In this document: positions 1 to 64,000 of the stretch, one piece after another
Numbering within the stretch: position 1 is the first letter of the stretch
Layout: each line of letters begins with the position of its first letter
NCBI GenBank assembly: GCA_028865035.1
Contig: JAGWLB010000003.1
Span: 2,247 to 66,246, forward strand
Direction: 5' to 3'
Length of the DNA stretch: 64,000 nt
DNA from: Patescibacteria group bacterium
GTDB taxonomy: Bacteria; Patescibacteriota; Minisyncoccia; Phycocordibacterales; UBA9973
Position numbers and translations under genes: made by a program
The notes under the pieces: generated by a model
What the model saw: the letters and a program-made list of their open reading frames with translations, nothing else
The model's database searches: none
What the model was told of the DNA's origin: nothing

Positions 1-597
1 CCCAGTGACCAGAGTTAATTGTCCCATTTATTTGCTCAATATTACTAAACCCTGTAGTTGATAATAAATCTTTCTGCCAACCCTTGAAAGTAAATTTAAA
101 GTTACAAGATTTATCCTGTAAAGTATCGTCCACTCCACTAGGTAATGTTATGACAAAGCTCCACACTGGAGAACTAGAATAAGCTTGTGGCGTGGTTTCA
201 AAACTAGAAAGGGAACCATTGTATACTGATGTATTATCCATACTAGCATCTAGGCTTAGAGCATTACATAAGTCTGTGTCGCCAGTCATATCTGTGACTC
301 CTGATGTGTATTGGAAATCCAGACTTCCGTTATTTGTTATAGTTGTTGATATAGGTGAGGAAGAGTCACCTTTAGAAAGTGTAGACGTAAAATCTGTAGA
401 TGGGTTCAGATGAAAAATAAGAGTACCAGCTGTAAAAGTATTCCCACTCGCAGTAGCACTTGAACTAAAATATGCATAAGTATAATTTACAGTGAAGATA
501 CTTCCAAAGATTGACACGACCATAAAAATAACTAAAAACTTTTTGAATTGTTTTTTTAAATTAGGAAAATATTTATTTGGATTTTTATGTATTTTCA
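1..597 (-). CDS. TasA/camelysin-like exported protein with a SipW-cognate signal peptide. Partial: the C-terminus lies beyond the window edge
   Basis: Reverse-strand ORF from ATG at 597 runs off the window: MKIHKNPNKYFPNLKKQFKKFLVIFMVVSIFGSIFTVNYTYAYFSSSATASGNTFTAGTL. The 'AYFSS-x5-GN-F-AG' segment after a TM helix is the typical SipW-dependent signal-peptide pattern. The gene overlaps the sipW-like stop by 13 bp. It is missing from the ORF track because it has no stop within the window. Confidence 0.5.
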
Positions 598-1136
598 TCT
601 GATAATTTTTCTGTAGTAAATTTATTTTTTTCACTTTTTATCTTTTTAACTTCATTTCTTATCTTCCTCATTTCATCATAAATCACAACTGCAGCGGGTA
701 CGATGATGATAAGCATAAGACCAATAGGTTTCTTTATGAAATTTATAATGTAACCAAGATAGGGGATGGAGAATAAGACTCTGCCTGTGACTTCTTTTTG
801 TGGAGTTTCTGCACTATCTTCGGCATTATTTGCATCACCTTTAGTCCTATAAATCATATTACCTTCTACAGCTCTTTCTTCTGCTATACGGTGTGTGGTA
901 GGTATATCCGTCTTAGTGTTATCACCAAAAGTAATAATATCTCCTACTTTGTAACTTGATTCGGGCTTTACTATAACTACACTTCCAGTGTGTATCGTAG
1001 GTTCCATTGATCCTGAAAGAACAGCTAGTGTTTTTATATTCCCAGTCACTGGTATTAAAGATACGACCAAAATTATTCCAATAAATATTATGTAGGACAA
1101 TATAATATAATAAATTATTTTAAATAATTTCTTCAT
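585..1136 (-). CDS. sipW: Signal peptidase I, archaeal/SipW type (S26B)
   Basis: 183 aa with an N-terminal TM helix, the SGSMEPT catalytic-Ser motif, downstream His, and a C-terminal TM plus basic tail. It sits between two genes that carry TasA-type signal peptides. Confidence 0.7.
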   Translation of the reverse strand: MKKLFKIIYYIILSYIIFIGIILVVSLIPVTGNIKTLAVLSGSMEPTIHTGSVVIVKPESSYKVGDIITFGDNTKTDIPTTHRIAEERAVEGNMIYRTKGDANNAEDSAETPQKEVTGRVLFSIPYLGYIINFIKKPIGLMLIIIVPAAVVIYDEMRKIRNEVKKIKSEKNKFTTEKLSDENT

Positions 1137-1218
1137 ATTTTAATAACAAGCATTATAAATGCTTTATTCCCATGCCGACCCTAAGGTCAGCAGGGGTAAA
1201 AACATATAATCTAAATGA

Positions 1219-2859
1219 TTACTGAGCGATAGTGATAGTTAGATCTGTGTTTAGAGAAGCACCTTGGAATGTGTTGTCTGTAGATGGACCATCCACTTGA
1301 ACACCCATTATAAGCTGCTTTTGTTCATTTGAGTTTAGTCCGATAGGTGCATTAACAATTGGAGAAAGAGCTAGATCTTGAAGATCAGCATATCCGTTTC
1401 CATTTTGATCTGTACCGTTTATAAGACCAGTGACTGGACCACCTAGGAAGCCAAATGTGTTTACTGAGCCAGAAACTTGGTCAGAAGGATTTTGATCACC
1501 CCACCAGTTACTCTGACCATTAACTGCGGTTGCTGTGCCATTAGAAATACCAGGCATTACATTGTCTGCAAGATTATTATGATTGATGACAATATTAGAG
1601 AAAGTATTATCTTCTATTCTTACTCCAGCTGCATCTGTATTACCTTTATGATCTACAAGATTACTGATATCGTTATAAGTAATAGAAGCATCAGGAGTAT
1701 TACCCTCAAGTCCAACAGCATGAGACCACAAACCTTCTAGGTCAGAAATTGTATTATTTTTAAATACAAGATTGTCTAAATGACCTGTATGAGTTGAACC
1801 TTGTCCATAACCAACTAAGATACCATAAGCTCCGCGTCCTTCTGTCGCATTTGTATATGGTGATGTTGTATGCCATGGATTTGTGCTTGCTTTTATATTT
1901 GAAATAATATTATTTTCAATATCAACTCCTGTGATTATTCCAGTTCCTGTACTATCTCCTATATATATACCTTTTGCAGAAGAACCTGAATTTAAACCTT
2001 GAACTAGAGTTAAATTACCAACCTTAGTTATAGTATTTCCAATTATAGTATATCCGTTAAATGTACCTGTAGTGCCTGGTTGTATAGATATAGCTTGTGC
2101 AGATCCAGTAGGAAGTGTAGTACCTATATCATGTATTACATTATCTTTAATGGTTATATTATCTGCTCCACTATTGATATTTATACCATATCCAGCAGCC
2201 GGATCAGAAATGCTCAATCCTTCAATAGTTACATTACTTGCAGTAACATCAAATGGAATTGTACTTGTAGATGCTGTACCTTGTGTTGAAGCAATTGTCA
2301 TAGGATATGTTACAGGAATTGTAGACATACCTTCCCATGTAGAACTGTAGTTGCCAGGAGCAACACAGACCACTTTTCCACTATTTGCAGAGTTAGTTGT
2401 TGCATCACTAAGCTTTGTACCTGAAACTGTTACATCACAACTTGTAGGAGCCACATAAGCGCCGATAGTTGCGCCTGCACCACCTTGAAGAAGGTTTGAA
2501 CCACCTAATGTAAGTTTTGTAATACGAATTTGTTTACCAAATCCAGCAGTACCTGTATTCACACTACTAATTCCAATCTTTGTAGCATCTACAGAGCCAG
2601 TGTTCTTTAGCCACACACTTGAGACACTAGGTGTACCACCTGGAGCCATATTTGAAAAATTCCAAGATGCACTTTGTGAACCTAGCCATCCATTTACTGG
2701 AGTGCCATTACTGTCTTTTGCTATTGCAAGATTAAGAGATCCTGCTGTGAATACATTACCTGTTGCAGTAGCTGTACTACTAAAGAATGCACGTGTAGCA
2801 CCTATCGCACCAACTCCAACCAAACCAATAATACCTAAACTTAATAAAATCTTTTTCAT
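1219..2859 (-). CDS. Secreted parallel beta-helix (pectate-lyase-like fold) protein with a SipW-cognate (TasA-type) signal peptide
   Basis: N-terminus MKKILLSLGIIGLVGVGAIGATRAFFSSTATATGNVFTAGSLNL. The middle region has many N-x-I/V-x-x-N repeats (NITIKDNVIHD, IENNIISNI, NNTISD, YNDISN, NIVINHNNLADN), which are typical of right-handed beta-helix proteins. Confidence 0.6.
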   Translation of the reverse strand: MKKILLSLGIIGLVGVGAIGATRAFFSSTATATGNVFTAGSLNLAIAKDSNGTPVNGWLGSQSASWNFSNMAPGGTPSVSSVWLKNTGSVDATKIGISSVNTGTAGFGKQIRITKLTLGGSNLLQGGAGATIGAYVAPTSCDVTVSGTKLSDATTNSANSGKVVCVAPGNYSSTWEGMSTIPVTYPMTIASTQGTASTSTIPFDVTASNVTIEGLSISDPAAGYGININSGADNITIKDNVIHDIGTTLPTGSAQAISIQPGTTGTFNGYTIIGNTITKVGNLTLVQGLNSGSSAKGIYIGDSTGTGIITGVDIENNIISNIKASTNPWHTTSPYTNATEGRGAYGILVGYGQGSTHTGHLDNLVFKNNTISDLEGLWSHAVGLEGNTPDASITYNDISNLVDHKGNTDAAGVRIEDNTFSNIVINHNNLADNVMPGISNGTATAVNGQSNWWGDQNPSDQVSGSVNTFGFLGGPVTGLINGTDQNGNGYADLQDLALSPIVNAPIGLNSNEQKQLIMGVQVDGPSTDNTFQGASLNTDLTITIAQ

Positions 2860-3103
2860 AACATTTTTTATTAAATATTTTAAATTTATATTTAAAAAAT
2901 TTAATAACTTATTTTATATATTAACTAATAATAATTATTATTTTACTGCTAAAAATGAACAAAAAAATACCCAAAATAATAAAATAGGTAAAATCTTTAA
3001 CGACGAAGATATTCAATTTAAGTTTATACCTATCCACACATATGTCAAGAATTAGAAATATATTTCATATTATGTCAATAATAAAATTTGCTATACTAGA
3101 AGT

Positions 3104-4318
3104 ATGCAAAAAAGTGCTGAAAATTTATTCCTTCATGCAGATGGCGACTCATTCTTTGTGGCCTGCGAGGTGTCGCAGCATCCTGAGTATATTGGTAAGC
3201 CAGTAGTAGTAGGTGAGGATCGTGGCATAGCAGTAGCTATGAGCTATGAAGCGAAGAAGTTAGGTGTGACTCGTGGTATGCCAGTATTTAAAATTAAAAA
3301 ACAATTCCCTAGTGTAGTTATACTTCCACACCATTTCGACTTATATAGGAAAATCTCAAAAAATGTTCACGATATACTGCTATCATATCTAGAAGAAGTT
3401 GAGGTGTATAGTATCGATGAATGCTTTGCTACTGTGAAGCAGTCAGATATTCGTTTTGCTGGAAGTGCAGATGAATTAGTAAAATCTATAAAAGATGAGA
3501 TACAAAATACTTTAAATGTGACGTACTCTTTTGGCCTAGGTCGCACTAAAGCACTTGCCAAGACAGCTTCCAAATTAAATAAACCAAATGGAATGGTTAT
3601 ACTTACGAATATTAAAGATGAAGAACAAGCACTTAAGAAAACTTCTATCGATGATATCTGGGGTATAGGTAGACGTACCGTCCCACGCTTAAGGGATATG
3701 GGTATGAAGACAGCATATGACTTCGTACACTATAATAGTGACTATATAAAAAAGTATTTTTCTTCACCATTGTTCCATCTTCAGCAAGAATTATCTGGTT
3801 CGTCTATATATGAACTTGACCCCAATGCTGACCCCAGAGATCAGAAGTCTATACAATCTACAGCTACATTCAAGCCTTCAACGAATGATCTACAAATAAT
3901 TTTTACTGAACTTTCATCGAATGTCGAGAGAGCCTGTGAACATGCTAGAAGCCTAGGTCTTATGACTAACTTCATTTCGTTTTTTATTAAAAATACTGAT
4001 TTTATCCATCATGTAGGTAGTAGCCACTTAACTCTTTATACGACTGATCCAGGAATTATATTGAATAAATTAGAGCCACTATTATATGAATTGGTAAGTA
4101 AATTAAAAGATAATGAAAAAATACGTTCGACAGGGATTACCTTACATAATTTACGTAAATATGAAAATGTCCCTAGAGATCTATTTGGTGTACAAGATGG
4201 ATATGAAGCTAAAAATATTATAGAAGAAGTAAGCGATAGAATAAGAGAGAAATTCGGTCACGATGCTCTAAAGAGGGCATCGTCACTGAAAGTGGCAAAG
4301 AAAGAAAATAGGAGCTAA
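3104..4318 (+). CDS. dinB: DNA polymerase IV, Y-family translesion polymerase
   Basis: LFLHADGDSFFVACE..KPVVVG..GIAVAMSYEAKKLGV..GMP and a DECF motif. Length of 404 aa is typical for the family. Confidence 0.85.
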   Translation: MQKSAENLFLHADGDSFFVACEVSQHPEYIGKPVVVGEDRGIAVAMSYEAKKLGVTRGMPVFKIKKQFPSVVILPHHFDLYRKISKNVHDILLSYLEEVEVYSIDECFATVKQSDIRFAGSADELVKSIKDEIQNTLNVTYSFGLGRTKALAKTASKLNKPNGMVILTNIKDEEQALKKTSIDDIWGIGRRTVPRLRDMGMKTAYDFVHYNSDYIKKYFSSPLFHLQQELSGSSIYELDPNADPRDQKSIQSTATFKPSTNDLQIIFTELSSNVERACEHARSLGLMTNFISFFIKNTDFIHHVGSSHLTLYTTDPGIILNKLEPLLYELVSKLKDNEKIRSTGITLHNLRKYENVPRDLFGVQDGYEAKNIIEEVSDRIREKFGHDALKRASSLKVAKKENRS

Positions 4319-4377
4319 ATAATAGCTCCTATAGTGTAATTTATAAAAAATAATCCATAATAATATTGTGATATTTT

Positions 4378-4917
4378 TTACGCCGCCATTTTTTCGACTG
4401 CAAATTCAATTTTTGATGGAAATGATTTTTTCCATGTATGTTTATGGTTGAACTTCCAGGCAAGCATTCTGCATAATATATCACAGGCTTGGTTCAAGTT
4501 ATTCTCTTTAAATAGTATTTTCCATGCTTTTGACCCAACCTTTTTTGTGATAAAAGGATGTTTGATAATCATTAGAGTTATGATTTCATCAATTGTAAGC
4601 TCAGAATTTTTCTTTATACCGTTTTCAAGGTAGCAAAATTGAAATAAAATATTCCACCCCTGAAAATGTTTATATTCCCATAATCTTAATAAGAATTTCT
4701 CCTTATTTATTTCAGGAATATCTTCACATTTCTTAGGGTATAAGTGATGTCTATTTGCTTTGACACGATCTAAGCCAATAACCGGCATGTGTTTAATGTT
4801 ATAAGTATCCTTACCATTAGTATATAAAAATGGATGAAAAATAACTTTTGTTGGACCCTTGGTTTTTTTGTGCTTGGTTCTTTGCATAATTAAATTTTTT
4901 AGATTAAAAATATACAA
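4378..4917 (-). CDS. Hypothetical protein, possibly an HNH-like nuclease
   Basis: 179-aa basic protein. It has an RHHLYPKK segment followed by Asn and His at spacings loosely compatible with an H-N-H motif. No strong match recognised. Flanked by AT-rich spacers. Confidence 0.3.
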   Translation of the reverse strand: MYIFNLKNLIMQRTKHKKTKGPTKVIFHPFLYTNGKDTYNIKHMPVIGLDRVKANRHHLYPKKCEDIPEINKEKFLLRLWEYKHFQGWNILFQFCYLENGIKKNSELTIDEIITLMIIKHPFITKKVGSKAWKILFKENNLNQACDILCRMLAWKFNHKHTWKKSFPSKIEFAVEKMAA

Positions 4918-5101
4918 TTTATGGCACTAAGACTTGATTTTTAGTCAAAGAGCTGGGTTAAGAAATATTTTCTTGATTATATAATAATTAAATATTTTTG
5001 TTAAATTTGTTTAATTTAATTACATTTTGGTAAGATTGACACTTATTTTAAATAAATAGTAGAATAATGAAAAATCATTCATAACGCTAAAATATAAAAC
5101 T

Positions 5102-5620
5102 ATGCCAATTATAGGGAGAATTAGATCTATTCCATATGAATACATCTTAGAGAATATGTATGTAGGAACTAAAGGTTACATATATCTTGAAAAAATAATA
5201 TTAACGCGTTTTGCAGTCTTTATACATTTGGATACACATGTCGTATCCAAATTTAACAAAAATATCGATAAACGCTATTTTTTACCCATCAAAAGAATTT
5301 CAAATGGCCTTACTGAATTAGATTTCGATTTAATCTGGTCAGATACAGATAAGATTGGTTTAATGCTTTATCCAGAGTATGTGTATTTTGATTTAATTGA
5401 AGAAAATCAAGATTATCTTATTTTCTTCATATATGAACATAATGTTTTAGATAAAGAAAAAAAACTTTTAATTTATAATGATAAATTAAAAGTTTTAAAT
5501 ACACAGCTACAAATTTTAAAAGCTGAAGAGAATTTTTTAATCGCTGCGAAAGTTAGAGACGAAATTGAAACATTAAAAAACAAAGGTTTAAATAGTTTAT
5601 TTTCACCTAAAAAATTATAA
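5102..5620 (+). CDS. Hypothetical protein with a C-terminal UVR (UvrB/UvrC-type) motif
   Basis: The C-terminus EENFLIAAKVRDEIETLKNKG matches the UVR consensus (AA-x2-L-x-FE-x-AA-x2-RD-x-I). A TTGACA -35-like hexamer lies at 5035-5040 upstream. Confidence 0.35.
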   Translation: MPIIGRIRSIPYEYILENMYVGTKGYIYLEKIILTRFAVFIHLDTHVVSKFNKNIDKRYFLPIKRISNGLTELDFDLIWSDTDKIGLMLYPEYVYFDLIEENQDYLIFFIYEHNVLDKEKKLLIYNDKLKVLNTQLQILKAEENFLIAAKVRDEIETLKNKGLNSLFSPKKL

Positions 5621-5651
5621 TTTACAAAAGCTTGGTTACTGCGACCAAGCT

Positions 5652-6086
5652 TTATTTTATATACCCATTAGCACCTACTAAGATCGCAGTATCATCTCTA
5701 AGGAATCTTTCTTGGTTATTACTGTCATCACCATAGGACTTCTCTATGAAATATAATTTTTCTCCTTCTTTTACTACATAGGTTTGAGAATGATATTCTG
5801 CATTTTGTGAATTAAGTGTAATTTGAGTTGAACCATCCGCTAAAGTATTTTTTGTAACAGTAAATCCGGTCAAAGCTTTTTGAGTATCTGTATCAAATGT
5901 TGGTGTAGATATAAGATGTGCGTAAGGGAATAGAGGAGAATTAGAAAATAATTCTGGGGTTGTGGTATTTTGACTTGCTGGAGTCTTAACATTATCTTCG
6001 TCATTCTTACTATGCTCGTTAATGTAAACTAAAAACCCTATAACCAAAATTGCAATTACTAATATAATTAATTGTTTTTTCTTCAT
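5652..6086 (-). CDS. Membrane-anchored exported hypothetical protein
   Basis: N-terminal signal-anchor (KKKQLIILVIAILVIGFLVY) followed by a soluble domain. No recognisable family. Confidence 0.4.
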   Translation of the reverse strand: MKKKQLIILVIAILVIGFLVYINEHSKNDEDNVKTPASQNTTTPELFSNSPLFPYAHLISTPTFDTDTQKALTGFTVTKNTLADGSTQITLNSQNAEYHSQTYVVKEGEKLYFIEKSYGDDSNNQERFLRDDTAILVGANGYIK

Positions 6087-6161
6087 ATAAATACGATTGT
6101 TTTAAATTTCTAATTTGAGTATTATACCATATATTATATTTGATAATGATATACTGATAAA

Positions 6162-6959
6162 ATGGAAGAGAATATAAAGAAAATAACTATCGTTGAAGGA
6201 AACCAAGCTTCTTTTTGTCCTATGCGTGGGGGTATTATTACTTCTATTAAATTAAAAGGTAAAGAGATATTATACTTAGACGAAGATACTTTCAAGAACA
6301 GTGAAGTAAATGTCAGAGGAGGCATACCTATTCTTTTCCCCAATGCTGGTCCTTTAGAAAATAGTACAGAATTCCCGAATCTTAAACAACATGGCTTTGC
6401 GAGAAATTCTGATAAATGGCAATCTGAATTAAATAATAATTATTTTAAAGAAGTACTAATATCGGACGATGATACTTTAAAGTTATATCCATACAATTTT
6501 CAATTATCGATTGAAGGTATTTTAGAAAAAAATGGTTCTTTTACTTTAATACAAAAAGTATTAAACAAAGAAATCAATAAAGATATACCAGTTTCTATGG
6601 GTCTACATCCATACTTCAAAGTATCAAATGATCATAAAAAGAATATTAAATTCAATTTTGAAGGAGGAGAATATATAGAAGATAATATTGATATGTGGTC
6701 AAATGGAAAATTCATCTCTATCGATAATCCTAGTGTTCTTAACTCAACTTCAATTATGGAAATTAGTATTCCTAGCTTAGGTATGCTAGAAATTAAAGCA
6801 TCGCCAGAATATAAAAAGATATGGATATGGTCATTACCAGATAAAGATTTTATTTGTATTGAACCAGTTATGAGAGATAATGGTGGTCTTGTCGATAATC
6901 CAGAAATGATAAAGCCAAACGAAATCTTATCAGCACAAATAAATATCAATTTAAAATAA
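6162..6959 (+). CDS. Aldose 1-epimerase family protein (hexose / hexose-6-phosphate mutarotase-like)
   Basis: GGIPILFPNAGPL and HGFAR motifs, as in the galactose mutarotase / YeaD family. Confidence 0.6.
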   Translation: MEENIKKITIVEGNQASFCPMRGGIITSIKLKGKEILYLDEDTFKNSEVNVRGGIPILFPNAGPLENSTEFPNLKQHGFARNSDKWQSELNNNYFKEVLISDDDTLKLYPYNFQLSIEGILEKNGSFTLIQKVLNKEINKDIPVSMGLHPYFKVSNDHKKNIKFNFEGGEYIEDNIDMWSNGKFISIDNPSVLNSTSIMEISIPSLGMLEIKASPEYKKIWIWSLPDKDFICIEPVMRDNGGLVDNPEMIKPNEILSAQININLK

Positions 6960-8210
6960 ATGAAACAACCAGAGATGTATGATGTAATAGTTATAGGTGG
7001 GGGAGCAGCAGGCCTGATGGCGGCTGGTACTTCTGCTGGTTTAGGTAAAAAGGTTCTTTTACTTGAGAAGAATAAATCACTTGGCAAGAAACTTAAAATT
7101 ACTGGTGGAGGCCGTTGTAATATTACTAACGGAGAAGAAGATATACATAAATTCTTAAAAGCATACGAAGAAGGCGGAGATCATCTATACTCTCCATTTT
7201 CAAAGTTTAATAATAAAGATACTTTTAAATTTTTTGAAAATAAAAATTTACCTCTAGTTACTCAAGCACGCAAACGTGTATTTCCTCATACAGAACGTGC
7301 TATTGATGTATATAATGTTTTGGAGCAATACATAAAAGAGGGGAAAGTGACGGTAAAATTATCAAATCCAGTATTAAAAATATCAAGTGATAAGGAGAAT
7401 AGAAAAATAGTAAGCGTAAAGACTAAGGATGGTATTTGGAAAGCAAATTCTTACATATTTGCCACCGGGGGCGTGTCCCACAGAGAGACAGGTTCGACTG
7501 GGGATGGTTTCAAATGGTTAAAAGATTTGGGGCATACAGTCAAAGATCCGACGCCTACTATAGTGCCTCTACAAGCTAAAGACAAATGGATACACACTCT
7601 TGCTGGAGTATCGTTGTCATTTATGAAAATCACTTTTTATTTAGATAATAAAAAGCAATTTAGTAAAACTGGGAAAATACTTTTTACACATTTTGGACTC
7701 TCTGGTCCATTGATATTAAATTGTTCTAAAAAAGTATCGGACCTTTTACAATCGGGTGAAGTCACAGCCAAGATTGATGCCTATCCAGATACAGATCTCG
7801 GTTCTCTTGAGAAGAAAGTAATTAAAATATTTGATTTAAACAAGAATAAAATATTAAAAAATATCCTGAAAGATATAACTCCACCTGGGACAGCTAAAGG
7901 TATTGAAATGATTTTCAATGATATTGATCTTACAAAAAAAGTTCACAGTGTCACCAAAGAAGAAAGAAAGCAAATTGTTCAAAATCTCAAATCATTACCA
8001 GTGAGCATTATTGGTCTGATGGGTTACGATAGAGCAGTGGTAGCAGATGGTGGGGTTGTAATGAAAGAAATAGATACAAAAACAATGCGTTCTATGCTAT
8101 ATGACAACCTTTATATTATTGGAGATTTGCTTCACATTACTCGTCCTTCAGGTGGGTATTCCTTACAGCTATGTTGGACTACTGGATATGTAGCTGGTAT
8201 GAATGCATAA
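6960..8210 (+). CDS. HI0933-like (BaiN-type) NAD(P)/FAD-dependent flavoprotein
   Basis: N-terminal dinucleotide fold YDVIVIGGGAAGLMAAG followed by LGKKLKITGGGRCNITN, the family signature. 416 aa. Confidence 0.75.
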   Translation: MKQPEMYDVIVIGGGAAGLMAAGTSAGLGKKVLLLEKNKSLGKKLKITGGGRCNITNGEEDIHKFLKAYEEGGDHLYSPFSKFNNKDTFKFFENKNLPLVTQARKRVFPHTERAIDVYNVLEQYIKEGKVTVKLSNPVLKISSDKENRKIVSVKTKDGIWKANSYIFATGGVSHRETGSTGDGFKWLKDLGHTVKDPTPTIVPLQAKDKWIHTLAGVSLSFMKITFYLDNKKQFSKTGKILFTHFGLSGPLILNCSKKVSDLLQSGEVTAKIDAYPDTDLGSLEKKVIKIFDLNKNKILKNILKDITPPGTAKGIEMIFNDIDLTKKVHSVTKEERKQIVQNLKSLPVSIIGLMGYDRAVVADGGVVMKEIDTKTMRSMLYDNLYIIGDLLHITRPSGGYSLQLCWTTGYVAGMNA

Positions 8211-8253
8211 AAAAGATCTCATTGCTTTTACACAACAAGATCTAACTTTTTTA

Positions 8254-9102
8254 TTAATCTACATATTCTTCATATTCGTACATTATTCCAGGTAAAGTTT
8301 TTTTCGCCTCTTTGTCAATAATGTCTTTTTCCTCATTAGTTATTTTAGATAATTTATAAAGGGCAAATACAACCAAGGATAATACAGAACATATTAGTGC
8401 TAATTCTCCTAATTTGACAGTATTCATTATCATTACTGATTTGAATTGTAGTATTGCGCTTAATAAGCCTACAGTAAAAATATACGGTATTGTTCTGTAC
8501 AAATTGTTGCCATAACAATTCTCGCTGGAAGTAATCCCTTTTTTATTTATTGTCGCTAACATTACAGAGCCTGTTACAATTGGGGCCCAAATATACCAGC
8601 TTTTCCACAATACATATATTTGGTAAAAGAAAGAAACTATAAAAATAGTAATTGCAATTACTATCAATGTCTCATATAACTTTTCTCCTACAACAGCTTT
8701 TTTAAGGGTGTATTCTTTTGCTTGTTCTTTAACAAGTAAAAAGTTGGTTATTATACTCAATACTAAAACAATACCTACTCCTAACCATCCAAATTTATTT
8801 GGATTTGCATGCATTAACATGGTTGCAAAGATTGTTATCTCGAAAGCTAAATTTGCAAGTATTAGTTGCAAAATCAATTTTTTGAAGTAATGATGTTCTA
8901 ATAGTAGCTGAAAGATATTCGCATACAATATAAGATATCCTATAAATGTAAACGAAATTGTAATCAAAAATATAGCAGTGTTGGCTTTTGCTAAAAATAA
9001 TGCTAAAAATATTCCTAATATGTTTAGCATTCCAAATGTCGTAAAAAAGAAATTTATTAATTTTTCTTTAATAGATGGAGTGGGGTTACTAATCTTTTTC
9101 AT
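8254..9102 (-). CDS. Polytopic integral membrane protein, hypothetical
   Basis: 282 aa with about 7-8 hydrophobic helices. No family recognised. Confidence 0.4.
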   Translation of the reverse strand: MKKISNPTPSIKEKLINFFFTTFGMLNILGIFLALFLAKANTAIFLITISFTFIGYLILYANIFQLLLEHHYFKKLILQLILANLAFEITIFATMLMHANPNKFGWLGVGIVLVLSIITNFLLVKEQAKEYTLKKAVVGEKLYETLIVIAITIFIVSFFYQIYVLWKSWYIWAPIVTGSVMLATINKKGITSSENCYGNNLYRTIPYIFTVGLLSAILQFKSVMIMNTVKLGELALICSVLSLVVFALYKLSKITNEEKDIIDKEAKKTLPGIMYEYEEYVD

Positions 9103-9237
9103 AACTGTAAGTTTTAAATTTTTAAATAATTTTTTCTTATTCTAGCATATCTGAGCATATATGTCAATTAAATAATTTATCTGAAAATTAAATATATTAT
9201 GCTATAATATGATTATTATAATAATTTAAAAAATACG

Positions 9238-9588
9238 ATGGCAATACACACATTAGGTTACATTATTTTTGGGGCTTATTTCGTTTACTCTGGTTTAAAT
9301 CATTTTATGAATGAAAAAATGCTAACTGGTTATGCTAAAAGCAAAGGCATTCCATCTCCACGATTAGCAGTTCTACTGACAGGGGCAATGATGATATTCG
9401 GTGGTCTTGGATTTTTATTTCAAATGTATACACAGCAAGCAGCTATGTTACTAGTAATATTTTTAGTGCCTACAACGTTTGCAATGCACTCTTTTTGGAA
9501 AATTACAGATCCAACTCACAAAATGGGTGAAATGGTTAACTTTATGAAGAATCTTGCGTTAATAGGTGCTTTGTTAATGTTTTTGTAA
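9238..9588 (+). CDS. DoxX-family small membrane protein
   Basis: 116 aa with 4 TM helices, including AMMIFGGLGFLFQ and FAMHSFWK, which resemble DoxX. Confidence 0.5.
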   Translation: MAIHTLGYIIFGAYFVYSGLNHFMNEKMLTGYAKSKGIPSPRLAVLLTGAMMIFGGLGFLFQMYTQQAAMLLVIFLVPTTFAMHSFWKITDPTHKMGEMVNFMKNLALIGALLMFL

Positions 9589-9594
9589 TTCATA

Positions 9595-10284
9595 ATGAAT
9601 AGTGTAGGTACGCTTTATGTAGTTGCTACTCCGATAGGTAATCTAGAAGATATAACTTTTAGAGCAGTTCGTGTACTCAAAGAAGTAGATTGTATTTTGT
9701 GCGAAGATACTCGCACAACAAAAAAGCTACTAGATAAGTACGATATTCGCACTCGTACTATGAGTTATCATACTCATAGTACGAGTGCAAAAGAATCTGT
9801 CATAATTAGAATGCTTAAGGAAGGTCAGAATTTAGCTCTGGTATCAGATGCTGGTACTCCTTGTATCTCTGACCCAGGTGTATTACTTGTGGCAAACGTA
9901 TACAAAGAGTTAGGAATCTCTGCCTGTGTAGTACCTATACCAGGACCCAGTGCATTAATTGCAGGACTTTCTGTAAGTGGGCTTTCATCATCGACTTTTA
10001 CTTTTCTAGGATTTTTACCACACAAGAAAGGTAGAGAAACATTATTCAAAGATATGGTTATATCAAAAGAAATGATTGTTTTTTATGAATCAACGCATAG
10101 AATAATGAAAACTTTAATTTCTTTAGATGAATATCTTCCTGATCGTAATGTAGTTATTGCTCGTGAATTAACTAAAAAGTTCGAAGAAATTATAAGAGGT
10201 AAACCTAAAGAGGTAATACAATATCTTACTTTAGATATTAATAAGCAAAAAGGGGAGTTTGTCGTTATTGTAGCTCCTAATTAA
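9595..10284 (+). CDS. rsmI: 16S rRNA (cytidine1402-2'-O)-methyltransferase
   Basis: LYVVATPIGNLEDIT.RA...L..VD.ILCEDTR N-terminus, as in tetrapyrrole-methylase-fold RsmI. 229 aa. Confidence 0.85.
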   Translation: MNSVGTLYVVATPIGNLEDITFRAVRVLKEVDCILCEDTRTTKKLLDKYDIRTRTMSYHTHSTSAKESVIIRMLKEGQNLALVSDAGTPCISDPGVLLVANVYKELGISACVVPIPGPSALIAGLSVSGLSSSTFTFLGFLPHKKGRETLFKDMVISKEMIVFYESTHRIMKTLISLDEYLPDRNVVIARELTKKFEEIIRGKPKEVIQYLTLDINKQKGEFVVIVAPN

Positions 10285-10294
10285 ATGCGCTATA

Positions 10295-10519
10295 ATGCAT
10301 ATTATGAGAAAAGAAAAATCATTATTTATTATAGGTTTATGGATTATTTTGTTGCCCCTGTCTGGTTTTCCGTCTTCTTGGAAAACGCTATTCTTTTTTA
10401 TTACTGGTTTACTCATCATCTACATTTCATACCTTTTTTACATGCAAGCAAAGAAAAATGTACCTAAAGATTTAAATCAAAGTAAAACCTTCATAGATAA
10501 CATAAGTAATGGCGAGTAA
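10295..10519 (+). CDS. Small two-TM membrane protein, hypothetical
   Basis: 74 aa with two hydrophobic helices. Overlaps the next gene start by 11 bp. Confidence 0.25.
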   Translation: MHIMRKEKSLFIIGLWIILLPLSGFPSSWKTLFFFITGLLIIYISYLFYMQAKKNVPKDLNQSKTFIDNISNGE

Positions 10520-11738
10520 AGTTATCAAAATGTTATCAAAAAAAAATTTAAAAATATTTTTATTAGTAACCCTCGCATTTATAATATGTGGGGTTATTAT
10601 TTATTTTATATTTTTTAATAGCATAAAATATACTACACATTCTGCTATATCGTCTCTTGAAGATGTACCACAAAGCAGTAAGCCCAGTGACATAACAATT
10701 CCACCTATATCTCAGCCACCCACTCCAGTTCCTGTGACACACATACAAACTCCAAATTATGTTAAAGCAGTATATCTATCAAGTTGGGTTGCCGGATCTC
10801 CAAAATATCGCGATCCTATAATAAAACTTATAGATGATACTGAATTAAATTCAATCGTGATAGACATAAAAGATTCTACTGGTCGCATAGGTTATATAAC
10901 AGATAATCAAGATTTAAACAGAATTGGATCTGTGCAAGGCCGCATACCCAATATTCGTAGTCTTATAAATACTTTACATCAGAAGAATATTTATGTTATC
11001 GGACGTATTGCGGTATTCCAAGATCCGTATATGACAAAAATAAAACCAGAATGGTCAATTGTGAAAAATAGCGATGGAAAAGTTTGGAAAGATAATAAAG
11101 GTTTATCTTTTTTGGATCCAGCAAATCAGGATGTATGGAAATATATTGTATCAATTGCTCTTGATGCTCATTCTGAAGGTTTTGATGAAATTAATTTTGA
11201 TTATATAAGGTATCCTTCTGATGGCAATATCCAAGATATTAATTATCATTTAACTCCAGGAAAAACAAGGTCTGATAATTTAGAGAGCTTTTTCAAATAT
11301 TTATCTTTGGAATTAAAGAAAGATAACATTACTATGTCCGCTGATCTTTTTGGTTTAACTACAACTACGAATGATGATATGGGAATAGGTCAATTGTGGG
11401 AGAAGACATTACCATATTTCGATTTTGTTTCTCCTATGGTTTATCCATCTCATTATCCGAGTGGTCAGTATGGATTTAAAAATCCAGCAGATCATCCTTA
11501 CGAGGTTATTTCAAAAGCACTACAAAGTGCAATAAAGAAGACTAAAGCAATGCAAGATCAAGATATCCATAAAATACGTCCATGGTTGCAAGATTTTGAC
11601 TTGGGAGCAGTTTACACAAAAGATAAGGTACGTTTAGAGATGCAAGCGGTATATGATAGCGGTCTTAATTCCTGGATGTTATGGGATCCAAAGAATAAAT
11701 ACACACCTTCTGCACTTAAACTTGATATCAATCAATAA
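10509..11738 (+). CDS. Putative extracytoplasmic glycoside-hydrolase-like TIM-barrel protein (COG1306/DUF4015-like)
   Basis: N-terminal TM anchor and Pro-rich linker. Body has KAVYLSSWVAG..IIKLIDDTELNSIVIDIKDSTGRIGY...IGRIAVFQDPY...FDEINFDYIRYP, the pattern seen in the uncharacterised GHL family. Confidence 0.45.
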   Translation: MASKVIKMLSKKNLKIFLLVTLAFIICGVIIYFIFFNSIKYTTHSAISSLEDVPQSSKPSDITIPPISQPPTPVPVTHIQTPNYVKAVYLSSWVAGSPKYRDPIIKLIDDTELNSIVIDIKDSTGRIGYITDNQDLNRIGSVQGRIPNIRSLINTLHQKNIYVIGRIAVFQDPYMTKIKPEWSIVKNSDGKVWKDNKGLSFLDPANQDVWKYIVSIALDAHSEGFDEINFDYIRYPSDGNIQDINYHLTPGKTRSDNLESFFKYLSLELKKDNITMSADLFGLTTTTNDDMGIGQLWEKTLPYFDFVSPMVYPSHYPSGQYGFKNPADHPYEVISKALQSAIKKTKAMQDQDIHKIRPWLQDFDLGAVYTKDKVRLEMQAVYDSGLNSWMLWDPKNKYTPSALKLDINQ

Positions 11739-11758
11739 TTTTGTAATAATTAGATTTA

Positions 11759-12979
11759 ATGAAACAATATAAAAAGAAAATCATTTACGCACTTGCATCG
11801 CTAATTATCTTAATTAGTGTTTTTGGTTTAGGAGCAACTTACGGATATTCGCAAAAACCGGCGATTGATAAGGTCTCTTCTGTAATAAACAAAGAACCAG
11901 CACAAGGTGTGACTGCCGATTTTAACTCATTTTGGAAAGTTTGGAATTTATTAAATCAAAAGTCTATATATGCAAAAAAGGCTACTGATCAAGATCGAGT
12001 ATGGGGTGCTATAAAAGGTATGACTGCATCACTTGGTGATCCTTATACTGTTTTTTTCCCACCCGAAGAAAATAAATTATTTAACGATGAAATACACGGT
12101 TCCTTTGGTGGTATTGGCGCTGAGATTGGTGTGAAGGATAAATTACTAACTGTAATATCACCTTTGAAAGATAATCCTGCAATGCTGGCGGGTATAAAAT
12201 CCGGAGATAAAATTCTAAAGATTGATAAGACAGATGCCAATAATATGACAGTAGATCATGCTATAAGCTTAATAAGAGGGCCTATAGGTACAAGTGTTGT
12301 TCTTACAATACTTCGACCAGGAGAGAAGACTACACGTGAGTTTACCGTGGTAAGAGGTGATATTAAAATTCCTACTATAGATACTCAATTATTACCCAAT
12401 AATATATTTGTTATAAAGTTTTATAGTTTTTCTGAAAATTCTGATTCACTATTTAAAGATGCACTAGATAAATTTATAGCTACTGGTTCACACAAATTAA
12501 TCATAGATATGCGTGGTAATCCTGGAGGTTATCTTACCTCTGCAGTAAATATCGGTTCGTGGTTTATCGATGAAGGTAAAACTATAGTAAGTGAAGATTT
12601 TGGTAGTAATAAAAAAATGCAAGTATACAGAAGCCACGGTCCAAAATTGTTTGATAATAAACTACAGTTAGTAGTCTTGGTTGACGGTGGATCTGCATCA
12701 GCTGCTGAGATATTAGCCGGTGCTTTGCAAGAAAACGGTGTAGGTACTTTAGTAGGTGAAAGAACATTTGGTAAAGGATCAGTGCAAGAACTTATAAATG
12801 TCACAAACGATACATCATTGAAAGTTACAGTTGCAAGGTGGCTTACACCTAATGGTACTTCCATATCAGAACACGGACTTGATCCAGATGTTGTAGTACC
12901 ATACACACAGAAAGATGCTGATGCTAAGAAAGACCCCCAAATGGATAAAGCTGTCGAAATATTATCAGCAAAACCTTAA
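11759..12979 (+). CDS. ctpA: Carboxyl-terminal processing protease (S41 family)
   Basis: PDZ region followed by LVDGGSASAAEILAGALQENGVGTLVGERTFGKGSVQ, the S41 catalytic Ser/Lys region. N-terminal TM anchor. Confidence 0.85.
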   Translation: MKQYKKKIIYALASLIILISVFGLGATYGYSQKPAIDKVSSVINKEPAQGVTADFNSFWKVWNLLNQKSIYAKKATDQDRVWGAIKGMTASLGDPYTVFFPPEENKLFNDEIHGSFGGIGAEIGVKDKLLTVISPLKDNPAMLAGIKSGDKILKIDKTDANNMTVDHAISLIRGPIGTSVVLTILRPGEKTTREFTVVRGDIKIPTIDTQLLPNNIFVIKFYSFSENSDSLFKDALDKFIATGSHKLIIDMRGNPGGYLTSAVNIGSWFIDEGKTIVSEDFGSNKKMQVYRSHGPKLFDNKLQLVVLVDGGSASAAEILAGALQENGVGTLVGERTFGKGSVQELINVTNDTSLKVTVARWLTPNGTSISEHGLDPDVVVPYTQKDADAKKDPQMDKAVEILSAKP

Positions 12980-12987
12980 ATATAATT

Positions 12988-13431
12988 ATGAAAGTTATAT
13001 TGCTTACAGATATTCCAAAAGTAGGGAATAGATATGATGTGAAAGATTTCAAAGAAGGATATGCTCAGAATGTTCTTCTTGCTAAAGGTCTTGCTGTTCT
13101 TGCAACTCCAGCAGAATTATCAAAACTTAAAGATAGGAAAGCAAAATTAGATAAAAAGAAAGAAGAGGAAGATAAATTATTCAGCGAGTTAATTTCTTCT
13201 ATAGATAATAAAAAGATTACAATCTTTGCCAAAGCAAATGAAAAAGGACATCTCTTTAAAGCTGTTAGTTCTCGTGATATTATTGATGCCATTTACAAGA
13301 ATACAAATATTAATATTGAAGAAAATTCATTAGTAATGGATCATATAAAAGAAATTGGATTGCATAAGGTTATGATTAAAAAAGGTGATAAGAAAGGGGA
13401 GTGTGAGATAATAGTGGAACCACAAAAATAA
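12988..13431 (+). CDS. rplI: 50S ribosomal protein L9
   Basis: MKVILLTDIPKVGNRYDVKDFKEGYAQNVLLAKGLAV. 147 aa. Confidence 0.9.
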   Translation: MKVILLTDIPKVGNRYDVKDFKEGYAQNVLLAKGLAVLATPAELSKLKDRKAKLDKKKEEEDKLFSELISSIDNKKITIFAKANEKGHLFKAVSSRDIIDAIYKNTNINIEENSLVMDHIKEIGLHKVMIKKGDKKGECEIIVEPQK

Positions 13432-13460
13432 AACCCTCTTTAAAAGAGGGTTTTATTTTT
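13431..13460. terminator. Bidirectional rho-independent terminator between rplI and rpmA
   Basis: aaaccctctt-taaa-agagggtttt hairpin, flanked by T-runs on both strands. Confidence 0.7.
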
Positions 13461-13473
13461 GTGTTATTGTTAG

Positions 13474-13746
13474 TTAGATGATATTAACAACTTTTTTAAC
13501 TGAAGATGTTCGATTAAAGTTTACTTTTCTTTTAGTTCCGAATTTTACAATTCCAGGTTTTAATGCGAAAAGGGTATGATCTTTACCAAGACCAACATTT
13601 GTTCCAGGTAGAATTTTTGTGCCACGTTGACGTATGATAATTGAACCAGCTTTCGCGGTTTGCCCAGCATAAAGCTTAGTACCTAGATACTTTGGATTCG
13701 AATCTGTTAAGTTTTTGGCCGAACCACCGGCTTTCCTATGTGCCAT
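13474..13746 (-). CDS. rpmA: 50S ribosomal protein L27
   Basis: [12 protein letters not shown]...GTKLYAGQ...[24 protein letters not shown]. 90 aa. Confidence 0.9.
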
Positions 13747-13798
13747 ATATGTAAATTAAGCTAGTCTAAAGCTGTTTTATTATTTATAATTAGACTGT

Positions 13799-14185
13799 AT
13801 GAGTATACACGATTTATTCTATAAAATCAAGAAGATTATTATAAAAGATAATATAGCATATATTTACATTATTTTAATCACTATAATTGGTTTTTCTTCC
13901 TTTTTACTTGGCAAATTATCTGTTAACAATAGTCATAATATAAATACAAAAGTTGATTCAATCGAAATTGAACAAAAATTACAAAATTTATCTCAAAATA
14001 CCGATCAATCCAAATCACCAATTATAAAGACATCGAGTAATAAGTATGTAGCTTCAAAAAATGGTAAACTATACTATAGTACAATATGCAAAAGTGCTAA
14101 TAGAATTAAACCTGAGAATAGAGTATGGTTTGATGTTGCATCAGATGCAGAAAAATCTGGTTATACATTATCATCATCTTGTTAA
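13799..14185 (+). CDS. Membrane-anchored hypothetical protein with a C-terminal Ada-N-like / DUF3761-like motif
   Basis: TM anchor followed by a C-terminal KLYYSTICKSANRIKPENRVWFDVASDAEKSGYTLSSSC, which fits the pattern Y-x3-C-x10-N-x3-F-x-S-x2-A-x3-GY. Confidence 0.35.
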   Translation: MSIHDLFYKIKKIIIKDNIAYIYIILITIIGFSSFLLGKLSVNNSHNINTKVDSIEIEQKLQNLSQNTDQSKSPIIKTSSNKYVASKNGKLYYSTICKSANRIKPENRVWFDVASDAEKSGYTLSSSC

Positions 14186-14191
14186 GAACAT

Positions 14192-15115
14192 ATGAAAATT
14201 TTTTATCAAATTGCAATTATTATATTTGTCTGCGCTACTCTTTATATTGTTAAGGATGATGTTATAACTGTATATAATCATGCAATTTCTTATATATCTC
14301 CAAAAGCAAATAATATTGCCACAAATACTAATAATAGTAATTTAAATGTAAAATCAGAAGAAGTATCTAGTGCTTTTAAATCTGTTAATACTCCAGGAGC
14401 TCTACAAATTAAAGATGGACTGGCTCTTGATGCTAATAGCGTAAAACTTACTTCAAAAGATGTTATAGATTGGACAAATAAAAATCGATTAATAAATGGT
14501 AATCTTCCTCCACTTAAAGAAAGTTCAAAATTAGATTTTTCGGCACAGATTAAATTAAATGATATGTTTAAACAGCAATATTTTGAACATATATCACCAA
14601 ATCATATTGGCGTGTCTGACTTGGGAGATAGAGTATCGTATGAATATATTATTATCGGAGAAAATTTAGCTCTAGGTAACTTTAAAGACGCTCAATCACT
14701 ACTTAATGCATGGATGGCAAGCCCTGGTCACCGCGCAAATATTCTTAATAAACACTATCAAGATATTGGTGTAGCTGTTGGTCATGGAATGTACAAAGGA
14801 CAAGATGTATGGATGGCAGTACAACATTTTGGTTTACCAAGAAGTGCTTGTCCTTCTATAGACGATGTTCTTCATGGGACTATAGAAATAGATCAAAACC
14901 AAATACAAACTATGCAAGCAGATTTGGCCTTAAGACGAAATAATATTGATAGTGGGGTAGTATATGAAGGTATGACTACCAATGAACAAATAGCTCAATA
15001 TAATGACCTCGTAATAAAATATAATCAACTTGTTTCTGTGATAAAAGAAAAGACAGCTATATATAATAACCAAGTCAATGCTTTTAATTTATGCCTTCAA
15101 AGCAATACCCAATAA
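14192..15115 (+). CDS. CAP/SCP (PR-1-like, YkwD-type) domain exported protein
   Basis: N-terminal TM/signal. GENLALGNF..AQSLLNAWMASPGHRANILNKHYQDIGVAV is the CAP-domain signature. Confidence 0.65.
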   Translation: MKIFYQIAIIIFVCATLYIVKDDVITVYNHAISYISPKANNIATNTNNSNLNVKSEEVSSAFKSVNTPGALQIKDGLALDANSVKLTSKDVIDWTNKNRLINGNLPPLKESSKLDFSAQIKLNDMFKQQYFEHISPNHIGVSDLGDRVSYEYIIIGENLALGNFKDAQSLLNAWMASPGHRANILNKHYQDIGVAVGHGMYKGQDVWMAVQHFGLPRSACPSIDDVLHGTIEIDQNQIQTMQADLALRRNNIDSGVVYEGMTTNEQIAQYNDLVIKYNQLVSVIKEKTAIYNNQVNAFNLCLQSNTQ

Positions 15116-15348
15116 CCTTATAGGGAAGCGCGATGCCTAGCTTTAAAGCCTTATAGTTTTTATATACTAGTGTCGTACAATATATCTTTTGCGACACTAT
15201 AATATAATTATTAACTGATAATATGTGTTGTTAATATATAATCTCAACCAAACTAAATTTTTAACCCTTTATATACTTGTAGACTTCTATTTATCACACT
15301 TATTGTTAACTTGTTGTTTTTGAAATGAAATTAATTGAGCTTTTTTAT

Positions 15349-16665
15349 TTATCCTACGAATGTAAGAGCTGTGCCTTTTTTACTGGCACGACCAGTTCTA
15401 CCTATACGATGTATATATGTGTCGTAGGTTTGTGGTATCTCATAATTTATAACATGAGTCACATCTGGTATATCAAGACCCCTAGCTGCAACATCGGTTG
15501 CCACCAGAATATTTAGTTCATTTTCTTTAAATTTTTTTAATGTACGTTGTCTTTCATTGTGACGTTTATCACCATGAATTGATCCCGCCTTGAATCCCCT
15601 TTTTATTAATTCCACTGACAACTTTTCTACCGCATGCTTCATTTCTGAAAATATAAGAACTTTTTTAAACTCAATACCAGTTAGTAGTTCGGTTAAAACA
15701 TCTATTTTATCAATACCACGAGCTACACGAACAACATCTTGCTCGACATTTTTCGAAGTATCTCTTGTTTTTACTACAACTCGTACAGGATTATTTGCAA
15801 ATTTTTCTATAAGATTTTCTATTGGTTTTGGAAGTGTTGCAGAGAAAAAGAAACTTTGTCTATCTTTTGAAGTTTTTTCAAGTAAAAATGTTATGTCATC
15901 TACGAAGCCCATATCTAGCATTCTATCTGCTTCATCTAAAACAACGCTACGTGTATTAGAAAGATCAATTTCTTTACGTTTTACTAAATCGAGTAATCTA
16001 CCTGGAGTACCAATGACAATATTACATCCACGTCTTAAATTTTTTATTTGAGAGAAAATTGGCACACCTCCAACACAAGCTACTGACCATATCTTCATTC
16101 CTTTTGTGAATTCAATGAATTCTTTTTCAATTTGGAGCGCTAGTTCACGTGTAGGAGCTATAATAATTGCAGTTTCTTTACTGTCTTTTATAACTTTATT
16201 TATTATTGGTATAAGAAAAGCTGCTGTTTTACCGGTACCAGTATTAGCAATACCAAGAACGTCACGTCCTTCAAGAGCGTGCGGAATCGATTTGTCTTGA
16301 ATAGGGCTTGGGTATATGTATCCTTTACTCGCTATGTTCTTTTTAAGATTAGAGTCTATACCAAAATCACTAAAAGTATGTGTAGGTATATAAACTTCTT
16401 CTTTTTCGATGATTGTAGATTTGTTTATAAATCTTGAAACATCAATTCTTTCAAAAGAACTACTTTTACGTTTACTGCTAACTTTTCTGCGGTTAGATGT
16501 ATAATTACTTTTATTACCTTTAAATGATGGTTTAGCTAAAGGTGAACTTTTAAAAGTACTGAATGTTGATCCAGTACGGCTTTGTGTATTATTTGAACGA
16601 TTTGTTTTCCGTCCAGCTGAATATGAGGTTCGTTTTGAACCTTGTTTGCTATATGGTGTAGGCAT
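15349..16665 (-). CDS. DEAD-box ATP-dependent RNA helicase with an unusual N-terminal Ser/Arg/Lys-rich extension
   Basis: PSPIQ (Q motif), ANTGTGKTAAF (motif I), PTRELA, VLDEADRMLDMGF (DEAD), SAT, HRIGRTGRA (motif VI). The first ~90 aa are low-complexity S/R/K/N-rich. Confidence 0.85.
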   Translation of the reverse strand: MPTPYSKQGSKRTSYSAGRKTNRSNNTQSRTGSTFSTFKSSPLAKPSFKGNKSNYTSNRRKVSSKRKSSSFERIDVSRFINKSTIIEKEEVYIPTHTFSDFGIDSNLKKNIASKGYIYPSPIQDKSIPHALEGRDVLGIANTGTGKTAAFLIPIINKVIKDSKETAIIIAPTRELALQIEKEFIEFTKGMKIWSVACVGGVPIFSQIKNLRRGCNIVIGTPGRLLDLVKRKEIDLSNTRSVVLDEADRMLDMGFVDDITFLLEKTSKDRQSFFFSATLPKPIENLIEKFANNPVRVVVKTRDTSKNVEQDVVRVARGIDKIDVLTELLTGIEFKKVLIFSEMKHAVEKLSVELIKRGFKAGSIHGDKRHNERQRTLKKFKENELNILVATDVAARGLDIPDVTHVINYEIPQTYDTYIHRIGRTGRASKKGTALTFVG

Positions 16666-16839
16666 AATTAAATTTTACGTGTTTCAAAAATAATATATTT
16701 GCACAGATAGTGTTTCTTTGTGAACTCTATACAAAATGATTGAAACACTACACACGCACTCAAGGAGTATTTCAACTTTTAAAGATTAGCATTTATCTCT
16801 TATTTTGTCAAGTTGATAGAGAGTTTATCATCTAAATCA

Positions 16840-16868
16840 TTGACAATAAATTTACATAGTTGTATAAT
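16840..16868 (+). promoter_or_regulatory. Consensus sigma70-type promoter (TTGACA-17-TATAAT) for the cold-shock gene, leaving a ~85-nt 5'UTR
   Basis: TTGACA at 16840-16845, a 17-nt spacer, and TATAAT at 16863-16868. A long 5'UTR is typical of csp mRNAs. Confidence 0.6.
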
Positions 16869-16955
16869 CGGTGTTACAAGGGACGTATCTTAGAAAAGAG
16901 TCGATTTTTTAAACATTCATCTTATTTGTAATTATTATTTATCTAAACTAAAATC

Positions 16956-17153
16956 ATGACTGGCTCAATAAAAAAGCTTACTGATAAAGGTTTCGGTTTC
17001 ATCACAGCAGAAGGACTTGCGAAAGATTTATTCTTTCACAGTAATTCTCTTGTAAACGTTCAGTTCGACGAACTACGTGAAGGTGATGCTGTAACTTTTG
17101 ATACAGAAGAAACACAAAAAGGACCTAGTGCTGTAAATGTACAGCGCGCATAG
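16956..17153 (+). CDS. cspA: Cold-shock protein (CspA family)
   Basis: GSIKKLTDKGFGFITAEG..DLFFH contains the RNP1 and RNP2 motifs. 65 aa. Confidence 0.9.
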   Translation: MTGSIKKLTDKGFGFITAEGLAKDLFFHSNSLVNVQFDELREGDAVTFDTEETQKGPSAVNVQRA

Positions 17154-17162
17154 GCTATAACA

Positions 17163-17195
17163 AAACACCCTCGCAATATGCGAGGGTGTTTTGTT
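17163..17195. terminator. Bidirectional rho-independent terminator, serving csp on + and the minus-strand glycerate operon
   Basis: acaccctcgc-aatat-gcgagggtgt hairpin followed by TTTTGTTATT. The reverse complement is also followed by a T-run. Confidence 0.7.
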
Positions 17196-17196
17196 A

Positions 17197-17262
17197 TTAT
17201 TTCTTCTTAGCAGCTTTTTTCGGTTTCTTCACTTCTTTTTTGTGTGATGTACCTTTTGCCAT
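17197..17262 (-). CDS. Possible 21-aa highly basic peptide (MAKGTSHKKEVKKPKKAAKKK)
   Basis: Intact ATG-to-TAA ORF placed exactly between the last operon gene and the terminator. No clear Shine-Dalgarno sequence, so the call is weak. Confidence 0.2.
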   Translation of the reverse strand: MAKGTSHKKEVKKPKKAAKKK

Positions 17263-17343
17263 ATATACAAAAATTCTATTATTAATAATGGATGTATTAT
17301 ATCACTATTAAATAAAACGCAATAGAGTATTAAGTAAATATAA

Positions 17344-18315
17344 TTATTTAATTATATTATTTATAACTTTACCTGTTTCGAAAGCAGAAATTATGTTTTT
17401 TGCTGCTAAAACTGACATCATATTTCTAGCATTTTCTCTTGCTGAAGCAATGTGTGGAGTTAACACAACATTAGATAATTTAATAAGCCCAGATGTGATC
17501 TTAGGTTCAAATTCGAATACATCCAACCCTGCTCCGCCGATAGTACCATTCTTAAGTGCATACGATAAAGCTTTTTCATCAATAACTGGCCCGCGCGATG
17601 TGTTGATAATAATGGCTGATTTCTTCATTATCGCCAGTGATTCCTTATTTATAAGATGTTTAGTACTTGGAAGTAATGGTACGTGAAGAGATATAATATC
17701 AGCATTTTTTAATACTTCTAGCATATCCATCTTTTGGGCATTTGTTTCTTGTTCAAGAGCAATATTTTCATTTATATCGCTATAGATAATATTCGAACCA
17801 AAGCCTCTATGTAAAATTTGTGCTACTTTAGATCCTATATCCCCTACTCCTATAAGACCTATTGTTTTACCTTGTATATCTGTACCTATTAATAATTCTG
17901 GATCCCATCCTTTAAATTTACCTTTACGAACAAACTTATCGCCTTCTACTAAACGAGTCGTAAGAGCTAGCATAAGTGCTACAGCGTGTTCTGCTACAGC
18001 AATTCCTGATGTTCCTGGTGTGTTTGAAACTAAAATTCCTCGTTTTTTTATTTCTTCTAAATCAATATTATTGTAACCTACAGAAAAATTGGCAACTACT
18101 TTGATGCTTGGACAAGCCTCAAAAATTTCCTGATCAATACTATCTGTTAAAAATGATATTACTCCATCGTATTGTTTTTTCTTTAATATATTTATCAATC
18201 TTTTCTTTGTAGGAGGTAAGGTATTTAAACCCATATCAAAATTAATACCTTTTTCTTTTAGTAATTTTAATCCTGCATCTGGTATTTTTCTTGTAATATA
18301 TATATTCTTTTCCAT
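17344..18315 (-). CDS. D-isomer-specific 2-hydroxyacid dehydrogenase (glyoxylate/hydroxypyruvate reductase-like)
   Basis: GKTIGLIGVGDIGSKVA NAD-binding fold, and the catalytic Arg/Glu/His arrangement (SRGPVIDE...TPHIAS). 323 aa. Confidence 0.8.
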   Translation of the reverse strand: MEKNIYITRKIPDAGLKLLKEKGINFDMGLNTLPPTKKRLINILKKKQYDGVISFLTDSIDQEIFEACPSIKVVANFSVGYNNIDLEEIKKRGILVSNTPGTSGIAVAEHAVALMLALTTRLVEGDKFVRKGKFKGWDPELLIGTDIQGKTIGLIGVGDIGSKVAQILHRGFGSNIIYSDINENIALEQETNAQKMDMLEVLKNADIISLHVPLLPSTKHLINKESLAIMKKSAIIINTSRGPVIDEKALSYALKNGTIGGAGLDVFEFEPKITSGLIKLSNVVLTPHIASARENARNMMSVLAAKNIISAFETGKVINNIIK

Positions 18316-18324
18316 ATATAATAA

Positions 18325-19113
18325 TTATCCTATTCTAATAATATTACGATTCTTTTCAGCTATTAAAGCAATTTTTTCCATAATCTTAACAGCTTCAAGT
18401 GGGTACTTACCTATTGCTGATTCTTCAGAAAGCATTACTCCATCAGCTCCATCTAATATTGCATAGGCAACATCTGATACTTCTGCTCTAGTCGGCGTAG
18501 GGTTTTCTACCATAGAAAGTAACATTTGAGTTGCAACTATGACCATTTTATTTTGTTTTTTTGCTTCTATGATAATATGATGTTGTACGAAGGGTATTTC
18601 TTCTATTGGAAATTCATTTCCTAAATCTCCACGGGCTATCATTATTGCATCTGATACCTCTATTATTTCGCTAAGATTTTCTACCGCTTCTTTTCTTTCA
18701 ATTTTAGCTATAATTTTCTGATTACCATTATTATCTTTAATAAAATTTCTTAATTCTATAATATCATTTTTAGAACCTACAAATGATAAGGCAACATATT
18801 CAATATTGTTTTTAATGCCAAAAATTAAATCATCCTTATCTTTTTCTGTAAATATTTTAAGATCACCATTGAAGTGATGACCTGATATATCTTGCGTTCG
18901 GGGTCCAGACAAATCTTGAATTATAGGTATACTTACATTATGTTTATACGATTCTTCTCTAATACTATTTATGAATTGTAAATGTTCATCATGGGTACCC
19001 CAAGAAAAATTTAGACGAGCCATACTCATATTATGAGTAATTAGATTAGATAAAATATCTTTATTTTTACTTGCTGGTCCTATAGTTGCTATAATTATTG
19101 TTTTTGATTCCAT
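18325..19113 (-). CDS. pyk: Pyruvate kinase with the A (barrel) domain only; the B lid and C-terminal domain are missing
   Basis: [74 protein letters not shown] are all pyruvate-kinase signatures. The protein is only 262 aa, and [25 protein letters not shown] replaces the ~100-aa B domain. Confidence 0.7.
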
Positions 19114-19119
19114 ATTTTA

Positions 19120-20343
19120 TTATTTACTTATTTTAATTAATCTATTGTACTTAGCATTTCTTTCTTTTGGTCCTATTGCGCCAGCTTTTATACCATAACA
19201 CCCAAAAGCAAACGCTAGGTCACTAATAAAATCATCCATAGTCTCACCGCTTCTGTGGCTAATTATGCATTCTATATTATTATTACGTGCTAATAACATA
19301 GTATTTAGTGTTTCCGTTAATGTGCCTATCTGGTTTGGTTTGATTATTATTCCTTCTATACTTTGCATTTCAATAGCTTTTTTAAGTCTATTTATGTTTG
19401 TTACAGTTAGATCGTCGCCTATTATTTTTGTTTTTGGTAACTCATTTTGTAATAAATTAAAACTTTTATAATCTTCCTCATAGAATGGATCCTCAATAGA
19501 AATTAATGGGTATTTTTTACTAATATTTTTGTAAAGTTCAATCATTTGATTTACATCCCAATCTTTGTCCATAAATCTGTATATATTTTTACTTTGATCA
19601 TAAAAAGAATTTGCAGCTACATCAAGAGCAAACATAACTTTATTTGTATAATTTAATGAATCAACCGCTTCTTTTAGCAAAGAAAGTGGTTCCTCTATAT
19701 TTTCTGTGTTAATAGCTATCCCTCCCTCATCTCCTTTTATTGGAAGACTGCCGTATCTCTTTACAATAATTTCATCCAATTTGTTTTGTATTTCTTTACA
19801 CATTTCAATGTTTAAAACGATATCTTTTTCTTGAGGTACAATATGATATTCTTGAAATGCAAGTTTTGTTTTAGTGTGCTTACCTCCATTTATAAGATTA
19901 AAATACAAAAAAGTATTTGTATGTAATATTTTCATACTAGATAGCCTGCGAAGATATTCATATACTTCAATATTATTCACTTTAGCAGCAGCTTTTGCAC
20001 AAGCAATACTAACTCCAATCATACTGTTACCACCTAGAATTGTTTTCTGTGAAGTTCCATCTAGGTTAATCATTATTTCATCAATTTTTTTTTGATCTTC
20101 AACATCTATACCCACGAGTGATGGTTTGATGATTTCATTTATTTGTTTTATAGCTTTTTCTACTGTACCCTTACCTGTGTTATCATCACGTAACTCATAT
20201 GCTTCATATTTACCAGTACTTGCCCCAGAAGGTACAAGAAAGGTACCTACTGAATCTTCAACATATACCGATACTTTTAGAGTAGGATTATTCCTAGAAT
20301 CATAAATTTGTTCAGCTATTATATCTGTAATTATTTTATTCAT
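19120..20343 (-). CDS. eno: Enolase
   Basis: IYDSRNNPTLKVSVYVEDSVGTFLVPSGASTGKYEA.ELRD plus the conserved metal and substrate-binding residues. 407 aa. Confidence 0.9.
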   Translation of the reverse strand: MNKIITDIIAEQIYDSRNNPTLKVSVYVEDSVGTFLVPSGASTGKYEAYELRDDNTGKGTVEKAIKQINEIIKPSLVGIDVEDQKKIDEIMINLDGTSQKTILGGNSMIGVSIACAKAAAKVNNIEVYEYLRRLSSMKILHTNTFLYFNLINGGKHTKTKLAFQEYHIVPQEKDIVLNIEMCKEIQNKLDEIIVKRYGSLPIKGDEGGIAINTENIEEPLSLLKEAVDSLNYTNKVMFALDVAANSFYDQSKNIYRFMDKDWDVNQMIELYKNISKKYPLISIEDPFYEEDYKSFNLLQNELPKTKIIGDDLTVTNINRLKKAIEMQSIEGIIIKPNQIGTLTETLNTMLLARNNNIECIISHRSGETMDDFISDLAFAFGCYGIKAGAIGPKERNAKYNRLIKISK

Positions 20344-20344
20344 A

Positions 20345-21613
20345 TTATTTTTGAAGTAATATCATAAGATCAGATACATTACTCCCAGTCTCGCCTGTGA
20401 TAATCTGATCCCCGGTTTTAGAAAAAAAGTCGTCTATAGTATTTTTCTCAAGAGTTTCTTTAATAGAAAGATTTTTTTTATTTGCTTTTTCAATTGTAAA
20501 TTTATCTGCAATTGCGCCAGCAGAAATTGAAAGATTATCTATACCATCTGATGCAAATGATGATAAAATATTTTCTGGACCTATCATATCGAGAGAAAGC
20601 ATTGTTAAGTATTCACAACGACCATTTATACCTCTCTCACCTTTTACTATAACTGATGGTTCACCAGCTCCAATAACAACTGTATGTGGTTTAGCGTTTG
20701 TTAGTAATTTATTGATGATAATTTTTGGTTCTTCGTATAATTTAGCGCCAATATTTACTACATTATAACCAAGTTCCTCTGCTTTCTTTTTCATACCTGT
20801 TAAAGCATAACTATTGGTAACGAGTGGAATGTTAAATACTTTTTCAAAATATATATCCTCTTTAGGGGTTTCATTTAAAATAAAATTATATTTTAAATTA
20901 TATTTTAATAGTATAGATTGGGCGTCTTGTACTAGTGATGTGTCTTTATATGTTGGGCCAGAGGCAACTTCTTCATATTTATCACCAGGAACATCGCAAA
21001 ATATAAGAGATGCAACAGTTGCAGGATATAAAAGTTTAGCCAACCCACCACCCTTTAATAAAGATAAATGCTTACGTAATGTATTTAATTCTGTAATATC
21101 CCCTCCTGATTTTAAAAATTCATCATAAAGAATTATCCCTTGTTCGCATTCTAATTTTGGCCAACATAGCATAGATGAACCCCCACCAGATACTACAACA
21201 ATTGCTAAGTCTTTTTCATCTAATTTTTCTGCAAGTTGAGCTAACTCTTCAGATGGAAGAATATTCTCTACTGAAGGTTTTGGATGAGTGCAGATATATT
21301 GTTTTACATATTTGCATTCTCCAAGCTTTTTTTCCATTACAATACCACCCGCAATTTTATCGCCTAGAATCCCTTCAATCGCATTTACAGCAACAGATGA
21401 AGTCTTACCAAAACCTATTATATAAATATGATCATAATCATTTAGATTAAATGTATTATTTTCAATTGTTAGTAGATTGTTATTAAGTTTAAATTTCTTA
21501 TCTATAATGGCTGCTGTGTCTATAGCTTCATAAGCTGATTCCATTATAGTTAGCATATCAGTACGTTCTTTTGTTATAGCCAATTCATCAAAATTTTTGA
21601 TATATCTTTTCAT
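20345..21613 (-). CDS. Glycerate 2-kinase (MOFRL family)
   Basis: IIGFGKTSSVAVNAIE, VVSGGGSSMLCWP and LLKGGGLAKL are MOFRL-type motifs. 422 aa. Lies directly upstream of eno in the same orientation. Confidence 0.7.
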   Translation of the reverse strand: MKRYIKNFDELAITKERTDMLTIMESAYEAIDTAAIIDKKFKLNNNLLTIENNTFNLNDYDHIYIIGFGKTSSVAVNAIEGILGDKIAGGIVMEKKLGECKYVKQYICTHPKPSVENILPSEELAQLAEKLDEKDLAIVVVSGGGSSMLCWPKLECEQGIILYDEFLKSGGDITELNTLRKHLSLLKGGGLAKLLYPATVASLIFCDVPGDKYEEVASGPTYKDTSLVQDAQSILLKYNLKYNFILNETPKEDIYFEKVFNIPLVTNSYALTGMKKKAEELGYNVVNIGAKLYEEPKIIINKLLTNAKPHTVVIGAGEPSVIVKGERGINGRCEYLTMLSLDMIGPENILSSFASDGIDNLSISAGAIADKFTIEKANKKNLSIKETLEKNTIDDFFSKTGDQIITGETGSNVSDLMILLQK

Positions 21614-21659
21614 TTATGGTTATATTATATACCTTTAATCTTGATTTTTCAATAAATAA

Positions 21660-23339
21660 TTATTTATTTATAAATAATTTTGCTAATCGAATATCTTCAA
21701 AAGAAAGTTTGTATCCCTGTTTTTCAAGGATTAATTTAATTGGAGATAACTTACCAATCTCATCATTTTTCAAGGTACGGTTCGCTTTATTTACAATAAT
21801 AATATCTTGTTGTTTAGGTTTAATATGATTAATCTTTGTTTTTGGAAATTTATCTACAATTTGTTCAATATGATAAACTATAGTACTTTTAGTTAAACCC
21901 CTTTCTTTCGCTATCTTGTTAATACTCATACCTTGATTCAATAAATTCATTGTAGTAATTATTGTTGGAATTTTATCTGATGTCTTTGTTTTATTATTAT
22001 TTTTATTAATTACTCCGCCCATACGTACGATAAAAGAATGTTCTAATTTTTCTTGTTCACTTTTACTTAATTTACCAAAGTAGACAAGTTCATTCTGTGT
22101 ACTTTCATTACGAAGTTCTTTGTCGAATTGAAGTACCTTAGGATCTACTCGTAAGGCATCTGGATTAAATCCTACTAATTTTATTCCAGTCATAGTTTTT
22201 ACTCTTGAAAGTGCTACATAACCCATACCATACGCAAATGTATGAGTAAGGTCTATCTCTGCGTTATCAAGTGACATACCCTGACTTTTGTGTATTGTAA
22301 TAGCCCAAGCTAGACGTATAGGAAGCTGACTAATAGAAGCTTTATTTTTACCATTTTCTTCTATTGCCCAAGTTTCTTTGTGGGCGTATATTGTCTTACC
22401 ATTATAGAGCTCTATAATAGGAGTATTATCGGACGGCAGAAAATCTATAACTTTACCTCTAGTACCGTTAACATATCCTTCTTCAAAATTATTTTTTATA
22501 CACATTATTTCAGCTCCAACTTTAAGATGTAATTTCTCACTAGCAAGACAACTTTTTCTTAATATTTCAACTAATGGCTCGGGCCCAGTTGATGACATAT
22601 AAAATACCTTCTCATCAGTTTTTAAATTCGAAAGTTCAGTATTGTTTTCTATATCAACATTCGTATTATGGGTATATAATTTTGTTGGAATAATGTTATT
22701 CGGCAGCTCTGCATTTAATCGATTTTTTAATTGTTCATAATGCAACTCTTCCACTGTGTCACTGCGTATTGCATTTAAAATCGATGTCAGTTCTTCGTCT
22801 ACTTGTCTATGTTGTTCTGTAAGATAACAAATGGCCGGATTCATTATACGCCAAGCTTCACTATATAAGACCATATCTTTCAAATTTGTTTCATTTGAAC
22901 GATTTATAGGAGGTAATTGAAAAAAATCCCCAGAGATAATTATTTGCAAACCCCCAAAAGGTTTATCGCTTCTCTTGAACCTGCGACATACTCGTTCTAT
23001 TATATCTAGTCTATGTGCGTGAAGCATCGATACTTCATCGATAATAAGCACCCTAGCTTTCTCAAAACGTTTCCATAAATATTGTTTACCTTCTAATACC
23101 TCTAGATCATACTCATCTATTTTATCTTTTATACCAATTCCAGCCCAACCATGTATCGTCATGCCATTCATATGAGTAGCAGCTATGCCTGTTGAAGCTG
23201 TAATAGCCACAGGTATATCGTGGTTTTTGAGATATGATATGTATTCATTTAGAAGATAAGTTTTACCACTTCCAGCACTACCAGTAAGGTATACATTTAC
23301 TCCTGTTTTCATAATAGCAAGTGCTTGTTTTTGAGTCAT
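21660..23339 (-). CDS. Pif1-family (RecD-like SF1B) DNA helicase with a C-terminal helix-turn-helix domain
   Basis: Motif I LTGSAGSGKTYLL, motif II IIDEVSMLHA, motif III ISGDFFQLPPI, and a late SQGMSLD. The C-terminal ~100 aa contain SINKIAKERGLTKSTIVYHI, an HTH. 559 aa, 22 bp downstream of lexA. Confidence 0.75.
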   Translation of the reverse strand: MTQKQALAIMKTGVNVYLTGSAGSGKTYLLNEYISYLKNHDIPVAITASTGIAATHMNGMTIHGWAGIGIKDKIDEYDLEVLEGKQYLWKRFEKARVLIIDEVSMLHAHRLDIIERVCRRFKRSDKPFGGLQIIISGDFFQLPPINRSNETNLKDMVLYSEAWRIMNPAICYLTEQHRQVDEELTSILNAIRSDTVEELHYEQLKNRLNAELPNNIIPTKLYTHNTNVDIENNTELSNLKTDEKVFYMSSTGPEPLVEILRKSCLASEKLHLKVGAEIMCIKNNFEEGYVNGTRGKVIDFLPSDNTPIIELYNGKTIYAHKETWAIEENGKNKASISQLPIRLAWAITIHKSQGMSLDNAEIDLTHTFAYGMGYVALSRVKTMTGIKLVGFNPDALRVDPKVLQFDKELRNESTQNELVYFGKLSKSEQEKLEHSFIVRMGGVINKNNNKTKTSDKIPTIITTMNLLNQGMSINKIAKERGLTKSTIVYHIEQIVDKFPKTKINHIKPKQQDIIIVNKANRTLKNDEIGKLSPIKLILEKQGYKLSFEDIRLAKLFINK

Positions 23340-23361
23340 ATATATACTTACTATTATAACA

Positions 23362-23928
23362 TTAGTATTTTCTAATGACGGCCTTTACAACCGCAGTAAT
23401 AGTTAAATAATTTGTTGGATATATTGGTTTAAAATCTTTGTTGGCTGGTTCAAGCCAAACTTTATCTCCAGATTTTTTAAAATATTTCATTGTAAATTCA
23501 CCGTCGACATTTGCTATAACTATCTGTCCGTCTTTTGCTTTATCTGTCTTCTCAACAAGAACCATATCACCATCAGCTATATGAGCATCGATCATTGAAT
23601 CTCCATCAACTTCAAGCATAAAAGTGTTATCTTTTTTGGTTACAAGATAATCATCAAGATTTACTGTATCGTTTAACTCCTCTGTGACATCTGAGGGAAA
23701 TCCTGCTTTTACTAAACCAAGTAATGGAATACTGTCAAAAGATTCATTTGGGATAATTCTTCCTAGATAATCTTTGGTAACCAAACCATTGTCTATAAAT
23801 TTATCAACAAGACGTGCCACAGCATTTTTGGATTTAAATCCGAAAATTTTCATCATTTCCGTGTAAGTCGGCATACGCTTATGTAGTTGGTGGAATGAAG
23901 TTAATTTATTTTTGTATTCGTTATACAT
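23362..23928 (-). CDS. lexA: LexA repressor (S24 peptidase)
   Basis: N-terminal winged HTH (PTYTEMMKIFGFKSKNAVARLVDKF). C-terminal S24 fold with the GDSMIDAHIADGDMVLV Ser nucleophile region and a downstream Lys. 188 aa. Confidence 0.8.
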   Translation of the reverse strand: MYNEYKNKLTSFHQLHKRMPTYTEMMKIFGFKSKNAVARLVDKFIDNGLVTKDYLGRIIPNESFDSIPLLGLVKAGFPSDVTEELNDTVNLDDYLVTKKDNTFMLEVDGDSMIDAHIADGDMVLVEKTDKAKDGQIVIANVDGEFTMKYFKKSGDKVWLEPANKDFKPIYPTNYLTITAVVKAVIRKY

Positions 23929-23934
23929 ATGAGT

Positions 23935-24129
23935 TTAAAATTGCGGTAATACGGTAATGAATCTATTTAAGAAATTCTTACGAGAATGTTGGCGCATTTT
24001 TTTCTGGAGTATCTTGTGATTCATTGCTTCTTTCTTGTATTCTACACCTTGTAGAATTTTCATATCTATAACTTTATTTATAGAATGTAACTCTTTTTCA
24101 ATTATTTTAATATATTGTTCTCTGTTCAT
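23935..24129 (-). CDS. Small basic hypothetical protein, first gene of the lexA operon
   Basis: 64-aa ORF that starts about 35 nt downstream of the LexA-box promoter and ends 7 bp before lexA. Confidence 0.35.
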   Translation of the reverse strand: MNREQYIKIIEKELHSINKVIDMKILQGVEYKKEAMNHKILQKKMRQHSRKNFLNRFITVLPQF

Positions 24130-24171
24130 ATATATAATATTGATTATTTGCTTATAATCGACTGCATATAT

Positions 24172-24200
24172 AGTATATGTGAACGCTCGTTCACAGTCAA
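24172..24200 (-). promoter_or_regulatory. SOS promoter with a Cheo-type LexA box GAAC-N4-GTTC embedded in its spacer, read on the minus strand as TTGACT-17-TATACT
   Basis: On the minus strand: TTGACT (24195-24200), 17-nt spacer GTGAACGAGCGTTCACA, and TATACT (24172-24177). On the plus strand the spacer reads TGTGAACGCTCGTTCAC (24178-24194), containing the perfect palindrome GAACGCTCGTTC (24181-24192). Confidence 0.65.
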
Positions 24201-24322
24201 TACTTTAACTGTGGATAACTACAAAATAAATATTTATAAATAATAAAATTAATAATTTTTAATAATTTAAATCCTTTACGAAAAATTTACATTGGGTATT
24301 CTATTATAGTACAATAAAAGCA

Positions 24323-25027
24323 ATGAGAAAATTTTTACTTTCAGTTTTTGTTATATCTGTATTTGGTATATATGCACTATTTGCTAAGTCGGGGAATCCC
24401 TCGACTGTTGTTTTTAATACACAAACTAATTCAAATACGAATAATCAACTAAATAATAATGATTCAAATACTTTACCTATAACGACTCCCCCTTCAACTG
24501 CGCCTACAGTAACCGAGGCCCCAGTTGTAAAAAAAGTCAAGAAAACAACTTGTTCCTGGAAATATTATGGAGGTGATGATGAAGAAAACAGCAGATACGT
24601 ATGTACAACAACATTAGTAGATACTACTCCCACCTCATCAAAAACAACTACAACTACACCTAAACCAACATCAACTCCAACCACTCCTAAAACTGTAGCT
24701 GTTGCTACGCCTCCTCCTGTAGTAAAACCTAAATCAACAAGTGGCTGGAATGATGGTACTTTTACTGGTAATAGTATTGATGCTTACTATGGGTATGTAC
24801 AAGTATCAGCAACTATTTCTGGTGGTCGTCTTACAAATATAAATTTCTTGGATTACCCTCAAGATCGTAGCACATCACTGATGAAAAGCCAGATGGCTAT
24901 GACGATATTAAAATCAGAAGCAATTAATGCTCAAAGTTCTAATGTTGATTATGTATCAGGTGCAACTTATACTAGCGATGCTTTTAATCAATCATTATCA
25001 TCTGCTTTAAGTAAAGCTAGAGTTTAA
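24323..25027 (+). CDS. Exported FMN-binding-domain protein (NqrC/RnfG-like) with a Thr/Pro-rich linker
   Basis: Signal/TM N-terminus and a T/P/S-rich low-complexity linker. The C-terminal domain (GYVQVSATISGGRLTNINFLDYPQDRSTSLMKSQ...VDYVSGATYTSDAF) is an FMN_bind domain with an SGATYT flavinylation motif. Confidence 0.7.
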   Translation: MRKFLLSVFVISVFGIYALFAKSGNPSTVVFNTQTNSNTNNQLNNNDSNTLPITTPPSTAPTVTEAPVVKKVKKTTCSWKYYGGDDEENSRYVCTTTLVDTTPTSSKTTTTTPKPTSTPTTPKTVAVATPPPVVKPKSTSGWNDGTFTGNSIDAYYGYVQVSATISGGRLTNINFLDYPQDRSTSLMKSQMAMTILKSEAINAQSSNVDYVSGATYTSDAFNQSLSSALSKARV

Positions 25028-25031
25028 AGTT

Positions 25032-25778
25032 ATGAAAGACACAAGATTAATAATGGGTATGCCCATAACAGTTGAGATAGTTGATTTACATGTTGAAAAC
25101 CAAGTTCTAGAATCTGTATTTAACTATTTTACTTATATTGATGAAAAGTTTAGTACGTATAAAGAGACAAGTGAAATTATGAAGATAAATCGTGGTGAAA
25201 TAAATGAAAATGATTATAGTGAAGATATGAAAGAAATTTTTCAATTAGCTGAAAAAACAAAAATAGAAACTAATAATTTTTTTAATATAAAAAAGCCAGA
25301 TGGATCTTACGACCCTTCTGGTATTGTTAAAGGTTGGGCTATTCAAAAAGCAAGTGATAATCTGAAAAATAATGGTTATAATAATTTTTGTTTAGATGCC
25401 GGTGGTGATATACAAACTAGTGGTAAGAACAGTAAAGGTGAACCATGGACAATTGGTATTCGTAACCCATTAAATACAAATGAAATTATAAAAATAATAA
25501 ATAATAAAAACAACAAAGGAATTGCGACTTCAGGTACATATATAAGAGGAAATCATATATATAATCCGAATAATAAAGATGATATACTTTCAGAAGTTTT
25601 AAGCTTAACTGTTATTGGTCCAAATATTTACGAGGCTGATCGTTTTGCTACTGCAGCATTTGCTATGGGTAAAGATGGTATATATTTCATAGACAAGCTA
25701 GTCGGATTTGAAGGTTATATGATTGATACTAAAGGTATCGCAACTATGACTAGAGGTTTTGAGGAATACACGCAATGA
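25032..25778 (+). CDS. apbE: ApbE-family FAD:protein FMN transferase
   Basis: MGMPITVEI, DPSGIVKGWAIQKA, LDAGGDIQTSG, ATSGTYIRG and ADRFATAAF are ApbE signatures. 248 aa. Confidence 0.8.
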   Translation: MKDTRLIMGMPITVEIVDLHVENQVLESVFNYFTYIDEKFSTYKETSEIMKINRGEINENDYSEDMKEIFQLAEKTKIETNNFFNIKKPDGSYDPSGIVKGWAIQKASDNLKNNGYNNFCLDAGGDIQTSGKNSKGEPWTIGIRNPLNTNEIIKIINNKNNKGIATSGTYIRGNHIYNPNNKDDILSEVLSLTVIGPNIYEADRFATAAFAMGKDGIYFIDKLVGFEGYMIDTKGIATMTRGFEEYTQ

Positions 25779-25789
25779 ATTAAATATAT

Positions 25790-27322
25790 ATGTTAAATAT
25801 AATAGACAATTTTCTAAACAAAATAACAATGTATCGTCTGGTACTGTACTTTTTGATTTTCTTATTATTACTTGCCACTGGATTTAGCGCTATGGGAATG
25901 CTTCCCTTTAGTCCATTAATGCTCCTATTTGGAACTGCACTTTTGCTAATTATCGGCTGGGCTGTAAATTTTATTTTCTCAGAAGTATTTAATGCGCCTA
26001 CAAACGTAGAATCATTTTATATAACAGCATTGATTCTTGCTCTTATTATTACACCACCACAATCTTTTTCAGATGTTTCTTACTTGATGTTTATATTCTG
26101 GGCAGCACTTTGGGCAATGGCTTCAAAATACATACTAGCAATAGGTAAAAAGCATATATTCAATCCAGCGGCTTTCGCGGTGGCACTAACAGCTTTGACT
26201 CTTGGTCAATCAGCAAGTTGGTGGGTAGGTACGGGTTCAATGTTACCATTTGTATTTGTTGGTGGATTTCTTATTACTCGTAAAATTAGACGTACAGATC
26301 TAGTTCTTTCTTTTATATTTATTTCACTCCTTGTAAGTATTTTTATGCATGCTCATAGTTTTGGAGATATATTTAAATTTGGTAGTCGTGCTATAAAAGA
26401 CTCTCCACTATTTTTCTTTGCTTTTGTAATGCTTACTGAACCACTTACAACTCCACCTACGAAATATCTGAGAATTGGTTATGGAGCATTAGTTGGAGCA
26501 ATTTTTGACCCAATGGTTCATTTAGGTTCAATGTATTCAACACCAGAGCTTGCTTTAATTGTAGGAAATGTATTTTCTTATTTAGTTAGTCCTAAATTAA
26601 AATTAATGTTGCGTTTTAAATCAAAAACACAAATTGCTAAAGATACATATGATTTTTCTTTTGCATCGAGTAAAGATGAAATACCATTTAGGCCTGGCCA
26701 ATATTTCGAATGGACATTACCTCACGAACATCCTGATAGTCGTGGTAATAGAAGGTACTTCACCATAGCCTCTTCTCCCATATCTGAAGAAGTACATATT
26801 GGTGTTAAATTTTACCCTAAATCTAGTAGTTTCAAAAATGCTCTTTTAAAAATGGAAAGAGGTGATAAAATTGTTGCTTCACAACTTGCTGGTGATTTTA
26901 TAATGCCTAGAAATAAACGTATAAAACTTTGCTTTATAGCCGGAGGCATAGGAGTAACTCCTTTTGAAAGTATGATTAATTATATGCTAAAGCGAGGACA
27001 AAAAAGAAATGTTGTAATGTTTTACTCAAATAGAACAGTAGATGATATCGCTTATATGGAAACATTCGAAAAAGCTAGAACAGAACTAGGTATAAAAACG
27101 ATCTATGCTTTATCAGAATTAGATTCAATACCTTCAGATTGGAAAGGTGCACGAGGGTTCATTACTGCGGAAATGATCGCAAAAGAAGTTCCTGATTTTG
27201 AAGATCGCATTTTTTATATATCAGGACCACATTCTATGGTTAGCGCATTTAATGAATCATTGTCTAGAATGGGAGTAAACCAATCTCAGATTATAACTGA
27301 TTTCTTTCCTGGTTTTGCTTAA
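25790..27322 (+). CDS. Membrane oxidoreductase: N-terminal polytopic NqrB/RnfD-like domain fused to a C-terminal FNR-type FAD/NAD(P)-binding module (NqrF-like, no ferredoxin domain)
   Basis: The N-terminal ~270 aa have about 8 TM helices, with HIFNPAAFAVAL and MLTEPLTTPPT resembling the RnfD/NqrB motifs (QNPFNPAM / ILTDPVTASTT). The C-terminus has RPGQYFEW, the RRYFTIASSP FAD-binding R-x-Y-S/T motif, and the FIAGGIGVTPFESM NAD(P)-binding motif. Confidence 0.65.
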   Translation: MLNIIDNFLNKITMYRLVLYFLIFLLLLATGFSAMGMLPFSPLMLLFGTALLLIIGWAVNFIFSEVFNAPTNVESFYITALILALIITPPQSFSDVSYLMFIFWAALWAMASKYILAIGKKHIFNPAAFAVALTALTLGQSASWWVGTGSMLPFVFVGGFLITRKIRRTDLVLSFIFISLLVSIFMHAHSFGDIFKFGSRAIKDSPLFFFAFVMLTEPLTTPPTKYLRIGYGALVGAIFDPMVHLGSMYSTPELALIVGNVFSYLVSPKLKLMLRFKSKTQIAKDTYDFSFASSKDEIPFRPGQYFEWTLPHEHPDSRGNRRYFTIASSPISEEVHIGVKFYPKSSSFKNALLKMERGDKIVASQLAGDFIMPRNKRIKLCFIAGGIGVTPFESMINYMLKRGQKRNVVMFYSNRTVDDIAYMETFEKARTELGIKTIYALSELDSIPSDWKGARGFITAEMIAKEVPDFEDRIFYISGPHSMVSAFNESLSRMGVNQSQIITDFFPGFA

Positions 27323-27327
27323 AATAT

Positions 27328-28281
27328 TTAAGCAGTAAGTCTCTTTTTTACTTTTTTATTAAATTTATACCACTTCCATTTTATAACACACCAAGTATTA
27401 CAGTATGCTTCGCCATATGGAGGGTGCTTTATTGAATCTGTTTTGAGGCAATTTTCACAACAAATAAAATGGTCATGACACATAAGGTTGGCACAGTTCA
27501 CATAGTGCTCACTCGGAGTGCCACACTTTGTGCAGTGGCCAATTATCTCATGTTTATTGGGATCATCGAAATTCATAACAATACGTTTATCGAAAACATA
27601 AAGAGAACCCTTAAAATTCTCTCCTGGGTATTTTTCCATATAACTGACTATTCCTCCATCGAGCTGATAGACATCTTTAAATCCTTCCCTCTTTAATAAG
27701 CCAGAAGCTTTCTCGCAACGTACTCCACCAGTACAGACTGTGACTACGGTCTTGTCTTTCAAGTCTTCTATTTTTTTAATATTTTTTTTGAGGTCACGAA
27801 AATTATTTAAATCTGGAAAAGCTGTTCCTTCAAATTTACCAACACGAAGTTCGTAATCATTGCGCATATCTACAACATGAAATTCTTTGCCTTCCTCATA
27901 CCATTTCTTTAGCATTTCTGGTTTTAAATGCGTACCAGTAATTTGATTTGGGTCTATATCTTCTTCTTCGCCTAAATGCAGAGATACTATTTCTTTTCGA
28001 ACTTTTACAGAAAGACGTGGAAAAGCGGTACCGTCTGATGTACCTTCACTTATTTTCCAATGAGTATCTGCAAACCTAGAATCAGCTTTCATTATATCCA
28101 TATACTCACGGCAAGCTTCATCTGTACCCTCATATGTGCCATTTATACCCTCTTTTGCTATGATCATACGGCCTTTCATACCAAGGTGCTTGCATAGGTC
28201 AAATTGAGCATCCCTGAGCCCTTTGGGGTCATCTATATGGACATATTTATAGAAAAGGATAATAGTGTGTTTGTTTACCAT
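27328..28281 (-). CDS. trhO: Rhodanese-domain tRNA uridine(34) hydroxylase (TrhO/YceA, UPF0176) with a Cys-rich C-terminal extension
   Basis: IILFYKY..I.DP, the rhodanese CTGGVRCEKASGLL active-site loop, and a C-terminal CTKCG...CANLMCHDHFICCENC segment. Confidence 0.7.
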   Translation of the reverse strand: MVNKHTIILFYKYVHIDDPKGLRDAQFDLCKHLGMKGRMIIAKEGINGTYEGTDEACREYMDIMKADSRFADTHWKISEGTSDGTAFPRLSVKVRKEIVSLHLGEEEDIDPNQITGTHLKPEMLKKWYEEGKEFHVVDMRNDYELRVGKFEGTAFPDLNNFRDLKKNIKKIEDLKDKTVVTVCTGGVRCEKASGLLKREGFKDVYQLDGGIVSYMEKYPGENFKGSLYVFDKRIVMNFDDPNKHEIIGHCTKCGTPSEHYVNCANLMCHDHFICCENCLKTDSIKHPPYGEAYCNTWCVIKWKWYKFNKKVKKRLTA

Positions 28282-28299
28282 ATTCTTTTAATATAACAA

Positions 28300-28743
28300 T
28301 TATTTCCTATATTTACGAGTGCGCCATTTGTCGGCTATCTTTACACGGGTTAGTGAACGTTCAAGTTCTGATTCAAAATGTTCAAAATCAACAATCTCTT
28401 TATTTTCAGCTTGCTTGCTGAGTTCTTCTGCCTTCTGCTTCGCCTTAGCTATCATTTCGTCTGTAATATCTGCAACGTGTTCCGCAAAGTCAGCAAGTAT
28501 AGCGCAAGTGGTCACATCACCATCTTTTTTTACTTCAATAAATCCACCGACGACAGCCATCGGTATGTGTTCACCAGAAGAGATAGCAACAACATCACCA
28601 GATGATAGTTCTGCTATAAGTGGGACATGGTCAGCCAAAACTGATATTTCCCCATTAGCCGTTGGGATAGTCACAGCGTCCACCATCTCATCTAAAATGA
28701 GTTTCTCGGGAGTTATTATTTTTAATTGTAATTGTTTTGACAT
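28300..28743 (-). CDS. atpC: F-ATP synthase epsilon subunit
   Basis: LKIITPEKLILDEMVDAVTIPTANGEISVLADHVPLIAELSSGDV. Last gene of the atp operon. Confidence 0.85.
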   Translation of the reverse strand: MSKQLQLKIITPEKLILDEMVDAVTIPTANGEISVLADHVPLIAELSSGDVVAISSGEHIPMAVVGGFIEVKKDGDVTTCAILADFAEHVADITDEMIAKAKQKAEELSKQAENKEIVDFEHFESELERSLTRVKIADKWRTRKYRK

Positions 28744-28758
28744 TACTATTTTAAAAAA

Positions 28759-30132
<1,374 letters not shown>

Positions 30133-30157
30133 TTAATTGATAATGTTTTAATATTTT

Positions 30158-31093
30158 CTAACTTACGCTTGCCATACCGGCACTTATTTCTGATATCTCT
30201 TGGGTGATGCCTGCTTGGCGGGCTTTGTTGAAGACTAATGTCAAATCTCCAATCATCTCCCCTGCGGCTTCACTAGCATTCTTCATCGCGACCATTCTAG
30301 AAGATTGTTCAGAAGCACTCGACTCAAGAACCATCTGGTAAATCTGCATTCTTGTCAGCTTTTCGGCGAGTGACCCTACGAGGGTGCTTATATCTCCGTC
30401 AAACACATAAGGTATATCTTTCGTAGAATCTTTATCTGGTAGAATTTCATTTTTATTATCTTTTTCTTCACCGATGCTTTCAATTAAATCTTTTAACTCT
30501 TGTTTTGATATTGGTAAAAGTTTTCTAACATTCGCACTTTGCGTTAGGGCTGATATAAAATCCGTATAAGCTACATAGACATGGTTGTATTTACCAGCTT
30601 TGTATTCATCTACTATTAGTTTTGAAAGAGGAACAATATCTTGCAAGGAAATATTATTGTCTGGAATCTCTGTAAACGACGCGATAATATTCTGTCCGAT
30701 TCTACGCATAGCCCCATCTCCTTTTTTGCCGACAGTAACAATATCTATCTCAGTGTCTGCCTTAGTATTGGATAGGTTTTTTATCATTGCTAGAGCTTTC
30801 TTGGTCACCTGGCTATTATAAGCTCCACAAAGACCACCATTTGAAGTTATTAACACGAGTAGAGTCTTATTATGATTAGTATGTTCTGTAAAGAATGGAT
30901 GATAAATATCATCAAGGCGACTAGAAAGCGAGGTCAAAAGTTCCCAAGAATATCCAGCATATAGACGAGACGAAAGAGCTCGAGACACGGCCTTCTTCAT
31001 CTTCGAAGCTGCCACGAGCTCCATCGCTTTCGTGATCTTCTTCGTGTTCTTCACACTCTTTATTCGTTGTTTTATTTCTTTTGTACCTGCCAT
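30158..31093 (-). CDS. atpG: F-ATP synthase gamma subunit
   Basis: MAGTKEIKQRIKSVKNTKKITKAMELVAASKMKKA N-terminus and a conserved C-terminal helix. Confidence 0.9.
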   Translation of the reverse strand: MAGTKEIKQRIKSVKNTKKITKAMELVAASKMKKAVSRALSSRLYAGYSWELLTSLSSRLDDIYHPFFTEHTNHNKTLLVLITSNGGLCGAYNSQVTKKALAMIKNLSNTKADTEIDIVTVGKKGDGAMRRIGQNIIASFTEIPDNNISLQDIVPLSKLIVDEYKAGKYNHVYVAYTDFISALTQSANVRKLLPISKQELKDLIESIGEEKDNKNEILPDKDSTKDIPYVFDGDISTLVGSLAEKLTRMQIYQMVLESSASEQSSRMVAMKNASEAAGEMIGDLTLVFNKARQAGITQEISEISAGMASVS

Positions 31094-31102
31094 AAAAAAT
31101 AT

Positions 31103-32605
31103 TTATTTCACAAACCCAGTTTTAAAATCCTCTATTGCTTTTTTAAGAGAAGCTTCACTTTCATCTGTCCACATTTTCTTTTCAATCACATCTTTGTAGA
31201 AATCTTTAGCATTGAGTTGCGTATATTCAAGAAGTCCATCTTCAAATTCTTTAATTTTTTCAACTGGGACGTCATCAAGATAACCTTTGATAAGTGCATA
31301 GAGAATAACTGTCTGGCGTTCTGTAATGACAGGAGAATATTGAGGTTGCTTTAGAACTTCTACGGCTCTTCTTCCACGATCAAGCTGGCGTTTGGTATTT
31401 TCATCCAAGTCTGAACCAAATTGTGAAAAAGCTTCAAGTTCACGGAACTGAGCAAGGTCAAGCTTGAGTGTACCAGAGACTTTTTTCATAGCTTTAATCT
31501 GTGCAGCTGAACCGACACGAGAAACTGAAAGTCCGACGTTTACCGCAGGGCGAATTCCTTTATAGAATAAATCTGTCTCAAGGAATATTTGTCCGTCTGT
31601 GATAGAAATAACGTTAGTAGGAATATAAGCCGAGACGTCTCCAGCTTGGGTTTCAATAATTGGTAATGCTGTAATAGAGCCACCACCGTATTCTTTATTT
31701 TTTCGGCAAGCACGCTCAAGAAGACGTGAGTGCAAGTAGAAGACATCTCCAGGGTACGCTTCACGACCTGGTGGACGTCGAAGCAATAGTGATATCTCAC
31801 GATAAGCTACAGCATGCTTTGACAAATCATCATAGATAATTAGTACGTCTTTACCTTGATCCATAAAGAATTCAGCAATAGAGACTCCAGTATAAGGAGC
31901 GATATATGCAAGCGCTGCCGGTTCTGAGGCTCCAGCTGAAACAATAATTGTATAATCCATAGCGCCTCCTTCCTCTAAACGAGTTTGAAGTTTACGAAGT
32001 TTAGAATCTTTTTGACCGATTGAAACATAAACACAAATCATATCTTGGCCTTTTTGGTTGAGTATTGTGTCTATAGCGATGGCTGTCTTACCTGTCTGAC
32101 GGTCACCAATGATGAGCTCGCGCTGTCCACGACCAATAGGAATCAGTGCATCGATAGCTTTGATACCAGTCGCGACTGGCTGGTCGACACCTTGACGACT
32201 CATAACCCCAGAAGCCACTTTTTCAATAGGAGCTCTCTTATCTGTCTTTATCTGACCTTTTCCATCAATAGGTTCACCCAGAGCATTCAAGACACGACCT
32301 ATTTGAGCGTCTGATACTGGAACAGAAAGAATATTGCCTGTGGCTTTGACTTCGTCTCCTTCTTTAATAGTATGAAAATCTCCCAGAACAATTACTCCGA
32401 CAGAATCTTCATCGAGGTTCAAGGCTACTCCCATTGCTCCCGTAGAGAAGCTGACCATTTCTGATGCTTTTAAATCTGATAGACCAGAGACTCGAGCAAT
32501 ACCATCAAAAACTTCAACAACGTGGCCAACCTTCTCGGCTTTTATGTCGTCTTGGAATTTTTCAATTTGTTTTCTTAAATTTTCTACAATGTGATTTTTG
32601 GCCAT
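31103..32605 (-). CDS. atpA: F-ATP synthase alpha subunit
   Basis: [15 protein letters not shown] Walker A and conserved alpha-subunit motifs. 500 aa. Confidence 0.95.
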
Positions 32606-32606
32606 A

Positions 32607-33014
32607 TTAGTTTGTTGTTAAATAATCTTTTAATTTATCAAGCTTGTTTTTTAGTGTCATATCTATTACTTCATCTCCAACCTCTATCTTTATTCCACCA
32701 AGCAAGCTAGGATCTTCTGTAAATGTAAGTTGGACTGATTTTGCTTTATATCTACTTTTTATTATATTTTCTAGATTTTCAGATTCTATCTTGTTTAGTT
32801 TTTCCTTTGAGCTGATTTTAGCTTCGATAATGCCTTCCCTCTTGTCGATTAATTTATCAATAGCTTCCAGTATTTGAGGTGACTTGCCAAGGAGATGTTT
32901 TTTCGAGAGGAGTATCGTGCTGTTTTTTAAAACATCATCAAGATCTTTCCCAGATTTATCTTTGGATGCTTGGTAGATTGCCGAGGCTATGTTGTTAATA
33001 GAAATTGTTGCCAT
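32607..33014 (-). CDS. atpH: F-ATP synthase delta subunit (short form)
   Basis: 135-aa protein between atpF and atpA with an OSCP-like C-terminal region. Confidence 0.6.
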
Positions 33015-33021
33015 GATATTA

Positions 33022-33516
33022 TTACTTTATTTTTTCAATTCGTTTTATTGTATTTTTGTCGTATGAATCATCACCATGAGATTCCAACAATTTTTCAGTA
33101 GCAGCTACAACAAGTGAAACTATCTCATTTTTTGCTTCCTCGACTATTTTAACTTTTTCGGCATCAAGAGCTTTTTTACCGCTTGCAATCATAGACTCTA
33201 CTTCCTGTTGTGTTTTTTCAAGTATATTTTTTTTATTTTCTTCAGCTTCCTTTTTTCCAGATTGAAATACATTGTGAGCTTCAATACGAGCCTTCGCTAT
33301 AACATCGTCATATTCTTTTTTAGTTTTAGCTAAAAGGTTTGCGTTTTGCTTTGCGTCGTCAAGACCATCTTCGATACGCTTTTGTCTTTCGGCCATTAAT
33401 TTTGATAATGGTTTTAAAGCAAAAAAATATAAAACAGCTAAAACGACTCCAAAGTTTATTGCTTGAGCAATTATTATTTTCCAGTCTATATGAAATGTAG
33501 TTATAAGAGAATTCAT
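33022..33516 (-). CDS. atpF: F-ATP synthase subunit b
   Basis: N-terminal TM helix followed by a long charged coiled coil. 164 aa, in the expected operon position. Confidence 0.75.
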   Translation of the reverse strand: MNSLITTFHIDWKIIIAQAINFGVVLAVLYFFALKPLSKLMAERQKRIEDGLDDAKQNANLLAKTKKEYDDVIAKARIEAHNVFQSGKKEAEENKKNILEKTQQEVESMIASGKKALDAEKVKIVEEAKNEIVSLVVAATEKLLESHGDDSYDKNTIKRIEKIK

Positions 33517-33616
33517 TTGAAATATTATTATTATAATTACTTTTTAATATATCAGCACCTAACTCCTAACTGCTAGCATTTTTATACTAGTAGCTAGATG
33601 TAAGTTGCCAATATGG

Positions 33617-33838
<222 letters not shown>

Positions 33839-33865
33839 TTAATTAATTTATAATGTTTCGACTTT

Positions 33866-34747
33866 TTATCCTGCTAAACTTTCTAATTCTCCCTCAAGTT
33901 TTTCAACTGAACTTGATGCATGACCTTCATGCTCGTCGTGATCTTGAGCTGCAATTGTGAAGTATACAAGAACCAAGATTGCAAAAATGAATGCTTGTAT
34001 AGCCCCGACAAATATTTCTAAAAAAAGAAATGGTATCGGTAAACCATATGCAAGCAATGCACTCATAGATAGAAGCAATACTTCACCTGCAAAAACATTA
34101 CCGAATAAACGGAATGAAAGTGAGGCTACTTTTGCAAACTCTCCAATGAGCTCAAGAACTCCTACAAAGAATGTAACAGGAGCAACGACTAATACAGTCG
34201 GATCTTTTCGAATCTTAGCAGGTATACTACCAAGCGCCCTTAGATTAACATATTTATTAAATGTTTTCCAGGCCCCTATAGATACTATGCCAAAAATATT
34301 AGCACCAATAACTCCCATAAGTGATAGCGCTAGTGTAGTATTAATATCTGCCGTACCACTGCGAATAAATGGCACAAATGCTCCTCCATTAATAATCCCA
34401 AAGCCACCGAGCGGGAGTATGCCCACCCAGTTATTTATAAGGACAAATATAAAAATGGCAAACGCCAAAGGGAAAACTTTAATTGTAATTTCCCTACTAT
34501 TAGTTACTTGATCACACAAGGACAAAGCACCTTCATACATAATCTCAAAAAAATTCTGGATGCCTTTGGGTATTTCTTTTAATTTTGAACGAAGTACTGC
34601 AACTATGGCAATGATAATAAAAACAGCAATCCAGCTAGTAAGTAATGAATTTGTAACAGGAAGAGAACCTATGTGAGTAATAGGTTCTGCATAAAGTGTG
34701 ACTTCGTGAGTAACGGGTGCCTGATTTTGATTAATTTGATTTTCCAT
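33866..34747 (-). CDS. atpB: F-ATP synthase subunit a, with an acidic/His-rich C-terminal tail
   Basis: Conserved LSFRLFGNVFAGEVLL with the essential Arg. Likely start MENQINQ at 34747, preceded by AGAGGAAA. The ORF-track start at 34819 is a likely over-extension. Confidence 0.85.
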   Translation of the reverse strand: MENQINQNQAPVTHEVTLYAEPITHIGSLPVTNSLLTSWIAVFIIIAIVAVLRSKLKEIPKGIQNFFEIMYEGALSLCDQVTNSREITIKVFPLAFAIFIFVLINNWVGILPLGGFGIINGGAFVPFIRSGTADINTTLALSLMGVIGANIFGIVSIGAWKTFNKYVNLRALGSIPAKIRKDPTVLVVAPVTFFVGVLELIGEFAKVASLSFRLFGNVFAGEVLLLSMSALLAYGLPIPFLFLEIFVGAIQAFIFAILVLVYFTIAAQDHDEHEGHASSSVEKLEGELESLAG

Positions 34748-35069
34748 TTTCCTCTTTTTTGTTTTCTTGATTATCTTTACCTTCAATTTTTTGAATATAA
34801 GATAAAGACATTTTAACAATTACAGCCATAGATATAATAAAAGCAATAATTGTTGATCCTATAAATATCCATGGAGCAGTACCGAAATGATTGTCTAAAT
34901 ATTTACCAATAAACAATGCAAGTATTATAGGAACTGCAACCCAGACAGAAACTCGAGCGAACATTATGAGTGCTTGCTGCCATGAAGATTGATCTTTTTT
35001 ATTGTTTTGCATAAAAAGAAAGTGGCTCAAAGCCGTGCATACTGTACCAAAAAATTGCGATATTTTCAA
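34731..35069 (-). CDS. atpI: AtpI/AtpZ-like small membrane protein preceding atpB
   Basis: 112 aa with 2-3 TM helices. Placement and size are typical of atpI/atpZ. Overlaps the atpB start. Confidence 0.5.
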   Translation of the reverse strand: MKISQFFGTVCTALSHFLFMQNNKKDQSSWQQALIMFARVSVWVAVPIILALFIGKYLDNHFGTAPWIFIGSTIIAFIISMAVIVKMSLSYIQKIEGKDNQENKKEENGKSN

Positions 35070-35118
35070 GTTTTTGCTATAGTAATCGAGTATTTTGATA
35101 TTTCTTTAAGAATTTAAT

Positions 35119-35190
35119 GCGTGTGTAGTTCAGTGGTAGAACGCTGTCCTGATAAGACAGAGGTCGAAGGTTCGATTCCTTCCACACGCA
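35119..35190 (+). tRNA. tRNA-Ile (anticodon GAT)
   Basis: Manually folded cloverleaf: acceptor GCGTGTG/CACACGC, D-arm GTTC-AGTGGTA-GAAC, anticodon arm CTGTC-CTGATAA-GACAG, variable AGGTC, T-arm GAAGG-TTCGATT-CCTTC, discriminator A. 72 nt, CCA not encoded. Confidence 0.7.
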
Positions 35191-35195
35191 CAAAC

Positions 35196-35228
35196 AAAAA
35201 TCCTCTCAAATAATTGAGAGGATTTTTG
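35196..35228. terminator. Bidirectional rho-independent terminator, serving tRNA-Ile on + and the RRM gene on -
   Basis: tcctctcaa-ataa-ttgagagga hairpin, flanked by A-run and T-run. Confidence 0.7.
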
Positions 35229-35240
35229 AATAGATATAGA

Positions 35241-35534
35241 TTATCTATTTCCACGGAAACCACCTGCTGGTCGCTCTTCCATAGGACGAGCTTCGTTCAC
35301 AGTAAGGTTACGACCTTCGTAATCTTTACCGTCAAACATTGAGATAGCTTTCTCAGCATCGGCATCGTTTTCCATTTCTACGAAACCAAAGCCTTTTGAA
35401 CGGCCGGTCATCTTATCCATAATAATTGTTGCTGATGCAACTGAACCTACAGTCTCAAAGTGAGATTTAAGTTCATCGTTAGTCGTCTTATAAGGAAGAC
35501 CGCCGACATATAACTTTTTTGCCATATATGACAA
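35241..35534 (-). CDS. RRM (RNP-1/RNP-2) domain RNA-binding protein
   Basis: KLYVGGLPY (RNP-2) and KGFGFVEM (RNP-1), with a Gly/Arg-rich C-terminus. About 95 aa. The true start may be the internal MAKKLYVGGL. Confidence 0.8.
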   Translation of the reverse strand: MSYMAKKLYVGGLPYKTTNDELKSHFETVGSVASATIIMDKMTGRSKGFGFVEMENDADAEKAISMFDGKDYEGRNLTVNEARPMEERPAGGFRGNR

Positions 35535-35723
35535 TGTGCTTCTCGTAATAATACTTTCATATTAATTACTCGAAGAAAACTAATTTATAAATGTAATCGT
35601 AAAGCCCGATTTCATTTACATACTCAATGTTTAAACAACGAATATGAAACAATAACCAAAACGTATAACAACTACTGGCCGAAAGTATAACACACATAGG
35701 TTAAGCAAGCAACAAGAATAAAC

Positions 35724-36683
35724 TTATTCATCTTCAGCATCTCCTACCACACCTGCTTGCATTGCTTCTATTATTTTGTTTATATTTCCTTGCATTATAC
35801 TTGGAATATTTGACCAAGATTGTTTAATTCGATGGTCTGTAATTCTGTCTTGTGGGAAGTTGTATGTACGAATTTTCTCACTTCTATCTGCAGTGCCGAT
35901 TTGAGCTTTTCTATCACCTGAATATTTTTTTGCTTCTTCTTCATCTTGAAGCATTTGAAGTTTTGATATTAGTATACTCATAGCTTTTTCACGATTTCCA
36001 AGCTGATTACGTTCGCTAGTTGAACGTACATCTATACCCGTTGGTTTGTGTATTAAGCGAACTGCAGTTTCAACTTTATTCACATTTTGCCCACCAGCAC
36101 CTCCAGAACGTGAATATTCCATATCAAGATCAGCGGGATTAATAACTATTTTACTTTTCTTACGAATTGGAAGTATTGCCACAGACGCTGTTGATGTGTG
36201 TATACGACCATTCTTTTCTGTTACAGGTATACGTTGAACTCTATGCACACCTGTTTCAAAACGAAGAAGTTTGTAAACATCCTTACCTTTTATCTCAAGA
36301 GTATATTCATCTAGATGTCTACAGTTCCAATTATTGTTTTCAGAAAAACGTTCGTACATTGATACAAGTTCAAGTGCAAACAGGGATGCTTCGTCACCAC
36401 CAGCTCCAGCGCGCACTTCCAATACTATTTCATTTGGAAATTCCTCTTCTTCTTTATCAGCTTTTAATATTTCTTCAAGCTGCCTTTCTACAGCTTCTTT
36501 CTGGAAACGAATATTCTCGAGTTCCTCTTCTGCTAAGTCACGTAATGACTCATCTTGCTCCACCATATCATTAACTTTCCTTTCTTCGTTTAAAAGTCTT
36601 TCATACTCAAGTGCATGATAGCTTGTTTTGTGATCTTTTTTTAATTGGTCTAAATCTAAGTTCATAATATTATTATATAGCAA
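35724..36683 (-). CDS. prfA: Peptide chain release factor 1
   Basis: GGQ motif ([20 protein letters not shown]) and a PVT tripeptide ([14 protein letters not shown]), the RF1-type PxT; RF2 would have SPF. 319 aa. Confidence 0.8.
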
Positions 36684-36729
36684 AAATAAAAAACTAGCTC
36701 TTTTGAGACTAGCTTTCTATTTTGAAAAT

Positions 36730-36942
36730 TTATTTCTTTTTTGCAACTGCAGCACGCTTTTTGAAACGATCAACTCGGCCGGCTGTGTCTAATATCTTAT
36801 CATTACCAGTATAGAATGGATGGCATTGGCTGCATATTTCTATGTTCATTTTATCCATAGTAGAACCAACAGTAAATGAAGCCCCGCATGCGCAAGTTAC
36901 TGGTGTATTGTTGTTATATTTTGGGTGAATATTCTTTTTCAT
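36730..36942 (-). CDS. rpmE: 50S ribosomal protein L31
   Basis: MKKNIHPKY...CxC...C..CHPFYTG. 70 aa, Zn-ribbon type. Confidence 0.85.
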   Translation of the reverse strand: MKKNIHPKYNNNTPVTCACGASFTVGSTMDKMNIEICSQCHPFYTGNDKILDTAGRVDRFKKRAAVAKKK

Positions 36943-36967
36943 ATTGCGTTATATTATCACGATATTG

Positions 36968-38335
36968 TTAGTTTTGCAATGGGTCTATCATTTCAGTCTG
37001 AATATTCTTAACTTTCGCCATAACTTGCCTGCCGTATGCACAAGTAGACCCGCCTGATCCATAATATCTACAAGCAGCTCTAATCTGAGCAGTATAACTA
37101 TCTCCTACTCCACCTAAGTCTTCTAAGAATAATGCTGATGCCATAAATGCGTCTCTTGGATTCCAGGGGTCAGGAGCACTAATATTTAAAGCTTTTGCAA
37201 CACTGCTGCTTATACCATCCCAAGTTGAAGGTATGAATTGTGCCGGTCCCATAGCCCCACCCCAGCTGTATGGTCCAGCTGAAATAATAGGACAAGATAC
37301 TAGTGTTGTAGTAGGGTCACGACCTAGGGCTGTTGTAATTCTTGTGAATGGGCCAATATCTCGACTTGGTTTCATAACATTTTTAAAAGCTCTTCCGCTC
37401 TTTGAACTTACCCCAGCACCTGTTTCCATATTTGTAACATAACAAGAACCTTGATCTGTTCCTAAATTACTTTCTTGTGTAATGATTGCAAGTATAAATG
37501 CTGGTGCTACGTTTGTTATTTTTGAAGCTTCATTTGCGTATGTAAGTGCGATTCCAAAAGGAATTGCTGATGCATCACGAAGATTGAACAGTACTGCTAA
37601 AATTTCTGCCCTACGAGCTGCTTTTTCAGCCAGAACTTCTTGATAAGTTTTTTCTTTGTTTTTGCTTATAGATAATAGTTGCTGCTTAGTTGCTTCATTT
37701 CTTTGAACTTGTTGAGCTGCGGTTTCGAGCTGAACTTTTATATCAGTCTGTTGATTTTTTTGTATCTCTAGACTTTTCTTTTCAGTCTCTGTGCTATTTT
37801 TTGTTTGATTTATTTCATCTACAGAATTTTTGATTGCTAATTTTAGAGAAGCAAATGCATCTATATCTCCATATGCTTGAGACATAGTATCTTGAGATAA
37901 GATAAATTCTACTAGAGATTTATTATCTAATTCTCTGTCTTTACGTATTAACTGAGCCAAAGATTCTTTTTCTGTTTCTATTTTGGTTGTAAGACTTTCA
38001 ATTGTCTGGTTTTTTTGCACAATCTCTCCCCCTAGTTGCTGTATCATTATATTTTTGGCTCTGATATCAAGTTTTGATTTGTTTATTTGTGTAGTGAGTA
38101 TGGCAATATCTCTTGACAATGATACTGATTGACCTTTCTGTGCGTTAAGTTCTTGTTGTTTTTGTGCTATTTCTTGTTCTAAAGTTGCAAGTTCTGATTC
38201 AAGACGTGCTTTATCAGCCTGAGCAATAACTAATGCTTGGTCAGCATGTACCATAGGTATTTGGGATAAAATACCGTTAAACATAAATGCTATTATTATT
38301 ACAAAACAAAATGCATATCTGAAAAATTGTCGCAT
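36968..38335 (-). CDS. Exported coiled-coil protein with a C-terminal lysozyme-like (SLT/GH23-type) domain
   Basis: Signal/TM and a ~250-aa Q/E/K-rich coiled coil. The C-terminal AFILAIITQESNLG...GAMGPAQFIPSTW resembles the lytic transglycosylase catalytic Glu-Ser and GLMQ-x-P-x-TW motifs. Confidence 0.5.
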   Translation of the reverse strand: MRQFFRYAFCFVIIIAFMFNGILSQIPMVHADQALVIAQADKARLESELATLEQEIAQKQQELNAQKGQSVSLSRDIAILTTQINKSKLDIRAKNIMIQQLGGEIVQKNQTIESLTTKIETEKESLAQLIRKDRELDNKSLVEFILSQDTMSQAYGDIDAFASLKLAIKNSVDEINQTKNSTETEKKSLEIQKNQQTDIKVQLETAAQQVQRNEATKQQLLSISKNKEKTYQEVLAEKAARRAEILAVLFNLRDASAIPFGIALTYANEASKITNVAPAFILAIITQESNLGTDQGSCYVTNMETGAGVSSKSGRAFKNVMKPSRDIGPFTRITTALGRDPTTTLVSCPIISAGPYSWGGAMGPAQFIPSTWDGISSSVAKALNISAPDPWNPRDAFMASALFLEDLGGVGDSYTAQIRAACRYYGSGGSTCAYGRQVMAKVKNIQTEMIDPLQN

Positions 38336-38399
38336 TTGCCTATTATATCACATATAAAAAACTCTTCATCAATTATAATGAAGAGTTTTTTATATAATA

Positions 38400-39077
38400 T
38401 TATTTTGATTCAGAGTTTGTAGAACCAGATACCTCATCTGCTTCTGTGTCTTTTTTACCTTTCTTTTCTACTTCGATTGCTGAGATATCTGCTGGAGCTT
38501 CTTCAACTTCTTCTTTTACTGCAGATATAAGAGCCACAACTTCTAGGCCATCAGTTAAAATTTTTACACCTTTTACCGGTTGTATATCTTTAACATGTAT
38601 TTGATCGCCTAAAGCTATAAGAGATGTAACATCAGCACTTATACTATGTGGTAAATCTTTTGGTAAAGCTTCAATCTCTATCTCATGAAGTACTTTAACT
38701 AGAACACCTAATCCATTCTTTTCTGCTGGTGCAACACCTGTAAATTCTATAGGTACTGTTACTTCTACAGGTTTATCCATATCAATAGCCAAGAAATCAA
38801 TATGAATAGGAAACCCTTTCACTGGATCAACTTGTACTTCGTGTATTAGTACATTCGTCTTTGTAACTTTTTCTTTACCTTCTGTATCTTCTAATTCAAG
38901 TATAATTGTACTTGATTCACCTGCCTCTTTAAATATTTTCTCAAAACTCACACCGGGGACATATATTGGTGTGTTTTTGATTAGAGCGCCATAGACTACA
39001 GCCGGAATCATACCGTTAGATCGTATAGATACAAGCTTGTCTGCCTTACTTCGCTTTGTTGCTTTTAATGTTTGCAT
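38400..39077 (-). CDS. rplY: 50S ribosomal protein L25 / general stress protein Ctc
   Basis: Likely start MQTLKATKR.... Has the RSNGMIPAVVYG motif and an acidic C-terminal extension typical of the Ctc form. The ORF-track start at 39113 is a likely over-extension. Confidence 0.8.
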   Translation of the reverse strand: MQTLKATKRSKADKLVSIRSNGMIPAVVYGALIKNTPIYVPGVSFEKIFKEAGESSTIILELEDTEGKEKVTKTNVLIHEVQVDPVKGFPIHIDFLAIDMDKPVEVTVPIEFTGVAPAEKNGLGVLVKVLHEIEIEALPKDLPHSISADVTSLIALGDQIHVKDIQPVKGVKILTDGLEVVALISAVKEEVEEAPADISAIEVEKKGKKDTEADEVSGSTNSESK

Positions 39078-39129
39078 AAATGCGATATTAACACAAAAAA
39101 TGTTTTGGAGCAAATATTAAAATTATAAT

Positions 39130-40848
39130 TTAAACTTTATGCGATAAATTATGTTTTTCTTTAATAATATGATCTTTAATATAGTCCATAGTAGCTCCTA
39201 CTTTTTTACCAGGATTAAAAATATTCTGTGAGTCAAATATATTTTTAGTATTTTCGAATAATCCGTATATATTAGGACCGTACATTTGTAGTAAAAAAGG
39301 TGAACGAATAAGACCATCGTTATGTTCAGCTGTAGTTGAGCCTTTGTATTCTAAGACTAAATCATATACTTGTTTTGAAAGGTCTAGAATTATAGAGGCA
39401 GTTTTTGGATCTGAGAAATCCATAAGCGGAATAATATGGAAATTACCATTACCAGCATGACCAGCAATTGTGTAAGTTATGGGATATTTATCAAGAATTA
39501 TGTTTAGTTTAGGTAGAAATTCTGGCAAACATTCTGGTACAACAATAATATCATCTATAAACGGTGCTGTATGCTTGTCTTTAATATGTTTACGTAATAG
39601 GGCAAAACTTTCACGACGAATATCCCAATATTTATTTGATTCTGCTTCAGAAGTTGTAATGCGGGTTTTGAATGGAAACTTTTTTAAGTCAGGCATTAGT
39701 GCTTTAGCAGCTGCGTCTATTTCTTTTTCACTATCGCCAGCAAATTCGACTAACAATATTAATTTTGGAATACCGAAAGTTGACATCATAAATACTTCTG
39801 GCCAAAAGCTCCACATAAATTTAATCATTCCCCAGAAACCTTTCGTTTTTAGAAAGTCAGGGAAGAATTTTATAGCTAATTTCATGGTAGCATCATCATA
39901 CGACTCAAGACTTTCAGGATGGTGAGGCAGTATGACATCTACAATTTCGCCAAGTCTTTTTATATCTTTCATGAAAATAACCACAAGTTTTGAAGCTTTT
40001 TTTGTATTTACTAAATGTAAAGTTATCTCTGTAACTATACCAAGTGTTCCTTGCGAACCAACAATTAATTTAGTTAAATCAAATATTTCTTTCTTTTCAT
40101 CCCAGACATTCCAAAGATAATAACCTGCTGAATTTTTAGATACATTAGGTTTAGCATTTTTAATATCATCCTTATTATTATTTATTAGTTGAAATATATT
40201 TTTATAAATATCACCCTCAAAATCATTCTGGGCAATTTTCGCATACAATTCCTTTTTATTTAATGGTTTAACTATATATTCTCTACCATCAGAAAAAACT
40301 ACTTTTAATTCTTTTATATAATCTTCGGTTTTACCATAGTTTAAAGTTTTTTCACCAGCGGAATTATTACCTACCATTCCACCCAAAGCATTAAGACTTT
40401 TTGAAGCTGTGTAACATGGCAATAATAATTCTTTCTCCATAGTTAATGGTTCAAAGTCACGATAGTAAACTCCTGGTTCTATAATTGCTGTACCTGTTAT
40501 AGATACTGAGTGTGCATTAGGATATTTAGGAATCATTTCAAAAGGAGAAACTCTTTCAATTTTTATGATTTTATTCATATAACGAGTAAAATCTATAATA
40601 ATCGACTCTCCTATTGCACCTCCAGCCATACAAGTTCCTGCAGAGCGAGGTGTAAGAGCAAGCTTTGGGTATTTTGATTTATTATCATTTACCCATCTCA
40701 CTAATGTTTTAACATCTTCATTGTCTTTTGGGAATACTACAAGTTCAGGTTTAACTTCAAGTAATGATGCATCATGAGAATATTTTGTAAGTGATTCCTC
40801 ACTGTCTTCAATATCTCCTTTAAAAAATTTCAATATTTCTTCTTTCAT
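39130..40848 (-). CDS. FAD-linked oxidase (PCMH-type FAD-binding; GlcD / D-lactate dehydrogenase family)
   Basis: N-terminal FAD_binding_4 pattern (VVFPKDNEDV...RSAGTCMAGGAIG) and a C-terminal FAD-oxidase domain (GSQGTLGIVTEITL, GHAGNGNFH). 572 aa. Confidence 0.7.
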   Translation of the reverse strand: MKEEILKFFKGDIEDSEESLTKYSHDASLLEVKPELVVFPKDNEDVKTLVRWVNDNKSKYPKLALTPRSAGTCMAGGAIGESIIIDFTRYMNKIIKIERVSPFEMIPKYPNAHSVSITGTAIIEPGVYYRDFEPLTMEKELLLPCYTASKSLNALGGMVGNNSAGEKTLNYGKTEDYIKELKVVFSDGREYIVKPLNKKELYAKIAQNDFEGDIYKNIFQLINNNKDDIKNAKPNVSKNSAGYYLWNVWDEKKEIFDLTKLIVGSQGTLGIVTEITLHLVNTKKASKLVVIFMKDIKRLGEIVDVILPHHPESLESYDDATMKLAIKFFPDFLKTKGFWGMIKFMWSFWPEVFMMSTFGIPKLILLVEFAGDSEKEIDAAAKALMPDLKKFPFKTRITTSEAESNKYWDIRRESFALLRKHIKDKHTAPFIDDIIVVPECLPEFLPKLNIILDKYPITYTIAGHAGNGNFHIIPLMDFSDPKTASIILDLSKQVYDLVLEYKGSTTAEHNDGLIRSPFLLQMYGPNIYGLFENTKNIFDSQNIFNPGKKVGATMDYIKDHIIKEKHNLSHKV

Positions 40849-40863
40849 TATTATAATAATTTA

Positions 40864-41736
40864 TTATTGAATATTGTTAAAAAGCTTAAGACGAGCTTCA
40901 ACAACCTTTTCGATAGCATCAACTGCCTCAGGTAAATATTTATAAGGAGCCACTTCATCTGGCATATTTTTTAATGCTTCTTCTAATCCTTTTCTGTATG
41001 CAACTCGGATTTCAGTATTAATATGTACAATATCGATACCATTTTTAATACAAGCCACGAAATCTTGATCCATTGTTCCCGATCCACCGTGGAGTACGAG
41101 TGGTATACCTGTAGCCTCTCTTATTTCTTTAACTCTATCTGGGTGAAGTCTCGGATTGCCACTTCGAACCATACCATGCACATTACCAACAGATGGAGCC
41201 AACATATCTATTCCTGTAGCTTCTACAAAGGTTTTTGCATCTTCGGGCTTAGTCATAGTTGCTTCAGATACACCATCTGGTACTGCATCAAGCATTTTAG
41301 ATGATTGACCAATAAATCCAAGTTCAGCTTCTACTAAAACGTCACGGTTAAACTTTTTATTTACTTCGTGAGCGTAATCTACACACTTTTTTGTAAGCGC
41401 GATGTTTTCCTCAAGTGGAAGTTTGGCACAATCTATAATCACTGAATCATATCCAGCGTCAATTGCAGCTTTCACACTCTCAAAACTATAGTGATGGTCA
41501 GCATTTAGATAAATAGGAAAATTATCTCTCTCTCGAAGTGCTTTAATTAATGCAACACCTTCTTCTTTGCCTACAAACTCTTCTTCTCCTTCAGATAAAC
41601 CGATAATAACAGGTACACTAAGCTTCTTGGCGGCATTGTAAATACCATGAAGTCCCTCTAGATTTGATATATTAAAATGTCCAACTGCTACTCCTTTTTC
41701 ATCTGCTTCTTTTATTATTTCGCGTAAACTTTTCAT
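40864..41736 (-). CDS. fba: Class II fructose-bisphosphate (or tagatose-bisphosphate) aldolase
   Basis: Likely start MKSLREII at 41736. VAVGHFNISNLEGL, metal-binding His, and LVLHGGSG are class II aldolase motifs. The track start at 41802 is a probable over-extension. Confidence 0.8.
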   Translation of the reverse strand: MKSLREIIKEADEKGVAVGHFNISNLEGLHGIYNAAKKLSVPVIIGLSEGEEEFVGKEEGVALIKALRERDNFPIYLNADHHYSFESVKAAIDAGYDSVIIDCAKLPLEENIALTKKCVDYAHEVNKKFNRDVLVEAELGFIGQSSKMLDAVPDGVSEATMTKPEDAKTFVEATGIDMLAPSVGNVHGMVRSGNPRLHPDRVKEIREATGIPLVLHGGSGTMDQDFVACIKNGIDIVHINTEIRVAYRKGLEEALKNMPDEVAPYKYLPEAVDAIEKVVEARLKLFNNIQ

Positions 41737-41774
41737 ATTTAATAATTGTACCATATGTGATACAATTATTAAAT

Positions 41775-42770
41775 ATGGATAAACAAATTGATTTTTTTGC
41801 AATCGGTGATTTAGTTGTCGATGATTTTATAAGATTAAAGGACGCAGAAGCTACTTGCGATTTAGATCAAGAAAATTGCAAACTCTGTGTCCGATTTGGC
41901 GATAAAGTTCCTTATGAATTCCATGAAGTAGTCTATGCTGTTGGAAATAGTGCTAATGCTGCTGTGTCTGCTAGCCGACTAGGATTGGTATCTGCTCTTT
42001 CAGGGGTAGTCGGTAATGATGATCATGGTAAGAATTGTATGAAGGCACTTGCAGATAATAATATTCTTTTGGACTATATTGAAATTGACCCTAAACTTCC
42101 TACAAATTATCACTATGTTTTGTGGTACGGACCAGAACGTACTATTCTAGTCAATCATGCTCCTTATGAGCGTCATTTTCCAAAAGATATGAGAGCACCA
42201 AAATGGATATATTTATCTTCATTAGGTGAAAATACAGAAGAATTCCATCACGAAATAGCAACTTGGTTGAAAGAACACCCTGAGACAAAGCTTGCTTTCC
42301 AACCTGGAACATTTCAAATAATGCTTGGGTCCGAAAAATTAAAAGATATATATGAGTTATCTGATATATTTTTCTGCAATGTAGAAGAAGCTCAAAGGAT
42401 ATTAAAAATTGAAGAACTTGATCCACAAAAACTTATGAATGCCCTTCATAATCTTGGTCCTAAAATAATTATTCTTACAGATGGTATAAAAGGCGCATAT
42501 GCTCGTGAAGAAGATGGATCAATGTGGTTTATGCCTATTTATCCGCACACACCTATTGATCGTACTGGTGCTGGTGATGCATTTGAATCTACAATTACAT
42601 CAGCACTTGCAATGGGTAAAACACTAGAAGAAGCATTACAATGGGCTCCAATTAACGCTATGTCAGTTACACAATTCGTCGGAGCACAAAAGGGTCTCAT
42701 TTCTCAAGAAAAAATTGAAGAATATTTGCAAAAAGCACCAGAAGATTATAGGCTTAAAAAATTAAATTAA
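41775..42770 (+). CDS. PfkB-family sugar/sugar-phosphate kinase (ribokinase fold)
   Basis: Likely start MDKQIDFFAIGDLVVD. C-terminal GAGDAF anion-hole / catalytic base motif. Divergent from fba. The alternative start at 41757 would overlap fba. Confidence 0.7.
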   Translation: MDKQIDFFAIGDLVVDDFIRLKDAEATCDLDQENCKLCVRFGDKVPYEFHEVVYAVGNSANAAVSASRLGLVSALSGVVGNDDHGKNCMKALADNNILLDYIEIDPKLPTNYHYVLWYGPERTILVNHAPYERHFPKDMRAPKWIYLSSLGENTEEFHHEIATWLKEHPETKLAFQPGTFQIMLGSEKLKDIYELSDIFFCNVEEAQRILKIEELDPQKLMNALHNLGPKIIILTDGIKGAYAREEDGSMWFMPIYPHTPIDRTGAGDAFESTITSALAMGKTLEEALQWAPINAMSVTQFVGAQKGLISQEKIEEYLQKAPEDYRLKKLN

Positions 42771-42797
42771 TATAATTAACATTTTTAAAACTACTAT

Positions 42798-43016
42798 TTA
42801 ATGATAGTTTTGTCTTTTGTTTATTATTTCTTCAGCCTTAATTATAGCTTCTCTAGGTTCAATTTCGTGTGAGGTAAGCTTTTTAATTATTTCTTCCAAT
42901 TGATTTATTTCGTCATCAACATTACCTTCTTGTAACACTTGTTGCTCAAGTGCTTTAATTGTTATTAACGCTTTTTGAAATGATTCTAAATTACTGTTAG
43001 GAGATTCTTGACTCAT
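42798..43016 (-). CDS. Small acidic coiled-coil hypothetical protein
   Basis: 72 aa, helical and E/Q-rich. No family recognised. Confidence 0.3.
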   Translation of the reverse strand: MSQESPNSNLESFQKALITIKALEQQVLQEGNVDDEINQLEEIIKKLTSHEIEPREAIIKAEEIINKRQNYH

Positions 43017-43046
43017 ATAATTTTATTCATATAATGATTTGATAAT

Positions 43047-43673
43047 TTATGCAACTGGCACTGGCACAGATTGCGGTATATTGGGAGTAGGTACATTTTG
43101 TTCTTTTATGTCATCGTAGAATTTTGCTGTAGTAACATTAATGTATGGTATAAGCCATAGTAAACCTATACCCAATGTTGGTATACACAATAAAAGCCAT
43201 CCCAGGAAACGTAATTCTAAGAAGAATAATTTCCACTTATTACCCTTCATTATTTTTTTACTTTTGTTTATTGCATCATTAATTTTAATTGTGTGGTCTT
43301 CAGCAAGAATATAGTATGTCATTGAATACGAAAAACTTGCAATTACTCCAGGTATAATAAAAAGTAATGTCCAAAGAAATGTATATATTAAAATTAGAAA
43401 ATATGCGAAAAATCCCCTCCACCACTTTTTAAACTCATCAAAAATACGAGCTATCCTAGGATTTTGATTCCTAGAAAACGATAACCAAAAACCATAGAGT
43501 CCGACAATAAAAGGTCCTGCTATAACTAACGATACCAACCATCCAATTTTTGGTATAAATCTAACTAAAATTGATATTAAAAAATATAATAATGTAACTT
43601 TAACACCTTCTATCCATTTACCATTTAATACTTCTCTTGCTTCTCTCATTAAAACTTTATTTTGTGTTTTCAT
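43047..43673 (-). CDS. Integral membrane protein, DUF975-like
   Basis: 208 aa. N-terminal REAREVLNGKWIEGVKVTLLYFLI followed by 4-5 TM helices resembles DUF975. Confidence 0.4.
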   Translation of the reverse strand: MKTQNKVLMREAREVLNGKWIEGVKVTLLYFLISILVRFIPKIGWLVSLVIAGPFIVGLYGFWLSFSRNQNPRIARIFDEFKKWWRGFFAYFLILIYTFLWTLLFIIPGVIASFSYSMTYYILAEDHTIKINDAINKSKKIMKGNKWKLFFLELRFLGWLLLCIPTLGIGLLWLIPYINVTTAKFYDDIKEQNVPTPNIPQSVPVPVA

Positions 43674-43699
43674 ATAAAATATAGTTATTAATAATAAAA

Positions 43700-44698
43700 T
43701 TAAACTCTTCTTTTTAAAACTTTTTCAACAGCTTTTATAATATCTGGAACATCCATTCCATAGTGTTTTATAAGCTCTTCGGATGTACCTGATTGACCAA
43801 ATTTATTCTGAACACCCAAGAATTCTATAGGTGTCGGGTAATAAAGGGCCAAACATTCTGCAACTGCACTACCCATACCGCCTGAAACCTGATGTTCTTC
43901 AAGTGTGACTAAAGCTTTTGCTTCTTTAGCTAGTGACACAATTGCTTCATCATCTAGTGGTTTAATAGTAGACAAATTCATAACTTTGATTTTAACTCCA
44001 TCTTTCTCTAAAATTTTTGCAGCAAGTATGGCTTTGTGTAGAAGTGCACCTGTAGCTATAATTCCAATATCAGCAAGTCCAGATTCAGGAATAAATACAA
44101 TCTGAGCTTTCCCTATTTCAAATGGTGTATCATCTGTTGTTATGATAGGAGTTTTTTCTCGAGCTAATCGTAGGTAGGTTGGCTCTTTTATTTTCGCGCA
44201 AGCTATAGTTGCCTTCTTTGCTTCTATAGAATCGCAAGGAGATATAACAACCATATTAGGTATAACCCTAGTAATAGCTAGATCTTCAATTGCTTGGTGT
44301 GTACCACCGTCAGGGCCAACAGATACACCAGCGTGAGAACCAGCAATTTTTACAGGTCTATCATTATAGCAAATAGTTGTACGTATTTGCTCCCAGTTGC
44401 GACCAGGAGAGAACATTGCATATGAAGATATAAAAGGTATCTTACCCATAGCAGCCATTCCTGATGCAACCGAAGCAAGATTTTGTTCAGCAACACCTAT
44501 CTCTACGTATCTCTCAGGGAATTTATCTGCAAATAAATCCATTTTTGTAGATCCAACTAGATCTGCGCAGAGTGCAACTATATTATTATCTTCAATTCCT
44601 GCTTGTAATAGACCTTCACCAAACCCTTGGCGAATAGGTATCTGCTCGACATCGTCGTTAAAAAGTTTGGTATTTAATTTTAGTGATTGATTAAGCAT
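43700..44698 (-). CDS. Transketolase, C-terminal subunit (pyrimidine-binding and C-terminal domains)
   Basis: RQGFGEGL...VALCADL, GVAEQN..SVASGMA, and a C-terminal domain. 332 aa. Immediately follows the N-terminal subunit. Confidence 0.85.
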   Translation of the reverse strand: MLNQSLKLNTKLFNDDVEQIPIRQGFGEGLLQAGIEDNNIVALCADLVGSTKMDLFADKFPERYVEIGVAEQNLASVASGMAAMGKIPFISSYAMFSPGRNWEQIRTTICYNDRPVKIAGSHAGVSVGPDGGTHQAIEDLAITRVIPNMVVISPCDSIEAKKATIACAKIKEPTYLRLAREKTPIITTDDTPFEIGKAQIVFIPESGLADIGIIATGALLHKAILAAKILEKDGVKIKVMNLSTIKPLDDEAIVSLAKEAKALVTLEEHQVSGGMGSAVAECLALYYPTPIEFLGVQNKFGQSGTSEELIKHYGMDVPDIIKAVEKVLKRRV

Positions 44699-44701
44699 AA
44701 T

Positions 44702-45571
44702 TTATTCGTCTTCACTTTTAATTCTACCACCAAGGGTTCGTAGCTCTTTTAATGCCATCTGACCTTGTTCTTTGTTAGGTGGTGTACCATGCCAATGGTA
44801 ATCTCTTTCGAATTCACGTACCCCTTTACCAGGAATAGTACGAGCTATTATTACTGACGGCTTTTCGTATACTGCTTTAGCTTTACATATTGCATCATTA
44901 ATATCTCTAAAATTATGCCCATCAATTTCTTGGACATGCCAGTTAAAAGATTGCCATTTAGCTGCTAGGTCATCAAGTGGCATAACATTTTCAGTAAAAC
45001 CATCAATTTGAATATTATTTCTATCAACTATAACCAAAAGATTACGAAGATGTTCTTTACCAGCAAGCATAATTGCTTCCCAGTTCTGACCTTCATTTAA
45101 CTCACCATCTCCTGTAAGGCAGTATATTGTTTTATCTGTTCCAGGACCAAAATCTATACGGTCTGCTATTGCCATACCTATAGCTTGTGATAAACCTGAA
45201 CCGAGTGGTCCAGATGAGTTCTCAAGCCAAGGCATAAATTCCCTGTGAGGATGACCTTGAAGTCGTGAACCAAATTTACGGAGTGTTAAAAGCTCATTAA
45301 TAGGCATATAGCCTGCATAAGCCATAGTCGCATATAATACTGGACAAATATGACCATTAGAAAGGACTAACCTATCTCGATCTTTCCAATCTGGTCTTTT
45401 TGGGTCTTGCTTGAGCGCATGAAAATATAACAAAGTAAATATATCTGCCATTCCTAATGGCCCAGCAGTATGCCCAGATTTTGCCTCGACAAGCATTTCA
45501 ATAATACTTTGCCTGATATTGTTTGCAGTAATTTTTAATTCTTTTATTTTTAAATCTGTAAGATTTTCCAT
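44702..45571 (-). CDS. Transketolase, N-terminal subunit (TPP-binding)
   Basis: SGHTAGPLGMADIF, GDGELNEGQNWEA and the LSNGHICPVLYA motif. 289 aa. Confidence 0.85.
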   Translation of the reverse strand: MENLTDLKIKELKITANNIRQSIIEMLVEAKSGHTAGPLGMADIFTLLYFHALKQDPKRPDWKDRDRLVLSNGHICPVLYATMAYAGYMPINELLTLRKFGSRLQGHPHREFMPWLENSSGPLGSGLSQAIGMAIADRIDFGPGTDKTIYCLTGDGELNEGQNWEAIMLAGKEHLRNLLVIVDRNNIQIDGFTENVMPLDDLAAKWQSFNWHVQEIDGHNFRDINDAICKAKAVYEKPSVIIARTIPGKGVREFERDYHWHGTPPNKEQGQMALKELRTLGGRIKSEDE

Positions 45572-45580
45572 AAATATATT

Positions 45581-46270
45581 TTATAAATTTTCAAACTCTC
45601 TTATCATTTGACTTGGATCATTGCTTGATATTAATGCAGATCCTACCACTAATCTATTTGCACCTGCTTTTACAAGAAGCGGTGCAGTGTCTTTGTTTAC
45701 GCTTCCATCTACACTTATTATAAGCTCTGGGTATGCAGTACGCAATTCTGATATTTGTGATAGAACACGTTCATCAAATGGTTGACCTTGATAACCTATA
45801 TGTTTTATTCCCATACATTGAACAAAATCAATATGTGAAATAATCGGAGTAAGTTCGTTTATGGGTGTTGTAGTGTTTATTGCTACACCTATTTGTATAT
45901 TTTCTCTTATATACATATCTAAACTTTCTATAAATTCTTTAAATTCAACTTTGTCATTTTCTGCTTCTATATGGAATACTATTCTTTTTGCACCAAGTCT
46001 AGTAAAAAATTCAAAGTGTTTATGAGCATTTGCAACCATAAGGTCAAATTCGAAATCAATCGAGTCCCAAAATGGTAAACCTGACTCTTCGTTTAAAATA
46101 CTTTGGATACTTTCTTGATTATCTTTACCCATTGGCCAAGAAATAGAAGGAGTGAATTTACCATCACACATATCAATTTGAACAATAGAAGTTATGTTTA
46201 CAATATGAGCTAAATACTCACGTAATTTATCAAAATTCTCAACTAGTATTGCAGGTATAACTTCTATCAT
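45581..46270 (-). CDS. rpe: Ribulose-phosphate 3-epimerase-like (RPE-family TIM barrel)
   Basis: MIEVIPAILV..., ...IDMCDGKF..., and a C-terminal GANRLVVGSALI. Sits between tkt and rpiB. Confidence 0.65.
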   Translation of the reverse strand: MIEVIPAILVENFDKLREYLAHIVNITSIVQIDMCDGKFTPSISWPMGKDNQESIQSILNEESGLPFWDSIDFEFDLMVANAHKHFEFFTRLGAKRIVFHIEAENDKVEFKEFIESLDMYIRENIQIGVAINTTTPINELTPIISHIDFVQCMGIKHIGYQGQPFDERVLSQISELRTAYPELIISVDGSVNKDTAPLLVKAGANRLVVGSALISSNDPSQMIREFENL

Positions 46271-46271
46271 A

Positions 46272-46706
46272 TTAGATTTTTTCTATTCTACGTATATGTC
46301 TAGGTTCATTTGAAAATGGAGTTTCTAAGAAAATTTTTATTGCACTTTTGGCTTCATCCTCATTAATGAATCTTGCACCAAGAGAAAGTATATTTGCATC
46401 ATTATCATTTCTTGAAGCTTTAATAATATCTAAGTTACCTCCATAGTATAAGGCTGCACGAATACCATCTATTCTATTCGCACACATTGCTTCTCCCTGA
46501 CCACTACCTCCTATAACAATACCCATGCCTCTAGGATCATCAGCTACTGCGTGGGCTACAGGCTTAATAAAATCAGGATAATCATCATCTTTCTCGAATT
46601 CAAAGGCACCTATATCTTCGAAATCGTAGCCTTGGTCTTTTAAGTAAATATTTAATTTTTCTTTTAATTCATATCCAGCGTGATCTGTTCCTATGTATAC
46701 TTTCAT
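46272..46706 (-). CDS. rpiB: Ribose-5-phosphate isomerase B
   Basis: Likely start MKVYIGTDHAGYELK. Has the GIVIGGSGQGEAM and CANRIDGIRAAL motifs. The track's longer start at 46781 overlaps dapF and is likely wrong. Confidence 0.8.
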   Translation of the reverse strand: MKVYIGTDHAGYELKEKLNIYLKDQGYDFEDIGAFEFEKDDDYPDFIKPVAHAVADDPRGMGIVIGGSGQGEAMCANRIDGIRAALYYGGNLDIIKASRNDNDANILSLGARFINEDEAKSAIKIFLETPFSNEPRHIRRIEKI

Positions 46707-46757
46707 AGTAATATTATAACACTTAATTAAATTATATGATAATATTATATCAACAAT

Positions 46758-47534
46758 ATGATAAATTTCTATAAATACCACGGAGCAGGAAATGATTTTA
46801 TTATGATAGATAATAGAGATGGTAATTTCGATGTTAAAAATAAAGATTTAGTGAAGTTATTATGCCATCGCAGGTTCGGTATTGGTGCTGATGGTATTAT
46901 TCTAGTAGAAAATGATGCCGATTATGATTTTAGAATGGTTTTTATGAACAACGATGGCAGTATTGGTGCTATGTGTGGTAATGGCGGACGCTGTATAGTT
47001 CATTTCGCCTACCATATTTTAAAAATTGTAAAAGACCCTAAGAATGTAGAATTCATAGCAGTAGATGGTAAGCACCAAGCAGATATAGATGGCGACATCG
47101 TAAAACTCAAAATGCAAGATATAGAAAGCATCAGCACTCGCAATAACCTACCATACATTTGCCAAGGTACGACTCCACACAATATACAATTTGTAACTAA
47201 CCTTAAAGACTTCCCTGTTTTCGAAACTGGCCGAAAAATTCGCTACTTAGATGAAAGTGGAGTCAATGTAAACTTTGTCGAACTTATAGACGGAGTATTC
47301 CATGTTCGCACTTACGAACGTGGAGTTGAAGATGAGACGCTGGCTTGTGGTACAGGTGCAACTTCTGTCGCTATTGCTGTTCATAATAACGGAATGCTAA
47401 AAGAAAATGTAGCTCATATAAAAATGCCAGGTGGTGATTTGAAAGTATCATTTGAAAAAATGCCTGATGACACATACCAAAACATTTGGCTTACCGGTGA
47501 AGCCAAATGTGTGTTTGAAGGCGAATGGGAATAA
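46758..47534 (+). CDS. dapF: Diaminopimelate epimerase
   Basis: F.KYHGAGNDFIMID and the two catalytic Cys regions (MCGNGGRC; LACGTGATS). 258 aa. Confidence 0.8.
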   Translation: MINFYKYHGAGNDFIMIDNRDGNFDVKNKDLVKLLCHRRFGIGADGIILVENDADYDFRMVFMNNDGSIGAMCGNGGRCIVHFAYHILKIVKDPKNVEFIAVDGKHQADIDGDIVKLKMQDIESISTRNNLPYICQGTTPHNIQFVTNLKDFPVFETGRKIRYLDESGVNVNFVELIDGVFHVRTYERGVEDETLACGTGATSVAIAVHNNGMLKENVAHIKMPGGDLKVSFEKMPDDTYQNIWLTGEAKCVFEGEWE

Positions 47535-47561
47535 TTATAATTCTTAATTATATTCCTAAAT

Positions 47562-47592
47562 AAAAAAAGAGCCCTTACCGAAGTAAGGGCTC
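47562..47592 (-). terminator. Rho-independent terminator for the minus-strand high-GC gene
   Basis: gagccctta-ccgaag-taagggctc hairpin (47569-47592). On the minus strand it is followed by a T7 run (47562-47568). A second small hairpin gggtc-taa-gaccc lies at 47597-47609. Confidence 0.6.
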
Positions 47593-47641
47593 AAAGGGTC
47601 TAAGACCCAAGATGTAACACGAGGTACAAAGTGCCAAAGGA

Positions 47642-48406
47642 CTATAAGTCGCAGAAGCACAACAAGCAGTCGCCATCGTCCCAGGCAGACTCGAAGTAAC
47701 CGAGGTAGAACCTCCAGACACCGTCCGAGCGGCGGTCCACGTACGGCACCCTATGGCGGCCGTCGGAGTCTTCACAGAGGGTGTCCTTCTCATCGAAGGA
47801 AACTGTCCATTTGCCCACCGGAAACTGGTCCGCTTTGTTGTCTTGCAACAACGTCACGCCCTGTCCGCCCACGAGGAGGGCGTCCTTCTCATCGAAGGAA
47901 ACTGTCCATTTGCCCACCGGAAACTGGTCCGCTTTGTTGTCTTGCAACAACGTCACGCCCTGTCCGCCCACGAGGATGGCTCCCTGCTTCTTCAGGAAGG
48001 TCATGCAGTCTTCACTGGTGACCGTCGAGAGGATTGGGAAGATTCGCACGCGGTACTTCTTGCCAGGCTCCAGCTTGTTCGTCGCTTTCGCGAAGTTCTT
48101 GCTGTTAAGGTCATCGTTGAAGTAGTAGGTGGTCTTCAGCTTCTTGGTCTTCTTGGCGAAGGTGTCGAGCTGGGTGTCGTGCTTGTAGTCTGCCGGCACC
48201 GTGAACTCGAAGTCCTTCACCGCGGGGCCGAAGCTCTGGTCCACCATGGCGAGTTTCTGCAGGATGGGCTTCACTTGCTCTTGCAACGTGCCACCTGCTT
48301 TGATGATTTCCTGAGCCTCATCTTTCGATAAGCCCAACGCACGGACCGCGTCTCTTACGAGATCGGCGATGCGATTTTCTTGGTTTGACGTGATCTTTTC
48401 AGTCAT
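47642..48406 (-). CDS. Hypothetical protein encoded by a high-GC foreign gene; contains a 32-aa internal tandem duplication
   Basis: 254-aa ORF with Actinobacteria-like codon usage (AAG, GAC, TTC, ACC, CTG preferred), whereas the first ~15 codons are AT-richer. AAGGA Shine-Dalgarno 7 nt upstream of the ATG. No family recognised. Confidence 0.5.
   Translation of the reverse strand: MTEKITSNQENRIADLVRDAVRALGLSKDEAQEIIKAGGTLQEQVKPILQKLAMVDQSFGPAVKDFEFTVPADYKHDTQLDTFAKKTKKLKTTYYFNDDLNSKNFAKATNKLEPGKKYRVRIFPILSTVTSEDCMTFLKKQGAILVGGQGVTLLQDNKADQFPVGKWTVSFDEKDALLVGGQGVTLLQDNKADQFPVGKWTVSFDEKDTLCEDSDGRHRVPYVDRRSDGVWRFYLGYFESAWDDGDCLLCFCDL
47784..47975. repeat. Perfect 96-bp tandem direct repeat in two copies (47784-47879 and 47880-47975), inside the high-GC gene
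   Basis: Visible directly: ccttctcatcgaaggaaactgtccatttgcccaccggaaactggtccgctttgttgtcttgcaacaacgtcacgccctgtccgcccacgagga... is repeated in phase, duplicating the peptide LVGGQGVTLLQDNKADQFPVGKWTVSFDEKDA. Confidence 0.85.
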
Positions 48407-48471
48407 CGTTTTATCCTTTTTTGAATGTACAATCCAGAATCTGCTGGAACAGTCGCAATCTTGCTAGCACT

Positions 48472-48500
48472 ATTATATCAAATAACACTCTATTTGTCAA
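48472..48500 (-). promoter_or_regulatory. Perfect consensus sigma70 promoter (TTGACA-17-TATAAT) driving the high-GC gene
   Basis: On the minus strand: tandem TTGACATTGACA, -35 at 48495-48500, 17-nt spacer, and TATAAT at 48472-48477. About 60 nt of 5'UTR with an AAGGA SD. Confidence 0.6.
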
Positions 48501-48591
48501 TGTCAAGGCTAAATGGCAAATATCGTTAGTCCATCTTTCTTTTCTAATTGGTTGATAAAATTGATCTTTCAGGCGATCGTAAACAAATATC

Positions 48592-48626
48592 AAAAAGCCC
48601 CACTTATTTCTCGAGGCTTTTTTAAA
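48592..48626 (-). terminator. Rho-independent terminator of gap
   Basis: On the minus strand: AAAAAGCC-loop-GGGCTTTTT hairpin followed by a T-run, directly after the gap stop. Confidence 0.5.
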
Positions 48627-48641
48627 ATCTATTTATATGTT

Positions 48642-49673
48642 TTATTTTATTGTCCTCCCTGTCTTGATGACATGGTCTACAAGAGTATGTGTATATGACA
48701 TCTCGTTATCATACCAGCCGAGGACCTTCACAAGATTACCACTGACAACACGAGTCATAGCAAGGTCAGCGATAGATGCGTGAGATTCACCAAGTATATC
48801 GCTTGAGACTAGGGGTTCTTCTGTCACAGCAAAGATTTTACTCCATTGTTCGCTCCCTGCTGCTTTTTTAAGGATTTCATTTACTTCTTCGGCAGTAGTA
48901 TTTTTCTTTGAGATAAAAGTAATATCAACGATAGATCCTGCTGGGACTGGAACACGAAGTGAAATACCATCAAAAAGTCCTTCAAGTTCAGGATAGGCTT
49001 TGGTAACGGCAATGGCTGCACCTGTTGAACTTGGGACAATATTTTGGGCAGCCGCTCGGCCTTCTCTGAGATCTTTTTTACTTGGTCCATCTACAAGAGA
49101 TTGTGAAGCAGTATATCCGTGAGTTGTTGAAAGGACAGCTTTCTCTATGCCTAACGCCTCGTGCAATATGCCTATGAGTGGTGAAGCTGCGTTTGTTGTA
49201 CAAGAACCGTTTGAAGTTATATCACAAGTGCCAAACTTTTCTTCATTAACACCGAGGAGAATTGTCGCACCAGGGACACTTCCATCTCCTTCTTTTGCTG
49301 GAGCAGAAATAACAACTTTCTTAGCACCATCTGCAATATGGAATTGTGATTTATCATAACTTGTAAACAATCCAGTTGATTCAATGACGACATCAATATC
49401 TAAATCTTTCCAAGGGAGTTTGGTAGTATCTCTTTCTGAAATAAAAGTAATTTTCTTACCATCTATCCAAATATCTTTACCGTCGTGTTTTACATCGTGA
49501 CCCCAGTTGTGGTATACAGTATCGTGTTTTAATAAGTATGTAAGACTATCGAGCGAGCCCAAGTCATTGACGGCAATTATGTCTATCTCTTCCCTATCCC
49601 AAGCTATTTTTAAAAAGGCACGACCAATACGCCCGAAACCATTTATTGCTACTTTAATTTTTTTATTTTCCAT
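48642..49673 (-). CDS. gap: Glyceraldehyde-3-phosphate dehydrogenase
   Basis: KVAINGFGRIGR, the SCTTN catalytic Cys, and ASCTTNA-type motifs. 343 aa. Confidence 0.9.
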   Translation of the reverse strand: MENKKIKVAINGFGRIGRAFLKIAWDREEIDIIAVNDLGSLDSLTYLLKHDTVYHNWGHDVKHDGKDIWIDGKKITFISERDTTKLPWKDLDIDVVIESTGLFTSYDKSQFHIADGAKKVVISAPAKEGDGSVPGATILLGVNEEKFGTCDITSNGSCTTNAASPLIGILHEALGIEKAVLSTTHGYTASQSLVDGPSKKDLREGRAAAQNIVPSSTGAAIAVTKAYPELEGLFDGISLRVPVPAGSIVDITFISKKNTTAEEVNEILKKAAGSEQWSKIFAVTEEPLVSSDILGESHASIADLAMTRVVSGNLVKVLGWYDNEMSYTHTLVDHVIKTGRTIK

Positions 49674-49689
49674 TTTTTTATTATATCAC

Positions 49690-49923
49690 TTAGTCGCCAA
49701 TATATTCAAATCGAGGGCCTTTGTAGCCGTCTTTATCTACTTTTTCAAGAAACATTGATTCAGGCCTAGCCCAAACTCTCCAGCCAGAATGCACAGTATC
49801 TGTCTGTCTTTCATAAACCACGAGTAATTCTTCATTTTCTGTATGTTTCGCTAGCGTAATTACCTTATATAAATCACCTTTAAAATGTCTATATATTTGC
49901 CCAGGTTTAATTTCTGTAGCCAT
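49690..49923 (-). CDS. DUF1653-family small protein
   Basis: 77 aa. GQIYRHFKGDLYKV...LVVYE resembles the DUF1653 signature (G-x-YRHYKG-x-Y). Confidence 0.45.
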   Translation of the reverse strand: MATEIKPGQIYRHFKGDLYKVITLAKHTENEELLVVYERQTDTVHSGWRVWARPESMFLEKVDKDGYKGPRFEYIGD

Positions 49924-49929
49924 AAATTA

Positions 49930-51372
49930 TTATTTAATTAATTCTTTTAATAACTTTTGAACAAGAGCAGGATTAGCTGAGCCTTTTGTTTCCTTCATTA
50001 TTTGTCCTACTAGTGACATAAGAGCATTTTCTTTGCCTCCTTTATATGTAGCAACGATATTTGGATTTGAATCTATAACTTTCTGTACTATTTCTTTCAG
50101 AGCATTTTCATCGCTATTTTGTAAAAGATTATTTTCTTTAGCTATTTTCATTGGAGAAGCATCATTAATAACTATCATAGCTAAAATATCCTTTGCTACA
50201 CGTGAAGAGATTTGAGCAAATGACATATTAATTAATTCTGCAAAATTCTCTGGACTAGGTAATTTTACATTAGGGTTTGATTTTTCTAAACCAAGATAAT
50301 CAGAAACCACGTAATTTGATGCGGCCTTAATTGAAGCATCTTTGTCTATAATATATTTTGTCGATAGGATTTTTGCTACATTTTCAAACCAAATACCTAA
50401 TTTTTGATTATTTATATAAACTTCAATATCCTCGTCTTTGATTCCGTAATCATTCTTATATCTAGCACGCTTTTCTGCCGGGAGCTCTGGGAGTTCGTCT
50501 TTTATTTTTTTAATATCAAATATCTTACTTAGATAAAATTTCGGTAAATCTGGATCTGGAAAATAGCGATAATCGTTAGCATTTTCTTTTGAACGTTGTG
50601 AGAATGTAGATTGTTTATTCTCATCCCAGCCACGAGTTTCCTGGACAATTTCTGCACCACGTCCATCTTCAAGTAAATCAATCATACGTTTTATCTCATA
50701 TTCTGCTGCACGCTCAACAGACCGGAAAGAATTTATATTTTTTACCTCTACTTTTGTCCCGAATTTATTTGGATCTGCAGATACAGAAATATTGAGCTCT
50801 ACGCGCATCTGACCTTTGTCCATATTTGCTTCAGACACTCCAAGAGTTCGAAGCAATAATTGTAATTCACGACCGAAATCCCCTGCTTGCTTAGCGCTAT
50901 GTATTACAGGTTCAGTCACTAGCTCCATTAAAGGTACTCCAGAGCGATTAAAATCAACAAGAGAATAACCTATATCGCCTGCCTGCTCAGGCAGGTGCTT
51001 ATTATTAGCCGTATCTTCTTCTAAGTGAACGCGAGTTATTGCTACACCATCTAATTCGCCACCAGAAACAATAGGATATTTGTATTGTGATATCTGGTAA
51101 GCTTTCGGAATATCTGGATAGAAATAATTCTTACGATCGAACTCAGTGAAATCTGCGATACGTGCATTTAAAGCAAGACCAACTTTTATAACACTTAGCA
51201 CGGCGGCCTTGTTAATAACAGGAAGTGTACCTGGATGAGCGGTGCAAACTGGACAAATGTTTGTGTTCGGTTTTTCTTCGTCTGGATTATTTACACAGCC
51301 ACAAAACATTTTAGAATTCGTGTTTAATTCTGCGTGTATCTCAAGCCCGATTGTAGTTGTGTATTTATTCAT
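49930..51372 (-). CDS. gatB: Aspartyl/glutamyl-tRNA(Asn/Gln) amidotransferase subunit B
   Basis: Start MNKYTTTIGLEIHAELNTNSKMFCGC..CPVC..PG.LP at 51372. The track's extension to 51567 reads through a tRNA gene and is rejected. Confidence 0.85.
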   Translation of the reverse strand: MNKYTTTIGLEIHAELNTNSKMFCGCVNNPDEEKPNTNICPVCTAHPGTLPVINKAAVLSVIKVGLALNARIADFTEFDRKNYFYPDIPKAYQISQYKYPIVSGGELDGVAITRVHLEEDTANNKHLPEQAGDIGYSLVDFNRSGVPLMELVTEPVIHSAKQAGDFGRELQLLLRTLGVSEANMDKGQMRVELNISVSADPNKFGTKVEVKNINSFRSVERAAEYEIKRMIDLLEDGRGAEIVQETRGWDENKQSTFSQRSKENANDYRYFPDPDLPKFYLSKIFDIKKIKDELPELPAEKRARYKNDYGIKDEDIEVYINNQKLGIWFENVAKILSTKYIIDKDASIKAASNYVVSDYLGLEKSNPNVKLPSPENFAELINMSFAQISSRVAKDILAMIVINDASPMKIAKENNLLQNSDENALKEIVQKVIDSNPNIVATYKGGKENALMSLVGQIMKETKGSANPALVQKLLKELIK

Positions 51373-51480
51373 AAATGGTGCCCGAGGTGGGCTATCTTTC
51401 CTTACAGGAACTGTATACCTTTTGCATTTTTTTGAAGCAGAGCTTATAAAAAATAAACAAAAGCTTTTCGATCCCCACAC

Positions 51481-51502
51481 GCACGCAAAGCAGTTTGCGT
51501 GC
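51481..51502 (-). terminator. GC-rich hairpin and U-run downstream of tRNA-Leu
   Basis: gcacgcaaa-gcag-tttgcgtgc, a perfect 9-bp stem. On the minus strand it is followed by gcttttgtttatttttt. Confidence 0.5.
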
Positions 51503-51523
51503 TCTCGCGCAAGCTCTGCTTGC

Positions 51524-51608
51524 TGGTGCCCGAGGTGGGAATCGAACCCACATCCCTTACGAGACACGATTTTAAGTCGTGCGCGTATACCAGTTCCGCC
51601 ACTCGGGC
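51524..51608 (-). tRNA. tRNA-Leu (anticodon TAA), class II with long variable arm, CCA encoded
   Basis: Reverse complement GCCCGAGTGGCGGAACTGGTATACGCGCACGACTTAAAATCGTGTCTCGTAAGGGATGTGGGTTCGATTCCCACCTCGGGCACCA: acceptor GCCCGAG/CTCGGGC, anticodon stem CACGA/TCGTG with loop CTTAAAA, long variable arm, T-arm GTGGG-TTCGATT-CCCAC. Confidence 0.75.
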
Positions 51609-51697
51609 AATATAAAAATGCTACGTATAGATAATTACATATTTTTCATACTTTTACAACAAAACATACCTGGACAAAATACAGAATATATTTTGGA

Positions 51698-51943
51698 TTA
51701 ATTCCCTGATGGTGAACTATATTGGTCAAGAGTATTTTCAGATGGTACGCCAAAATAATTCTTAATTTTACCAGTGTTAATTTTATTTTCAATTGTTGCA
51801 GAGTTTATAATTTTAGGATTTGCGCTTATAAAGTGGTTACTAACATACACATAAGCATAAAATAAAACTATTAAAATAATAATAAGGAGGATAAAACCAC
51901 CTGTGTGGAGATGGTTATTCCATTTAGGTTTGATATTATTCAT
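51698..51943 (-). CDS. Small single-TM hypothetical protein
   Basis: 81 aa with an N-terminal TM helix (FILLIIILIVLFYAYVYV). Confidence 0.3.
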   Translation of the reverse strand: MNNIKPKWNNHLHTGGFILLIIILIVLFYAYVYVSNHFISANPKIINSATIENKINTGKIKNYFGVPSENTLDQYSSPSGN

Positions 51944-51960
51944 ATACCAATATTATACCA

Positions 51961-53274
51961 CTATGCATCATTTTTAATCATAGTTGACGTAATTGGTGGT
52001 AAGTAAAGCATAGGATCAAGATATGCCTTCACAGGAGCAATTGGCATAATAAACGTCTTACCATTACAACTTAAACTAGGGACTGTCTGTACACTAGCTC
52101 CTTGAGAAGCATATACGGTGACATGTAAATGAGGTCCTGTTGTGTGTCCAGTATTTCCAGACAATGCTACTACGTCACCAGTTTGAACTTCTTGTCCAGG
52201 TTTAGCTAGTATAACTGACAAGTGTCCATAGGTGCTCGAAAGACCATTATTATATTTTATAAATACCCATTTACCAAATGATGCACCTTTGCAGAACTGA
52301 TCCGTATCTCCAACACCGACAACAGTACCAACAGCCATAGATTTAACGGGAGTACCAATAGATGCTCTAAAATCTACTCCACTATGTGAACCAGATAGAT
52401 AAAGTCTACGAGCAGCTACAGTTCGTCCGAAAAGTTGTGTTATGTAGACATAGTCGAGTGGCCAGGATAAGATACTTGTTCCTTCTGGTGGTAATAAATT
52501 CGGATTAAGTATGAATTGCAGCTGAGCTTCATAATTCTGTAAATCATTCTCAAACTCACTTTTTTGCTTTTGTCTTTCAGCAAGTAATTTTTTATAATTT
52601 GATTCTTTATTTTGTGTTTCTTTGAGTAAAGTATCTTTAGCATTTTTAGTCATATCTATAGCAAGCTTTTTATTAACTAAATCGTCTTTTAGTTTTGTTA
52701 AACTTTGTTGCTCTACAGATTTATTCTTAATAGATATAGCGTTGGCTTCTTTTTGCTGTCTAAGGTCTATTAGATAACTATGAACTTTTTCATTTAAAGA
52801 TAGGATATTATTATATTCACGACTCGCTGAGTTTAGGCTATCATTCAAAAGTAATTTTTCTATCATTGAAGTATTGTCATATTGATTTATACTACGGAAC
52901 ATTTGAGCTAATAATTGCTCGGAATTATTTATAGATTTTTGCTTTAAATCAATGTCACTATTGAGTGTATCAATAGTAAGAGAGGTAGTTGTTATTTTCT
53001 TTTGAGTTAAGTTTAGTTCTTTCGATAACTTTTCCCGAGTTAGATTAAGCTCTTTTATCAGATTAGCAAGAGTGTTTGTTTGTTCACTTGTTTGCGATAT
53101 TTGATCTTGATATTGTGCTATTTCTGCATTTAATGCTTGGATTTGGGAATTTAGATCTGTTATCTTCTGACTGACAGCACTTGCCGTAGATGGAACTGCG
53201 TAACTATTGTGTGGTGCTAAAAATGATAGACATAAGGCAAAAATAACAACAAAAATGTATATTCGAGGTTTCAT
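51961..53274 (-). CDS. M23-family peptidase with an N-terminal coiled coil (EnvC-like murein hydrolase / activator)
   Basis: Signal peptide and a ~230-aa Q/L-rich coiled coil. The C-terminal M23 domain has GVDFRAS.GTPV...YGHLS......GQ.V..GD.V..SGNTGHTTGPHLH. Confidence 0.7.
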   Translation of the reverse strand: MKPRIYIFVVIFALCLSFLAPHNSYAVPSTASAVSQKITDLNSQIQALNAEIAQYQDQISQTSEQTNTLANLIKELNLTREKLSKELNLTQKKITTTSLTIDTLNSDIDLKQKSINNSEQLLAQMFRSINQYDNTSMIEKLLLNDSLNSASREYNNILSLNEKVHSYLIDLRQQKEANAISIKNKSVEQQSLTKLKDDLVNKKLAIDMTKNAKDTLLKETQNKESNYKKLLAERQKQKSEFENDLQNYEAQLQFILNPNLLPPEGTSILSWPLDYVYITQLFGRTVAARRLYLSGSHSGVDFRASIGTPVKSMAVGTVVGVGDTDQFCKGASFGKWVFIKYNNGLSSTYGHLSVILAKPGQEVQTGDVVALSGNTGHTTGPHLHVTVYASQGASVQTVPSLSCNGKTFIMPIAPVKAYLDPMLYLPPITSTMIKNDA

Positions 53275-53299
53275 TAAGTAATATTATACTATAATATTA

Positions 53300-54793
53300 C
53301 TATTTTCGAAGTATCTGTATTGCTAAATTTAAACGAGCTATAGTTTCCTCTTTCCCAAATATTTCTGATAACACAAAAGGATCGGGAGATTTTTCTAGTC
53401 CGGAAAGTGCATAACGCATAGGCCAAAGTATATCCCCGCGACCTATCTCTTCTGTATATGGCCAAATTGATTCTTTAATTTTCTCTTTTGTAAAATCTGT
53501 GTCAGAAATATTATTTAATAATAGAATGACATTGTTTATATATTTAGAAAGTAATTCATATTTATTTGCTTCATTTATTTTTGATGATTTGAAAAATAAA
53601 GAGTTTTTATCATAAACAGGTTGCTCAAAAAAATAATTTAACTCATGATTTCCTGCCATAGATATAATGTCACTCCCTTTTGAAATTCTTTCTAGAATTA
53701 AAGGGGTTATTTTTTTTATCATTTCATCAGTATAGCCAGGTAATTGTTTTATATTTTCAGGTATAAACTTCCTTATATATTTTTCTTGTTCATCGATAGA
53801 TAATAATTTTAGATGTTCTTTGTTTATCCAATCTAATTTTTCAACATTAAATTTACCACCAGAATGATGTATTCTAGCTAAATCAAAAATTTCAACAAAT
53901 TCTTTCGGACTTAAAATTTCTCTTTCATCTTCTGGACTCCAACCTATATAGGCTAAAAAATTAATCATTGCCTCTGGTAGATATCCTTCATCTCTATATT
54001 CTAATATATCTTTTGCTCCATCTCTTTTTCCAAGTTTTTTCTTACCATCTAATGCCATTATAGGTGGAAGAGTGGCCATATGTGGTCTTTCTATATCAAG
54101 TGCATCATATAATGCAAGAAATTTAGGCACTGAAGATATGAATTCATCTGCTCTCATAATATGTGTTACACCCATTTCTAAATCATCAATAATGTGAGCG
54201 AAATTATATGTTGGATAACCATCACTTTTTATCAGAATAAAGTCATCAAGAGCCTCTGGTCCTGCCTTTAGTGTACCTCTAACTTCATCGTGCCATTCAG
54301 TATTTTTTATTTCTTTAATTTTTAAACGCAAAGGCATTGTTCCATCCCAATCAGGTGGGTTCTCTGGTCTATGATTACGATAAAGAAATGGTATTTTTTC
54401 ATTCTCAGCTTTTTTTCTAAAAGCATTTAATTCTTCTTCTGTATATGGGTCAGCATAAGCTAATCCTTTTTCTATTAAAATATTTGCGTATTTTTTATAA
54501 ATATTAAGTCGTTCTGATTGCAAATATGGCATATGAGGTCCACCAATATCCGGTCCTTCGTCCCAATTAATACCCAACCATTTTAATGTTTCGATAATAT
54601 GGTTTATAGAACCTTTAACTTCCCTATCTTTATCTGTATCCTCTATACGAAGAATAAAAGTTCCATTATATTTACGTGCATACGCCCAAGCATAAAGAGC
54701 TGTACGTACGCCGCCTATGTGCATATACCCAGTGGGAGATGGAGCAAAACGAGTTACAACTTTTTCTTTATTTATATTCATATTATGATTCAT
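53300..54793 (-). CDS. gltX: Glutamyl-tRNA synthetase
   Basis: VVTRFAPSPTGYMHIGGVRTALY (HIGH) and a KMSKS-like region. 497 aa. Confidence 0.85.
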   Translation of the reverse strand: MNHNMNINKEKVVTRFAPSPTGYMHIGGVRTALYAWAYARKYNGTFILRIEDTDKDREVKGSINHIIETLKWLGINWDEGPDIGGPHMPYLQSERLNIYKKYANILIEKGLAYADPYTEEELNAFRKKAENEKIPFLYRNHRPENPPDWDGTMPLRLKIKEIKNTEWHDEVRGTLKAGPEALDDFILIKSDGYPTYNFAHIIDDLEMGVTHIMRADEFISSVPKFLALYDALDIERPHMATLPPIMALDGKKKLGKRDGAKDILEYRDEGYLPEAMINFLAYIGWSPEDEREILSPKEFVEIFDLARIHHSGGKFNVEKLDWINKEHLKLLSIDEQEKYIRKFIPENIKQLPGYTDEMIKKITPLILERISKGSDIISMAGNHELNYFFEQPVYDKNSLFFKSSKINEANKYELLSKYINNVILLLNNISDTDFTKEKIKESIWPYTEEIGRGDILWPMRYALSGLEKSPDPFVLSEIFGKEETIARLNLAIQILRK

Positions 54794-55910
54794 GGCTTAG
54801 TGCAATATCAATCGCCATTTGTGCTATCTTCATAGCTGCATCAGGTTTGGCGAAAGCAACAGCACTGTTTTTCATTTGTAGTAATTTATCCTTATCTTCT
54901 AAAAGCTTGTCTATCTCTGCTACTAGAACGTGCGGGGTAAGATTACTTTCTTCTATAACTTTACAAGCTCCACTACGTGCGTAACTAAAGGCGTTAATAC
55001 GTTGGTGATCACCATTTGATTTAGTAATAGGAATGATAATAGATGGTACACCCCAAGATGCAATTTCAAAAATAGAAGATCCGGCTCTAGAAATAACAAG
55101 ATTAGCTGCTCCAGCCGCCATACGTATAGTAAGGTTGTTTAGGTAAGGTATTGGTTTATATCTAGCAATATTTTTATCATTTTCTAAGATTAGTTTAGAA
55201 CGTAGGATTACATCATCATATAATTTTTTACCTGTTTGATGTATAACTTGATATTTCAAAAGTAATTGAGGCAAAATATCAATAATTGCATTATTAATAA
55301 TATCAGCACCTTGCGAACCTCCATAAATAAATATTACAGGTAAACCAGGTGTTAGTTTAAAAAATTCAATAGCTCCTTCCGGGCTACCGTGTAGAATTGC
55401 TTTTCTCATAGGTTGACCAACTACAGCAGTTTTATCTTTTGGAAGCTTATCAAATGCTTCAGGCCACGACACAGCGACATATTTGGCAAACTTAGATGTC
55501 CATAGATTTAATCTCCCTGGATAAGAATCTGATTCATGCATAATAACTGGTATACGAAGAATTCTGGCAGCAAAAACTGCTGGAAATGCAGCATATCCAC
55601 CTTTTGAGATAACAACATCGGGATATATAAAAAACATACTCAATAAACCAAAGAAAACGCCTGTCGCAGTTTTAATAAGATCAAAGAAATTTTTAATTGA
55701 AAAGTAAAGACGCATCTTACCTGCAGGTATTTGGACAAATGTTATTCTATTCTCAAAAAGCATATGTTTATCATATGGTTCGCTAGACATGTAATATAGT
55801 TTCAAATCTATAATTTTTTGCTTATGAGAAAGTTCATTAAGTTCTTCAGCTATAGCTATAAGTGGATAGAAATGACCTCCTGTTCCCCCACCTGTAAGTA
55901 ATATTTTCAT
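54783..55910 (-). CDS. murG: UDP-N-acetylglucosamine--N-acetylmuramyl-(pentapeptide) pyrophosphoryl-undecaprenol N-acetylglucosamine transferase
   Basis: MKILLTGGGTGGHFYP N-terminus, a GT28 C-terminal domain, and placement after ftsW. Confidence 0.8.
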   Translation of the reverse strand: MKILLTGGGTGGHFYPLIAIAEELNELSHKQKIIDLKLYYMSSEPYDKHMLFENRITFVQIPAGKMRLYFSIKNFFDLIKTATGVFFGLLSMFFIYPDVVISKGGYAAFPAVFAARILRIPVIMHESDSYPGRLNLWTSKFAKYVAVSWPEAFDKLPKDKTAVVGQPMRKAILHGSPEGAIEFFKLTPGLPVIFIYGGSQGADIINNAIIDILPQLLLKYQVIHQTGKKLYDDVILRSKLILENDKNIARYKPIPYLNNLTIRMAAGAANLVISRAGSSIFEIASWGVPSIIIPITKSNGDHQRINAFSYARSGACKVIEESNLTPHVLVAEIDKLLEDKDKLLQMKNSAVAFAKPDAAMKIAQMAIDIALSHES

Positions 55911-55943
55911 ATTCCGTATTGTAGCGTATTTAAACCCACTTTT

Positions 55944-57047
55944 CTAGTTATATTTTTTTTCAAACCTTGAAATATTTAATATGATACCCATTGTACCGAG
56001 TGAAATAAGCAGATTTGTGCCACCGTGGCTTATAAACACAAGAGGCACACCAGTTAGAGGGAAAACCCCAATAATAGATGCTATGTTCATAAATGATTCA
56101 GCTGTAATCATAGTTATAATGCCTATTATAAGTAACTTACTAAATGAATCAGGAGCATAGTACGCAATCTTATAACCCCTAAGAGTAAAGATTAAATACA
56201 TAATTATAATTATAAAAGTTCCCAAAAATCCAAGTTCTTCTCCTATAACAGCAAATATAGAATCTCCTTGTGGCTCTGGTAAATAATTAAATTTTTGAAT
56301 ACTTTGACCAAGTCCTCTACCAAAAAATCCTCCAGAACCAACAGCTATAAGAGATTGTTGTAATTGATATGATGTAGTACTACCATTTTTATTTGGATTT
56401 ATAAAAGTGTTTATCCTACCCATAAGATATGGTTTGAAAGATATTAGAATAATAAAACCAATAAGACTAACACCAAGTAATCCGAATATATATTTATATT
56501 CAACCCCAGATACCAACAACATAACTAGAGCTGCTGTAATTATGAGTATGAGGCTTTTTGTATCAGGTTGTTTAAGTAAAACAAGAGCAATAATTCCTAT
56601 TAAAAACAAGAGTGGCATTATACTGTAGCGTATATCATTAACCCTATTTTTTACCCAGGATAGCCATGCGGCAAAATAAATAATAAAACCAACCTTTAGA
56701 AATTCAACTGGTTGAAATGAGAAACCTAGAATATCTACCCATCGACGTGCGCCACCATGTAAGAATCCAAGGTGTGGTACAAACACAAGTGTAGTTAATA
56801 TTATAGATATTATAAAAATCGGTAACGAATATTTTCTCCAAAATTTGTATTGTATTTTAAAACCAATATACATAGCGACAAGTCCACCGAATAGCCCAAA
56901 AATAAATTGTGATTCTAAAACAGAGTAAAATTTTGCTTGATTTTTCGCTAAAATGCCGAGCGATGCAGAGGTAAAAGTTATCACACCGATAACCACAAGT
57001 GCAATAACAATACCAAAAAATATTCTATCTATTCCTTGTCTTTTCAT
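55944..57047 (-). CDS. ftsW: SEDS-family peptidoglycan polymerase (FtsW/RodA)
   Basis: 10-TM protein with a conserved large periplasmic loop and the GSGGF-like region (GSGGFFGRGLGQS). 367 aa, between mraY and murG. Confidence 0.75.
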   Translation of the reverse strand: MKRQGIDRIFFGIVIALVVIGVITFTSASLGILAKNQAKFYSVLESQFIFGLFGGLVAMYIGFKIQYKFWRKYSLPIFIISIILTTLVFVPHLGFLHGGARRWVDILGFSFQPVEFLKVGFIIYFAAWLSWVKNRVNDIRYSIMPLLFLIGIIALVLLKQPDTKSLILIITAALVMLLVSGVEYKYIFGLLGVSLIGFIILISFKPYLMGRINTFINPNKNGSTTSYQLQQSLIAVGSGGFFGRGLGQSIQKFNYLPEPQGDSIFAVIGEELGFLGTFIIIIMYLIFTLRGYKIAYYAPDSFSKLLIIGIITMITAESFMNIASIIGVFPLTGVPLVFISHGGTNLLISLGTMGIILNISRFEKKYN

Positions 57048-58096
57048 TAGCTAATTAATGAAATTATAACTCCTACTATAGAGGTTATAACTCCTACTAT
57101 CCAATAACGCATAGTCACTTTATATTTCGGCCAGCCAAGCGCTTCAAAATGATGGTGGAGTGGAGCAAAAAGAAATACCTTTTTATTATGGAAAAACTTC
57201 CTAGCAACCATTTGTATAATAACCGACACAGAAGTAATAAATAATGGGAATGCAATTATAGGCAAAAGCAAAACAGTATTTGTCAGAAATGCTACAACAG
57301 CAAGAGTGACTGTTAGTCCTATCATACCGGTTTCACCCATATAGAAACGCGCAGGTGGTATGTTAAACCATAAAAAAGCTAAAATACCACCAGTCACAAC
57401 AGCACAAAATGCGGCCAAATCTACTTGATTGTTAAAAAATGCTATTAAAGCATAACTAGCGAAAATTGAAGCCATTACTCCTCCAGACAAACCATCTACA
57501 CCATCGATAACACTAGTAGACCAAACTCCCATCATTATTAGTATGAAAAATGGTATAAAAACATAACCTAATTCTACAAACCCATACCAAGGTATATAAA
57601 TATTTGAAACTCCAAGTTTAAAGAAAAACCAAAAACTTATTATTAATCCGAGTAAAATAATGATACTTAATTTAATATAACGTAGTTTAATTGGGTCAGT
57701 TGTCCATTTATTTCCACCAAAAATTTGCAATAAATCATCACTTAGACCTATCAATGAAGCCATAATTAAAGTAAATAATGGAAGCAAAGTTTGATTGCGA
57801 CTAATAAAATATAATTTTGTAGTTAAATCATTGTGGATAATAAGATCGAATATTCCAAAAATAAAAATTGTAATAATTATAGAAATCCATATAATCATAC
57901 CTCCTGTGCGAGGAGTAGATAATTCAGCAACTTCATCATGTATATTTTGGAATGTTTCTCCAGGGACATTGTTATTCCTCGATACTTTACGCCACATTTT
58001 ATATTTATAAAAATAGTGAGTTGCTATAGGTGTGAGGATAATACCCACAATAAAACTTACAGCAGCTGGTAATAATATTTTAATGGCGTTATTCAT
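57047..58096 (-). CDS. mraY: Phospho-N-acetylmuramoyl-pentapeptide transferase
   Basis: Polytopic. DD motif (LIGLSDDLL), VIDGVDGLSGG, and a terminal FAPLHHHFE. 349 aa. Confidence 0.75.
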   Translation of the reverse strand: MNNAIKILLPAAVSFIVGIILTPIATHYFYKYKMWRKVSRNNNVPGETFQNIHDEVAELSTPRTGGMIIWISIIITIFIFGIFDLIIHNDLTTKLYFISRNQTLLPLFTLIMASLIGLSDDLLQIFGGNKWTTDPIKLRYIKLSIIILLGLIISFWFFFKLGVSNIYIPWYGFVELGYVFIPFFILIMMGVWSTSVIDGVDGLSGGVMASIFASYALIAFFNNQVDLAAFCAVVTGGILAFLWFNIPPARFYMGETGMIGLTVTLAVVAFLTNTVLLLPIIAFPLFITSVSVIIQMVARKFFHNKKVFLFAPLHHHFEALGWPKYKVTMRYWIVGVITSIVGVIISLIS

Positions 58097-58628
58097 TATT
58101 TTCGTTTTGATTAATTACTTTTTCTAATTCATTTTTTATTTTTTCATAATTTGGAAGACCCTCTACTGAAGATACTCCCATATATGATAATGTTTCAAAA
58201 GTGGGACGATATAATACTTTTCTACTATCATTAGCATCAACAACTTTTTCAATTAGGCCACGTACAAGTAAGTTACGTAATATAAAGCTTGAATTTACTC
58301 CTCTTATATAATCAATTTCGCTTCTTGATATTGCGTTTCTGTATAAAATAATAGAAAGAGTTTCAAGTGAGGCTTTTGATAGCTCATGAGTAATCTCTTC
58401 TTTACGAATAGATTCGATAAGTGGACTTAGATCTGAAGCTACACCAAGTAAAACTGAATTATCTTTTCTCACAAGAACCAAGCCTCTACCATTTAATGAT
58501 TGTTCTAATTTAATTAAAGATTGCTCTATTTGTTGTTCGTCTACATTTAAAAGTTCAGATAATTTCTTAATAGAAACATCTTCGCCTTTATAAAATAGTA
58601 ATCCTTCAATTTTTGATTCTAATTCCAT
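58089..58628 (-). CDS. scpB: Segregation and condensation protein B
   Basis: IEGLLFYKGEDVSIKKLSELL... with two winged-helix repeats. 179 aa, follows scpA. Confidence 0.8.
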   Translation of the reverse strand: MELESKIEGLLFYKGEDVSIKKLSELLNVDEQQIEQSLIKLEQSLNGRGLVLVRKDNSVLLGVASDLSPLIESIRKEEITHELSKASLETLSIILYRNAISRSEIDYIRGVNSSFILRNLLVRGLIEKVVDANDSRKVLYRPTFETLSYMGVSSVEGLPNYEKIKNELEKVINQNENNE

Positions 58629-58637
58629 ATAATATAT

Positions 58638-59417
58638 CTATTCATTAATATTTGTACTTACCTCAATCTGTTTGTTAATCTTGATGTCTTCAAAGGTATT
58701 ATTTTGTATAACATCGATAATACCTTCTCTTACTAATTCTAACATAGCTAAAAATGAAATAATAATGTGTACACGCGCTTCACTTACATTACTTGCATTA
58801 TGGCTCATAGCAAATTCTTTAAATGACATATTTATAGCATTTTGAATGCGACCTGTAAGCTTATCTATGACTTCATCTATATTAATTATTTTTTTAACTT
58901 CAACTTCTGGTAATTTTTCTTCTTTCTTAGGGATATGATCAAGTACAGTATTTATAAATTGCGACATCGAATCCGTTGTAATGTGTGGATCTGGCGAAAA
59001 TATCGGCTCACTCCAAATTCTTTCAAGCGGAGAGAATATTACTTTTACTCCAAAATTATTTTTAATATCTACACTTGCATTTTTTATGATTTGATAAAGT
59101 TTTAATCTTTTCTCCAAATCTGTAATTTTCTCAGTTTCGTCTTCTGTTAATGCAAGGCTTGGAAGTAATGACTTTGACTTTATGAGAATAAGAGTTGCGG
59201 CTATAAGTATGAAATAAGACACATCAGCTATACGTTTATCTGTAGGTACATCAGATAAGGAACGGATATATGATATGTAATCATCTGTAACTTGAGCAAG
59301 GGAGATCTCGTTTACAAATAATTTACGACTTTCTATAAGTGAAAGCAGAAGTTCTAACGGCCCTTCAAATTGCCCAGTACGAACTCTATAAGTCGATGTG
59401 GTATTTTCTTCTACCAT
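58638..59417 (-). CDS. scpA: Segregation and condensation protein A (kleisin)
   Basis: FEGPLELLLSLIESRKL.V.EISLA..TD.Y. 259 aa. Confidence 0.8.
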   Translation of the reverse strand: MVEENTTSTYRVRTGQFEGPLELLLSLIESRKLFVNEISLAQVTDDYISYIRSLSDVPTDKRIADVSYFILIAATLILIKSKSLLPSLALTEDETEKITDLEKRLKLYQIIKNASVDIKNNFGVKVIFSPLERIWSEPIFSPDPHITTDSMSQFINTVLDHIPKKEEKLPEVEVKKIINIDEVIDKLTGRIQNAINMSFKEFAMSHNASNVSEARVHIIISFLAMLELVREGIIDVIQNNTFEDIKINKQIEVSTNINE

Positions 59418-59418
59418 A

Positions 59419-59871
59419 TTAATTTTTTATTTTATCTGCAACTTTTTTAAGCCAATCATCATCTGCACGTTTGTAATCATGAGTAGATATATATCCTTCG
59501 TATTTATCAAAATATTTTTCTTCTTTACTAATACGTTCTTTCCATTCATCAGATTTAGTCCCATGCATTGGAAAAAGTTTTGCATGTATATGATTAACTC
59601 CAAATCCTTCAAATATCATACCTGTGCGACCAACATCTTCTAGTTTTTTATCAATAAGTTTACCTACTTTTTTCGCAGCAAGCACCAAATCTGTAAGTAC
59701 ATTATCTGGTAAATCAAAAGCATAACTATCATAATGCTCTTTTGTGACAACAACAGTTAACCCTTCGGTATTAGGAAAAATACTTAAAAATGCCAAATGT
59801 TTGTCGTCTTCCCATATTTTATATGAAGGAGATTCACCTTTTATTATTTTACAAAAAATACATTCATTCAT
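59419..59871 (-). CDS. HIT-family (histidine triad) hydrolase
   Basis: CIFCKII.GE.PSYKIWEDD...AFL N-terminal Zn-motif and an H-x-H-x-H-like HIHAKLFP triad region. 150 aa. Confidence 0.7.
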   Translation of the reverse strand: MNECIFCKIIKGESPSYKIWEDDKHLAFLSIFPNTEGLTVVVTKEHYDSYAFDLPDNVLTDLVLAAKKVGKLIDKKLEDVGRTGMIFEGFGVNHIHAKLFPMHGTKSDEWKERISKEEKYFDKYEGYISTHDYKRADDDWLKKVADKIKN

Positions 59872-59873
59872 AA

Positions 59874-61262
59874 TTACTTTATAATTTTAATACCCAACTC
59901 TTTTAATTGTTTTTCTGATGCTTCAGATGGTGCACCCATCATAAGGTCTCTTCCCTCACCTGTTTTTGGAAAAGCAATAACTTCACGTATATTGGGTTCA
60001 TTCTCAAGGAGCATTACAATACGATCAATACCTTGAGCACAACCGCCGTGTGGTGGAGCACCATATTCAAATGCATTTAACATATGGCCAAAACGAGCTT
60101 CTATCGTTTCCTTACTTAATCCTAATAGTTCAAATATTTTATTTTGTAATTCTCTTTGGTGAATTCTTATAGATCCGCCACCTAACTCATATCCGTTCAA
60201 AACAATGTCGTAAGCATTCGCTCGTACAGATAATGGATCAGAGTCTAACAAGTGCATATCCTCAGATTTTGGTGAAGTAAATGGATGATGTACAGCTTGT
60301 ACTCCACCTTCCTTGTCTTTCTCAAACATTGGGAAATCTATAATCCAACAGAAGGCCAACTCATCTGGATCGTTTTTATCTTTTCTCAAATCTGGTTTAT
60401 CATTACCATATTTTTCCATAGATTCTTTATAAGTAATACGAGGGAAAGGAATTTGCTGTATTTTTTTATTTGGATATACAGATTGAACCATTTTTATAAA
60501 CATATCTTCTGTATATGAAATAATATCTTCTTGCTCAATAAAAGACATTTCATAATCTAGTTGTGTGAATTCAGGTTGGCGATCTCCTCTGGTATCTTCA
60601 TCACGCATACATTTTGCAATTTGAAAATACTTTTCAAATCCTGCCACCATACATAGCTGTTTAAATTGTTGAGGAGATTGAGGTAACACGTAAAAGTTTC
60701 CAGGCTCTAGTCTTGATGGTACAAGATATTCACGTGAACCTTCGGGGGTACCCTTAGTCATAATTGGTGTTTCAATATCAAGGAAACCATTCTCATGCAT
60801 ATGATTACGGAAAAAAGTTACGATCTTATCACGTACTCTCAAATTCTTTTGCATACGCTCAGTACGAAGATCAAGGTATTTGTATTTCATTCTTACATCC
60901 TCATTTATACCTATGGTATTTTCGTTTATTACAAATGGAGTAGTTATTGCTTCATTTAAAACTTCAATATTAATGATTTCCAGTTCTATATCTCCATTTA
61001 CGACACCTTCTTTTATATTTCGCTCGGGTCGTTTGTTGACTATACCTGAAATTTTAAGAACCCATTCGGTACGAACTTCTTTTACTTGTTCCATAGCTTC
61101 AGTATGATTTGGTAATACAACACACTGAACCTTACCACTCATATCACGCATATCCATAAACACAAGCTTACCTTGATCACGTCTAATATCTACCCATCCA
61201 GCTATTAGAACTTCTTGACCTATATAATTATTCAAATCTTTAATGTAAATACGTTTTGTCAT
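59874..61262 (-). CDS. aspS: Aspartyl-tRNA synthetase, short (archaeal/non-discriminating-type) class II enzyme
   Basis: N-terminal OB anticodon-binding domain. Class II motifs include [13 protein letters not shown] and the terminal [17 protein letters not shown]...[10 protein letters not shown], which are AspRS-like rather than AsnRS-like. 462 aa. Confidence 0.7.
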
Positions 61263-61308
61263 ATTAGATTACTTTATCATAAATAAATAAATACTATAAA
61301 TTGCTGTT

Positions 61309-61581
61309 TTAATGTATATCGTTAGCTATTACAAATTCATATGGTACAGAGACTATAAATGTTATAGCCACTAACGTCCAGTAAAATGGTGTAAAAGCAC
61401 GATAAATTACGATGTCTTCAGTTTTCATTTTGAAATACCATTTCTGAACTTTAGTATTAAACTTATTAAGTGGTATGTAGACAATACCAATTACAATGGT
61501 AAGAATTACTCTCACGAATTTAACTGATCGAATTATAAATAAAATTCCAGCAACTATAATAATTATAGAAATAATTTTCAT
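61309..61581 (-). CDS. Small 3-TM membrane protein, hypothetical
   Basis: 90 aa, entirely hydrophobic helices. Confidence 0.3.
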   Translation of the reverse strand: MKIISIIIIVAGILFIIRSVKFVRVILTIVIGIVYIPLNKFNTKVQKWYFKMKTEDIVIYRAFTPFYWTLVAITFIVSVPYEFVIANDIH

Positions 61582-61584
61582 ACA

Positions 61585-62556
61585 TTATATATTTACACCA
61601 ATATTACTGCGAATAATATTCATTTTAGTATCAGCTATACTTTTTGCTTTTTCTTTACCTTTATTTAGAATTTCTTTGACCGTATCTATATTGTTACGAT
61701 ACATTTCTCTTCGTTCACGCATAGGTTTTACAAGAGCTAAAATTTCTTCAAATAACATCTCTTTAGATTCTTTGTAACTCATTCCTCCTTTGGAATATTT
61801 ATCACGCAAATTCTGTAATTGTTCTCCTTGTAAGAAAAGTTTATGTAAAGCAAAGATATTACATTCATCTGGATTTTTTGGTTCTTCTGGTGTTTTGGAA
61901 TCAGTAACTATACCCATAACTGCTTTTTTTATTTCTTCATCAGTACCGAAAAGTGGAATTGTATTTTTATAACTTTTACTCATCTTTTGCCCATCGGTAC
62001 CTGGTATCGTAGCAACATCTTTCATTATTAATTCTTTTGGTAAAATAAATGTATCACCATATATTTTATTGAATTTTTGTGCTGTATCTCGAGCATATTC
62101 CACGTGTTGTTTTTGATCTGAGCCAACAGGTACGATTTCAGGATCATAAAGTAATATATCTGCGGCCATAAGCATTGGATAATTAAAAGTTCCTACGTTA
62201 ATTTCTGCATTTTTTGCTTCAGCATCTTTATATGCATGGGCACGCATAAGATAAGGCATAGTTGTTATAGTATCGAATATCCAAGCAAGCTCAGTATGTG
62301 CGCTTATATCTGATTGCTTAAATATTATTACTTTTTCTGGATCTATACCTATACCAAGATAATCCAAAGTGACATCTAGAATATTTTTCTCCATTTCTTG
62401 CTTATTGTGAATAAAGTTAAGAGCATGATAATCAGCTATCATAACAAAAGATTCATATTCGTCTTGTAAATCAACGAATTGACGCATAGCGCCAAAGTAA
62501 TTGCCTATATGTGGTGCACCTGTTGGTTTGACTCCCGAAAGTAATCGTTTCTTCAT
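61585..62556 (-). CDS. trpS: Tryptophanyl-tRNA synthetase
   Basis: Start MKKRLLSGVKPTGAPHIGNYFGA (HIGH-type) at 62556, with a later KMSKS. The track's extension to 62595 is rejected. Confidence 0.85.
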   Translation of the reverse strand: MKKRLLSGVKPTGAPHIGNYFGAMRQFVDLQDEYESFVMIADYHALNFIHNKQEMEKNILDVTLDYLGIGIDPEKVIIFKQSDISAHTELAWIFDTITTMPYLMRAHAYKDAEAKNAEINVGTFNYPMLMAADILLYDPEIVPVGSDQKQHVEYARDTAQKFNKIYGDTFILPKELIMKDVATIPGTDGQKMSKSYKNTIPLFGTDEEIKKAVMGIVTDSKTPEEPKNPDECNIFALHKLFLQGEQLQNLRDKYSKGGMSYKESKEMLFEEILALVKPMRERREMYRNNIDTVKEILNKGKEKAKSIADTKMNIIRSNIGVNI

Positions 62557-62661
62557 ATTGTTAAATAATAGCAAAAAAGCGATAGTTTTGCACATATTAA
62601 TAACATATTTTTCCTATAATCTTGTATTTTGAATATCTACACTTATGCTACAATAAGTCTT

Positions 62662-64000
62662 ATGTCTGAATACAATTCAAAACGCAAATCAAACCTACGT
62701 GTACCTCCGCAAAGTATTGATGCCGAGAAATCCGTATTAGGCTCTATAATGATTCGCCCAGGTGCTATCCACGAGATTAACGATATTATAAGAGAAGAAT
62801 CATTTTATGTATCAAAACATTCTCAGATTTATAAAATAATGTTAGAACTTTCAAGTAAAGGTGATCCTATCGATATAATTTCATTGTCACATAAACTTGA
62901 AGAAAAAGGATTACTAGAACAAATTGGTGGAAGTAACTATCTCAGTGAACTCACAAATACTGTACCAGCTTCTACGAATATAAAGCATTACGCAGAGATA
63001 GTTAATAAAAAATATATCCTAAGAAAAATAATTGATGCTGGGTCTGATATTTCTGAGTTAGGTTTTCGTGAAGATGTCGATGATGTTTTTGAAACTTTAG
63101 ATAAGGCTGAGAAAAGAATGATGGGTATTAACAATAATGCAGGTAGTCATGCTTTTGTTTCATTAAAAGACAGTTTGCCTGAAGCTTGGGAAAGATTAGA
63201 GAAACTTCATGAGAGTAAAGGAGAACTTCGAGGTGTACCGACTGGTTTCCATGATCTTGATCAGTATCTTTCTGGTTTTCAAAAATCTGATCTAATAATA
63301 TTAGCAGCACGACCATCTGTAGGTAAAACAACTTTAGCCTTAGATGTAGCTCGTCAAGCAGCACTAAATAGTGGTACACCAATAGTCATATTCTCACTTG
63401 AAATGAGTACTCAACAACTAGTAGACAGAATGCTAGCAGCACAATCTAAAGTAAATTCATGGAATCTTCGAACAGGCAATTTATCTGCTGAGAATGAATT
63501 TTCGAAAATACGTGACTCACTTGACAAACTTTCTCGTGCACCAATATTTGTAGATGATATGGCAGGTAACTCTATAGTAAGAATGAGGTCAGTATGCCGT
63601 CGTATTCGTGCAGAACATGGATTAGGAATGATTATTGTAGATTATCTGCAACTTATGTCTACATCAAAAAATTATGACAGTATGGTCAACCAGGTAACGG
63701 AGATATCTAGATCGCTTAAAGCTTTAGCAAAGGAGTTTGATGTTCCCGTACTTGCACTATCACAGCTCTCTCGTGCTGTTGAATCTAGAGGTGGTAGACC
63801 ACGTTTATCAGACTTAAGAGACTCAGGATCTATTGAGCAGGATGCTGATGTTGTTATGTTCTTACATCGCGAAGATAAGGGTAAAGATGAGTCAGAACAT
63901 ACAAATATAGTAGAAGTGCTTATAGAAAAACATCGTAATGGCCCTGTAGGTAAAGTAGAATTATATTTTGACCAGAAATTAACAACTTTTATTTCACTTC
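62662..64000 (+). CDS. dnaB: Replicative DNA helicase DnaB (partial; the C-terminus lies beyond the window)
   Basis: MSEYNSKRKSNLRVPPQSIDAEKSVLGSIMIRP N-terminal domain, Walker A LIILAARPSVGKTTLAL, Walker B IIVDYLQLM, the SRAVESRGG Arg finger, and LSDLRDSGSIEQDAD. Confidence 0.85.
   Translation, partial: MSEYNSKRKSNLRVPPQSIDAEKSVLGSIMIRPGAIHEINDIIREESFYVSKHSQIYKIMLELSSKGDPIDIISLSHKLEEKGLLEQIGGSNYLSELTNTVPASTNIKHYAEIVNKKYILRKIIDAGSDISELGFREDVDDVFETLDKAEKRMMGINNNAGSHAFVSLKDSLPEAWERLEKLHESKGELRGVPTGFHDLDQYLSGFQKSDLIILAARPSVGKTTLALDVARQAALNSGTPIVIFSLEMSTQQLVDRMLAAQSKVNSWNLRTGNLSAENEFSKIRDSLDKLSRAPIFVDDMAGNSIVRMRSVCRRIRAEHGLGMIIVDYLQLMSTSKNYDSMVNQVTEISRSLKALAKEFDVPVLALSQLSRAVESRGGRPRLSDLRDSGSIEQDADVVMFLHREDKGKDESEHTNIVEVLIEKHRNGPVGKVELYFDQKLTTFISL

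Follow-up and report, generated by a model that had tools for sequence, protein, structure and literature searches.

Fibres held together by donor-strand complementation have a precedent in TasA, whose residues 28 to 38 were shown by experiment to be the donor strand (PMC9674648). The haloarchaeal tafi locus encodes a tip (TafC), an adapter (TafE), a major subunit (TafA), an anchor (TafF) and a type I signal peptidase (SPase I; TafD) (PMC11821415). The AbpX and AbpA pili and the CanA cannulae are chaperone-free donor-strand polymers that also belong to the TasA superfamily (PMC9245690; bioRxiv 10.1101/2024.12.30.630787; bioRxiv 10.64898/2026.01.04.697558). AbpX forms para-crystalline meshes, and its loci also encode tips and anchors, together with an SPase I (bioRxiv 10.64898/2026.01.04.697558). 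The surveys of these polymers did not cover Patescibacteria, apart from a remark that the phylum contains PF12389 (PMC9245690). In Clostridium perfringens, finally, BsaA forms polymers by means of isopeptide bonds, and it has been linked to genes of type IV pili (PMC11580942).

Outside Saccharibacteria, where type IV pili dominate the discussion, little is known about how CPR bacteria (Patescibacteria) attach to their hosts and exploit them. Here, we analysed a locus from a Patescibacteria MAG, i.e., from an ultra-small CPR bacterium. The generic NCBI annotation of the proteins and the existence of TasA homologues in the phylum were already known. We propose, with moderate confidence, that the locus holds a cassette that builds a SipW-processed, membrane-anchored surface appendage of the TasA superfamily via donor-strand complementation.

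Results

Gene content and conservation of the cassette

The window, i.e., the whole 64,000-nucleotide stretch of DNA that was analysed, contains the first two and a half genes of a four-gene cassette, which lie on the minus strand like all features described below. The first gene, g1 (gene A; 1219..2859), is a 546-aa ORF whose product is 100% identical to NCBI MDE2030952.1 and carries the NCBI label "SipW-dependent-type signal peptide-containing protein". It is followed by g2 (gene B; 585..1136), a 183-aa ORF (NCBI MDE2030951.1), and by g3 (gene C; 1..598), which leaves the window after its first 199 codons and whose start at 598 overlaps the end of g2 by 14 nt. An earlier note on this DNA had described this layout of a 546-aa protein, a signal peptidase and a third gene leaving the window, and the ORFs agree with it. 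The note had also invoked the logic of tapA-sipW-tasA. This held as well: an ER/archaeal-type SPase I is encoded between two proteins whose N termini match the HMM for the SipW-cognate signal (TIGR04088; cutoff 19), with 29.8 bits for g3 and a borderline 19.5 bits for g1, and the arrangement recurs in other loci. Judging from relatives, the unit comprises four genes, and the membrane-anchor gene, g4, would lie beyond the window. Upstream of g1, there is a 244-nt AT-rich spacer that is common to a divergent Y-family polymerase gene. A reading of the locus as a mobile element or HGT island was rejected: the GC content of 0.345 is like that of the surroundings, and the flanks consist of housekeeping genes.

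The order g1-g2-g3-g4 (head, SipW, TasA-like plus lamin-tail protein, anchor) recurs in no fewer than 11 distinct loci of Patescibacteria, whose flanks are unrelated (loci with this order: L001, L002, L003, L008, L009, L010, L012, L013, L017, L021, L045 and L064). The overlaps between g2, g3 and g4 amount to 4 to 14 nt, which would fit a coupling of their translation. Close relatives have another head domain at the g1 position or none at all, the interchangeable heads being beta-helix, DUF642, cadherin-like and reelin-B-like domains. A small "plain" major subunit is missing from the cassette; a long fibre is thus not guaranteed, and the product may be a short anchored complex.

The 89-nt spacer between g1 and g2 folds at -28.5 kcal/mol (z = -5.2), and none of 200 shuffled sequences was as stable. 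The fold contains a GC-rich RNA hairpin, CCCCUGCUGACC-UUAG-GGUCGGCAUGGG (1169..1196), with no U-tract behind it. Such a hairpin 3' of g1 was present in 5 of the 7 loci tested, namely, here and in L001, L002, L003 and L008, and nothing comparable was seen in L010 or L017. The spacers of these four relatives had z values of -5.1 to -5.7, and their strong hairpins differed in sequence. The best regional match to the promoter consensus (10/12), TTGACA-16-TAAACT (3021..3048), lies about 160 nt upstream of g1; the scan for promoter and terminator consensus sequences returned 17 sites, compared to 16.2 expected from shuffles. The sole listed terminator-like site falls within g3 and is not credible.

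The g1 protein and its inserted beta-helix

The g1 protein is an exported head subunit that consists of a TasA-like beta-sandwich and an inserted right-handed beta-helix. Its n-region (MKKILL...) is of the Sec type, as is that of g3 (MKIHKNPNK...), with no RR motif in either protein. The signal peptide (residues 1 to 24, MKKILLSLGIIGLVGVGAIGATRA; 2788..2859) was delimited by conservation across 77 homologues, in which A24 is invariant and T22, at position -3, is 96% conserved. The SipW cut is predicted to fall directly after A24, and this end of the signal peptide aligns with T-W-A, the site at which TasA is cleaved. The putative donor-strand segment that follows (residues 25 to 44, FFSSTATATGNVFTAGSLNL; 2728..2787) is the core of the TIGR04088 motif. 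Its residues F37, G40 and L44 are 92 to 100% conserved, and in a profile comparison with the PDB, the segment aligned with TasA residues 32 to 46. In the AF2 model (pLDDT 89.1), residues 1 to 37 are disordered and the beta-sandwich is predicted with high confidence.

The N-terminal half of the beta-sandwich (residues 45 to 135; 2455..2727) was assigned from PF12389 (residues 9 to 99), from the model strands at residues 44 to 118 and from hhalign to the g3 and g4 domains, and it closes with an invariant GGAGA...Y135. PF12389 (TasA/camelysin) was matched by g1 at 22.5 bits, which is exactly the gathering score, and by g3 at 25.1 bits, both matches spanning only the N-terminal ~40% of the model (profile positions 3 to 85 of 196). 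The C-terminal half (residues 471 to 546; 1222..1449) was assigned by alignment to TasA and by hhalign, and its last strand, NTFQGASLNTDLTITIAQ, aligns weakly with the C-terminal strand of TasA, NKYQGNSIKLQFSFEATQ. Conservation also singled out an EF-hand/dockerin-like loop in this half, GTDQNGNGYADLQD (residues 482 to 495; 1375..1416), in which D484, N488 and D492 are invariant and D495 is 97% conserved and which weakly matches an EF-hand-like DKNGDGFIDFEEF segment. We regard this loop as a candidate Ca2+ site. Among archaeal and CPR proteins of the surface-layer type, both Ca2+-type loops and beta-helix/NWWG modules occur commonly. After deletion of the helix, the best PDB matches of the g1 profile were to TasA (5of1/8aur) over collinear N- and C-terminal stretches, but with an E value of ~0.3, and phmmer with a single helix-deleted g1 sequence gave only chance matches in the PDB. 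PF12389 was matched by 19 of 27 helix-deleted g1-type sequences, and TIGR04090 was matched by neither g1 nor g3.

The inserted module (residues ~136 to 470; 1450..2454) is a parallel beta-helix of about 330 residues with the pectin-lyase fold, set inside the TasA-type beta-sandwich. Its hallmarks are a pair of invariant cysteines (Cys141/Cys165), a ladder of Asn residues and, at residues 451 to 455, the NWWG(D) motif that closes it. The structures nearest to it are those of alginate, pectate and PL6 lyases, GH87 glucanases and C5-epimerases, and a moderately conserved strip of residues (K296, Y299, Y345, E385, D409 and E416) runs along successive rungs. Both observations would suit a polysaccharide lyase, hydrolase or epimerase that is secreted freely and digests host or environmental glycans, with the TasA-like part serving just for export or as a carrier and with no polymer being formed. 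We consider this rather unlikely. Across the 77 homologues, no Asp, Glu, Lys, Arg or His is invariant in residues 170 to 445 of the helix, where the invariant residues belong to the Asn ladder, to Gly and Cys positions and to junction motifs. Moreover, no CAZyme-family HMM matched g1, the identity of the helix to any enzyme is 9 to 20%, and the adhesin PfbA and NosD score as well as the enzymes do; the best PDB profile match of g1 (E = 5.5e-5) lies over the generic helix. The donor motif and the TasA-like part are the most strongly conserved regions, which also argues against a free enzyme, and such an enzyme would leave the constant linkage to the anchor-type paralogue g4 unexplained. Most likely, the head is a glycan-binding adhesin, which we rank above a glycan-cleaving enzyme, and a sugar-binding-type head of this kind is a plausible means of attaching to other cells.

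The signal peptidase g2

The g2 protein is a SipW-like ER/archaeal-type signal peptidase I. It matched TIGR02228 at 116 bits (cutoff, 51.85) and PF10502 (Peptidase_S26) at 31.1 bits (cutoff, 22.9), and its hydrophobic segments at residues ~7 to 29 and ~134 to 155 correspond to an N-terminal and a C-terminal TM segment. Against NF046067, the equivalog model for Bacillus SipW, it reached 121 bits, below the cutoff of 190; by these scores, g2 would be SipW-like in its working but not an orthologue of the Bacillus protein. Residues S43 (SGSMEP), H82 (TTHR), D101 (GDAN) and D107 are invariant in 12 cassette peptidases. By homology, S43/H82/D101 would form the catalytic set, which is of the Ser-His(-Asp) type and not the bacterial Ser-Lys dyad; the catalytic residues of B. 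subtilis SipW are S47/H87/D106.

It seems improbable to us that g2 is the general, perhaps the only, type I signal peptidase of the organism and that its position between secreted genes is meaningless. In every cassette locus, g2 directly precedes g3 and follows one or more head genes with a donor motif, while the flanks are unrelated. It also overlaps the start of g3, one locus (L025) encodes a fusion of SipW with a TasA-like domain, and the TIGR04088 motif is confined to cassette genes. A general role would be in line with the reduced genomes of CPR bacteria and with the ordinary signal peptides of g4 described below. A search of the 64-kb window and of ~60 loci for a LepB-type ORF, which would also bear on such a role, came back empty; it used a weak query (B. 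subtilis SipS) and covered less than ~10% of a genome.

The g3 and g4 proteins

Within the window, g3 encodes a long basic n-region and signal peptide (residues 1 to 42), then the donor motif YFSSSATASGNTFTAGTL and the whole of a TasA-like beta-sandwich in which two Cys are conserved (profile match, E = 5e-21; AF2 pLDDT 86.9). A search with the single 199-aa fragment gave only 2 weak matches, and the g3 homologues were found via a profile of g3 N-domains. Relatives of full length (420 to 795 aa) continue with a lamin tail domain and then a tail that is acidic/S-T-P-rich, and 4 of 10 g3 relatives matched TIGR04088 at an E value of ≤0.12. Foldseek of the g3 domain placed generic Ig-like, FimH and chaperone-usher pilin folds at the top (E ~1e-4), with TasA missing from its first 50 matches. 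A reading of g3 as a camelysin protease was rejected, as nothing beyond the Pfam name pointed to it. The Pfam name camelysin is historical, and nothing in the locus hints at proteolysis.

Two proposals of the earlier note are modified by these data. The downstream gene, described there as camelysin/TasA-like, is TasA-like and, judging from its full-length relatives, encodes a TasA-like plus lamin-tail-domain protein, not a camelysin protease. The 546-aa beta-helix protein, taken for a substrate with a TasA-type signal, does carry that signal; it is not a mere substrate, being itself TasA-like with the helix inserted in its beta-sandwich.

As g4 lies beyond the window, its features were inferred here from relatives with 40 to 64% g1 identity. 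It is a TasA-like protein without an N-terminal donor motif that ends in TM helices: in 10 of 10 loci, the protein had no TIGR04088 match, opened at the sandwich and ended in 1 to 4 TM helices. The g4 signal peptides are ordinary AxA signals, as in other exported proteins, and one g4 gave a 14-bit, sub-threshold match to TIGR04090. In hhalign, the g4 domain matched the g1 chimera with a probability of 97% (E = 9e-11), and the alignment runs across the insertion point. Profile-profile comparisons likewise linked g3 to g1 (97.9%) and g4 to g3 (97%).

Discussion

Proposed assembly of the appendage

We propose the following course of assembly. Sec would export g1 and g3, and the ER-type peptidase of the cassette, g2, would cut both behind the conserved T-x-A. 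The cut would expose an N-terminal strand (FFSSTATATGNVFTAGSL in g1) that is homologous to the TasA donor strand and that would enter the beta-sandwich of an adjacent TasA-like domain by donor-strand complementation. In g4, a TasA-like acceptor domain that lacks a donor motif would precede an FN3 domain and TM helices at the C terminus, and the protein would therefore form the membrane-proximal end of the chain and its anchor. From a loop of its sandwich, g1 would display the ~330-residue beta-helix outward as the working head, with a glycan as the presumed ligand, and g3 would contribute its lamin-tail (Ig-like) domain along with a tail that is long, acidic and disordered. The hairpin 3' of g1 probably lifts the output of g1 relative to that of g2 to g4.

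The least probable alternative is a two-dimensional S-layer-like coat with g1 as the abundant lattice protein and g4 as the membrane tether: the high g1 expression that the hairpin suggests, the Ca2+-type loop and beta-helix/NWWG module that g1 has in common with surface-layer-type proteins and the parallel with the AbpX meshes would fit it, but nothing here indicates lateral contacts, a head that is swapped or missing in close relatives would be odd for an essential lattice protein, and the donor-motif/acceptor-only logic predicts linear chains.

Starting from the donor-strand appendage, one may tentatively go a step further. The cassette could encode a lineage-specific, undescribed attachment organelle of CPR bacteria of the Parcubacteria/Paceibacteria type, i.e., a chaperone-free, membrane-anchored donor-strand chain with g4 as the base, g3 as the spacer and g1 as the head, in which the heads would set the host surface glycan that the episymbiont binds or cuts and which would serve as a second adhesion system next to type IV pili. 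With its own signal peptidase, its membrane anchor and its swappable lectin- or lyase-like heads, the cassette is a concrete candidate for attachment. Through it, the TasA superfamily of donor-strand filaments would also take in a major radiation of uncultured bacteria, and the architecture of the cassette is new in that a large domain sits within a pilin-like sandwich and an acceptor-only subunit is TM anchored.

Comparison with known systems

The head recalls named surface proteins with the pectin-lyase fold, such as the alginate lyase 6KFN, PL6/PL9 lyases, the Streptococcus pneumoniae adhesin PfbA and NosD. It differs from them in its sequence (11 to 20% identity), in having no family HMM match and no conserved catalytic residues and in being inserted in another domain, where it is closed by C141/C165 and NWWG. 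With C. perfringens BsaA (TIGR04090), the cassette would share the principle of an exported, polymer-forming, SipW-dependent protein, whereas neither isopeptide polymerisation nor a linkage to type IV pilus genes was seen for the cassette.

AbpX/AbpA loci often adjoin an SPase I of the TIGR02228 type, as in the cassette, while cannula genes do not. A further parallel is the invariant Ca2+-type loop of g1, as Ca2+ aids the assembly of both cannulae and AbpX. In contrast, the subunits of AbpX, AbpA and CanA are small single domains of ~160 to 220 aa, and their bacterial anchors are of the SLH or LPXTG types.

Overall, the sequences suggest that the cassette is related to the Bacillus biofilm-fibre operon and resembles both TasA fibres and haloarchaeal tafi. 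Like B. subtilis tapA-sipW-tasA, it has a gene for an ER-type SPase I between those for two exported proteins with a TIGR04088 signal; the beta-sandwich of g1 appears to be homologous to TasA at both ends, and its N-terminal segment aligns with the donor-strand region. Unlike the Bacillus operon, it has a peptidase that scores under the SipW equivalog cutoff (121 versus 190 bits) and no TapA homologue, its main subunit carries a 330-residue beta-helix insertion, it includes an LTD subunit and a TM-anchored acceptor-only subunit, and its host is a CPR bacterium. It differs from tafi in that TafA is exported via Tat and the cassette signals are of the Sec type without twin arginine, in that tafi has a small major subunit and the cassette has none, and in that its head is a beta-helix and not laminin-G; no DUF5305 accessory was seen in the cassette, in contrast to tafi. 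What it shares with tafi is a locus of several TasA-superfamily paralogues with an SPase I of its own, one subunit that bears an extra lectin-type head and, as seen in 10 g4 relatives and inferred for this genome, a presumed anchor that combines a subunit-like N-domain with a C-terminal membrane span.

Gene arrangement at the window edge

At the left window edge, the minus strand carries three genes in the same direction: gene A (2859..1219, an ORF of 546 aa), gene B (1136..585, an ORF of 183 aa) and gene C, which starts at 598 and runs out of the window after 199 codons. A spacer of 82 nt separates genes A and B, and the 3' end of gene B overlaps the start of gene C by 14 nt. The gene A product is 100% identical to NCBI MDE2030952.1, recorded on a 75.9-kb contig as 'SipW-dependent-type signal peptide-containing protein [Patescibacteria group bacterium]', and the gene B product is MDE2030951.1, 'signal peptidase I'. 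On its 5' side, gene A shares a 244-nt AT-rich spacer with a divergent Y-family DNA polymerase gene (3104..4318); a promoter-like site at 3048-3021 was without statistical meaning.

The earlier note had claimed that a sipW-type signal peptidase is flanked here by two proteins with TasA-type signals. Indeed, the gene B product scored 116 against a cutoff of 51.85 with TIGR02228 (archaeal/ER-type signal peptidase I), while falling under the Bacillus SipW equivalog cutoff (121 versus 190). Alignment of 12 cassette peptidases showed S43 (SGSMEP), H82 (TTHR), D101 (GDAN) and D107 to be invariant; we take the first three to correspond to the Ser/His/Asp set of SipW. The peptidase has a hydrophobic segment at each end. 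SipW-cognate signals (TIGR04088) were detected in both flanking proteins, at 29.8 bits for gene C and at a borderline 19.5 bits for gene A (cutoff 19), and in no other ORF of the window. PF12389 (TasA/camelysin) matched gene A at threshold and gene C just above it, both matches covering model positions up to ~85 of 196 only. Thus, the HMM, catalytic-residue and motif-scan results confirm the arrangement as first read.

A four-gene cassette in Patescibacteria

A word-indexed search returned 106 homologues of gene A, most of them 39-64% identical, and all of those with a source-given name came from Patescibacteria (Kaiser-, Nealson-, Nomura- and Pacebacteria, Paceibacterota and Parcubacteria). 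To determine gene order, we looked up genomic contexts, scanned GTDB species genomes and ran HMM searches locally. The order A-B-C-fourth gene recurred between unrelated flanks in the loci L001, L002, L003, L008, L009, L010, L012, L013, L017, L021, L045 and L064 (L004, L006 and L007 duplicate L003, L001 and L002, respectively), with overlaps of 4-14 nt between genes B, C and the fourth gene. We infer that the window holds part of this four-gene cassette, the fourth gene of this genome being deduced from relatives.

In some loci the gene A position is taken by two or three paralogues, whose heads vary (beta-helix, DUF642, cadherin-like or reelin-B-like). L064, which carries the closest gene C relative on a long contig, has at this position a 327-aa PF12389 protein in which no head domain was recognised. 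A PIF1+HTH_40 helicase after the L064 cassette closely resembles the window helicase at 21660..23339; these L064 features lie at L064:4417-8578 and L064:8748-10433. In L025, a 522-aa fusion of an N-terminal SipW-type peptidase with a TasA-like PF12389 segment (L025:12442-14010) stands after three gene A-like paralogues.

Relatives of gene C encode 420-795 aa, with a signal peptide and the motif (A)YFS..A....NTFTAGTL at the N-terminus, a TasA-like sandwich in which two Cys are conserved, a lamin tail domain (PF00932, 45-54 bits) and a C-terminal tail of 90-200 residues that is acidic or Ser/Thr/Pro-rich and lacks a transmembrane (TM) segment. The window fragment matched the gene C profile at E 5e-21 and ends exactly at the linker before the lamin tail domain; its closest full-length relative, P0110, has 438 aa and 63% identity.

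Relatives of the fourth gene encode 353-529 aa with an ordinary AxA signal peptide, and the mature proteins open directly with the sandwich (V.F...PLF..N.APG). TIGR04088 was found in 0/10 of them. Past the sandwich follow a Gly-rich linker and, in several relatives (3/4 checked), an FN3/Pur_ac_phosph_N domain; the C-terminus has 1-4 TM helices and ends in basic residues. Their N-domain is homologous to the sandwiches of both gene C and gene A (profile-profile, probability 97% each), the alignments starting past the donor-motif region, that is, the N-terminal TIGR04088 segment likened to the TasA donor strand. The products of genes A and C have donor motif and sandwich both; that of the fourth gene has a sandwich and a membrane anchor but no donor motif.

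Predicted architecture of the gene A product

An AlphaFold2 model of the gene A product from a 77-sequence alignment (pLDDT 89.1, pTM 0.87) showed disordered residues 1-37, five strands at 44-118, a long beta-helix and three strands at 501-545. The protein is thus predicted to be a TasA-like protein with an inserted beta-helix. When residues 136-469 were deleted from 27 homologues, 19/27 matched PF12389, and the profile of the remainder had TasA (5of1, 8aur) as top PDB matches, weakly (E ~0.3), over two collinear stretches: the N-terminal region and the last strand, NTFQGASLNTDLTITIAQ versus NKYQGNSIKLQFSFEATQ in TasA. Moreover, the contiguous TasA-like domain of the fourth gene aligned across the excision point (profile-profile, probability 97%, E 9e-11), which lends independent support to the predicted split sandwich.

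Conservation in the family was highest in the sandwich and the sandwich/helix junctions, the top residues being A24, L44, PGG73-75, N86, R112, GGAGA126-130, Y135, C141/C165, NWWG451-454, Q521 and D523. Also among them were D484/N488/D492 of the loop GTDQNGNGYADLQD, a putative Ca2+ site resembling those of EF-hands and dockerins. Near-invariance in the helix was limited to the Asn ladder and glycines; K296, Y299, Y345, E385, D409 and E416, on successive rungs, were 66-82% conserved. This pattern is more in keeping with a binding groove than with a fixed catalytic centre, although it is also compatible with an enzyme.

The helix module, which covers profile positions ~143-455 and so contains both the Cys pair and the terminal NWWG motif, occurs in 2-13 tandem copies in giant proteins (1,000-6,800 aa) found in several phyla (P0172, P0176, P0177, P0182, P0187 and others; loci L014-L016, L018, L019). 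These giant surface proteins also carry LamG, C-type lectin, Big_2, GEVED, T9SS-tail or PG-binding domains. Because the module is re-used in this way and heads are swapped between related loci, an adhesive and modular head is favoured.

For the gene C domain (model pLDDT 86.9), the Foldseek matches (E ~1e-4) were to FimH, to chaperone-usher pilins and to further Ig-like folds, with TasA not among them. This result agrees with published accounts of an Ig-like core in the TasA superfamily, yet it is unspecific.

Hairpins between genes A and B

The spacer between genes A and B, taken as 89 nt, folds at -28.5 kcal/mol (z -5.2; 0/200 shuffles equally stable), its main element being a GC-rich hairpin at 1169-1196. 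Folding was similarly stable (z -5.1 to -5.7) for the corresponding spacers of L001, L002, L003 and L008, all of which contain a strong hairpin, though its sequence differs from one to the next; no comparable fold was found in L010 and L017. Since no U-tract follows the hairpin at 1169-1196, it is not a canonical terminator. By analogy with many pilin operons, it may be a partial terminator or an mRNA-stabilising element that lifts gene A output over that of the other three genes. A second, small AT-rich hairpin, AGCAUUUAUAAUGCUU (1148-1164, minus strand), lies 12 nt upstream of the gene B start codon.

Surroundings of the cassette

Outside these genes, the window is unremarkable chromosomal DNA of a bacterium with a small genome, with genes for glycolysis, F-type ATP synthase, aminoacyl-tRNA synthetases, MurG, FtsW and GatB and a GC range of 28-42%. 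Local GC peaks at 28001-30000 (0.42; ATP synthase beta-type gene) and 48001-50000 (0.41; GAPDH gene and GatB 3' end) compare with ~0.33 elsewhere. Four ORFs of 144-282 aa near the cassette (4378-4917, 5102-5620, 5652-6086 and 8254-9102) had no Pfam match at E<=0.001; in the one at 5652-6086, an N-terminal segment is hydrophobic. Wall- or glycan-active proteins are encoded at 10509-11738 (DUF4015 putative glycosyl hydrolase), 36968-38335 (SLT-domain protein) and 51961-53274 (M23 peptidase). The 510-aa ORF at 25790-27322 joins an NQR2/RnfD/RnfE-like membrane part to a C-terminal NAD_binding_1 oxidoreductase domain. The pyruvate kinase ORF at 18325-19113 has 262 aa, with the barrel domain matched in two stretches; typical pyruvate kinases are far longer, and the ORF may represent a truncated or split gene. 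The longest GTG-start GatB ORF (49930-51567) is overlapped at its 5' end by tRNA-Leu(taa) (51524-51608), so the true GatB start must be further downstream.

Proposed assembly and comparison with known systems

Generic NCBI annotation of the cassette proteins is already known, and PF12389 homologues in Patescibacteria were recorded by a tree-wide survey (PMC9245690). Full-text literature searches returned no account of this cassette, of a beta-helix-in-sandwich architecture or of an acceptor-only, TM-anchored paralogue in bacteria of the candidate phyla radiation (CPR). A link of the cassette to TasA is suggested by sequence motifs and by sub- or near-threshold HMM scores.

Because the cassette closely fits TasA-superfamily logic, we propose that the peptidase would cut the gene A and C products after T-x-A, that their new N-termini would complement neighbouring sandwiches by donor strand, and that the fourth protein would terminate the chain and anchor it in the membrane. 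The beta-helix would be on display for glycan binding, possibly cleavage. The filament may be a short spike, since the cassette has no small plain subunit.

The TasA superfamily forms chaperone-free donor-strand filaments (PMC9674648; PMC9245690; PMC11821415; bioRxiv 10.1101/2024.12.30.630787; bioRxiv 10.64898/2026.01.04.697558). In TasA, the donor strand is residues 28-38, and the first strand is supplied by TapA (PMC9674648). Archaeal AbpA/AbpX filament genes often adjoin a TIGR02228 peptidase, AbpX loci also encode tips and anchors, and cannulae (CanA) are further members of the superfamily, though without a dedicated peptidase (PMC9245690; bioRxiv 10.1101/2024.12.30.630787; 10.64898/2026.01.04.697558). 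The haloarchaeal tafi model comprises a tip with a lectin-like head, an adapter, a major subunit, a TM-anchored acceptor subunit and its own signal peptidase I (PMC11821415). The CPR cassette resembles such loci in having its own peptidase, a variable head, donor-plus-acceptor subunits (genes A and C) and an anchored, acceptor-only fourth protein.

What the first reader, a model, noticed from the sequence alone, without database searches (positions are those of the whole stretch)
18325..19113. Pyruvate kinase with the barrel domain only; the B (lid) and C (allosteric) domains are absent
All hallmark PK A-domain motifs are present, but the protein is 262 aa. A ~15-residue linker ([16 protein letters not shown]) replaces the ~100-aa B domain, and nothing follows the barrel. 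The adjacent genes are intact, so this does not look like a pseudogene. It may be an unregulated mini-PK or a PEP-utilising enzyme with altered function.
Basis: partly seen in the sequence, partly recalled or inferred. Interest (0 to 1): 0.55.

Follow-up and report, generated by a model that had tools for sequence, protein, structure and literature searches.

The report
Lidless mini pyruvate kinase family
This 262-residue protein is a pyruvate kinase reduced to its catalytic barrel, with no mobile lid and no regulatory domain; it belongs to a conserved family in tiny-genome Patescibacteria that always sits beside the enzymes making its substrate, so a lid thought to be needed for catalysis may be dispensable.

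Summary
The ORF at 18325-19113 (minus strand, 262 aa) is a true pyruvate kinase (PK) A-domain barrel (Pfam PF00224 E=2e-79; TIGR01064 above its cut-off; AF2 model pLDDT 92.8, TM 0.90-0.92 to solved PKs). An 18-residue hairpin replaces the ~100-aa B (lid) domain, and only about 12 residues follow the barrel, so there is no C domain. It is not a pseudogene or a mis-assembly. The gaps to the neighbouring genes are 6 and 9 nt, and no B or C remnants occur anywhere in the 64 kb. More than 120 relatives of 257-284 aa exist in Patescibacteria (Paceibacteria, Saccharibacteria). All PEP, Mg2+ and proton-relay residues are invariant in 129 members. The changes cluster on the nucleotide side: rabbit-numbering H77->W, R119->Q, the K206 equivalent not conserved, plus a new invariant Arg72 and His79 in the hairpin. 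The gene always lies in a module with enolase, a 2-phosphoglycerate-forming enzyme (glycerate kinase or dPGM) and usually a D-2-hydroxyacid dehydrogenase, and is occasionally fused to these partners. Best reading: an active, unregulated, probably K+-independent PEP-to-pyruvate phosphotransferase with a remodelled acceptor site. Eight literature searches found no description of it. It is a new variant of a known kind; activity is untested.

The parts
18325..19113 (-). mini pyruvate kinase, 262 aa: a complete (beta/alpha)8 A-domain barrel with no B domain and no C domain
   Evidence: AF2 model pLDDT 92.8 / pTM 0.91 with 8 strands and 8 helices. Foldseek TM 0.90-0.92 and rmsd 1.0-1.8 A to solved PKs.
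18850..18900 (-). residues 72-88: the hairpin linker that replaces the ~100-aa B domain, carrying family-invariant Arg72, Gln74 and His79 (plus Phe81, Gly83)
   Evidence: R72 129/129, Q74 127/129, H79 129/129. AF2 predicts strands 72-75 and 78-81 at pLDDT ~68. GPRVQ aligns with GPKIR of full-length relatives. MAFFT aligns xGHHFGG with the PykF return strand K156-GVNLPG162; this register is not reproduced by hmmalign.
19000..19017 (-). residues 33-38, motif R-L-N-F-S-W: Arg33, Asn35 and Ser37 (rabbit R72, N74, S76) are kept; rabbit His77 is replaced by Trp38
   Evidence: R 129/129, N 129/129, S 128/129, W 127/129. H in 97% of full-length PKs, W in 95% of the B-less set and 0% of full-length PKs.
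18910..18915 (-). Asp67-Leu68 (rabbit D112, T113->L): the Leu113 signature of the K+-independent PK branch
   Evidence: signature as described in PMC4284704 and PMC8835810.
18697..18705 (-). Lys137-Ile-Glu139 (PykF K220/E222; rabbit K269/E271): catalytic Lys and Mg2+ ligand
   Evidence: both 129/129.
18625..18630 (-). Gly162-Asp163 (PykF G245/D246; rabbit D295): PEP and Mg2+ ligands
   Evidence: both 129/129.
18529..18531 (-). Thr195 (PykF T278; rabbit T327): proton-relay residue
   Evidence: 129/129.
18421..18429 (-). Ser229-Glu230-Glu231 (PykF S312-G-E314; rabbit S361/E363): proton relay kept; Gly->Glu230 is a family signature
   Evidence: S and E both 129/129. E230 in 93% of the B-less set.
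19120..20343 (-). enolase, immediately upstream in the same operon; it makes PEP
   Evidence: TIGR01060 410 bits, cut-off 300. Adjacent to the mini-PK in L002, L007, L008, L009, L087, L091 and L092.
20345..21613 (-). MOFRL/DUF4147 glycerate kinase, first gene of the module; expected to make 2-phosphoglycerate
   Evidence: Pfam DUF4147 + MOFRL. Best NCBIfam hits are glycerate 2-kinase, below their cut-offs. Same position in L008 and L091.
17344..18315 (-). D-isomer-specific 2-hydroxyacid dehydrogenase, last gene of the module; substrate not assignable
   Evidence: Pfam 2-Hacid_dh and 2-Hacid_dh_C. Best NCBIfam hit is glyoxylate reductase, 318 bits, below the cut-off of 455. Linked to the mini-PK in L002, L004, L007, L008, L086 and L091.

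Best explanation
The gene encodes a functional but drastically reduced pyruvate kinase: the (beta/alpha)8 A-domain alone. It most likely still transfers the phosphoryl group of PEP, made by the enolase encoded just upstream, to a nucleoside diphosphate. That would give pyruvate plus NTP as the last step of a compact 2-phosphoglycerate -> PEP -> pyruvate module. SHOWN: the PEP site, Mg2+ site and proton-relay site are intact and invariant across the family. The architecture is conserved in many Patescibacteria. The gene is embedded in a conserved module with enolase and a 2-PG-forming enzyme. INFERRED: (1) Without a C domain there is no effector site and no C-C tetramer interface, so the enzyme is constitutive and at most an A-A dimer. 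(2) It descends from the K+-independent branch (Leu113 plus a basic residue at 117, here an invariant Arg72), so it should need no monovalent cation. (3) Instead of a closing lid, a 12-residue beta-hairpin formed by the two retained hinge strands borders the active site. Its invariant Gln74/His79 pair, together with Trp38 in place of His77, takes over part of the ADP-positioning role of the lost Arg119, Lys206 and B-domain Asp. Affinity and rate for the nucleotide are probably lower, which a slow-growing reduced-genome symbiont could tolerate.
For: Homology and fold: PF00224 E=2e-79; TIGR01064 326.7 > 306.4 bits; 55% identity to PykF 167-332; AF2 pLDDT 92.8; all top 50 PDB fold hits are PKs, TMq about 0.9. 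Catalytic core: R33, N35, D67, K137, E139, G162, D163, T195, S229 and E231 are invariant or nearly so in 129 sequences. 50 of 261 aligned columns are >=90% conserved with the same residue in B-less and full-length PKs. Mean barrel identity within the B-less set (0.53) equals that within full-length PKs (0.51), so constraint is not relaxed. Real family: 119 of the best 120 hits are 257-284 aa, and 15 of the best 150 50%-identity representatives are B-less. Context, down to 45% identity: GCK-Eno-miniPK-2HADH in the window; Eno-miniPK-2HADH in L002; miniPK-2HADH in L004; 2HADH-GCK-Eno-miniPK in L008 and L091; 2HADH-dPGM-miniPK-Eno in L007 and L009, and dPGM-miniPK-Eno in L092. The dPGM assignment rests on TIGR01258 at 161-173 bits against a cut-off of 81.7. 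In-frame fusions occur with dPGM, enolase and glycerate kinase. The window also encodes FBP aldolase, GAPDH and an F-type ATP synthase, so this is a glycolytic organism. K+-independence signature: L68/R72, and the nearest full-length relatives have QDLxGPK[IV]R, with the literature rule from PMC4284704 and PMC8835810.
Against: No enzymology exists. Residues that contact the nucleotide in canonical PKs are lost or changed. Arg119->Gln74 occurs in 98% of members, whereas Arg is 100% conserved in full-length PKs. The Lys of the return strand, which binds the ribose hydroxyls in S. pneumoniae PK, is not conserved, and the B-domain Asp that holds the second Mg2+ is gone. In canonical PKs the active site is a cleft between A and B, and full occupancy goes with lid closure, so efficient ADP phosphorylation without a lid is unproven. 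The hairpin is modelled at only pLDDT ~68. I had no coordinates, so I could not check that His79 and Arg72 point into the site. Whether these genomes carry a second, full-length PK could not be checked beyond the 64-kb window. Arg at position 117 rather than Lys has not, to my knowledge, been tested for K+ independence.
Confidence: 0.68

Rival explanations
1. Altered chemistry. The barrel still binds PEP and Mg2+ and releases pyruvate, but the phosphoryl acceptor is no longer a freely bound ADP. Candidates are water (a PEP phosphatase that pulls the pathway without conserving energy), another small molecule, or a protein or own-chain histidine (the invariant His79) in a PPDK/Enzyme-I-like relay.
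For: The only conserved-in-both-but-different switches in the barrel include the two nucleotide-side residues H77->W and R119->Q. The K206 equivalent is variable, and a new invariant His appears on the flexible hairpin. B-domain contacts to the ribose and the second Mg2+ are absent. Some members are fused to or adjacent to dPGM, an enzyme that works through a phosphohistidine.
Against: R33 and N35 (rabbit R72, N74) of the acceptor-side motif are invariant. The family is nested among ordinary PKs at ~50% barrel identity with no sign of accelerated divergence. Discarding the PEP phosphate would waste the main substrate-level phosphorylation step in organisms with few other ATP sources. The window operon has glycerate kinase rather than dPGM, so dPGM priming cannot be the general role.
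Confidence: 0.17
2. The barrel is only one part of an enzyme. A partner protein (enolase, dPGM, glycerate kinase or the dehydrogenase), or a second mini-PK subunit, caps the active site in trans and supplies lid function, possibly with substrate or ADP/ATP channelling.
For: Tight operon linkage and occasional in-frame fusions with three different pathway partners. Glycerate kinase consumes ATP and PK regenerates it, so physical coupling would make sense.
Against: The fusion partners differ and occur in either order (dPGM::PK, PK::dPGM, PK::Eno, GCK::PK), which argues against one specific capping partner. Each fusion was seen on a single short contig. No ORF resembling a B or C domain exists in the window. 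In L004 the mini-PK is adjacent only to the dehydrogenase.
Confidence: 0.08
3. Decaying pseudogene or assembly/frameshift artefact of a normal ~470-aa pyk gene.
For: Length is 56% of a normal bacterial PK. NCBI annotated the identical protein as 'hypothetical protein'.
Against: The ORF is clean, with 6- and 9-nt intergenic gaps. No B or C remnants occur in any frame of the window. More than 120 independent sequences from many samples have the same boundaries and invariant catalytic residues. The model is a confidently folded, complete barrel.
Confidence: 0.01
4. Member of a different PEP/pyruvate-binding TIM-barrel family (HpcH/HpaI aldolase, citrate lyase beta, PEP mutase type) that merely resembles PK.
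For: Its size (~260 aa, barrel only) is typical of those families. There are weak Pfam and NCBIfam hits to HpcH_HpaI and GarL.
Against: HpcH_HpaI scores 18.7 bits against a cut-off of 25, and GarL 16.3 against 406, while PK scores 267-329 bits. Identity to PykF over the second half of the barrel is 55%. All top 50 structural neighbours are PKs. Full-length PKs give the same weak HpcH hit.
Confidence: 0.01

Closest known systems
Canonical bacterial pyruvate kinase of the K+-independent branch (Lys117/Leu113 cluster; E. coli PykA / P. aeruginosa PykA type, PDB 6qxl)
   Same: Same A-domain barrel (TMq 0.92, rmsd 1.8 A to 6qxl_J). Same PEP, Mg2+ and proton-relay residues. Leu at position 113 and a basic residue at 117; the nearest full-length relatives carry QDLxGPK[IV]R. 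Same glycolytic role implied by context.
   Different: No B lid (18 residues instead of ~100) and no C domain, so no effector site and no C-C tetramer interface. Arg rather than Lys at 117. Arg119->Gln, His77->Trp, and a new invariant His79.
Short A+B pyruvate kinases without the C domain (~336-355 aa; NCBIfam NF005234/PRK06739 type, model length 352)
   Same: A natural PK that has already lost the allosteric C domain. Twelve such representatives occur among the 150 nearest 50%-identity clusters.
   Different: They keep the complete B lid (81-87 residues in the B region). The mini-PK scores only 222.6 bits against NF005234's cut-off of 564. They do not group specifically with the B-less proteins in the NJ tree.
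   Same: 55% identity over PykF 167-332 and 32% over residues 3-117. Deletion boundaries mapped on it: the B domain lies between Pro70 and Glu172 of PykF, and the barrel ends near residue 340.
   Different: PykF is K+-dependent type (Thr67/Glu71), FBP-activated, tetrameric and 470 aa.
PEP-binding barrels of PPDK / PEP synthase / PTS Enzyme I (own knowledge, not tested here)
   Same: A lidless PEP-binding barrel in which a histidine on a mobile element receives the phosphoryl group. This is the conceptual analogue for the His79-relay reading.
   Different: No sequence or fold hit to these families was seen. The mini-PK is clearly PK by descent. The analogy is mechanistic speculation only.

Membership tests
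Pyruvate kinase (EC 2.7.1.40; Pfam PF00224, TIGR01064) | A-domain (beta/alpha)8 barrel matching the family model above curated cut-offs | tested here: met
   PF00224 267.5 bits (cut-off 30). TIGR01064 326.7 bits (cut-off 306.4). AF2 model plus Foldseek TMq 0.90-0.92 to PKs.
Pyruvate kinase (EC 2.7.1.40; Pfam PF00224, TIGR01064) | PEP, Mg2+ and proton-relay residues (rabbit R72, K269, E271, D295, T327, S361, E363) | tested here: met
   All present in the window protein and invariant in 129 family members.
Pyruvate kinase (EC 2.7.1.40; Pfam PF00224, TIGR01064) | B (lid) domain inserted between beta3 and alpha3 of the barrel | tested here: not met
   18 residues instead of 101 between Pro71 and Glu90. 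8-11 residues in the B region against 81-87 in B-containing PKs. No B-like ORF in the window.
Pyruvate kinase (EC 2.7.1.40; Pfam PF00224, TIGR01064) | C (alpha/beta, effector-binding and tetramerisation) domain, Pfam PF02887 | tested here: not met
   No PK_C hit. The protein ends about 12 residues after the last barrel helix. No C-like sequence in the window.
Pyruvate kinase (EC 2.7.1.40; Pfam PF00224, TIGR01064) | Nucleotide-side residues (rabbit H77, R119, K206, and the B-domain Asp holding the second Mg2+) | tested here: not met
   H77->W (98%), R119->Q (98%), the K206 equivalent is variable, and the B-domain Asp is absent. Roles of these residues.
Pyruvate kinase (EC 2.7.1.40; Pfam PF00224, TIGR01064) | Catalyses PEP + ADP -> pyruvate + ATP | not testable with these tools
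   Only indirect evidence: conserved operon with enolase and a 2-PG-forming enzyme.
K+-independent PK cluster (Leu113 / Lys117 signature) | Leu at 113 and Lys at 117 (rabbit numbering) | tested here: inconclusive
   Leu68 in 126/129, and position 117 is an invariant Arg rather than Lys. The nearest full-length relatives have L113/K117. Rule from PMC4284704 and PMC8835810. The behaviour of Arg at 117 is not known to me.
Short C-less PK (NCBIfam NF005234, PRK06739) | A+B architecture of ~350 aa scoring above the model cut-off | tested here: not met
   222.6 bits against a cut-off of 564; the B domain is absent.
HpcH/HpaI aldolase / citrate lyase beta barrel family (PF03328) | Score above Pfam's gathering threshold | tested here: not met
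   18.7 bits against a cut-off of 25. GarL 16.3 against 406.75. No such structure among the top 50 fold hits.

The most novel reading that the evidence does not exclude
The lidless barrel is not a simple ADP kinase. The invariant His79 on the flexible hairpin, next to invariant Arg72 and Gln74 and to a PEP/Mg2+ site that is otherwise untouched, would accept the phosphoryl group of PEP as a phosphohistidine. It would then pass it on to ADP, or directly to a partner such as the catalytic histidine of the adjacent or fused dPGM. That would make this a PK-derived, Enzyme-I/PPDK-like phospho-relay that evolved within the PK family.
Probability: 0.1. Interest if true: 0.85.

Novelty: new variant of a known kind. 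Interest (0 to 1): 0.6.

Why it matters
Textbook PK is a three-domain enzyme. Its active site is a cleft between the barrel and a mobile lid, and its flux control depends on the C domain. A natural, conserved PK that lacks both domains yet keeps every PEP-side catalytic residue is a ready-made minimal system. It lets one ask what the lid contributes to phosphoryl transfer and nucleotide binding, and how a barrel-only enzyme positions ADP. It also bears on metabolic reconstructions of Patescibacteria/CPR, a very large fraction of bacterial diversity. These genes are variously called 'pyruvate kinase' or 'hypothetical protein', and whether the step conserves ATP changes the predicted energy budget of these symbionts. 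A ~29-kDa unregulated, probably K+-independent PK could also be a useful part for ATP-regeneration systems. If the acceptor has changed, it would be a new reaction within a classic enzyme family.

Tried and rejected
1. Hidden full-length gene: tblastn with PykF whole, B domain and C domain found nothing beyond the ORF, and the intergenic gaps are 6 and 9 nt. Rejected.
2. Other barrel family: the scores are far below cut-offs. Rejected.
3. Literature: eight full-text searches with different wordings and five papers read gave no description of a natural B-less PK. The 'truncated PK' hits were an engineered knockout and a deletion of the Bacillus extra C-terminal domain.
4. Single origin: an NJ tree on 232 barrel columns puts all 23 B-less sequences plus one full-length protein (P0203, paired with P0127) in one clade. 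Bootstrap support is weak, 45/200 for the 22 core members and 3/200 for strict monophyly. Monophyly is therefore unresolved by the tree; only the shared GPR...(G/S)H motif and identical boundaries argue for it.
5. Homology of the second hairpin strand to the B-domain return strand KGVNLPG: MAFFT gives that register but hmmalign to a full-length profile places it inconsistently. It is kept as tentative.
7. Model coordinates are not exposed, so no distance checks for His79 or Arg72 were possible.
8. Taxon names for the divergent representatives: the cluster look-up returned none.
9. Substrate of the linked 2-hydroxyacid dehydrogenase: the best NCBIfam hits are all below cut-off (glyoxylate reductase, PGDH, VanH-type D-LDH) and differ between loci. 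Not assignable.
Only four B-less loci (L006-L009) were returned, so family size in genomes is not measured.

Full report
OBSERVATION. The ORF at 18325..19113 lies on the minus strand, starts with ATG and encodes 262 aa. It matches the Pfam pyruvate kinase barrel PF00224 at E=2e-79 in two stretches. It exceeds the curated cut-off of the PK equivalog TIGR01064, 326.7 against 306.4 bits, despite its length. Against solved structures, residues 3-79 align to the first ~75 residues of PK. Residues 85-255 align to PykF 167-332, or to 188-358 of 3t05. Identity to PykF 167-332 is 55%. Between the conserved Pro71 and Glu90 there are 18 residues where PykF has 101. Only about 12 residues follow the last barrel helix.

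NOT AN ARTEFACT OR PSEUDOGENE. Enolase ends 6 nt before the start codon, and the next gene starts 9 nt after the stop. tblastn with PykF whole, its B domain and its C domain finds no other piece in any frame of the 64 kb. An identical protein is deposited from a Patescibacteria group MAG on a 75.9-kb contig. The best 120 database relatives, at 64-100% identity, are 257-284 aa except for one fragment of 234 aa. In an exhaustive search of 1.84 billion cluster representatives, 15 of the best 150 carry the same B-less module at 45-55% identity: 10 stand-alone proteins of 258-269 aa and 5 fusions. Named members come from Paceibacteria/Paceibacterota, Saccharibacteria and unclassified Patescibacteria. 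Other Patescibacteria have normal 472-547-aa PKs. The mini form is therefore derived within the lineage.

ANATOMY. An AlphaFold2 model built from 67 family sequences is confident (mean pLDDT 92.8, pTM 0.91). It shows a complete (beta/alpha)8 barrel. The linker is predicted as a beta-hairpin (strands 72-75 and 78-81) at lower confidence, about 68. All top 50 Foldseek hits in the PDB are pyruvate kinases, with query-normalised TM 0.87-0.92. The closest are chains whose B domain is disordered, such as 6qxl_J and 5wrp_C at rmsd 1.0-1.8 A.

Across 129 family members the PEP, metal and proton-relay residues are invariant. These are Arg33, Asn35, Lys137, Glu139, Gly162, Asp163, Thr195, Ser229 and Glu231; Ser37 and Asp67 are each 128/129.

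The linker is not a random loop. Arg72 and His79 are 129/129, Gln74 is 127/129, Phe81 is 119/129 and Gly83 is 114/129. The first strand, GPRVQ, aligns without gaps to GPKIR of the nearest full-length relatives. That makes Arg72 the equivalent of position 117 and Gln74 the equivalent of Arg119 (rabbit numbering). MAFFT aligns the second strand, xGHHFGG, with the B-domain return strand K156-GVNLPG162 of PykF. hmmalign does not reproduce this register consistently, so I treat it as tentative. If it is right, the deletion removed the body of the B domain and kept its two hinge strands. His79 would then sit two residues after the Lys206 equivalent, on the same face of that strand.

WHAT CHANGED AND WHAT DID NOT. 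I compared 41 B-less sequences with 133 B-containing relatives. 50 of 261 aligned columns are >=90% conserved with the same residue in both groups. Only four columns are conserved in both groups but with different residues: His77->Trp, Arg119->Gln, Val->Ile (PykF 256) and Asn->Tyr (PykF 300). Mean barrel identity within the B-less set (0.53) is no lower than within full-length PKs (0.51). Constraint is therefore not relaxed.

The specific remodelling lies on the nucleotide side of the active site. In S. pneumoniae PK the nucleotide lies in the cleft between A and B. The Lys of the return strand binds the ribose hydroxyls, the following Gly amide bridges to the beta-phosphate, and a B-domain Asp helps hold the second Mg2+ (bioRxiv 10.1101/2024.06.25.600556). 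Lid closure accompanies full occupancy (PMC4374775). In the mini-PK the Lys equivalent is variable, the Asp is gone and Arg119 is Gln.

K+ SIGNATURE. The literature rule is that Glu117/Thr113 marks K+-dependent PKs and Lys117/Leu113 marks K+-independent ones (PMC4284704, PMC8835810, PMC5501398). The mini-PK has Leu68 at position 113 and an invariant Arg72 at 117. Its nearest full-length relatives have QDLxGPK[IV]R. I infer descent from the K+-independent branch and probable K+ independence. Arg rather than Lys at 117 has not, to my knowledge, been tested.

CONTEXT. In the window the operon reads glycerate kinase (MOFRL/DUF4147) - enolase - mini-PK - D-2-hydroxyacid dehydrogenase, all on the minus strand with gaps of 1-9 nt. 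The same set recurs in the following loci.
- Eno-miniPK-2HADH: L002.
- miniPK-2HADH: L004.
- 2HADH-GCK-Eno-miniPK: a Saccharibacteria MAG, L008, and the most divergent member, P0235 at 45% identity, in L091.
- 2HADH-dPGM-miniPK-Eno: L007 and L009. dPGM-miniPK-Eno: L092.

The His_Phos_1 partner is a dPGM-type mutase: TIGR01258 scores 161-173 bits against a cut-off of 81.7. In-frame fusions exist in several orders: dPGM::miniPK, miniPK::dPGM, miniPK::enolase, GCK::miniPK and GCK::enolase::miniPK. Each of the four I looked up is a single ORF but sits on one short contig, so I count the fusions as supportive only.

The mini-PK is thus always linked to enolase and/or a 2-phosphoglycerate-forming enzyme, exactly where a PEP-consuming step belongs. 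The window also encodes class II FBP aldolase, GAPDH, a PfkB kinase, split transketolase, Rpe, RpiB and an F-type ATP synthase. The organism therefore has ordinary central carbon metabolism.

MECHANISM. Best explanation (confidence 0.68): an active, constitutive, barrel-only PK that converts enolase-derived PEP to pyruvate and phosphorylates an NDP. It has no allosteric control and no C-C tetramer interface, because the C domain is absent. It probably needs no K+. The retained hinge hairpin (Arg72, Gln74, His79) and Trp38 would partly replace the nucleotide contacts of the lost lid.

The steps that are shown are homology, fold, the intact PEP/Mg2+ site, family conservation and pathway linkage. 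The steps that are inferred are the acceptor, K+ independence, oligomeric state and the role of the hairpin.

The main rival (0.17) is that the acceptor has changed, to hydrolysis, another molecule or a His79 phospho-relay. It is motivated by the fact that the remodelling targets precisely the nucleotide side. A trans-acting cap from an operon partner (0.08) is not excluded. The pseudogene/artefact and other-barrel-family readings are refuted.

COMPARISON AND NOVELTY. By descent and catalytic core this is a PK. By architecture it fails two of the three canonical domain criteria and the nucleotide-side residue criterion (see the membership table). C-less A+B PKs of ~340-355 aa exist: NCBIfam NF005234, and 12 of the 150 nearest representatives. 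They keep the lid. Eight full-text searches and five papers read yielded no description of a natural B-less PK. Databases call these proteins 'pyruvate kinase' or 'hypothetical protein' without comment. I rate it a new variant of a known kind, with interest 0.6. It would surprise PK enzymologists and offers a natural minimal system, but nothing here shows activity, and the most likely function is the ordinary one.

LIMITS. I had no coordinates for geometric checks, no AFDB search, no whole-genome census for second PKs, weak phylogenetic resolution of a single origin and no taxon names for the divergent representatives.

Noticed in passing
window 24323-27322 (+): Three adjacent genes: an FMN_bind protein (234 aa), an ApbE flavin transferase (248 aa), and a 510-aa protein combining an NQR2/RnfD/RnfE-like membrane part with a C-terminal NAD_binding_1 oxidoreductase domain. 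This is an unusual fused Rnf/Nqr-like redox module for a Patescibacteria genome.
   Followed up: no
window 39130-40848 (-), next to FBP aldolase at 40864-41802 (-): A 572-aa FAD-linked oxidase (FAD_binding_4 + FAD-oxidase_C). Its best NCBIfam hits are D-2-hydroxyglutarate dehydrogenase YdiJ (N-terminal half only) and GlcD, all far below cut-off. It could oxidise a D-2-hydroxyacid such as D-lactate or glycolate and so connect to the 2-hydroxyacid dehydrogenase of the mini-PK operon.
   Followed up: partly
P0123 (L086), P0125 (L087), P0130 (L088), P0128 (L089), P0132: In-frame fusions of the B-less PK module with dPGM (both orders), enolase, glycerate kinase, and glycerate kinase + enolase (1092 aa). 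Each of the four looked up is a single ORF on one short metagenomic contig. They could be real multi-enzyme proteins or stop-codon or assembly errors.
   Followed up: partly
P0138, P0147, P0163, P0173, P0176, P0178, P0199, P0205, P0243, P0246, P0247, P0253: Twelve of the 150 nearest cluster representatives are A+B pyruvate kinases of 336-393 aa with no C domain. C-domain loss is therefore recurrent among PKs. Their taxonomy and regulation were not examined.
   Followed up: no
window 21660-23339 (-); L002 1732-3477; L004 3190-4872: A PIF1-family helicase with a C-terminal HTH_40 domain (559-581 aa) lies upstream of the enolase/mini-PK module in the window and in two relatives at 66-68% PK identity. 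This is conserved synteny of unknown meaning.
   Followed up: no
window 28300-34819 (-): The F-type ATP synthase operon (alpha, beta and a subunits identified) has clearly higher G+C (0.39-0.42) than the rest of the window (0.28-0.35).
   Followed up: no
window 1219-2859 (-), 8254-9102 (-), 47642-48406 (-): ORFs of 546, 282 and 254 aa have no Pfam match at E<=1e-5. The 254-aa one sits between RpiB and GAPDH inside a sugar-phosphate gene cluster.
   Followed up: no
window 43700-45571 (-): Transketolase is split into two genes (N-terminal TPP-binding 289 aa; pyrimidine-binding + C-terminal 332 aa), followed by Rpe and RpiB.
   Followed up: no
window 3104-4318 (+) and 23362-23928 (-): A DinB/IMS-family translesion polymerase and a LexA-like S24 peptidase (188 aa) are present, which suggests an SOS-type response in this reduced genome.
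   Followed up: no
L004 10665-12409 (-): In a relative's contig, a Zot-like protein (PF05707) and a REP_ORF2-G2P replication protein lie about 4 kb downstream of the mini-PK. This looks like an integrated inovirus-like element in a Patescibacteria genome.
   Followed up: no

Follow-up and report, generated by a model that had tools for sequence, protein, structure and literature searches.

That LexA represses its own gene from a GAAC-N4-GTTC box is textbook knowledge, and self-repression of this kind, the core of what we describe here at the chromosomal lexA locus of an uncultured, Paceibacteria/Nomurabacteria-like member of the Patescibacteria, is therefore ordinary. In Bacillus, the LexA consensus carries the flanks CGAAC...GTTCG, and in Escherichia coli, the autoregulated lexA gene is followed by a same-strand passenger, dinF, that is induced by read-through. 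For the Patescibacteria themselves, Sanchez-Osuna, Barbe and Erill reportedly published a LexA-binding motif and regulon in Environ Microbiol in 2017 (cited in PMC8565304 and PMC7739468), and the motif is said to be Gram-positive-like. Cellular accessory factors of LexA are, to our knowledge, essentially unknown, and our literature search found a single described factor of this type, which is phage-encoded: gp7 of phage GIL01, a small protein that forms a complex with LexA, strengthens its binding to DNA and slows its self-cleavage (PMC4551915). The core of the B. subtilis LexA consensus is GAACN4GTTC (PMC4234289). SOS division inhibitors are typically small membrane proteins encoded beside lexA (PMC6051672). 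Finally, in E. coli, the promoter regions of uvrB, recN and dinJ each contain both a LexA box and a DnaA box, and SOS genes are modulated by DnaA (PMC6015884; PMC8203912).

The locus analyzed here shares with the Gram-positive LexA (DinR)/Cheo box systems of Bacillus subtilis and Clostridium the palindromic core, the overlap of the operator with the core promoter and the autoregulation of lexA, but differs from Bacillus in its flanks, GT-GAAC-G..C-GTTC-AC, which make an 18-bp palindrome. As in E. coli lexA-dinF, an autoregulated lexA is followed by a same-strand passenger; here, however, lexA comes second, after a small gene, different species carry different passengers, and the helicase that is the passenger in this locus retains a private promoter. 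We consider it likely that this locus comprises a self-repressing small ORF-lexA unit, a variable third slot, a helicase that combines its own promoter with read-through, and a probable DnaA input.

Anatomy of the lexA locus

The features identified within the window (the whole 64-kb stretch of DNA that was analyzed) are, in the direction of transcription:

24210-24218, minus strand: predicted DnaA-box 9-mer TTATCCACA (extended form GTTATCCACAG), with 9 nt between it and the -35 hexamer
24200-24195, minus strand: -35 hexamer TTGACT, from the sequence and a promoter scan; TTGACn or TTGCAn in related loci
24178-24195: predicted LexA operator TGTGAACGAGCGTTCACA, an 18-bp palindrome that occupies the spacer between the -35 and -10 hexamers and has GAAC-N4-GTTC as its core (24181-24192)
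24177-24172, minus strand: -10 hexamer TATACT, from the sequence, a promoter scan and conservation
24142-24159, minus strand: weak AU hairpin GAUUAU-AAGCAA-AUAAUC in the 5' leader, with compensatory changes in its arms in the closest relatives only
24129-23935, minus strand: small unannotated ORF of 64 aa, predicted to form a helical hairpin that ends in a short tail, hydrophobic and amphipathic
23928-23362, minus strand: lexA, 188 aa, with the Ala75-Gly76 cleavage site, Ser111 and Lys148
23353-23361, minus strand: predicted extended -10 promoter of the helicase, TGTTATAAT, which begins immediately past the stop codon of lexA and stops 13 nt short of the helicase ATG
23339-21660, minus strand: Pif1-family SF1B helicase, 559 aa, with Pfam domains PIF1, Pif1_2B_dom and a C-terminal HTH_40

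The original prediction, which placed the palindrome in the 17-nt spacer of a TTGACT/TATACT promoter, agrees with the sequence in every feature and position: the spacer is 17 nt long (GTGAACGAGCGTTCACA on the minus strand), and the promoter scan gives this pair of hexamers a score of 10 out of 12. Transcription is predicted to start near 24165, from the usual spacing after the -10 element.

The regulator encoded in the locus is a LexA protein. It matches the NCBIfam lexA equivalog TIGR00498 over residues 18-187 (138.4 bits; cut-off, 110.95) and Pfam Peptidase_S24 (2.6e-31); its best PDB relatives are the LexA structures 3K2Z, 1JHF and 3JSO, with alignments that also span residues 18-187; and A75, G76, S111 and K148 are invariant across 24 homologues. 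No Pfam LexA_DNA_bind match appears in the N-terminal part at E<=0.01; the NCBIfam and PDB alignments reach the N-terminal domain from residue 18. The alternative that this gene encodes a prophage repressor was rejected, given that its product scores above the cut-off of the lexA equivalog model and that the locus is found amid housekeeping genes in more than 100 species.

We infer that LexA binds the palindrome. A LexA dimer on these 18 bp would extend across the whole 17-nt spacer and exclude RNA polymerase, such that the small ORF-lexA transcript would be self-repressing. By analogy with other LexA proteins, DNA damage would induce the unit in a RecA-dependent manner, with RecA-stimulated self-cleavage of LexA at Ala75-Gly76, catalyzed by Ser111 and Lys148, opening the promoter.

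The helicase and the variable slot after lexA

As originally predicted, the gene that starts 22 nt after lexA encodes a Pif1-family helicase with a helix-turn-helix tail, which is apparent from the matches to PIF1 (PF05970, 3e-36), Pif1_2B_dom (PF21530, 1e-10) and HTH_40 (residues 461-553) and from the GSGKT (Walker A) and DEVSM (Walker B) motifs, both readable in the sequence. The best PDB relatives are human PIF1 (1.5e-75), followed by yeast Pif1 and Bacteroides Pif1 (~5e-51), with which the protein shares the SF1B core and the Pif1 2B domain; it differs from them in the added C-terminal HTH_40 and in adjoining lexA.

The helicase has a promoter of its own. In 33 of 42 loci, the pattern TGnTAYAMT precedes the helicase ATG by 5-13 nt, and two more loci have it further upstream, ahead of an insertion; the chance expectation is about 0.003 per 25-nt window. 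Extended -10 promoters of this style are also found at other genes in the window. There is no LexA box at TGTTATAAT, the only one being that of the operon promoter, some 830 nt upstream. Transcription of the helicase would proceed mainly from this private promoter, as a short-leader or leaderless mRNA, and SOS derepression would probably add read-through transcripts above the basal level. Such read-through is probable because no intrinsic terminator is predicted on the minus strand from 24200 to 21660, including the junction between lexA and the helicase.

It was originally proposed that the Pif1 helicase is under direct LexA control, and in its strongest form, this proposal implies a true three-gene SOS operon, with the helicase a selected member of the regulon that might, for example, clear G-quadruplexes or stalled forks. 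This is an appreciable possibility, although not the one we favor. The helicase does lie downstream of lexA with no predicted terminator between the two genes, at a distance of 14-25 nt in most of the 41 linked loci, and the slot after lexA is often filled by repair genes that are truly operonic (methyltransferase, dinB), with gaps of 1-12 nt. Nor would such genes need a Shine-Dalgarno site: only 2 of 51 genes of this genome have one, so internal genes can be translated without it. Against these points stand the conserved private promoter in the gap and the patchy linkage, even among close relatives: of 105 loci, 41 have the helicase after lexA, and all 41 belong to close relatives; when sampled from the helicase side, two of four orthologues do not adjoin lexA. 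Furthermore, all three lexA-unlinked orthologues examined (L029, L203 and L204) keep the extended -10 promoter and lack any LexA box, with up to two mismatches, anywhere upstream, and our literature search found no report of a LexA-regulated Pif1. The downstream position thus stands, whereas direct control is weakened by the private promoter, the limited linkage and the boxless orthologues. The helicase appears to be a clade-specific passenger, loosely attached to lexA and coupled to LexA only by the putative read-through.

In other species, the slot after lexA is occupied by dinB, an O6-methylguanine methyltransferase (PF01035), MazG or a DNA methylase (N6_N4_Mtase), or else lexA is followed by no same-strand gene; dinB (IMS) directly follows lexA in L059, L063, L102 and L144. 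This junction also holds a warning for anyone calling operons in these genomes: because promoters can lie 5-8 nt from start codons and Shine-Dalgarno sites are hardly used, a gap of 22 nt can hide a full promoter.

A DnaA-type box upstream of the lexA promoter

The new element observed at this locus is a DnaA-box 9-mer, located about 9 nt upstream of the -35 hexamer, which is retained in LexA-box promoters and co-occurs with the small gene. At 24218-24210, TTATCCACA matches the DnaA-box consensus TTATNCACA (PMC8203912) in 9 of 9 positions. Among 109 unique LexA-box promoters, 92 carry the 9-mer in the forward orientation, in 85 of these exactly as TTATCCACA, and the spacings to the -35 hexamer among the box-bearing promoters fall at 0-1, 7-11 or 18-19 nt. 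The box is present at 87 of the 90 promoters of operons that start with the small gene and in all three operons with the order lexA-small gene; of about nine operons without the small gene, only one has the box, and dinB promoters have none. The high-GC relatives L129 and L157 have TTGTCCACA, the DnaA-box variant known from high-GC bacteria. The window promoter has one such box only; by E. coli standards, a single box is a weak site, and DnaA usually binds pairs or clusters of boxes.

Judging by the conserved 9-mer, DnaA may bind at this position, in which case the box just upstream of the -35 hexamer probably supplies replication status as an added input to the promoter. An alternative, which appears doubtful, is that GTTATCCACAG is not a DnaA site at all and is bound instead by the small protein or by another lineage-specific factor. 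In its favor, the element co-occurs with the small gene, and the same 11-mer is also found, in the inverted orientation, directly after the -10 element of an unrelated conserved small RNA gene (for which no Rfam identity was found). However, shared ancestry could account for the association between the box and the small gene; the match to the universal DnaA box is perfect, and its replacement in the high-GC relatives is the high-GC form of that very box; and an asymmetric 9-mer suits a monomeric binder, such as domain IV of DnaA, rather than a dimer of 64-aa hairpins.

Compared with E. coli uvrB, recN and dinJ, the target here is the lexA promoter itself, whose one consensus box, placed upstream of the -35 hexamer and in helical phase with it, is kept across a large clade. 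We know of no report of such a conserved DnaA box at a lexA promoter. In organisms whose genomes are tiny and whose regulators are very few, a DnaA-type site on the master SOS promoter would tie the SOS set-point to the initiation of replication.

A small protein encoded together with LexA

The first gene of the operon is, as predicted, a small basic ORF of 64 codons at 24129-23935 (pI 10.1, with 14 K+R against 6 D+E), separated from lexA by 6 nt in the window and by 0-17 nt in most loci. The homology search attests to a real and conserved protein without assigning it to an annotated family: 290 representative clusters match it at E<=1e-3, and no Pfam, NCBIfam or PHROGs family was recovered, whether the protein was queried singly or over 20 members. 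In the AlphaFold model (mean pLDDT 84.5), it forms two helices, residues 3-27 and 32-60, and a Foldseek comparison with PDB folds yields only generic helical hairpins at E>1. About 76 of 80 species loci have a homologue of the small gene beside lexA, and three lineages show the reverse order, lexA preceding the small gene. The conserved unit is, then, the small protein plus LexA, and many uncultured species encode, linked to lexA in either gene order, a member of this unannotated family of small proteins.

The small gene is predicted to be cotranscribed with lexA and, for this reason, its product would be made whenever LexA is made. A role as a partner of LexA fits this pattern better than that of an inhibitor produced only upon damage, and gp7 of phage GIL01 provides a precedent, although gp7 is phage-encoded. 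A profile search with the small protein against all PDB chain sequences found no relative.

The original suggestion that the 64-aa protein is an analogue of SOS division inhibitors is not supported as worded. In a broader version, the protein would be an effector of SOS cell-cycle arrest, inhibiting division or the initiation of replication in the manner of YneA, SosA, SidA or the DnaA-controlled hairpin protein Sda, rather than a partner of LexA, and this, too, seems unlikely. The gene certainly sits under a LexA operator and, as with YneA, SosA, ChiZ and SidA, combines a LexA-repressed promoter with a position beside lexA, which is typical of small membrane inhibitors (PMC6051672); the product is basic and ends in a hydrophobic amphipathic tail; and the upstream DnaA box recalls sda, a gene directly regulated by DnaA (PMC8203912). 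Some relatives go further in this direction, with longer members ending in hydrophobic tails and one, P0310, in a transmembrane-like segment. The protein in the window, in contrast, contains no hydrophobic stretch of at least 18 residues, no transmembrane segment, no LysM and no other Pfam domain, only the 12-residue amphipathic tail, and searches of PDB sequences and folds linked it to no known inhibitor. Moreover, unlike the divergently transcribed inhibitor genes, the small ORF would lie on the lexA mRNA, upstream of lexA, which would entail basal production at all times, and the preservation of its linkage to lexA in either order is what would be expected of interacting partners. As for P0310, it matches the family weakly and is counted as doubtful; its gene is located amid small unannotated genes, with no lexA nearby.

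Combining the LexA-partner role with the DnaA box leads to a broader scenario, which we offer as speculative. In much of Patescibacteria, the lexA promoter might integrate two inputs, LexA for damage and DnaA for replication status, with LexA accompanied by an obligate small companion and followed by a plug-in slot for repair genes. Under this scenario, the helical-hairpin protein would be previously undescribed, and it could tune the binding or cleavage of LexA, as gp7 does, or else serve as an effector of a checkpoint, feeding back on division or replication; Pif1, dinB, the methyltransferase and MazG would be the plug-in modules for the slot behind lexA.

Conservation of the operator and the extent of the regulon

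Within the window, GAACGCTCGTTC (plus strand, 24181-24192) is the sole occurrence of GAAC-N4-GTTC. On its own, this 12-mer core does not exceed chance, with 0.43 occurrences expected per window and at least one match in 32 of 100 shuffles; the 18-bp pattern TGTGAAC-N4-GTTCACA, in contrast, was not found in any of 100 shuffles, even with one mismatch permitted. The element TTGACnGTGAACGnnCGTTCACATATAcT barely varies among some 75 species loci and 33 loci from metagenomes, whereas the flanking sequences diverge, and the composite TTGAC/TTGCA-GTGAAC-N4-GTTCAC-TATAMT is common to about 75 of the 80 species loci and to the 33 metagenome promoters. Altogether, the promoter and operator are kept, almost without variation, in more than 100 orthologous lexA loci, a level of conservation that chance could not plausibly produce.

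The original identification of the palindrome as a LexA operator that blocks the small ORF-lexA promoter is borne out by this conservation and by the TIGR00498 match of the adjacent regulator. LexA autoregulation through a Cheo-type box appears well supported because the 18-mer exceeds chance, the promoter and operator hardly vary across over 100 lexA promoters, and the design ahead of dinB is alike. That the palindrome arose by chance or serves another regulator is extremely improbable: the bare core could be expected to occur at random, as noted, but the 18-mer is missing from the shuffles, its core is the B. subtilis LexA consensus, and it is kept in lexA and dinB promoters, including those of species without a helicase after lexA. 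We also considered the HTH_40 tail of the helicase as a binder of the palindrome and rejected this candidate because loci without a helicase after lexA conserve the palindrome just as well.

The regulon, to judge from the sampled sequences, looks very small, consisting of the lexA operon, dinB and little else. The genes of the window are housekeeping genes only, and no second box, with up to two mismatches, is found there; the window and the 1.4 Mb of retrieved loci contain neither recA nor uvrA nor any other canonical SOS gene, and a search of these loci for recA and dnaA with approximate E. coli sequences gave no match. Support for a regulon beyond lexA therefore comes from dinB only. The search for further boxes yielded a single box in the window and additional ones at dinB promoters of relatives; the latter run counter to the outcome that the original prediction named as refuting it, namely, the lack of further boxes at canonical SOS genes. 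Of the 76 near-perfect sites (at most one mismatch) in 788 kb of related DNA, 73 are lexA-operon promoters; the exceptions include a pair of additional sites in L048, of which one precedes dinB, and the same operator-in-promoter design is found ahead of dinB in L048, L103 and L137.

The lexA promoter and its operator

The central feature of the locus is a LexA operator embedded in a promoter. This promoter (score 10/12 in the promoter scan, 17-nt spacer) precedes a small basic gene, lexA, and a Pif1-family helicase gene, and the original prediction of the promoter, the palindrome and the three genes proved correct in every detail. The features, in order of transcription, are:

24218-24210, minus strand: core TTATCCACA of the DnaA-type element GTTATCCACAG, 9 nt upstream of the -35
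24200 to 24172, minus strand: promoter TTGACT-GTGAACGAGCGTTCACA-TATACT, read from the sequence
24195-24178: 18-bp palindrome TGTGAAC-GAGC-GTTCACA, formed by the spacer and the final -35 base
24129-23935, minus strand: small ORF, 64 aa, pI 10.1
23928-23362, minus strand: lexA, 188 aa, Peptidase_S24 domain, 6 nt after the small ORF
23361-23353, minus strand: extended -10 promoter TGTTATAAT of the helicase, immediately 3' of the lexA stop codon
23339-21660, minus strand: helicase, 559 aa, with PIF1, Pif1_2B and C-terminal HTH_40 domains, 22 nt after lexA

As read from the sequence, the operator occupies the spacer of the sole promoter able to serve the small ORF and lexA. Its core, which is identical to the Bacillus subtilis LexA consensus GAACN4GTTC (PMC4234289), is present in a single copy in the window and is not significant by itself (0.43 copies expected; at least one copy in 32 of 100 shuffles); the 18-mer palindrome never occurred in the shuffles, also at one mismatch. 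Among 80 species-level loci fetched around lexA homologues (788 kb in total), TTGACnGTGAACGnnCGTTCACATATAcT lies upstream of the operon in about 75, with freely diverging flanks, and these loci contain 76 matches to GTGAAC-N4-GTTCAC when one mismatch is tolerated, 73 of them at the lexA-operon promoter. The remaining three all belong to a single locus, L048, where they mark its own lexA promoter, the promoter of dinB (a Y-family polymerase with confirmed IMS domains) and a gene for a secreted protein. Metagenomes, scanned for a box that leads into the beginning of a -10 element, contributed 33 promoter-embedded sites, about 21 ahead of a small-ORF homologue, about 9 ahead of leaderless lexA and one ahead of dinB (L103); an additional dinB site, in L137, falls outside this promoter filter. 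The original reading of the palindrome as a LexA box survives this check: in relatives the box also precedes a canonical SOS gene, dinB; neither recA nor uvrA is found within the window or the fetched loci.

The LexA protein scores 138 bits on the NCBI lexA equivalog model, above the cut-off of 111, and the solved structures closest to it, with alignments spanning residues 18-187, are of LexA. Across 24 homologues there is no variation at the Ala75-Gly76 cleavage site or in the Ser111/Lys148 dyad, and the predicted cleavage apparatus is intact. By analogy with the LexA family, the repressor would act by occluding the promoter, RecA would stimulate its cleavage, and DNA damage would derepress the lexA promoter.

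Autoregulation of lexA through a Cheo-type box is already known, and a LexA regulon for Patescibacteria was reportedly published in 2017. The locus described here falls within a known kind of system; its small companion gene, phased DnaA-type box and variable repair-gene slot make it a variant that merits a note.

In L048 (2195-3342), the third LexA-box promoter, TTGACTGTGAACGACTGTTCACGTTATAAT, with TTTTCCACA before it, stands ahead of a gene whose secreted 369-aa product lacks any Pfam domain; the gene is a candidate unexpected SOS gene.

Genomic setting

The window LexA is 100% identical to a protein of a metagenome-assembled genome labelled 'Patescibacteria group bacterium', and its 3,500 relatives come from Paceibacteria/Nomurabacteria-like genomes. 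The remaining genes of the window are of the housekeeping variety (ATP synthase, enolase, pyruvate kinase, mur and fts genes, tRNA synthetases), so the locus is chromosomal and a prophage location was rejected. A Shine-Dalgarno-like sequence precedes only 2 of 51 window genes, and an extended -10 lies a few bases ahead of the ATG at several (starts 3104 and 6162; regions 27328, 36968 and 48642), from which leaderless mRNAs seem to be the norm in this genome. Promoters can therefore be concealed in its short intergenic gaps.

The small gene is a near-constant neighbour of lexA

From the comparison of loci, the conserved unit is the small ORF plus lexA. A homologue of the small ORF (33-81% identity by tblastn) adjoins lexA upstream in nearly all loci, mostly with gaps of 0-17 nt, and in three more distant lineages (L095, L157, L182) the order is reversed, with the homologue immediately 3' of lexA. 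When a profile was run against 1.84 billion representative proteins, 290 clusters matched, nearly all of 60-75 aa. The conserved core, L..LN..ID.KI..G..Y..EA..HK.L, gives way to a basic stretch and then to a hydrophobic tail. In the AlphaFold model (mean pLDDT 84.5), residues 3-27 and 32-60 form the two helices of a hairpin, and the tail is of low confidence. Searches of Pfam, NCBIfam, PHROGs, PDB sequences and PDB folds yielded no match to the protein.

Given the mRNA shared with lexA and the linkage kept in either order, we favour a putative LexA-associated factor, for which gp7 of phage GIL01 offers a precedent (PMC4551915); judging from the anatomy, the small protein would act as a LexA partner. 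The division inhibitor analogue suggested in the original prediction, one acting only upon damage, seems less likely. YneA-like inhibitors typically have a transmembrane segment, which the window protein lacks, although a weakly matching relative, P0310, has a transmembrane-like C-terminal segment. This 107-aa protein, the weakest relative listed, is encoded on contig L201 among a series of small, unannotated genes on one strand, with lexA not nearby; the region may belong to a phage or mobile element, or P0310 may be a false hit.

The 5' leader of the small ORF contains a weak AU hairpin (24142-24159, minus strand), the arms of which show compensatory changes in the closest relatives (GAUUAU/AUAAUC, GAUUUA/UAAAUC, GAUUAAU/AUUAAUC), with no wider conservation beyond these.

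The helicase is a loosely attached passenger

The helicase directly follows lexA in 41 of the 105 loci with enough downstream sequence, all of them close relatives (LexA identity about 71% or more). Elsewhere, the slot is occupied by dinB (L059, L063, L102, L144), MazG, a DNA methylase, RhuM/Fic, an O6-methylguanine methyltransferase (PF01035; smallest gap 1 nt), or unrelated or convergent genes. Sampling from the helicase side found the small ORF and lexA upstream in two of four orthologues.

The comparison further shows that the helicase has a predicted promoter of its own. In 33 of 42 loci, the motif TGnTAYAMT lies 5-13 nt ahead of the helicase ATG (chance expectation about 0.003 per 25-nt window); in two more it lies farther upstream, before an insertion, and it shifts along with the helicase where the gap is longer (L011, L019, L024). 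Since the same architecture recurs at other window genes and Shine-Dalgarno sequences are scarce, this element is predicted to be a promoter of the usual kind for this genome, giving an mRNA with a short leader or none at all. In three orthologues the link to lexA is broken, in one by a terminator and a convergent gene (L029) and in two by residence in a different neighbourhood (L203, L204); all three retain the extended -10, and the LexA box is absent from all three. With such a promoter inside the 22-nt gap, the helicase is, on this evidence, a loosely attached passenger, and to count it as just the operon's third gene would be too simple. Direct LexA control of Pif1, as originally predicted, appears less likely: the helicase has its own promoter, and its unlinked orthologues are without the box. 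Because the scan predicts no terminator in the lexA-helicase interval of the window, read-through after derepression is plausible; it is the sole route for a LexA effect on the helicase, which, from the gene arrangement, it would boost.

Hairpin-forming insertions of about 115 nt separate the helicase -10 from the ATG in L016 (1180-1310), L031 (6570-6700) and L029 (7150-7276); terminal inverted repeats, such as CCCGTTAGAGAT...ATCTCTAACGGG, give them the appearance of miniature mobile elements.

A phased DnaA-type box upstream of lexA

The core TTATCCACA matches the DnaA-box consensus exactly, and such boxes are not enriched across the whole window. A forward-oriented box is present at 92 of 109 unique LexA-box promoters, with the exact TTATCCACA in 85 of these 92. 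A TTGTCCACA variant occurs in two higher-GC relatives, and at one locus the box is inverted. Measured to the -35, its spacing is 0-1, 7-11 (mode 9) or 18-19 nt, three classes that lie roughly one helical turn apart. The box accompanies the small gene: 87 of 90 small-first promoters have it, as do all three lexA-then-small operons. Of about nine operons that lack the small gene only one has it, and dinB promoters do not. We know of no description of the lexA promoter itself carrying a conserved DnaA box. In Escherichia coli, the SOS genes uvrB, recN and dinJ are under joint control of DnaA and LexA (PMC6015884). The putative binder of the element may be DnaA, the small protein or another factor, and the anatomy is consistent with a possible DnaA input at the lexA promoter.

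A conserved gene for a small RNA, about 140 nt long, which matched no Rfam family and is absent from the window, was observed in L021 (~3140-3330), L003 (~10330-10500), L009, L015 and L032; it comprises its own TTGACA/-10 promoter, the 11-mer of the DnaA-type element in inverted form (CTGTGGATAAC) at the 5' end and an intrinsic terminator. Finally, a subclade (L042, L044, L047, L055, L075) combines an asymmetric operator, GTGTAC-N4-GTTCAC, with a TTGCAT -35 and a DnaA-type box at the 18-19 nt spacing.

Follow-up and report, generated by a model that had tools for sequence, protein, structure and literature searches.

A cluster of three genes in the window (the whole 64-kb stretch of DNA that was analysed) is a typical example of the known NQR/RNF-like system, and no new kind of system. 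Probably, these genes constitute one operon, which specifies an NQR/RNF-like system of two subunits for electron transfer across the membrane and a flavin transferase dedicated to it. Specifically, they encode a 234-residue FMN_bind protein (24323-25027; identical to NCBI MDE2030978.1), a 248-residue ApbE protein (25032-25778; MDE2030979.1) and a 510-residue fusion protein (25790-27322; MDE2030980.1), and all three products are present in NCBI (MDE2030978–80). The ORFs, all on the plus strand, begin and end exactly where an earlier note on this DNA had placed three co-directional genes. They are separated by gaps of 4 nt (FMN_bind-ApbE) and 11 nt (ApbE-fusion), which supports an operon structure.

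Méheust et al. (eLife 2021; PMC8238504) define 'NQR/RNF-like systems' as clusters of ApbE and/or FMN_bind genes in which one polypeptide carries an N-terminal NqrB/RnfD-like domain (PF03116) and a C-terminal cytosolic PF00175 domain, and they assign them mainly to Actinobacteria and the candidate phyla radiation (CPR). The two-subunit complex was modelled with AlphaFold-multimer by Huang et al. (2024; PMC10979944), who placed the FMN site at an outer-face pocket of the NqrB-like domain. They described a membrane-anchored partner of the NqrC/RnfG type that bears a [S/T]GA[S/T] site, the NqrB/RnfD threonine not being conserved. The locus presents each of these features: an ApbE and FMN_bind cluster, a PF03116-like N-terminus with PF00175 at the C-terminus of the same polypeptide, an anchored partner with a predicted flavinylation motif, and a membrane domain that has lost its threonine. 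Nothing essential differs. The earlier note had not recognised an NqrB/F fusion with an NqrC-like partner as a described system, a view that must be given up because Méheust et al. define exactly that architecture. Its proposal that electrons leave NAD(P)H in the cytoplasm for a flavoprotein outside it coincides with the published one-way flow from NAD(P)H to the outside (PMC8238504; PMC10979944). Neither the two papers nor a wider literature search yielded an experiment on the system.

The NqrB-like and NqrF-like halves of the fusion protein

The first 266 residues of the fusion protein (25790..26587, plus strand) form, as judged from fold, profile and predicted topology, a polytopic membrane domain of the NqrB/RnfD type. 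The NQR2_RnfD_RnfE profile PF03116 scores the full-length protein at 26.8 bits, just under the Pfam gathering score of 27.7, and the membrane domain alone at 28.3 bits; it matches all 20 of 20 homologues (best E-value 2.2e-14). A profile of the N-terminal part matches RnfD (8ahx_D) in the PDB at 5.6e-5, and hhalign pairs the domain with E. coli RsxD at a probability of 94.5. Foldseek was run on an AF2 model of residues 1-272 alone (pLDDT 84), and its top 15 PDB matches are all NqrB or RnfD structures (E 2.6e-5 to 7e-4). No other family appears at E<1e-3, and the next matches are urea transporters, which are known structural relatives of NqrB/RnfD (PMC12174285). The modelled domain has the NqrB/RnfD fold on this evidence; searches with the full-length model or profile are dominated by the FNR half and are uninformative on the membrane domain. 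The FNPA and LTEPLTTP motifs that had first suggested this relationship lie at residues 124-127 and 215-222. Lysine plus arginine counts of 12.4 on the predicted inner loops versus 1.0 on the outer loops place both termini of the fusion protein, and with them the FNR module, in the cytoplasm by prediction.

The membrane domain differs from its NqrB/RnfD relatives in one loop. A short outer loop (residues 139-151, GQSASWWVGTGSM; 26204..26242, plus strand) stands in for the RnfD/NqrB loop of approximately 75 residues that bears the flavinylated threonine. The distance from FNPA to the following GG is 34 residues in the fusion protein versus 109 in RsxD, where T187 lies between the two. This comparison uses the hhalign local alignment together with motif spacing, as a global MAFFT alignment misplaced the large gap. 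Moreover, [ST]GA[ST] occurs in the membrane domain of 0 of 82 fusion proteins. As read from these sequences, the Thr-bearing flavinylation loop is deleted in all of the surveyed fusions, and the accessible portions of PMC8238504 and PMC10979944 do not mention loss of the threonine as a deletion of the approximately 75-residue loop.

The C-terminal half (26600..27322, plus strand) is an NqrF-like FNR module, predicted to be cytoplasmic, with an FAD-binding part at residues ~271-367 and an NAD(P)-binding part at ~379-510. It matches NAD_binding_1 (PF00175) at 5.7e-17 over residues 382-487 and FAD_binding_6 (PF00970) weakly at 1.2e-3; its best solved sequence matches are the FAD/NAD domains of NqrF (1.8e-17), and Foldseek matches to FNR-family structures range from 1e-17 to 1e-14. 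The GGIGVTP motif proposed earlier is present at residues 385-391. The FNR motif written there as RxYS also exists, yet its letters are R322-Y-F-T325, an R-x-[YF]-[ST] variant. Because the fusion protein contains a single cysteine (C381) and has no Fer2 match, it carries no [2Fe-2S] domain, as the earlier note had held.

A presumed tethered flavin carrier and a leaderless ApbE

The FMN_bind protein, presumably a flavinylated electron carrier of the NqrC/RnfG type, matches PF04205 at 3.7e-9 over residues 155-229; among solved structures it is closest to 8P2A (4.3e-19), a domain with covalently bound flavin. Its predicted flavin attachment site is T215, within D209-Y-V-S-G-A-T215 (24947..24967, plus strand), a match to Dxx[ST]GA[ST] read from the sequence; the SGATYT string that had been singled out earlier occupies residues 212-217. 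DYVSGAT215 aligns with DAVSGAT of 8P2A, in which the threonine carries covalent FMN (PMC10339131), and the absence of a flavinylatable threonine, which would have spoken against the assignment, is not what the alignment reveals. The motif is found in 44 of the 59 partner proteins of the surveyed loci.

The only hydrophobic segment of this protein is an N-terminal membrane anchor (residues 3-21, following M-R-K; 24329..24385, plus strand; KD19 = 2.14), whose pattern MKKxLLS..I..F..Y is kept across phyla. A charge of +2 on its N-terminal flank and approximately 0 on its C-terminal flank predicts an N-in/C-out orientation, in keeping with the earlier proposal that the FMN_bind domain is exported, and the same positive-inside pattern recurs in nearly all homologues. 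Between anchor and domain lies a low-complexity tether recognised by its Thr/Pro/Asn-rich composition (residues 22-148; 24386..24766, plus strand), with 32 Thr, 15 Pro and 12 Asn in the stretch of 124 residues (25-148) over which composition was counted. Linkers measured in homologues span 18 to 184 residues. The tether of the window protein is unusually long, and it includes a window-specific insertion, missing from four relatives, that holds the protein's only two cysteines (C77 and C94); neither trait is mentioned in the accessible portions of PMC8238504 and PMC10979944.

The second gene encodes an ApbE flavin transferase, as had been proposed: its product matches PF02424 at 6.3e-38, and its profile matches solved ApbE chains at 1.5e-25. 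A165-T-S-G168 and E201-A-D203..T207, which we take to be the catalytic motifs of ApbE, are invariant in five orthologues. This compact protein of 248 residues has no signal peptide or lipobox (maximum KD19 = 0.84), and its ORF has no room for upstream extension. An N-terminal hydrophobic segment is likewise absent from 64 of 65 ApbE ORFs of related loci in five phyla; in the exception (L059) a segment with a KD15 of 1.46 lies within the upstream extension of the longest-ORF call and is probably the product of an over-extended call. The lack of a leader counts against the electron-transfer model favoured here, since this model needs a flavinylated domain outside the cytoplasm. Leaderless ApbE proteins of NQR/RNF-like clusters are not mentioned in the accessible portions of PMC8238504 and PMC10979944.

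Proposed electron path and competing readings

In the electron path inferred here, the FNR-type domain in the cytoplasm would oxidise NAD(P)H with its FAD; the inference covers the cofactors of the membrane domain, the direction of electron flow, where the FMN domain lies, what accepts the electrons, and any coupling to ions. The NqrB/RnfD-like domain would then carry electrons across the membrane, presumably through a flavin bound non-covalently where NqrB/RnfD have their riboflavin site, and deliver them to the FMN that ApbE is expected to attach to the anchored NqrC-like protein at Thr215. RnfD and NqrB carry riboflavin towards the cytoplasmic face and FMN towards the periplasmic face (PMC12174285). 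The FMN on Thr215 would fill the outer-face pocket that is occupied in NqrB/RnfD by their own covalent FMN, on the loop deleted here. Finally, the FMN domain on its long Thr/Pro-rich tether could hand electrons to an acceptor outside the cytoplasm, for example Fe(III), O2, or an oxidant that is soluble or comes from the host; the surveyed loci contain no conserved acceptor gene beside the trio. The locus may in this way serve extracellular electron transfer or redox balancing.

The missing leader of ApbE would be accommodated if flavinylation took place in the cytoplasm, where a dedicated cytoplasmic ApbE would find its substrate, and if the FMN_bind domain then either stayed inside or left with its FMN already attached. 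Were it to stay inside, the membrane domain would be an ion path or a scaffold rather than an electron conduit. The leaderless state that the window protein shares with 64 of the 65 ApbE ORFs surveyed in five phyla favours such an arrangement, as do the cytoplasmic substrates of the known leaderless ApbEs (PMC12052999) and the requirement, given in the accessible text of PMC9973259, for FAD export if flavinylation is extracytoplasmic. We nevertheless consider this arrangement quite unlikely, as the anchor is N-in/C-out by the positive-inside pattern in nearly all homologues and Thr/Pro-rich tethers typify proteins of the cell envelope. Furthermore, the published AlphaFold-multimer model locates the FMN site in the pocket on the outer face of the NqrB-like domain (PMC10979944). 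Export after flavinylation is compatible with the electron path proposed above and is not a true rival to it. A more elaborate scheme, which we regard as unlikely, combines a carrier that is flavinylated inside and then exported with its FMN, or that faces inward, with a flavin-only, NAD(P)H-driven cation pump of two subunits. If the carrier is flavinylated inside the cell, FAD export is no longer needed. The membrane domain would on this reading retain the ion pathway proposed for the family, in keeping with the invariance of E217 in LTEPLT, a Phe-rich stretch (FFFAF) that precedes it, and the N72/E74/S75 motif. Such a pump, if real, could energise the membrane of organisms that lack a respiratory chain.

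Homology to NqrB/RnfD, NqrC/RnfG and NqrF also raises the prospect that the trio is left over from, or accessory to, a complete NQR or RNF complex and needs NqrD/E or RnfA/E and further subunits encoded elsewhere. This is highly improbable in light of the trio's self-contained occurrence with differing flanks in five phyla, the deletion of the NqrB-type FMN loop, and an FNR module that lacks the 2Fe-2S domain through which NqrF feeds NqrD/E. A single-sequence phmmer search of the remaining window, a method of limited sensitivity, detected no Rnf/Rsx homologue: E. coli RsxA-G matched no ORF of the window, and the relationship of RsxD to the fusion protein was missed as well, making this weak evidence. 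An enzyme of the NOX/ferric-reductase type, with a bis-heme membrane domain joined to an FNR module, is suggested by the alignment of the full-length model with SpNOX (8qt6; E 7e-16) and by a weak match to PF08030. However, both matches stem from the FNR half (the SpNOX alignment has an rmsd of 18 Å across 449 columns), whereas the membrane domain by itself has matches to NqrB/RnfD only, and it has two invariant histidines (H122 and H244) versus the four of a six-helix bis-heme domain. These fold matches and the histidine count led us to reject that identity, which is almost certainly wrong. They equally answer the earlier concern that the N-terminus might belong to a ferric reductase or an unrelated permease, as profile and fold agree on NqrB/RnfD.

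Relation to known systems and distribution of the trio

The trio shares with Na+-NQR (NqrABCDEF) its NqrB-like, NqrC-like and NqrF-like (FAD/NAD) modules and, by prediction, its dependence on ApbE for flavinylation. It lacks NqrA, NqrD, NqrE, the 2Fe-2S domain and the covalent FMN site in the NqrB-like part, and its NqrB-like and NqrF-like parts are fused. Na+-NQR has six subunits, and its NqrF begins with a 2Fe-2S ferredoxin domain; beyond the trio, a search of limited sensitivity detected no further Nqr/Rnf-like ORF in the window. Because the proposed electron path is one-way, and not semicircular as in Na+-NQR, the trio is not expected to reduce quinone. Likeness to the RNF complex (RnfABCDGE, or RsxABCDGE in E. 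coli) lies in the RnfD-like fold, the FNPA and LT[DE]P[LV]T motifs and the anchored RnfG-like FMN protein, whereas RnfA, RnfB, RnfC and RnfE are missing and the RnfD Thr187 loop is deleted. By the phmmer search of limited sensitivity the window offers neither the RnfA/E pair nor the Fe-S subunits RnfB and RnfC, and the loop deletion removes the site of the covalent FMN on RnfD; the proposed donor is NAD(P)H via the FNR module rather than the ferredoxin of RNF. In the flavin-based extracellular electron transfer of the Listeria type (Ndh2, EetA/B, PplA, FmnB), an ApbE-family transferase likewise modifies a surface FMN_bind protein that, as in the trio, is thought to pass electrons to extracellular acceptors. 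The membrane step of that system uses Ndh2 and the quinone pool, whereas no quinone enters the path proposed here, and PplA and FmnB are lipoproteins, in contrast to the helix-anchored carrier and leaderless ApbE of the trio.

Patescibacteria (CPR) are regarded as fermentative organisms without respiratory chains, often attached to hosts. An all-flavin wire from NAD(P)H to the cell surface would be among their few membrane redox devices. Its possible uses include redox balancing, the reduction and uptake of iron, the removal of O2, and electron exchange with a host. The locus offers a clean and compact example both for the published model and for the question of how a leaderless ApbE meets a substrate that is predicted to be exported.

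A survey of approximately 80 loci from five phyla, a check that the earlier note had proposed, reveals that the order FMN_bind-ApbE-fusion is kept in at least 54 of 77 loci (Patescibacteria, Chloroflexota, Alphaproteobacteria and Spirochaetota); nine further loci include ApbE, and in several of these a member of a divergent FMN_bind-like family precedes it. All four relatives examined individually keep this order amid unrelated flanks. The family is large: a search with just the membrane domain gave 1,490 clusters at 50% identity, and at least five phyla are represented.

Around the operon itself, the terminator scan found no convincing terminator on the 3´ side. A promoter-like site, TTTACA-18-TACAAT (24286..24315, plus strand), ends 8 nt before the first ATG; it was recognised by its match to the consensus alone, in a region where such sites are no more numerous than expected from shuffled sequence. 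In the window and a few relatives the trio adjoins an ATP synthase operon. A functional tie between the two was considered and rejected, the adjacency being lineage synteny confined to the window and loci L001/L002, L006 and L069.

Gene layout and domain assignments

Three co-directional plus-strand genes, whose coordinates agree exactly with the ORFs claimed in the earlier note, encode an FMN_bind protein of 234 amino acids (24323-25027, PF04205-type match), an ApbE of 248 amino acids (25032-25778), and an NqrB/RnfD-like::FNR fusion of 510 amino acids (25790-27322). The genes are separated by gaps of 4 and 11 nt, and NCBI already lists the proteins of all three (MDE2030978-80), which belong to a Patescibacteria MAG. 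The operon is real and its boundaries are correctly drawn. The domain searches proposed earlier yield Pfam matches to FMN_bind at residues 155-229 of the first protein (3.7e-9), to ApbE in the second (6.3e-38), and to NAD_binding_1 in the third (5.7e-17), where FAD_binding_6 matches weakly and the full-length protein is borderline for NQR2_RnfD_RnfE (26.8 bits; gathering score 27.7). NCBIfam relates the first protein weakly to NqrC/RnfG and the C-terminal half of the third to the FNR family, NqrF included. The best solved sequence matches to this half are NqrF FAD/NAD domains (1.8e-17), and structure comparison reveals an FNR fold. The motifs FNPA (residues 124-127), LTEPLTTP (215-222), and GGIGVTP (385-391) are all in the fusion as previously read; the residues at the claimed RxYS are R322-Y-F-T325. 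The fusion, which has only one Cys and lacks a ferredoxin domain, indeed carries no [2Fe-2S] domain.

Membrane domain, flavin sites, and predicted topology

The earlier note had named the NqrB/RnfD-like identity of the N-terminal domain as a point on which its interpretation could fail. This identity is upheld. Scanned alone, the membrane domain scores 28.3 bits against PF03116, which is matched by 20 of 20 homologues tested (best 2.2e-14). Among solved proteins, its profile matches only RnfD from Azotobacter vinelandii (5.6e-5), and hhalign pairs fusion residues 157-262 with residues 230-334 of E. coli RsxD at a probability of 94.5. When residues 1-272 are modelled with AlphaFold2 (pLDDT 84, pTM 0.83), the model retrieves exclusively NqrB or RnfD chains as its top 15 PDB matches (E 2.6e-5 to 7e-4, TM 0.55-0.67), followed by urea transporters (E>0.5), which are known structural relatives of NqrB/RnfD (PMC12174285).

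In E. coli RsxD, 109 residues separate the FNPA motif from the GG-helix anchor, and the loop that connects them carries Thr187 (S-Q-A-T). The corresponding spacing in the fusion is 34, and therefore a stretch of about 75 residues that would hold the Thr is absent. Moreover, [ST]GA[ST] occurs in the membrane domain of 0 of 82 fusion proteins. Judged by these sequences, the domain is one without the NqrB/RnfD flavinylation site. The flavinylation motif claimed for the first protein is present as DYVSGAT215. Its FMN_bind domain matches SaFMN3-D2 (PDB 8P2A) at 4.3e-19 with the SGAT motifs of both aligned, and a threonine in the 8P2A crystal structure carries covalent FMN (PMC10339131).

When loops are delimited by the model helices and Lys and Arg are counted across 30 homologues, the mean is 12.4 on loops assigned inside versus 1.0 on loops assigned outside; therefore, the fusion termini and the FNR module are predicted to be cytoplasmic. 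The short SASWW loop, which takes the place of the FMN loop, is predicted to lie outside. In the FMN_bind protein, Arg-Lys precedes the one N-terminal hydrophobic segment (residues 3-21), and a Thr/Pro/Asn-rich tether of about 125 residues follows it. Anchor flanks in 59 partner proteins are typically +2 on the N-side and about 0 on the C-side, and the anchor sequence MKKxLLS..I..F..Y is kept across phyla, as would suit an anchor that packs specifically against the membrane domain. The window tether also holds an extra insertion of about 45 amino acids (24521-24655, residues ~67-111), not found in four relatives compared. The only two Cys of the protein sit in this insertion (TTC77SWKYYGGDDEENSRYVC94TT) and may close a loop by a disulfide.

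Relation to the NQR/RNF-like system

The earlier view that the trio is not a described system is wrong, because Méheust et al. (PMC8238504) and Huang et al. 2024 (PMC10979944) describe it as the NQR/RNF-like system. The former defines the system by a protein with an N-terminal PF03116 NqrB/RnfD-like domain and a C-terminal PF00175 domain in an ApbE/FMN_bind cluster, and proposes one-way electron transfer from NAD(P)H to the outside. Huang et al. model the Ktedonobacter complex with AlphaFold-multimer, note a lack of conservation at the NqrB/RnfD Thr, and propose that FMN carried by the NqrC-like subunit visits the empty flavin pocket in the NqrB-like one. Every defining feature is found in the window trio, and the earlier functional reading, NAD(P)H to an extracytoplasmic flavoprotein, agrees with these proposals. 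Our literature searches revealed no experimental characterisation of the system, and neither paper presents experiments with it. The window trio typifies a system that has been described before but is uncharacterised by experiment.

The analysis shows the domain identities, a predicted topology, and the conservation of the trio, from which we infer which cofactors are bound, which way electrons flow, what accepts them, and whether ions are coupled. In the most likely mechanism, NAD(P)H would reduce the FAD of the cytoplasmic FNR module. Electrons would then cross via the NqrB/RnfD-like domain, as in the NqrB path run in reverse, and the FMN at T215 in the tethered carrier would receive them for delivery to an external acceptor. 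Of the flavins in NqrB/RnfD proteins, riboflavin lies toward the cytoplasmic side and FMN toward the outer one (PMC12174285). Only flavins could take part, given that the fusion contains a lone Cys and that two membrane His are invariant.

The window ApbE carries neither a signal peptide nor a lipobox (maximum KD19 hydrophobicity 0.84), and its ORF cannot extend upstream. Likewise, no N-terminal hydrophobic segment is found in 64 of 65 ApbE ORFs from related loci in all five phyla; in the exception (L059, KD15 1.46), the segment falls within the part added upstream by the longest-ORF call, probably because the start was set too far out. Characterised ApbEs with exported substrates are secreted lipoproteins, whereas known leaderless ones modify cytoplasmic enzymes (PMC12052999). 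The carrier may be flavinylated before or during export, which is compatible with the mechanism above and, if true, would mean that FAD export is no longer needed. Its FMN domain may instead work on the inner face, a reading to which we give a low probability. The 2021 pipeline (PMC8238504) asked for a signal peptide on either FMN_bind or ApbE rather than on both, and no mention of leaderless ApbE was found in the sections consulted of Méheust et al. or Huang et al.

Distribution and gene neighborhoods

Full-length relatives of the fusion are very numerous at 55-74% identity and come mostly from Patescibacteria. A search with the membrane domain alone among 1.84 billion representatives yields 1,490 clusters, defined at 50% identity, of which 347 reach E<=1e-30. 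All four relatives examined singly keep the FMN_bind-ApbE-fusion order amid different flanking genes. A survey of one genome per species confirmed at least 425 relatives among 600 matching stretches listed. The best 80 of these loci span many Patescibacteria classes, Chloroflexota (Ktedonobacteria), Alphaproteobacteria (Mesorhizobium, Kaistia), Spirochaetota, and Actinomycetota. On the co-occurrence sought by the earlier note, narrow HMMs find the full trio in the same order in 54 of the 77 loci, from the best 80, with enough upstream sequence. ApbE is present in 9 more, and a divergent FMN_bind-like family precedes several.

No consistently linked acceptor gene is seen among the ~80 loci. A His-kinase/response-regulator pair recurs in 14-16 of them, which hints at regulated expression, and is absent from the window. 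OmpR-type regulators with sensor kinases lie near the fusion gene in CPR (Patescibacteria), Alphaproteobacteria, and Spirochaetota (L011:6920-8596, L034, L036, L038-L043, L049, L068, L072, L073); in L011, the sole locus whose coordinates were read, the pair is downstream. VIT1/CCC1-like iron-transporter genes adjoin the trio in 4 loci from Mesorhizobium, Phyllobacterium, and Chloroflexia (L038:1504-2253, L040, L041, L043), in agreement with an iron-assimilation link noted by Méheust 2021 (PMC8238504). Other recurrent neighbors are MacB-type ABC transporters and P-type ATPases (4 loci).

Downstream of the trio, minus-strand genes for a TrhO-like rhodanese (UPF0176) and then F1 ATP synthase epsilon, beta, gamma, and alpha occupy 27328-32605, the rhodanese gene being convergent with the fusion gene across a 5-nt gap. 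This ATP synthase neighborhood recurs in close relatives only (L001/L002, L006, L069) and looks like synteny. Upstream, the minus-strand genes for enolase, a DUF4147/MOFRL glycerate-kinase-like protein, and a Pif1-family helicase with a C-terminal HTH_40 (19120-23339) are typical of small-genome CPR. The only Rfam families found in the 64 kb are two tRNAs, Ile-GAT at 35119 and Leu-TAA at 51524.

The 64 kb contain the LexA/Cheo-box core GAAC-N4-GTTC just once, as GAACGCTCGTTC (24181-24192) within the intergenic region 24130-24322. This element overlaps a promoter-like site on the minus strand that precedes a LexA-like S24-peptidase gene (23362-23928) and its 64-aa leader ORF, and probably marks lexA autoregulation; the FMN_bind ATG of the divergent flavin operon is 131 bp downstream. 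The best promoter-like site, TTTACA-18-TACAAT (within 24286-24322), is a consensus match only and ends just 8 nt before the FMN_bind start codon, which points to a 5′ leader that is very short or lacking.
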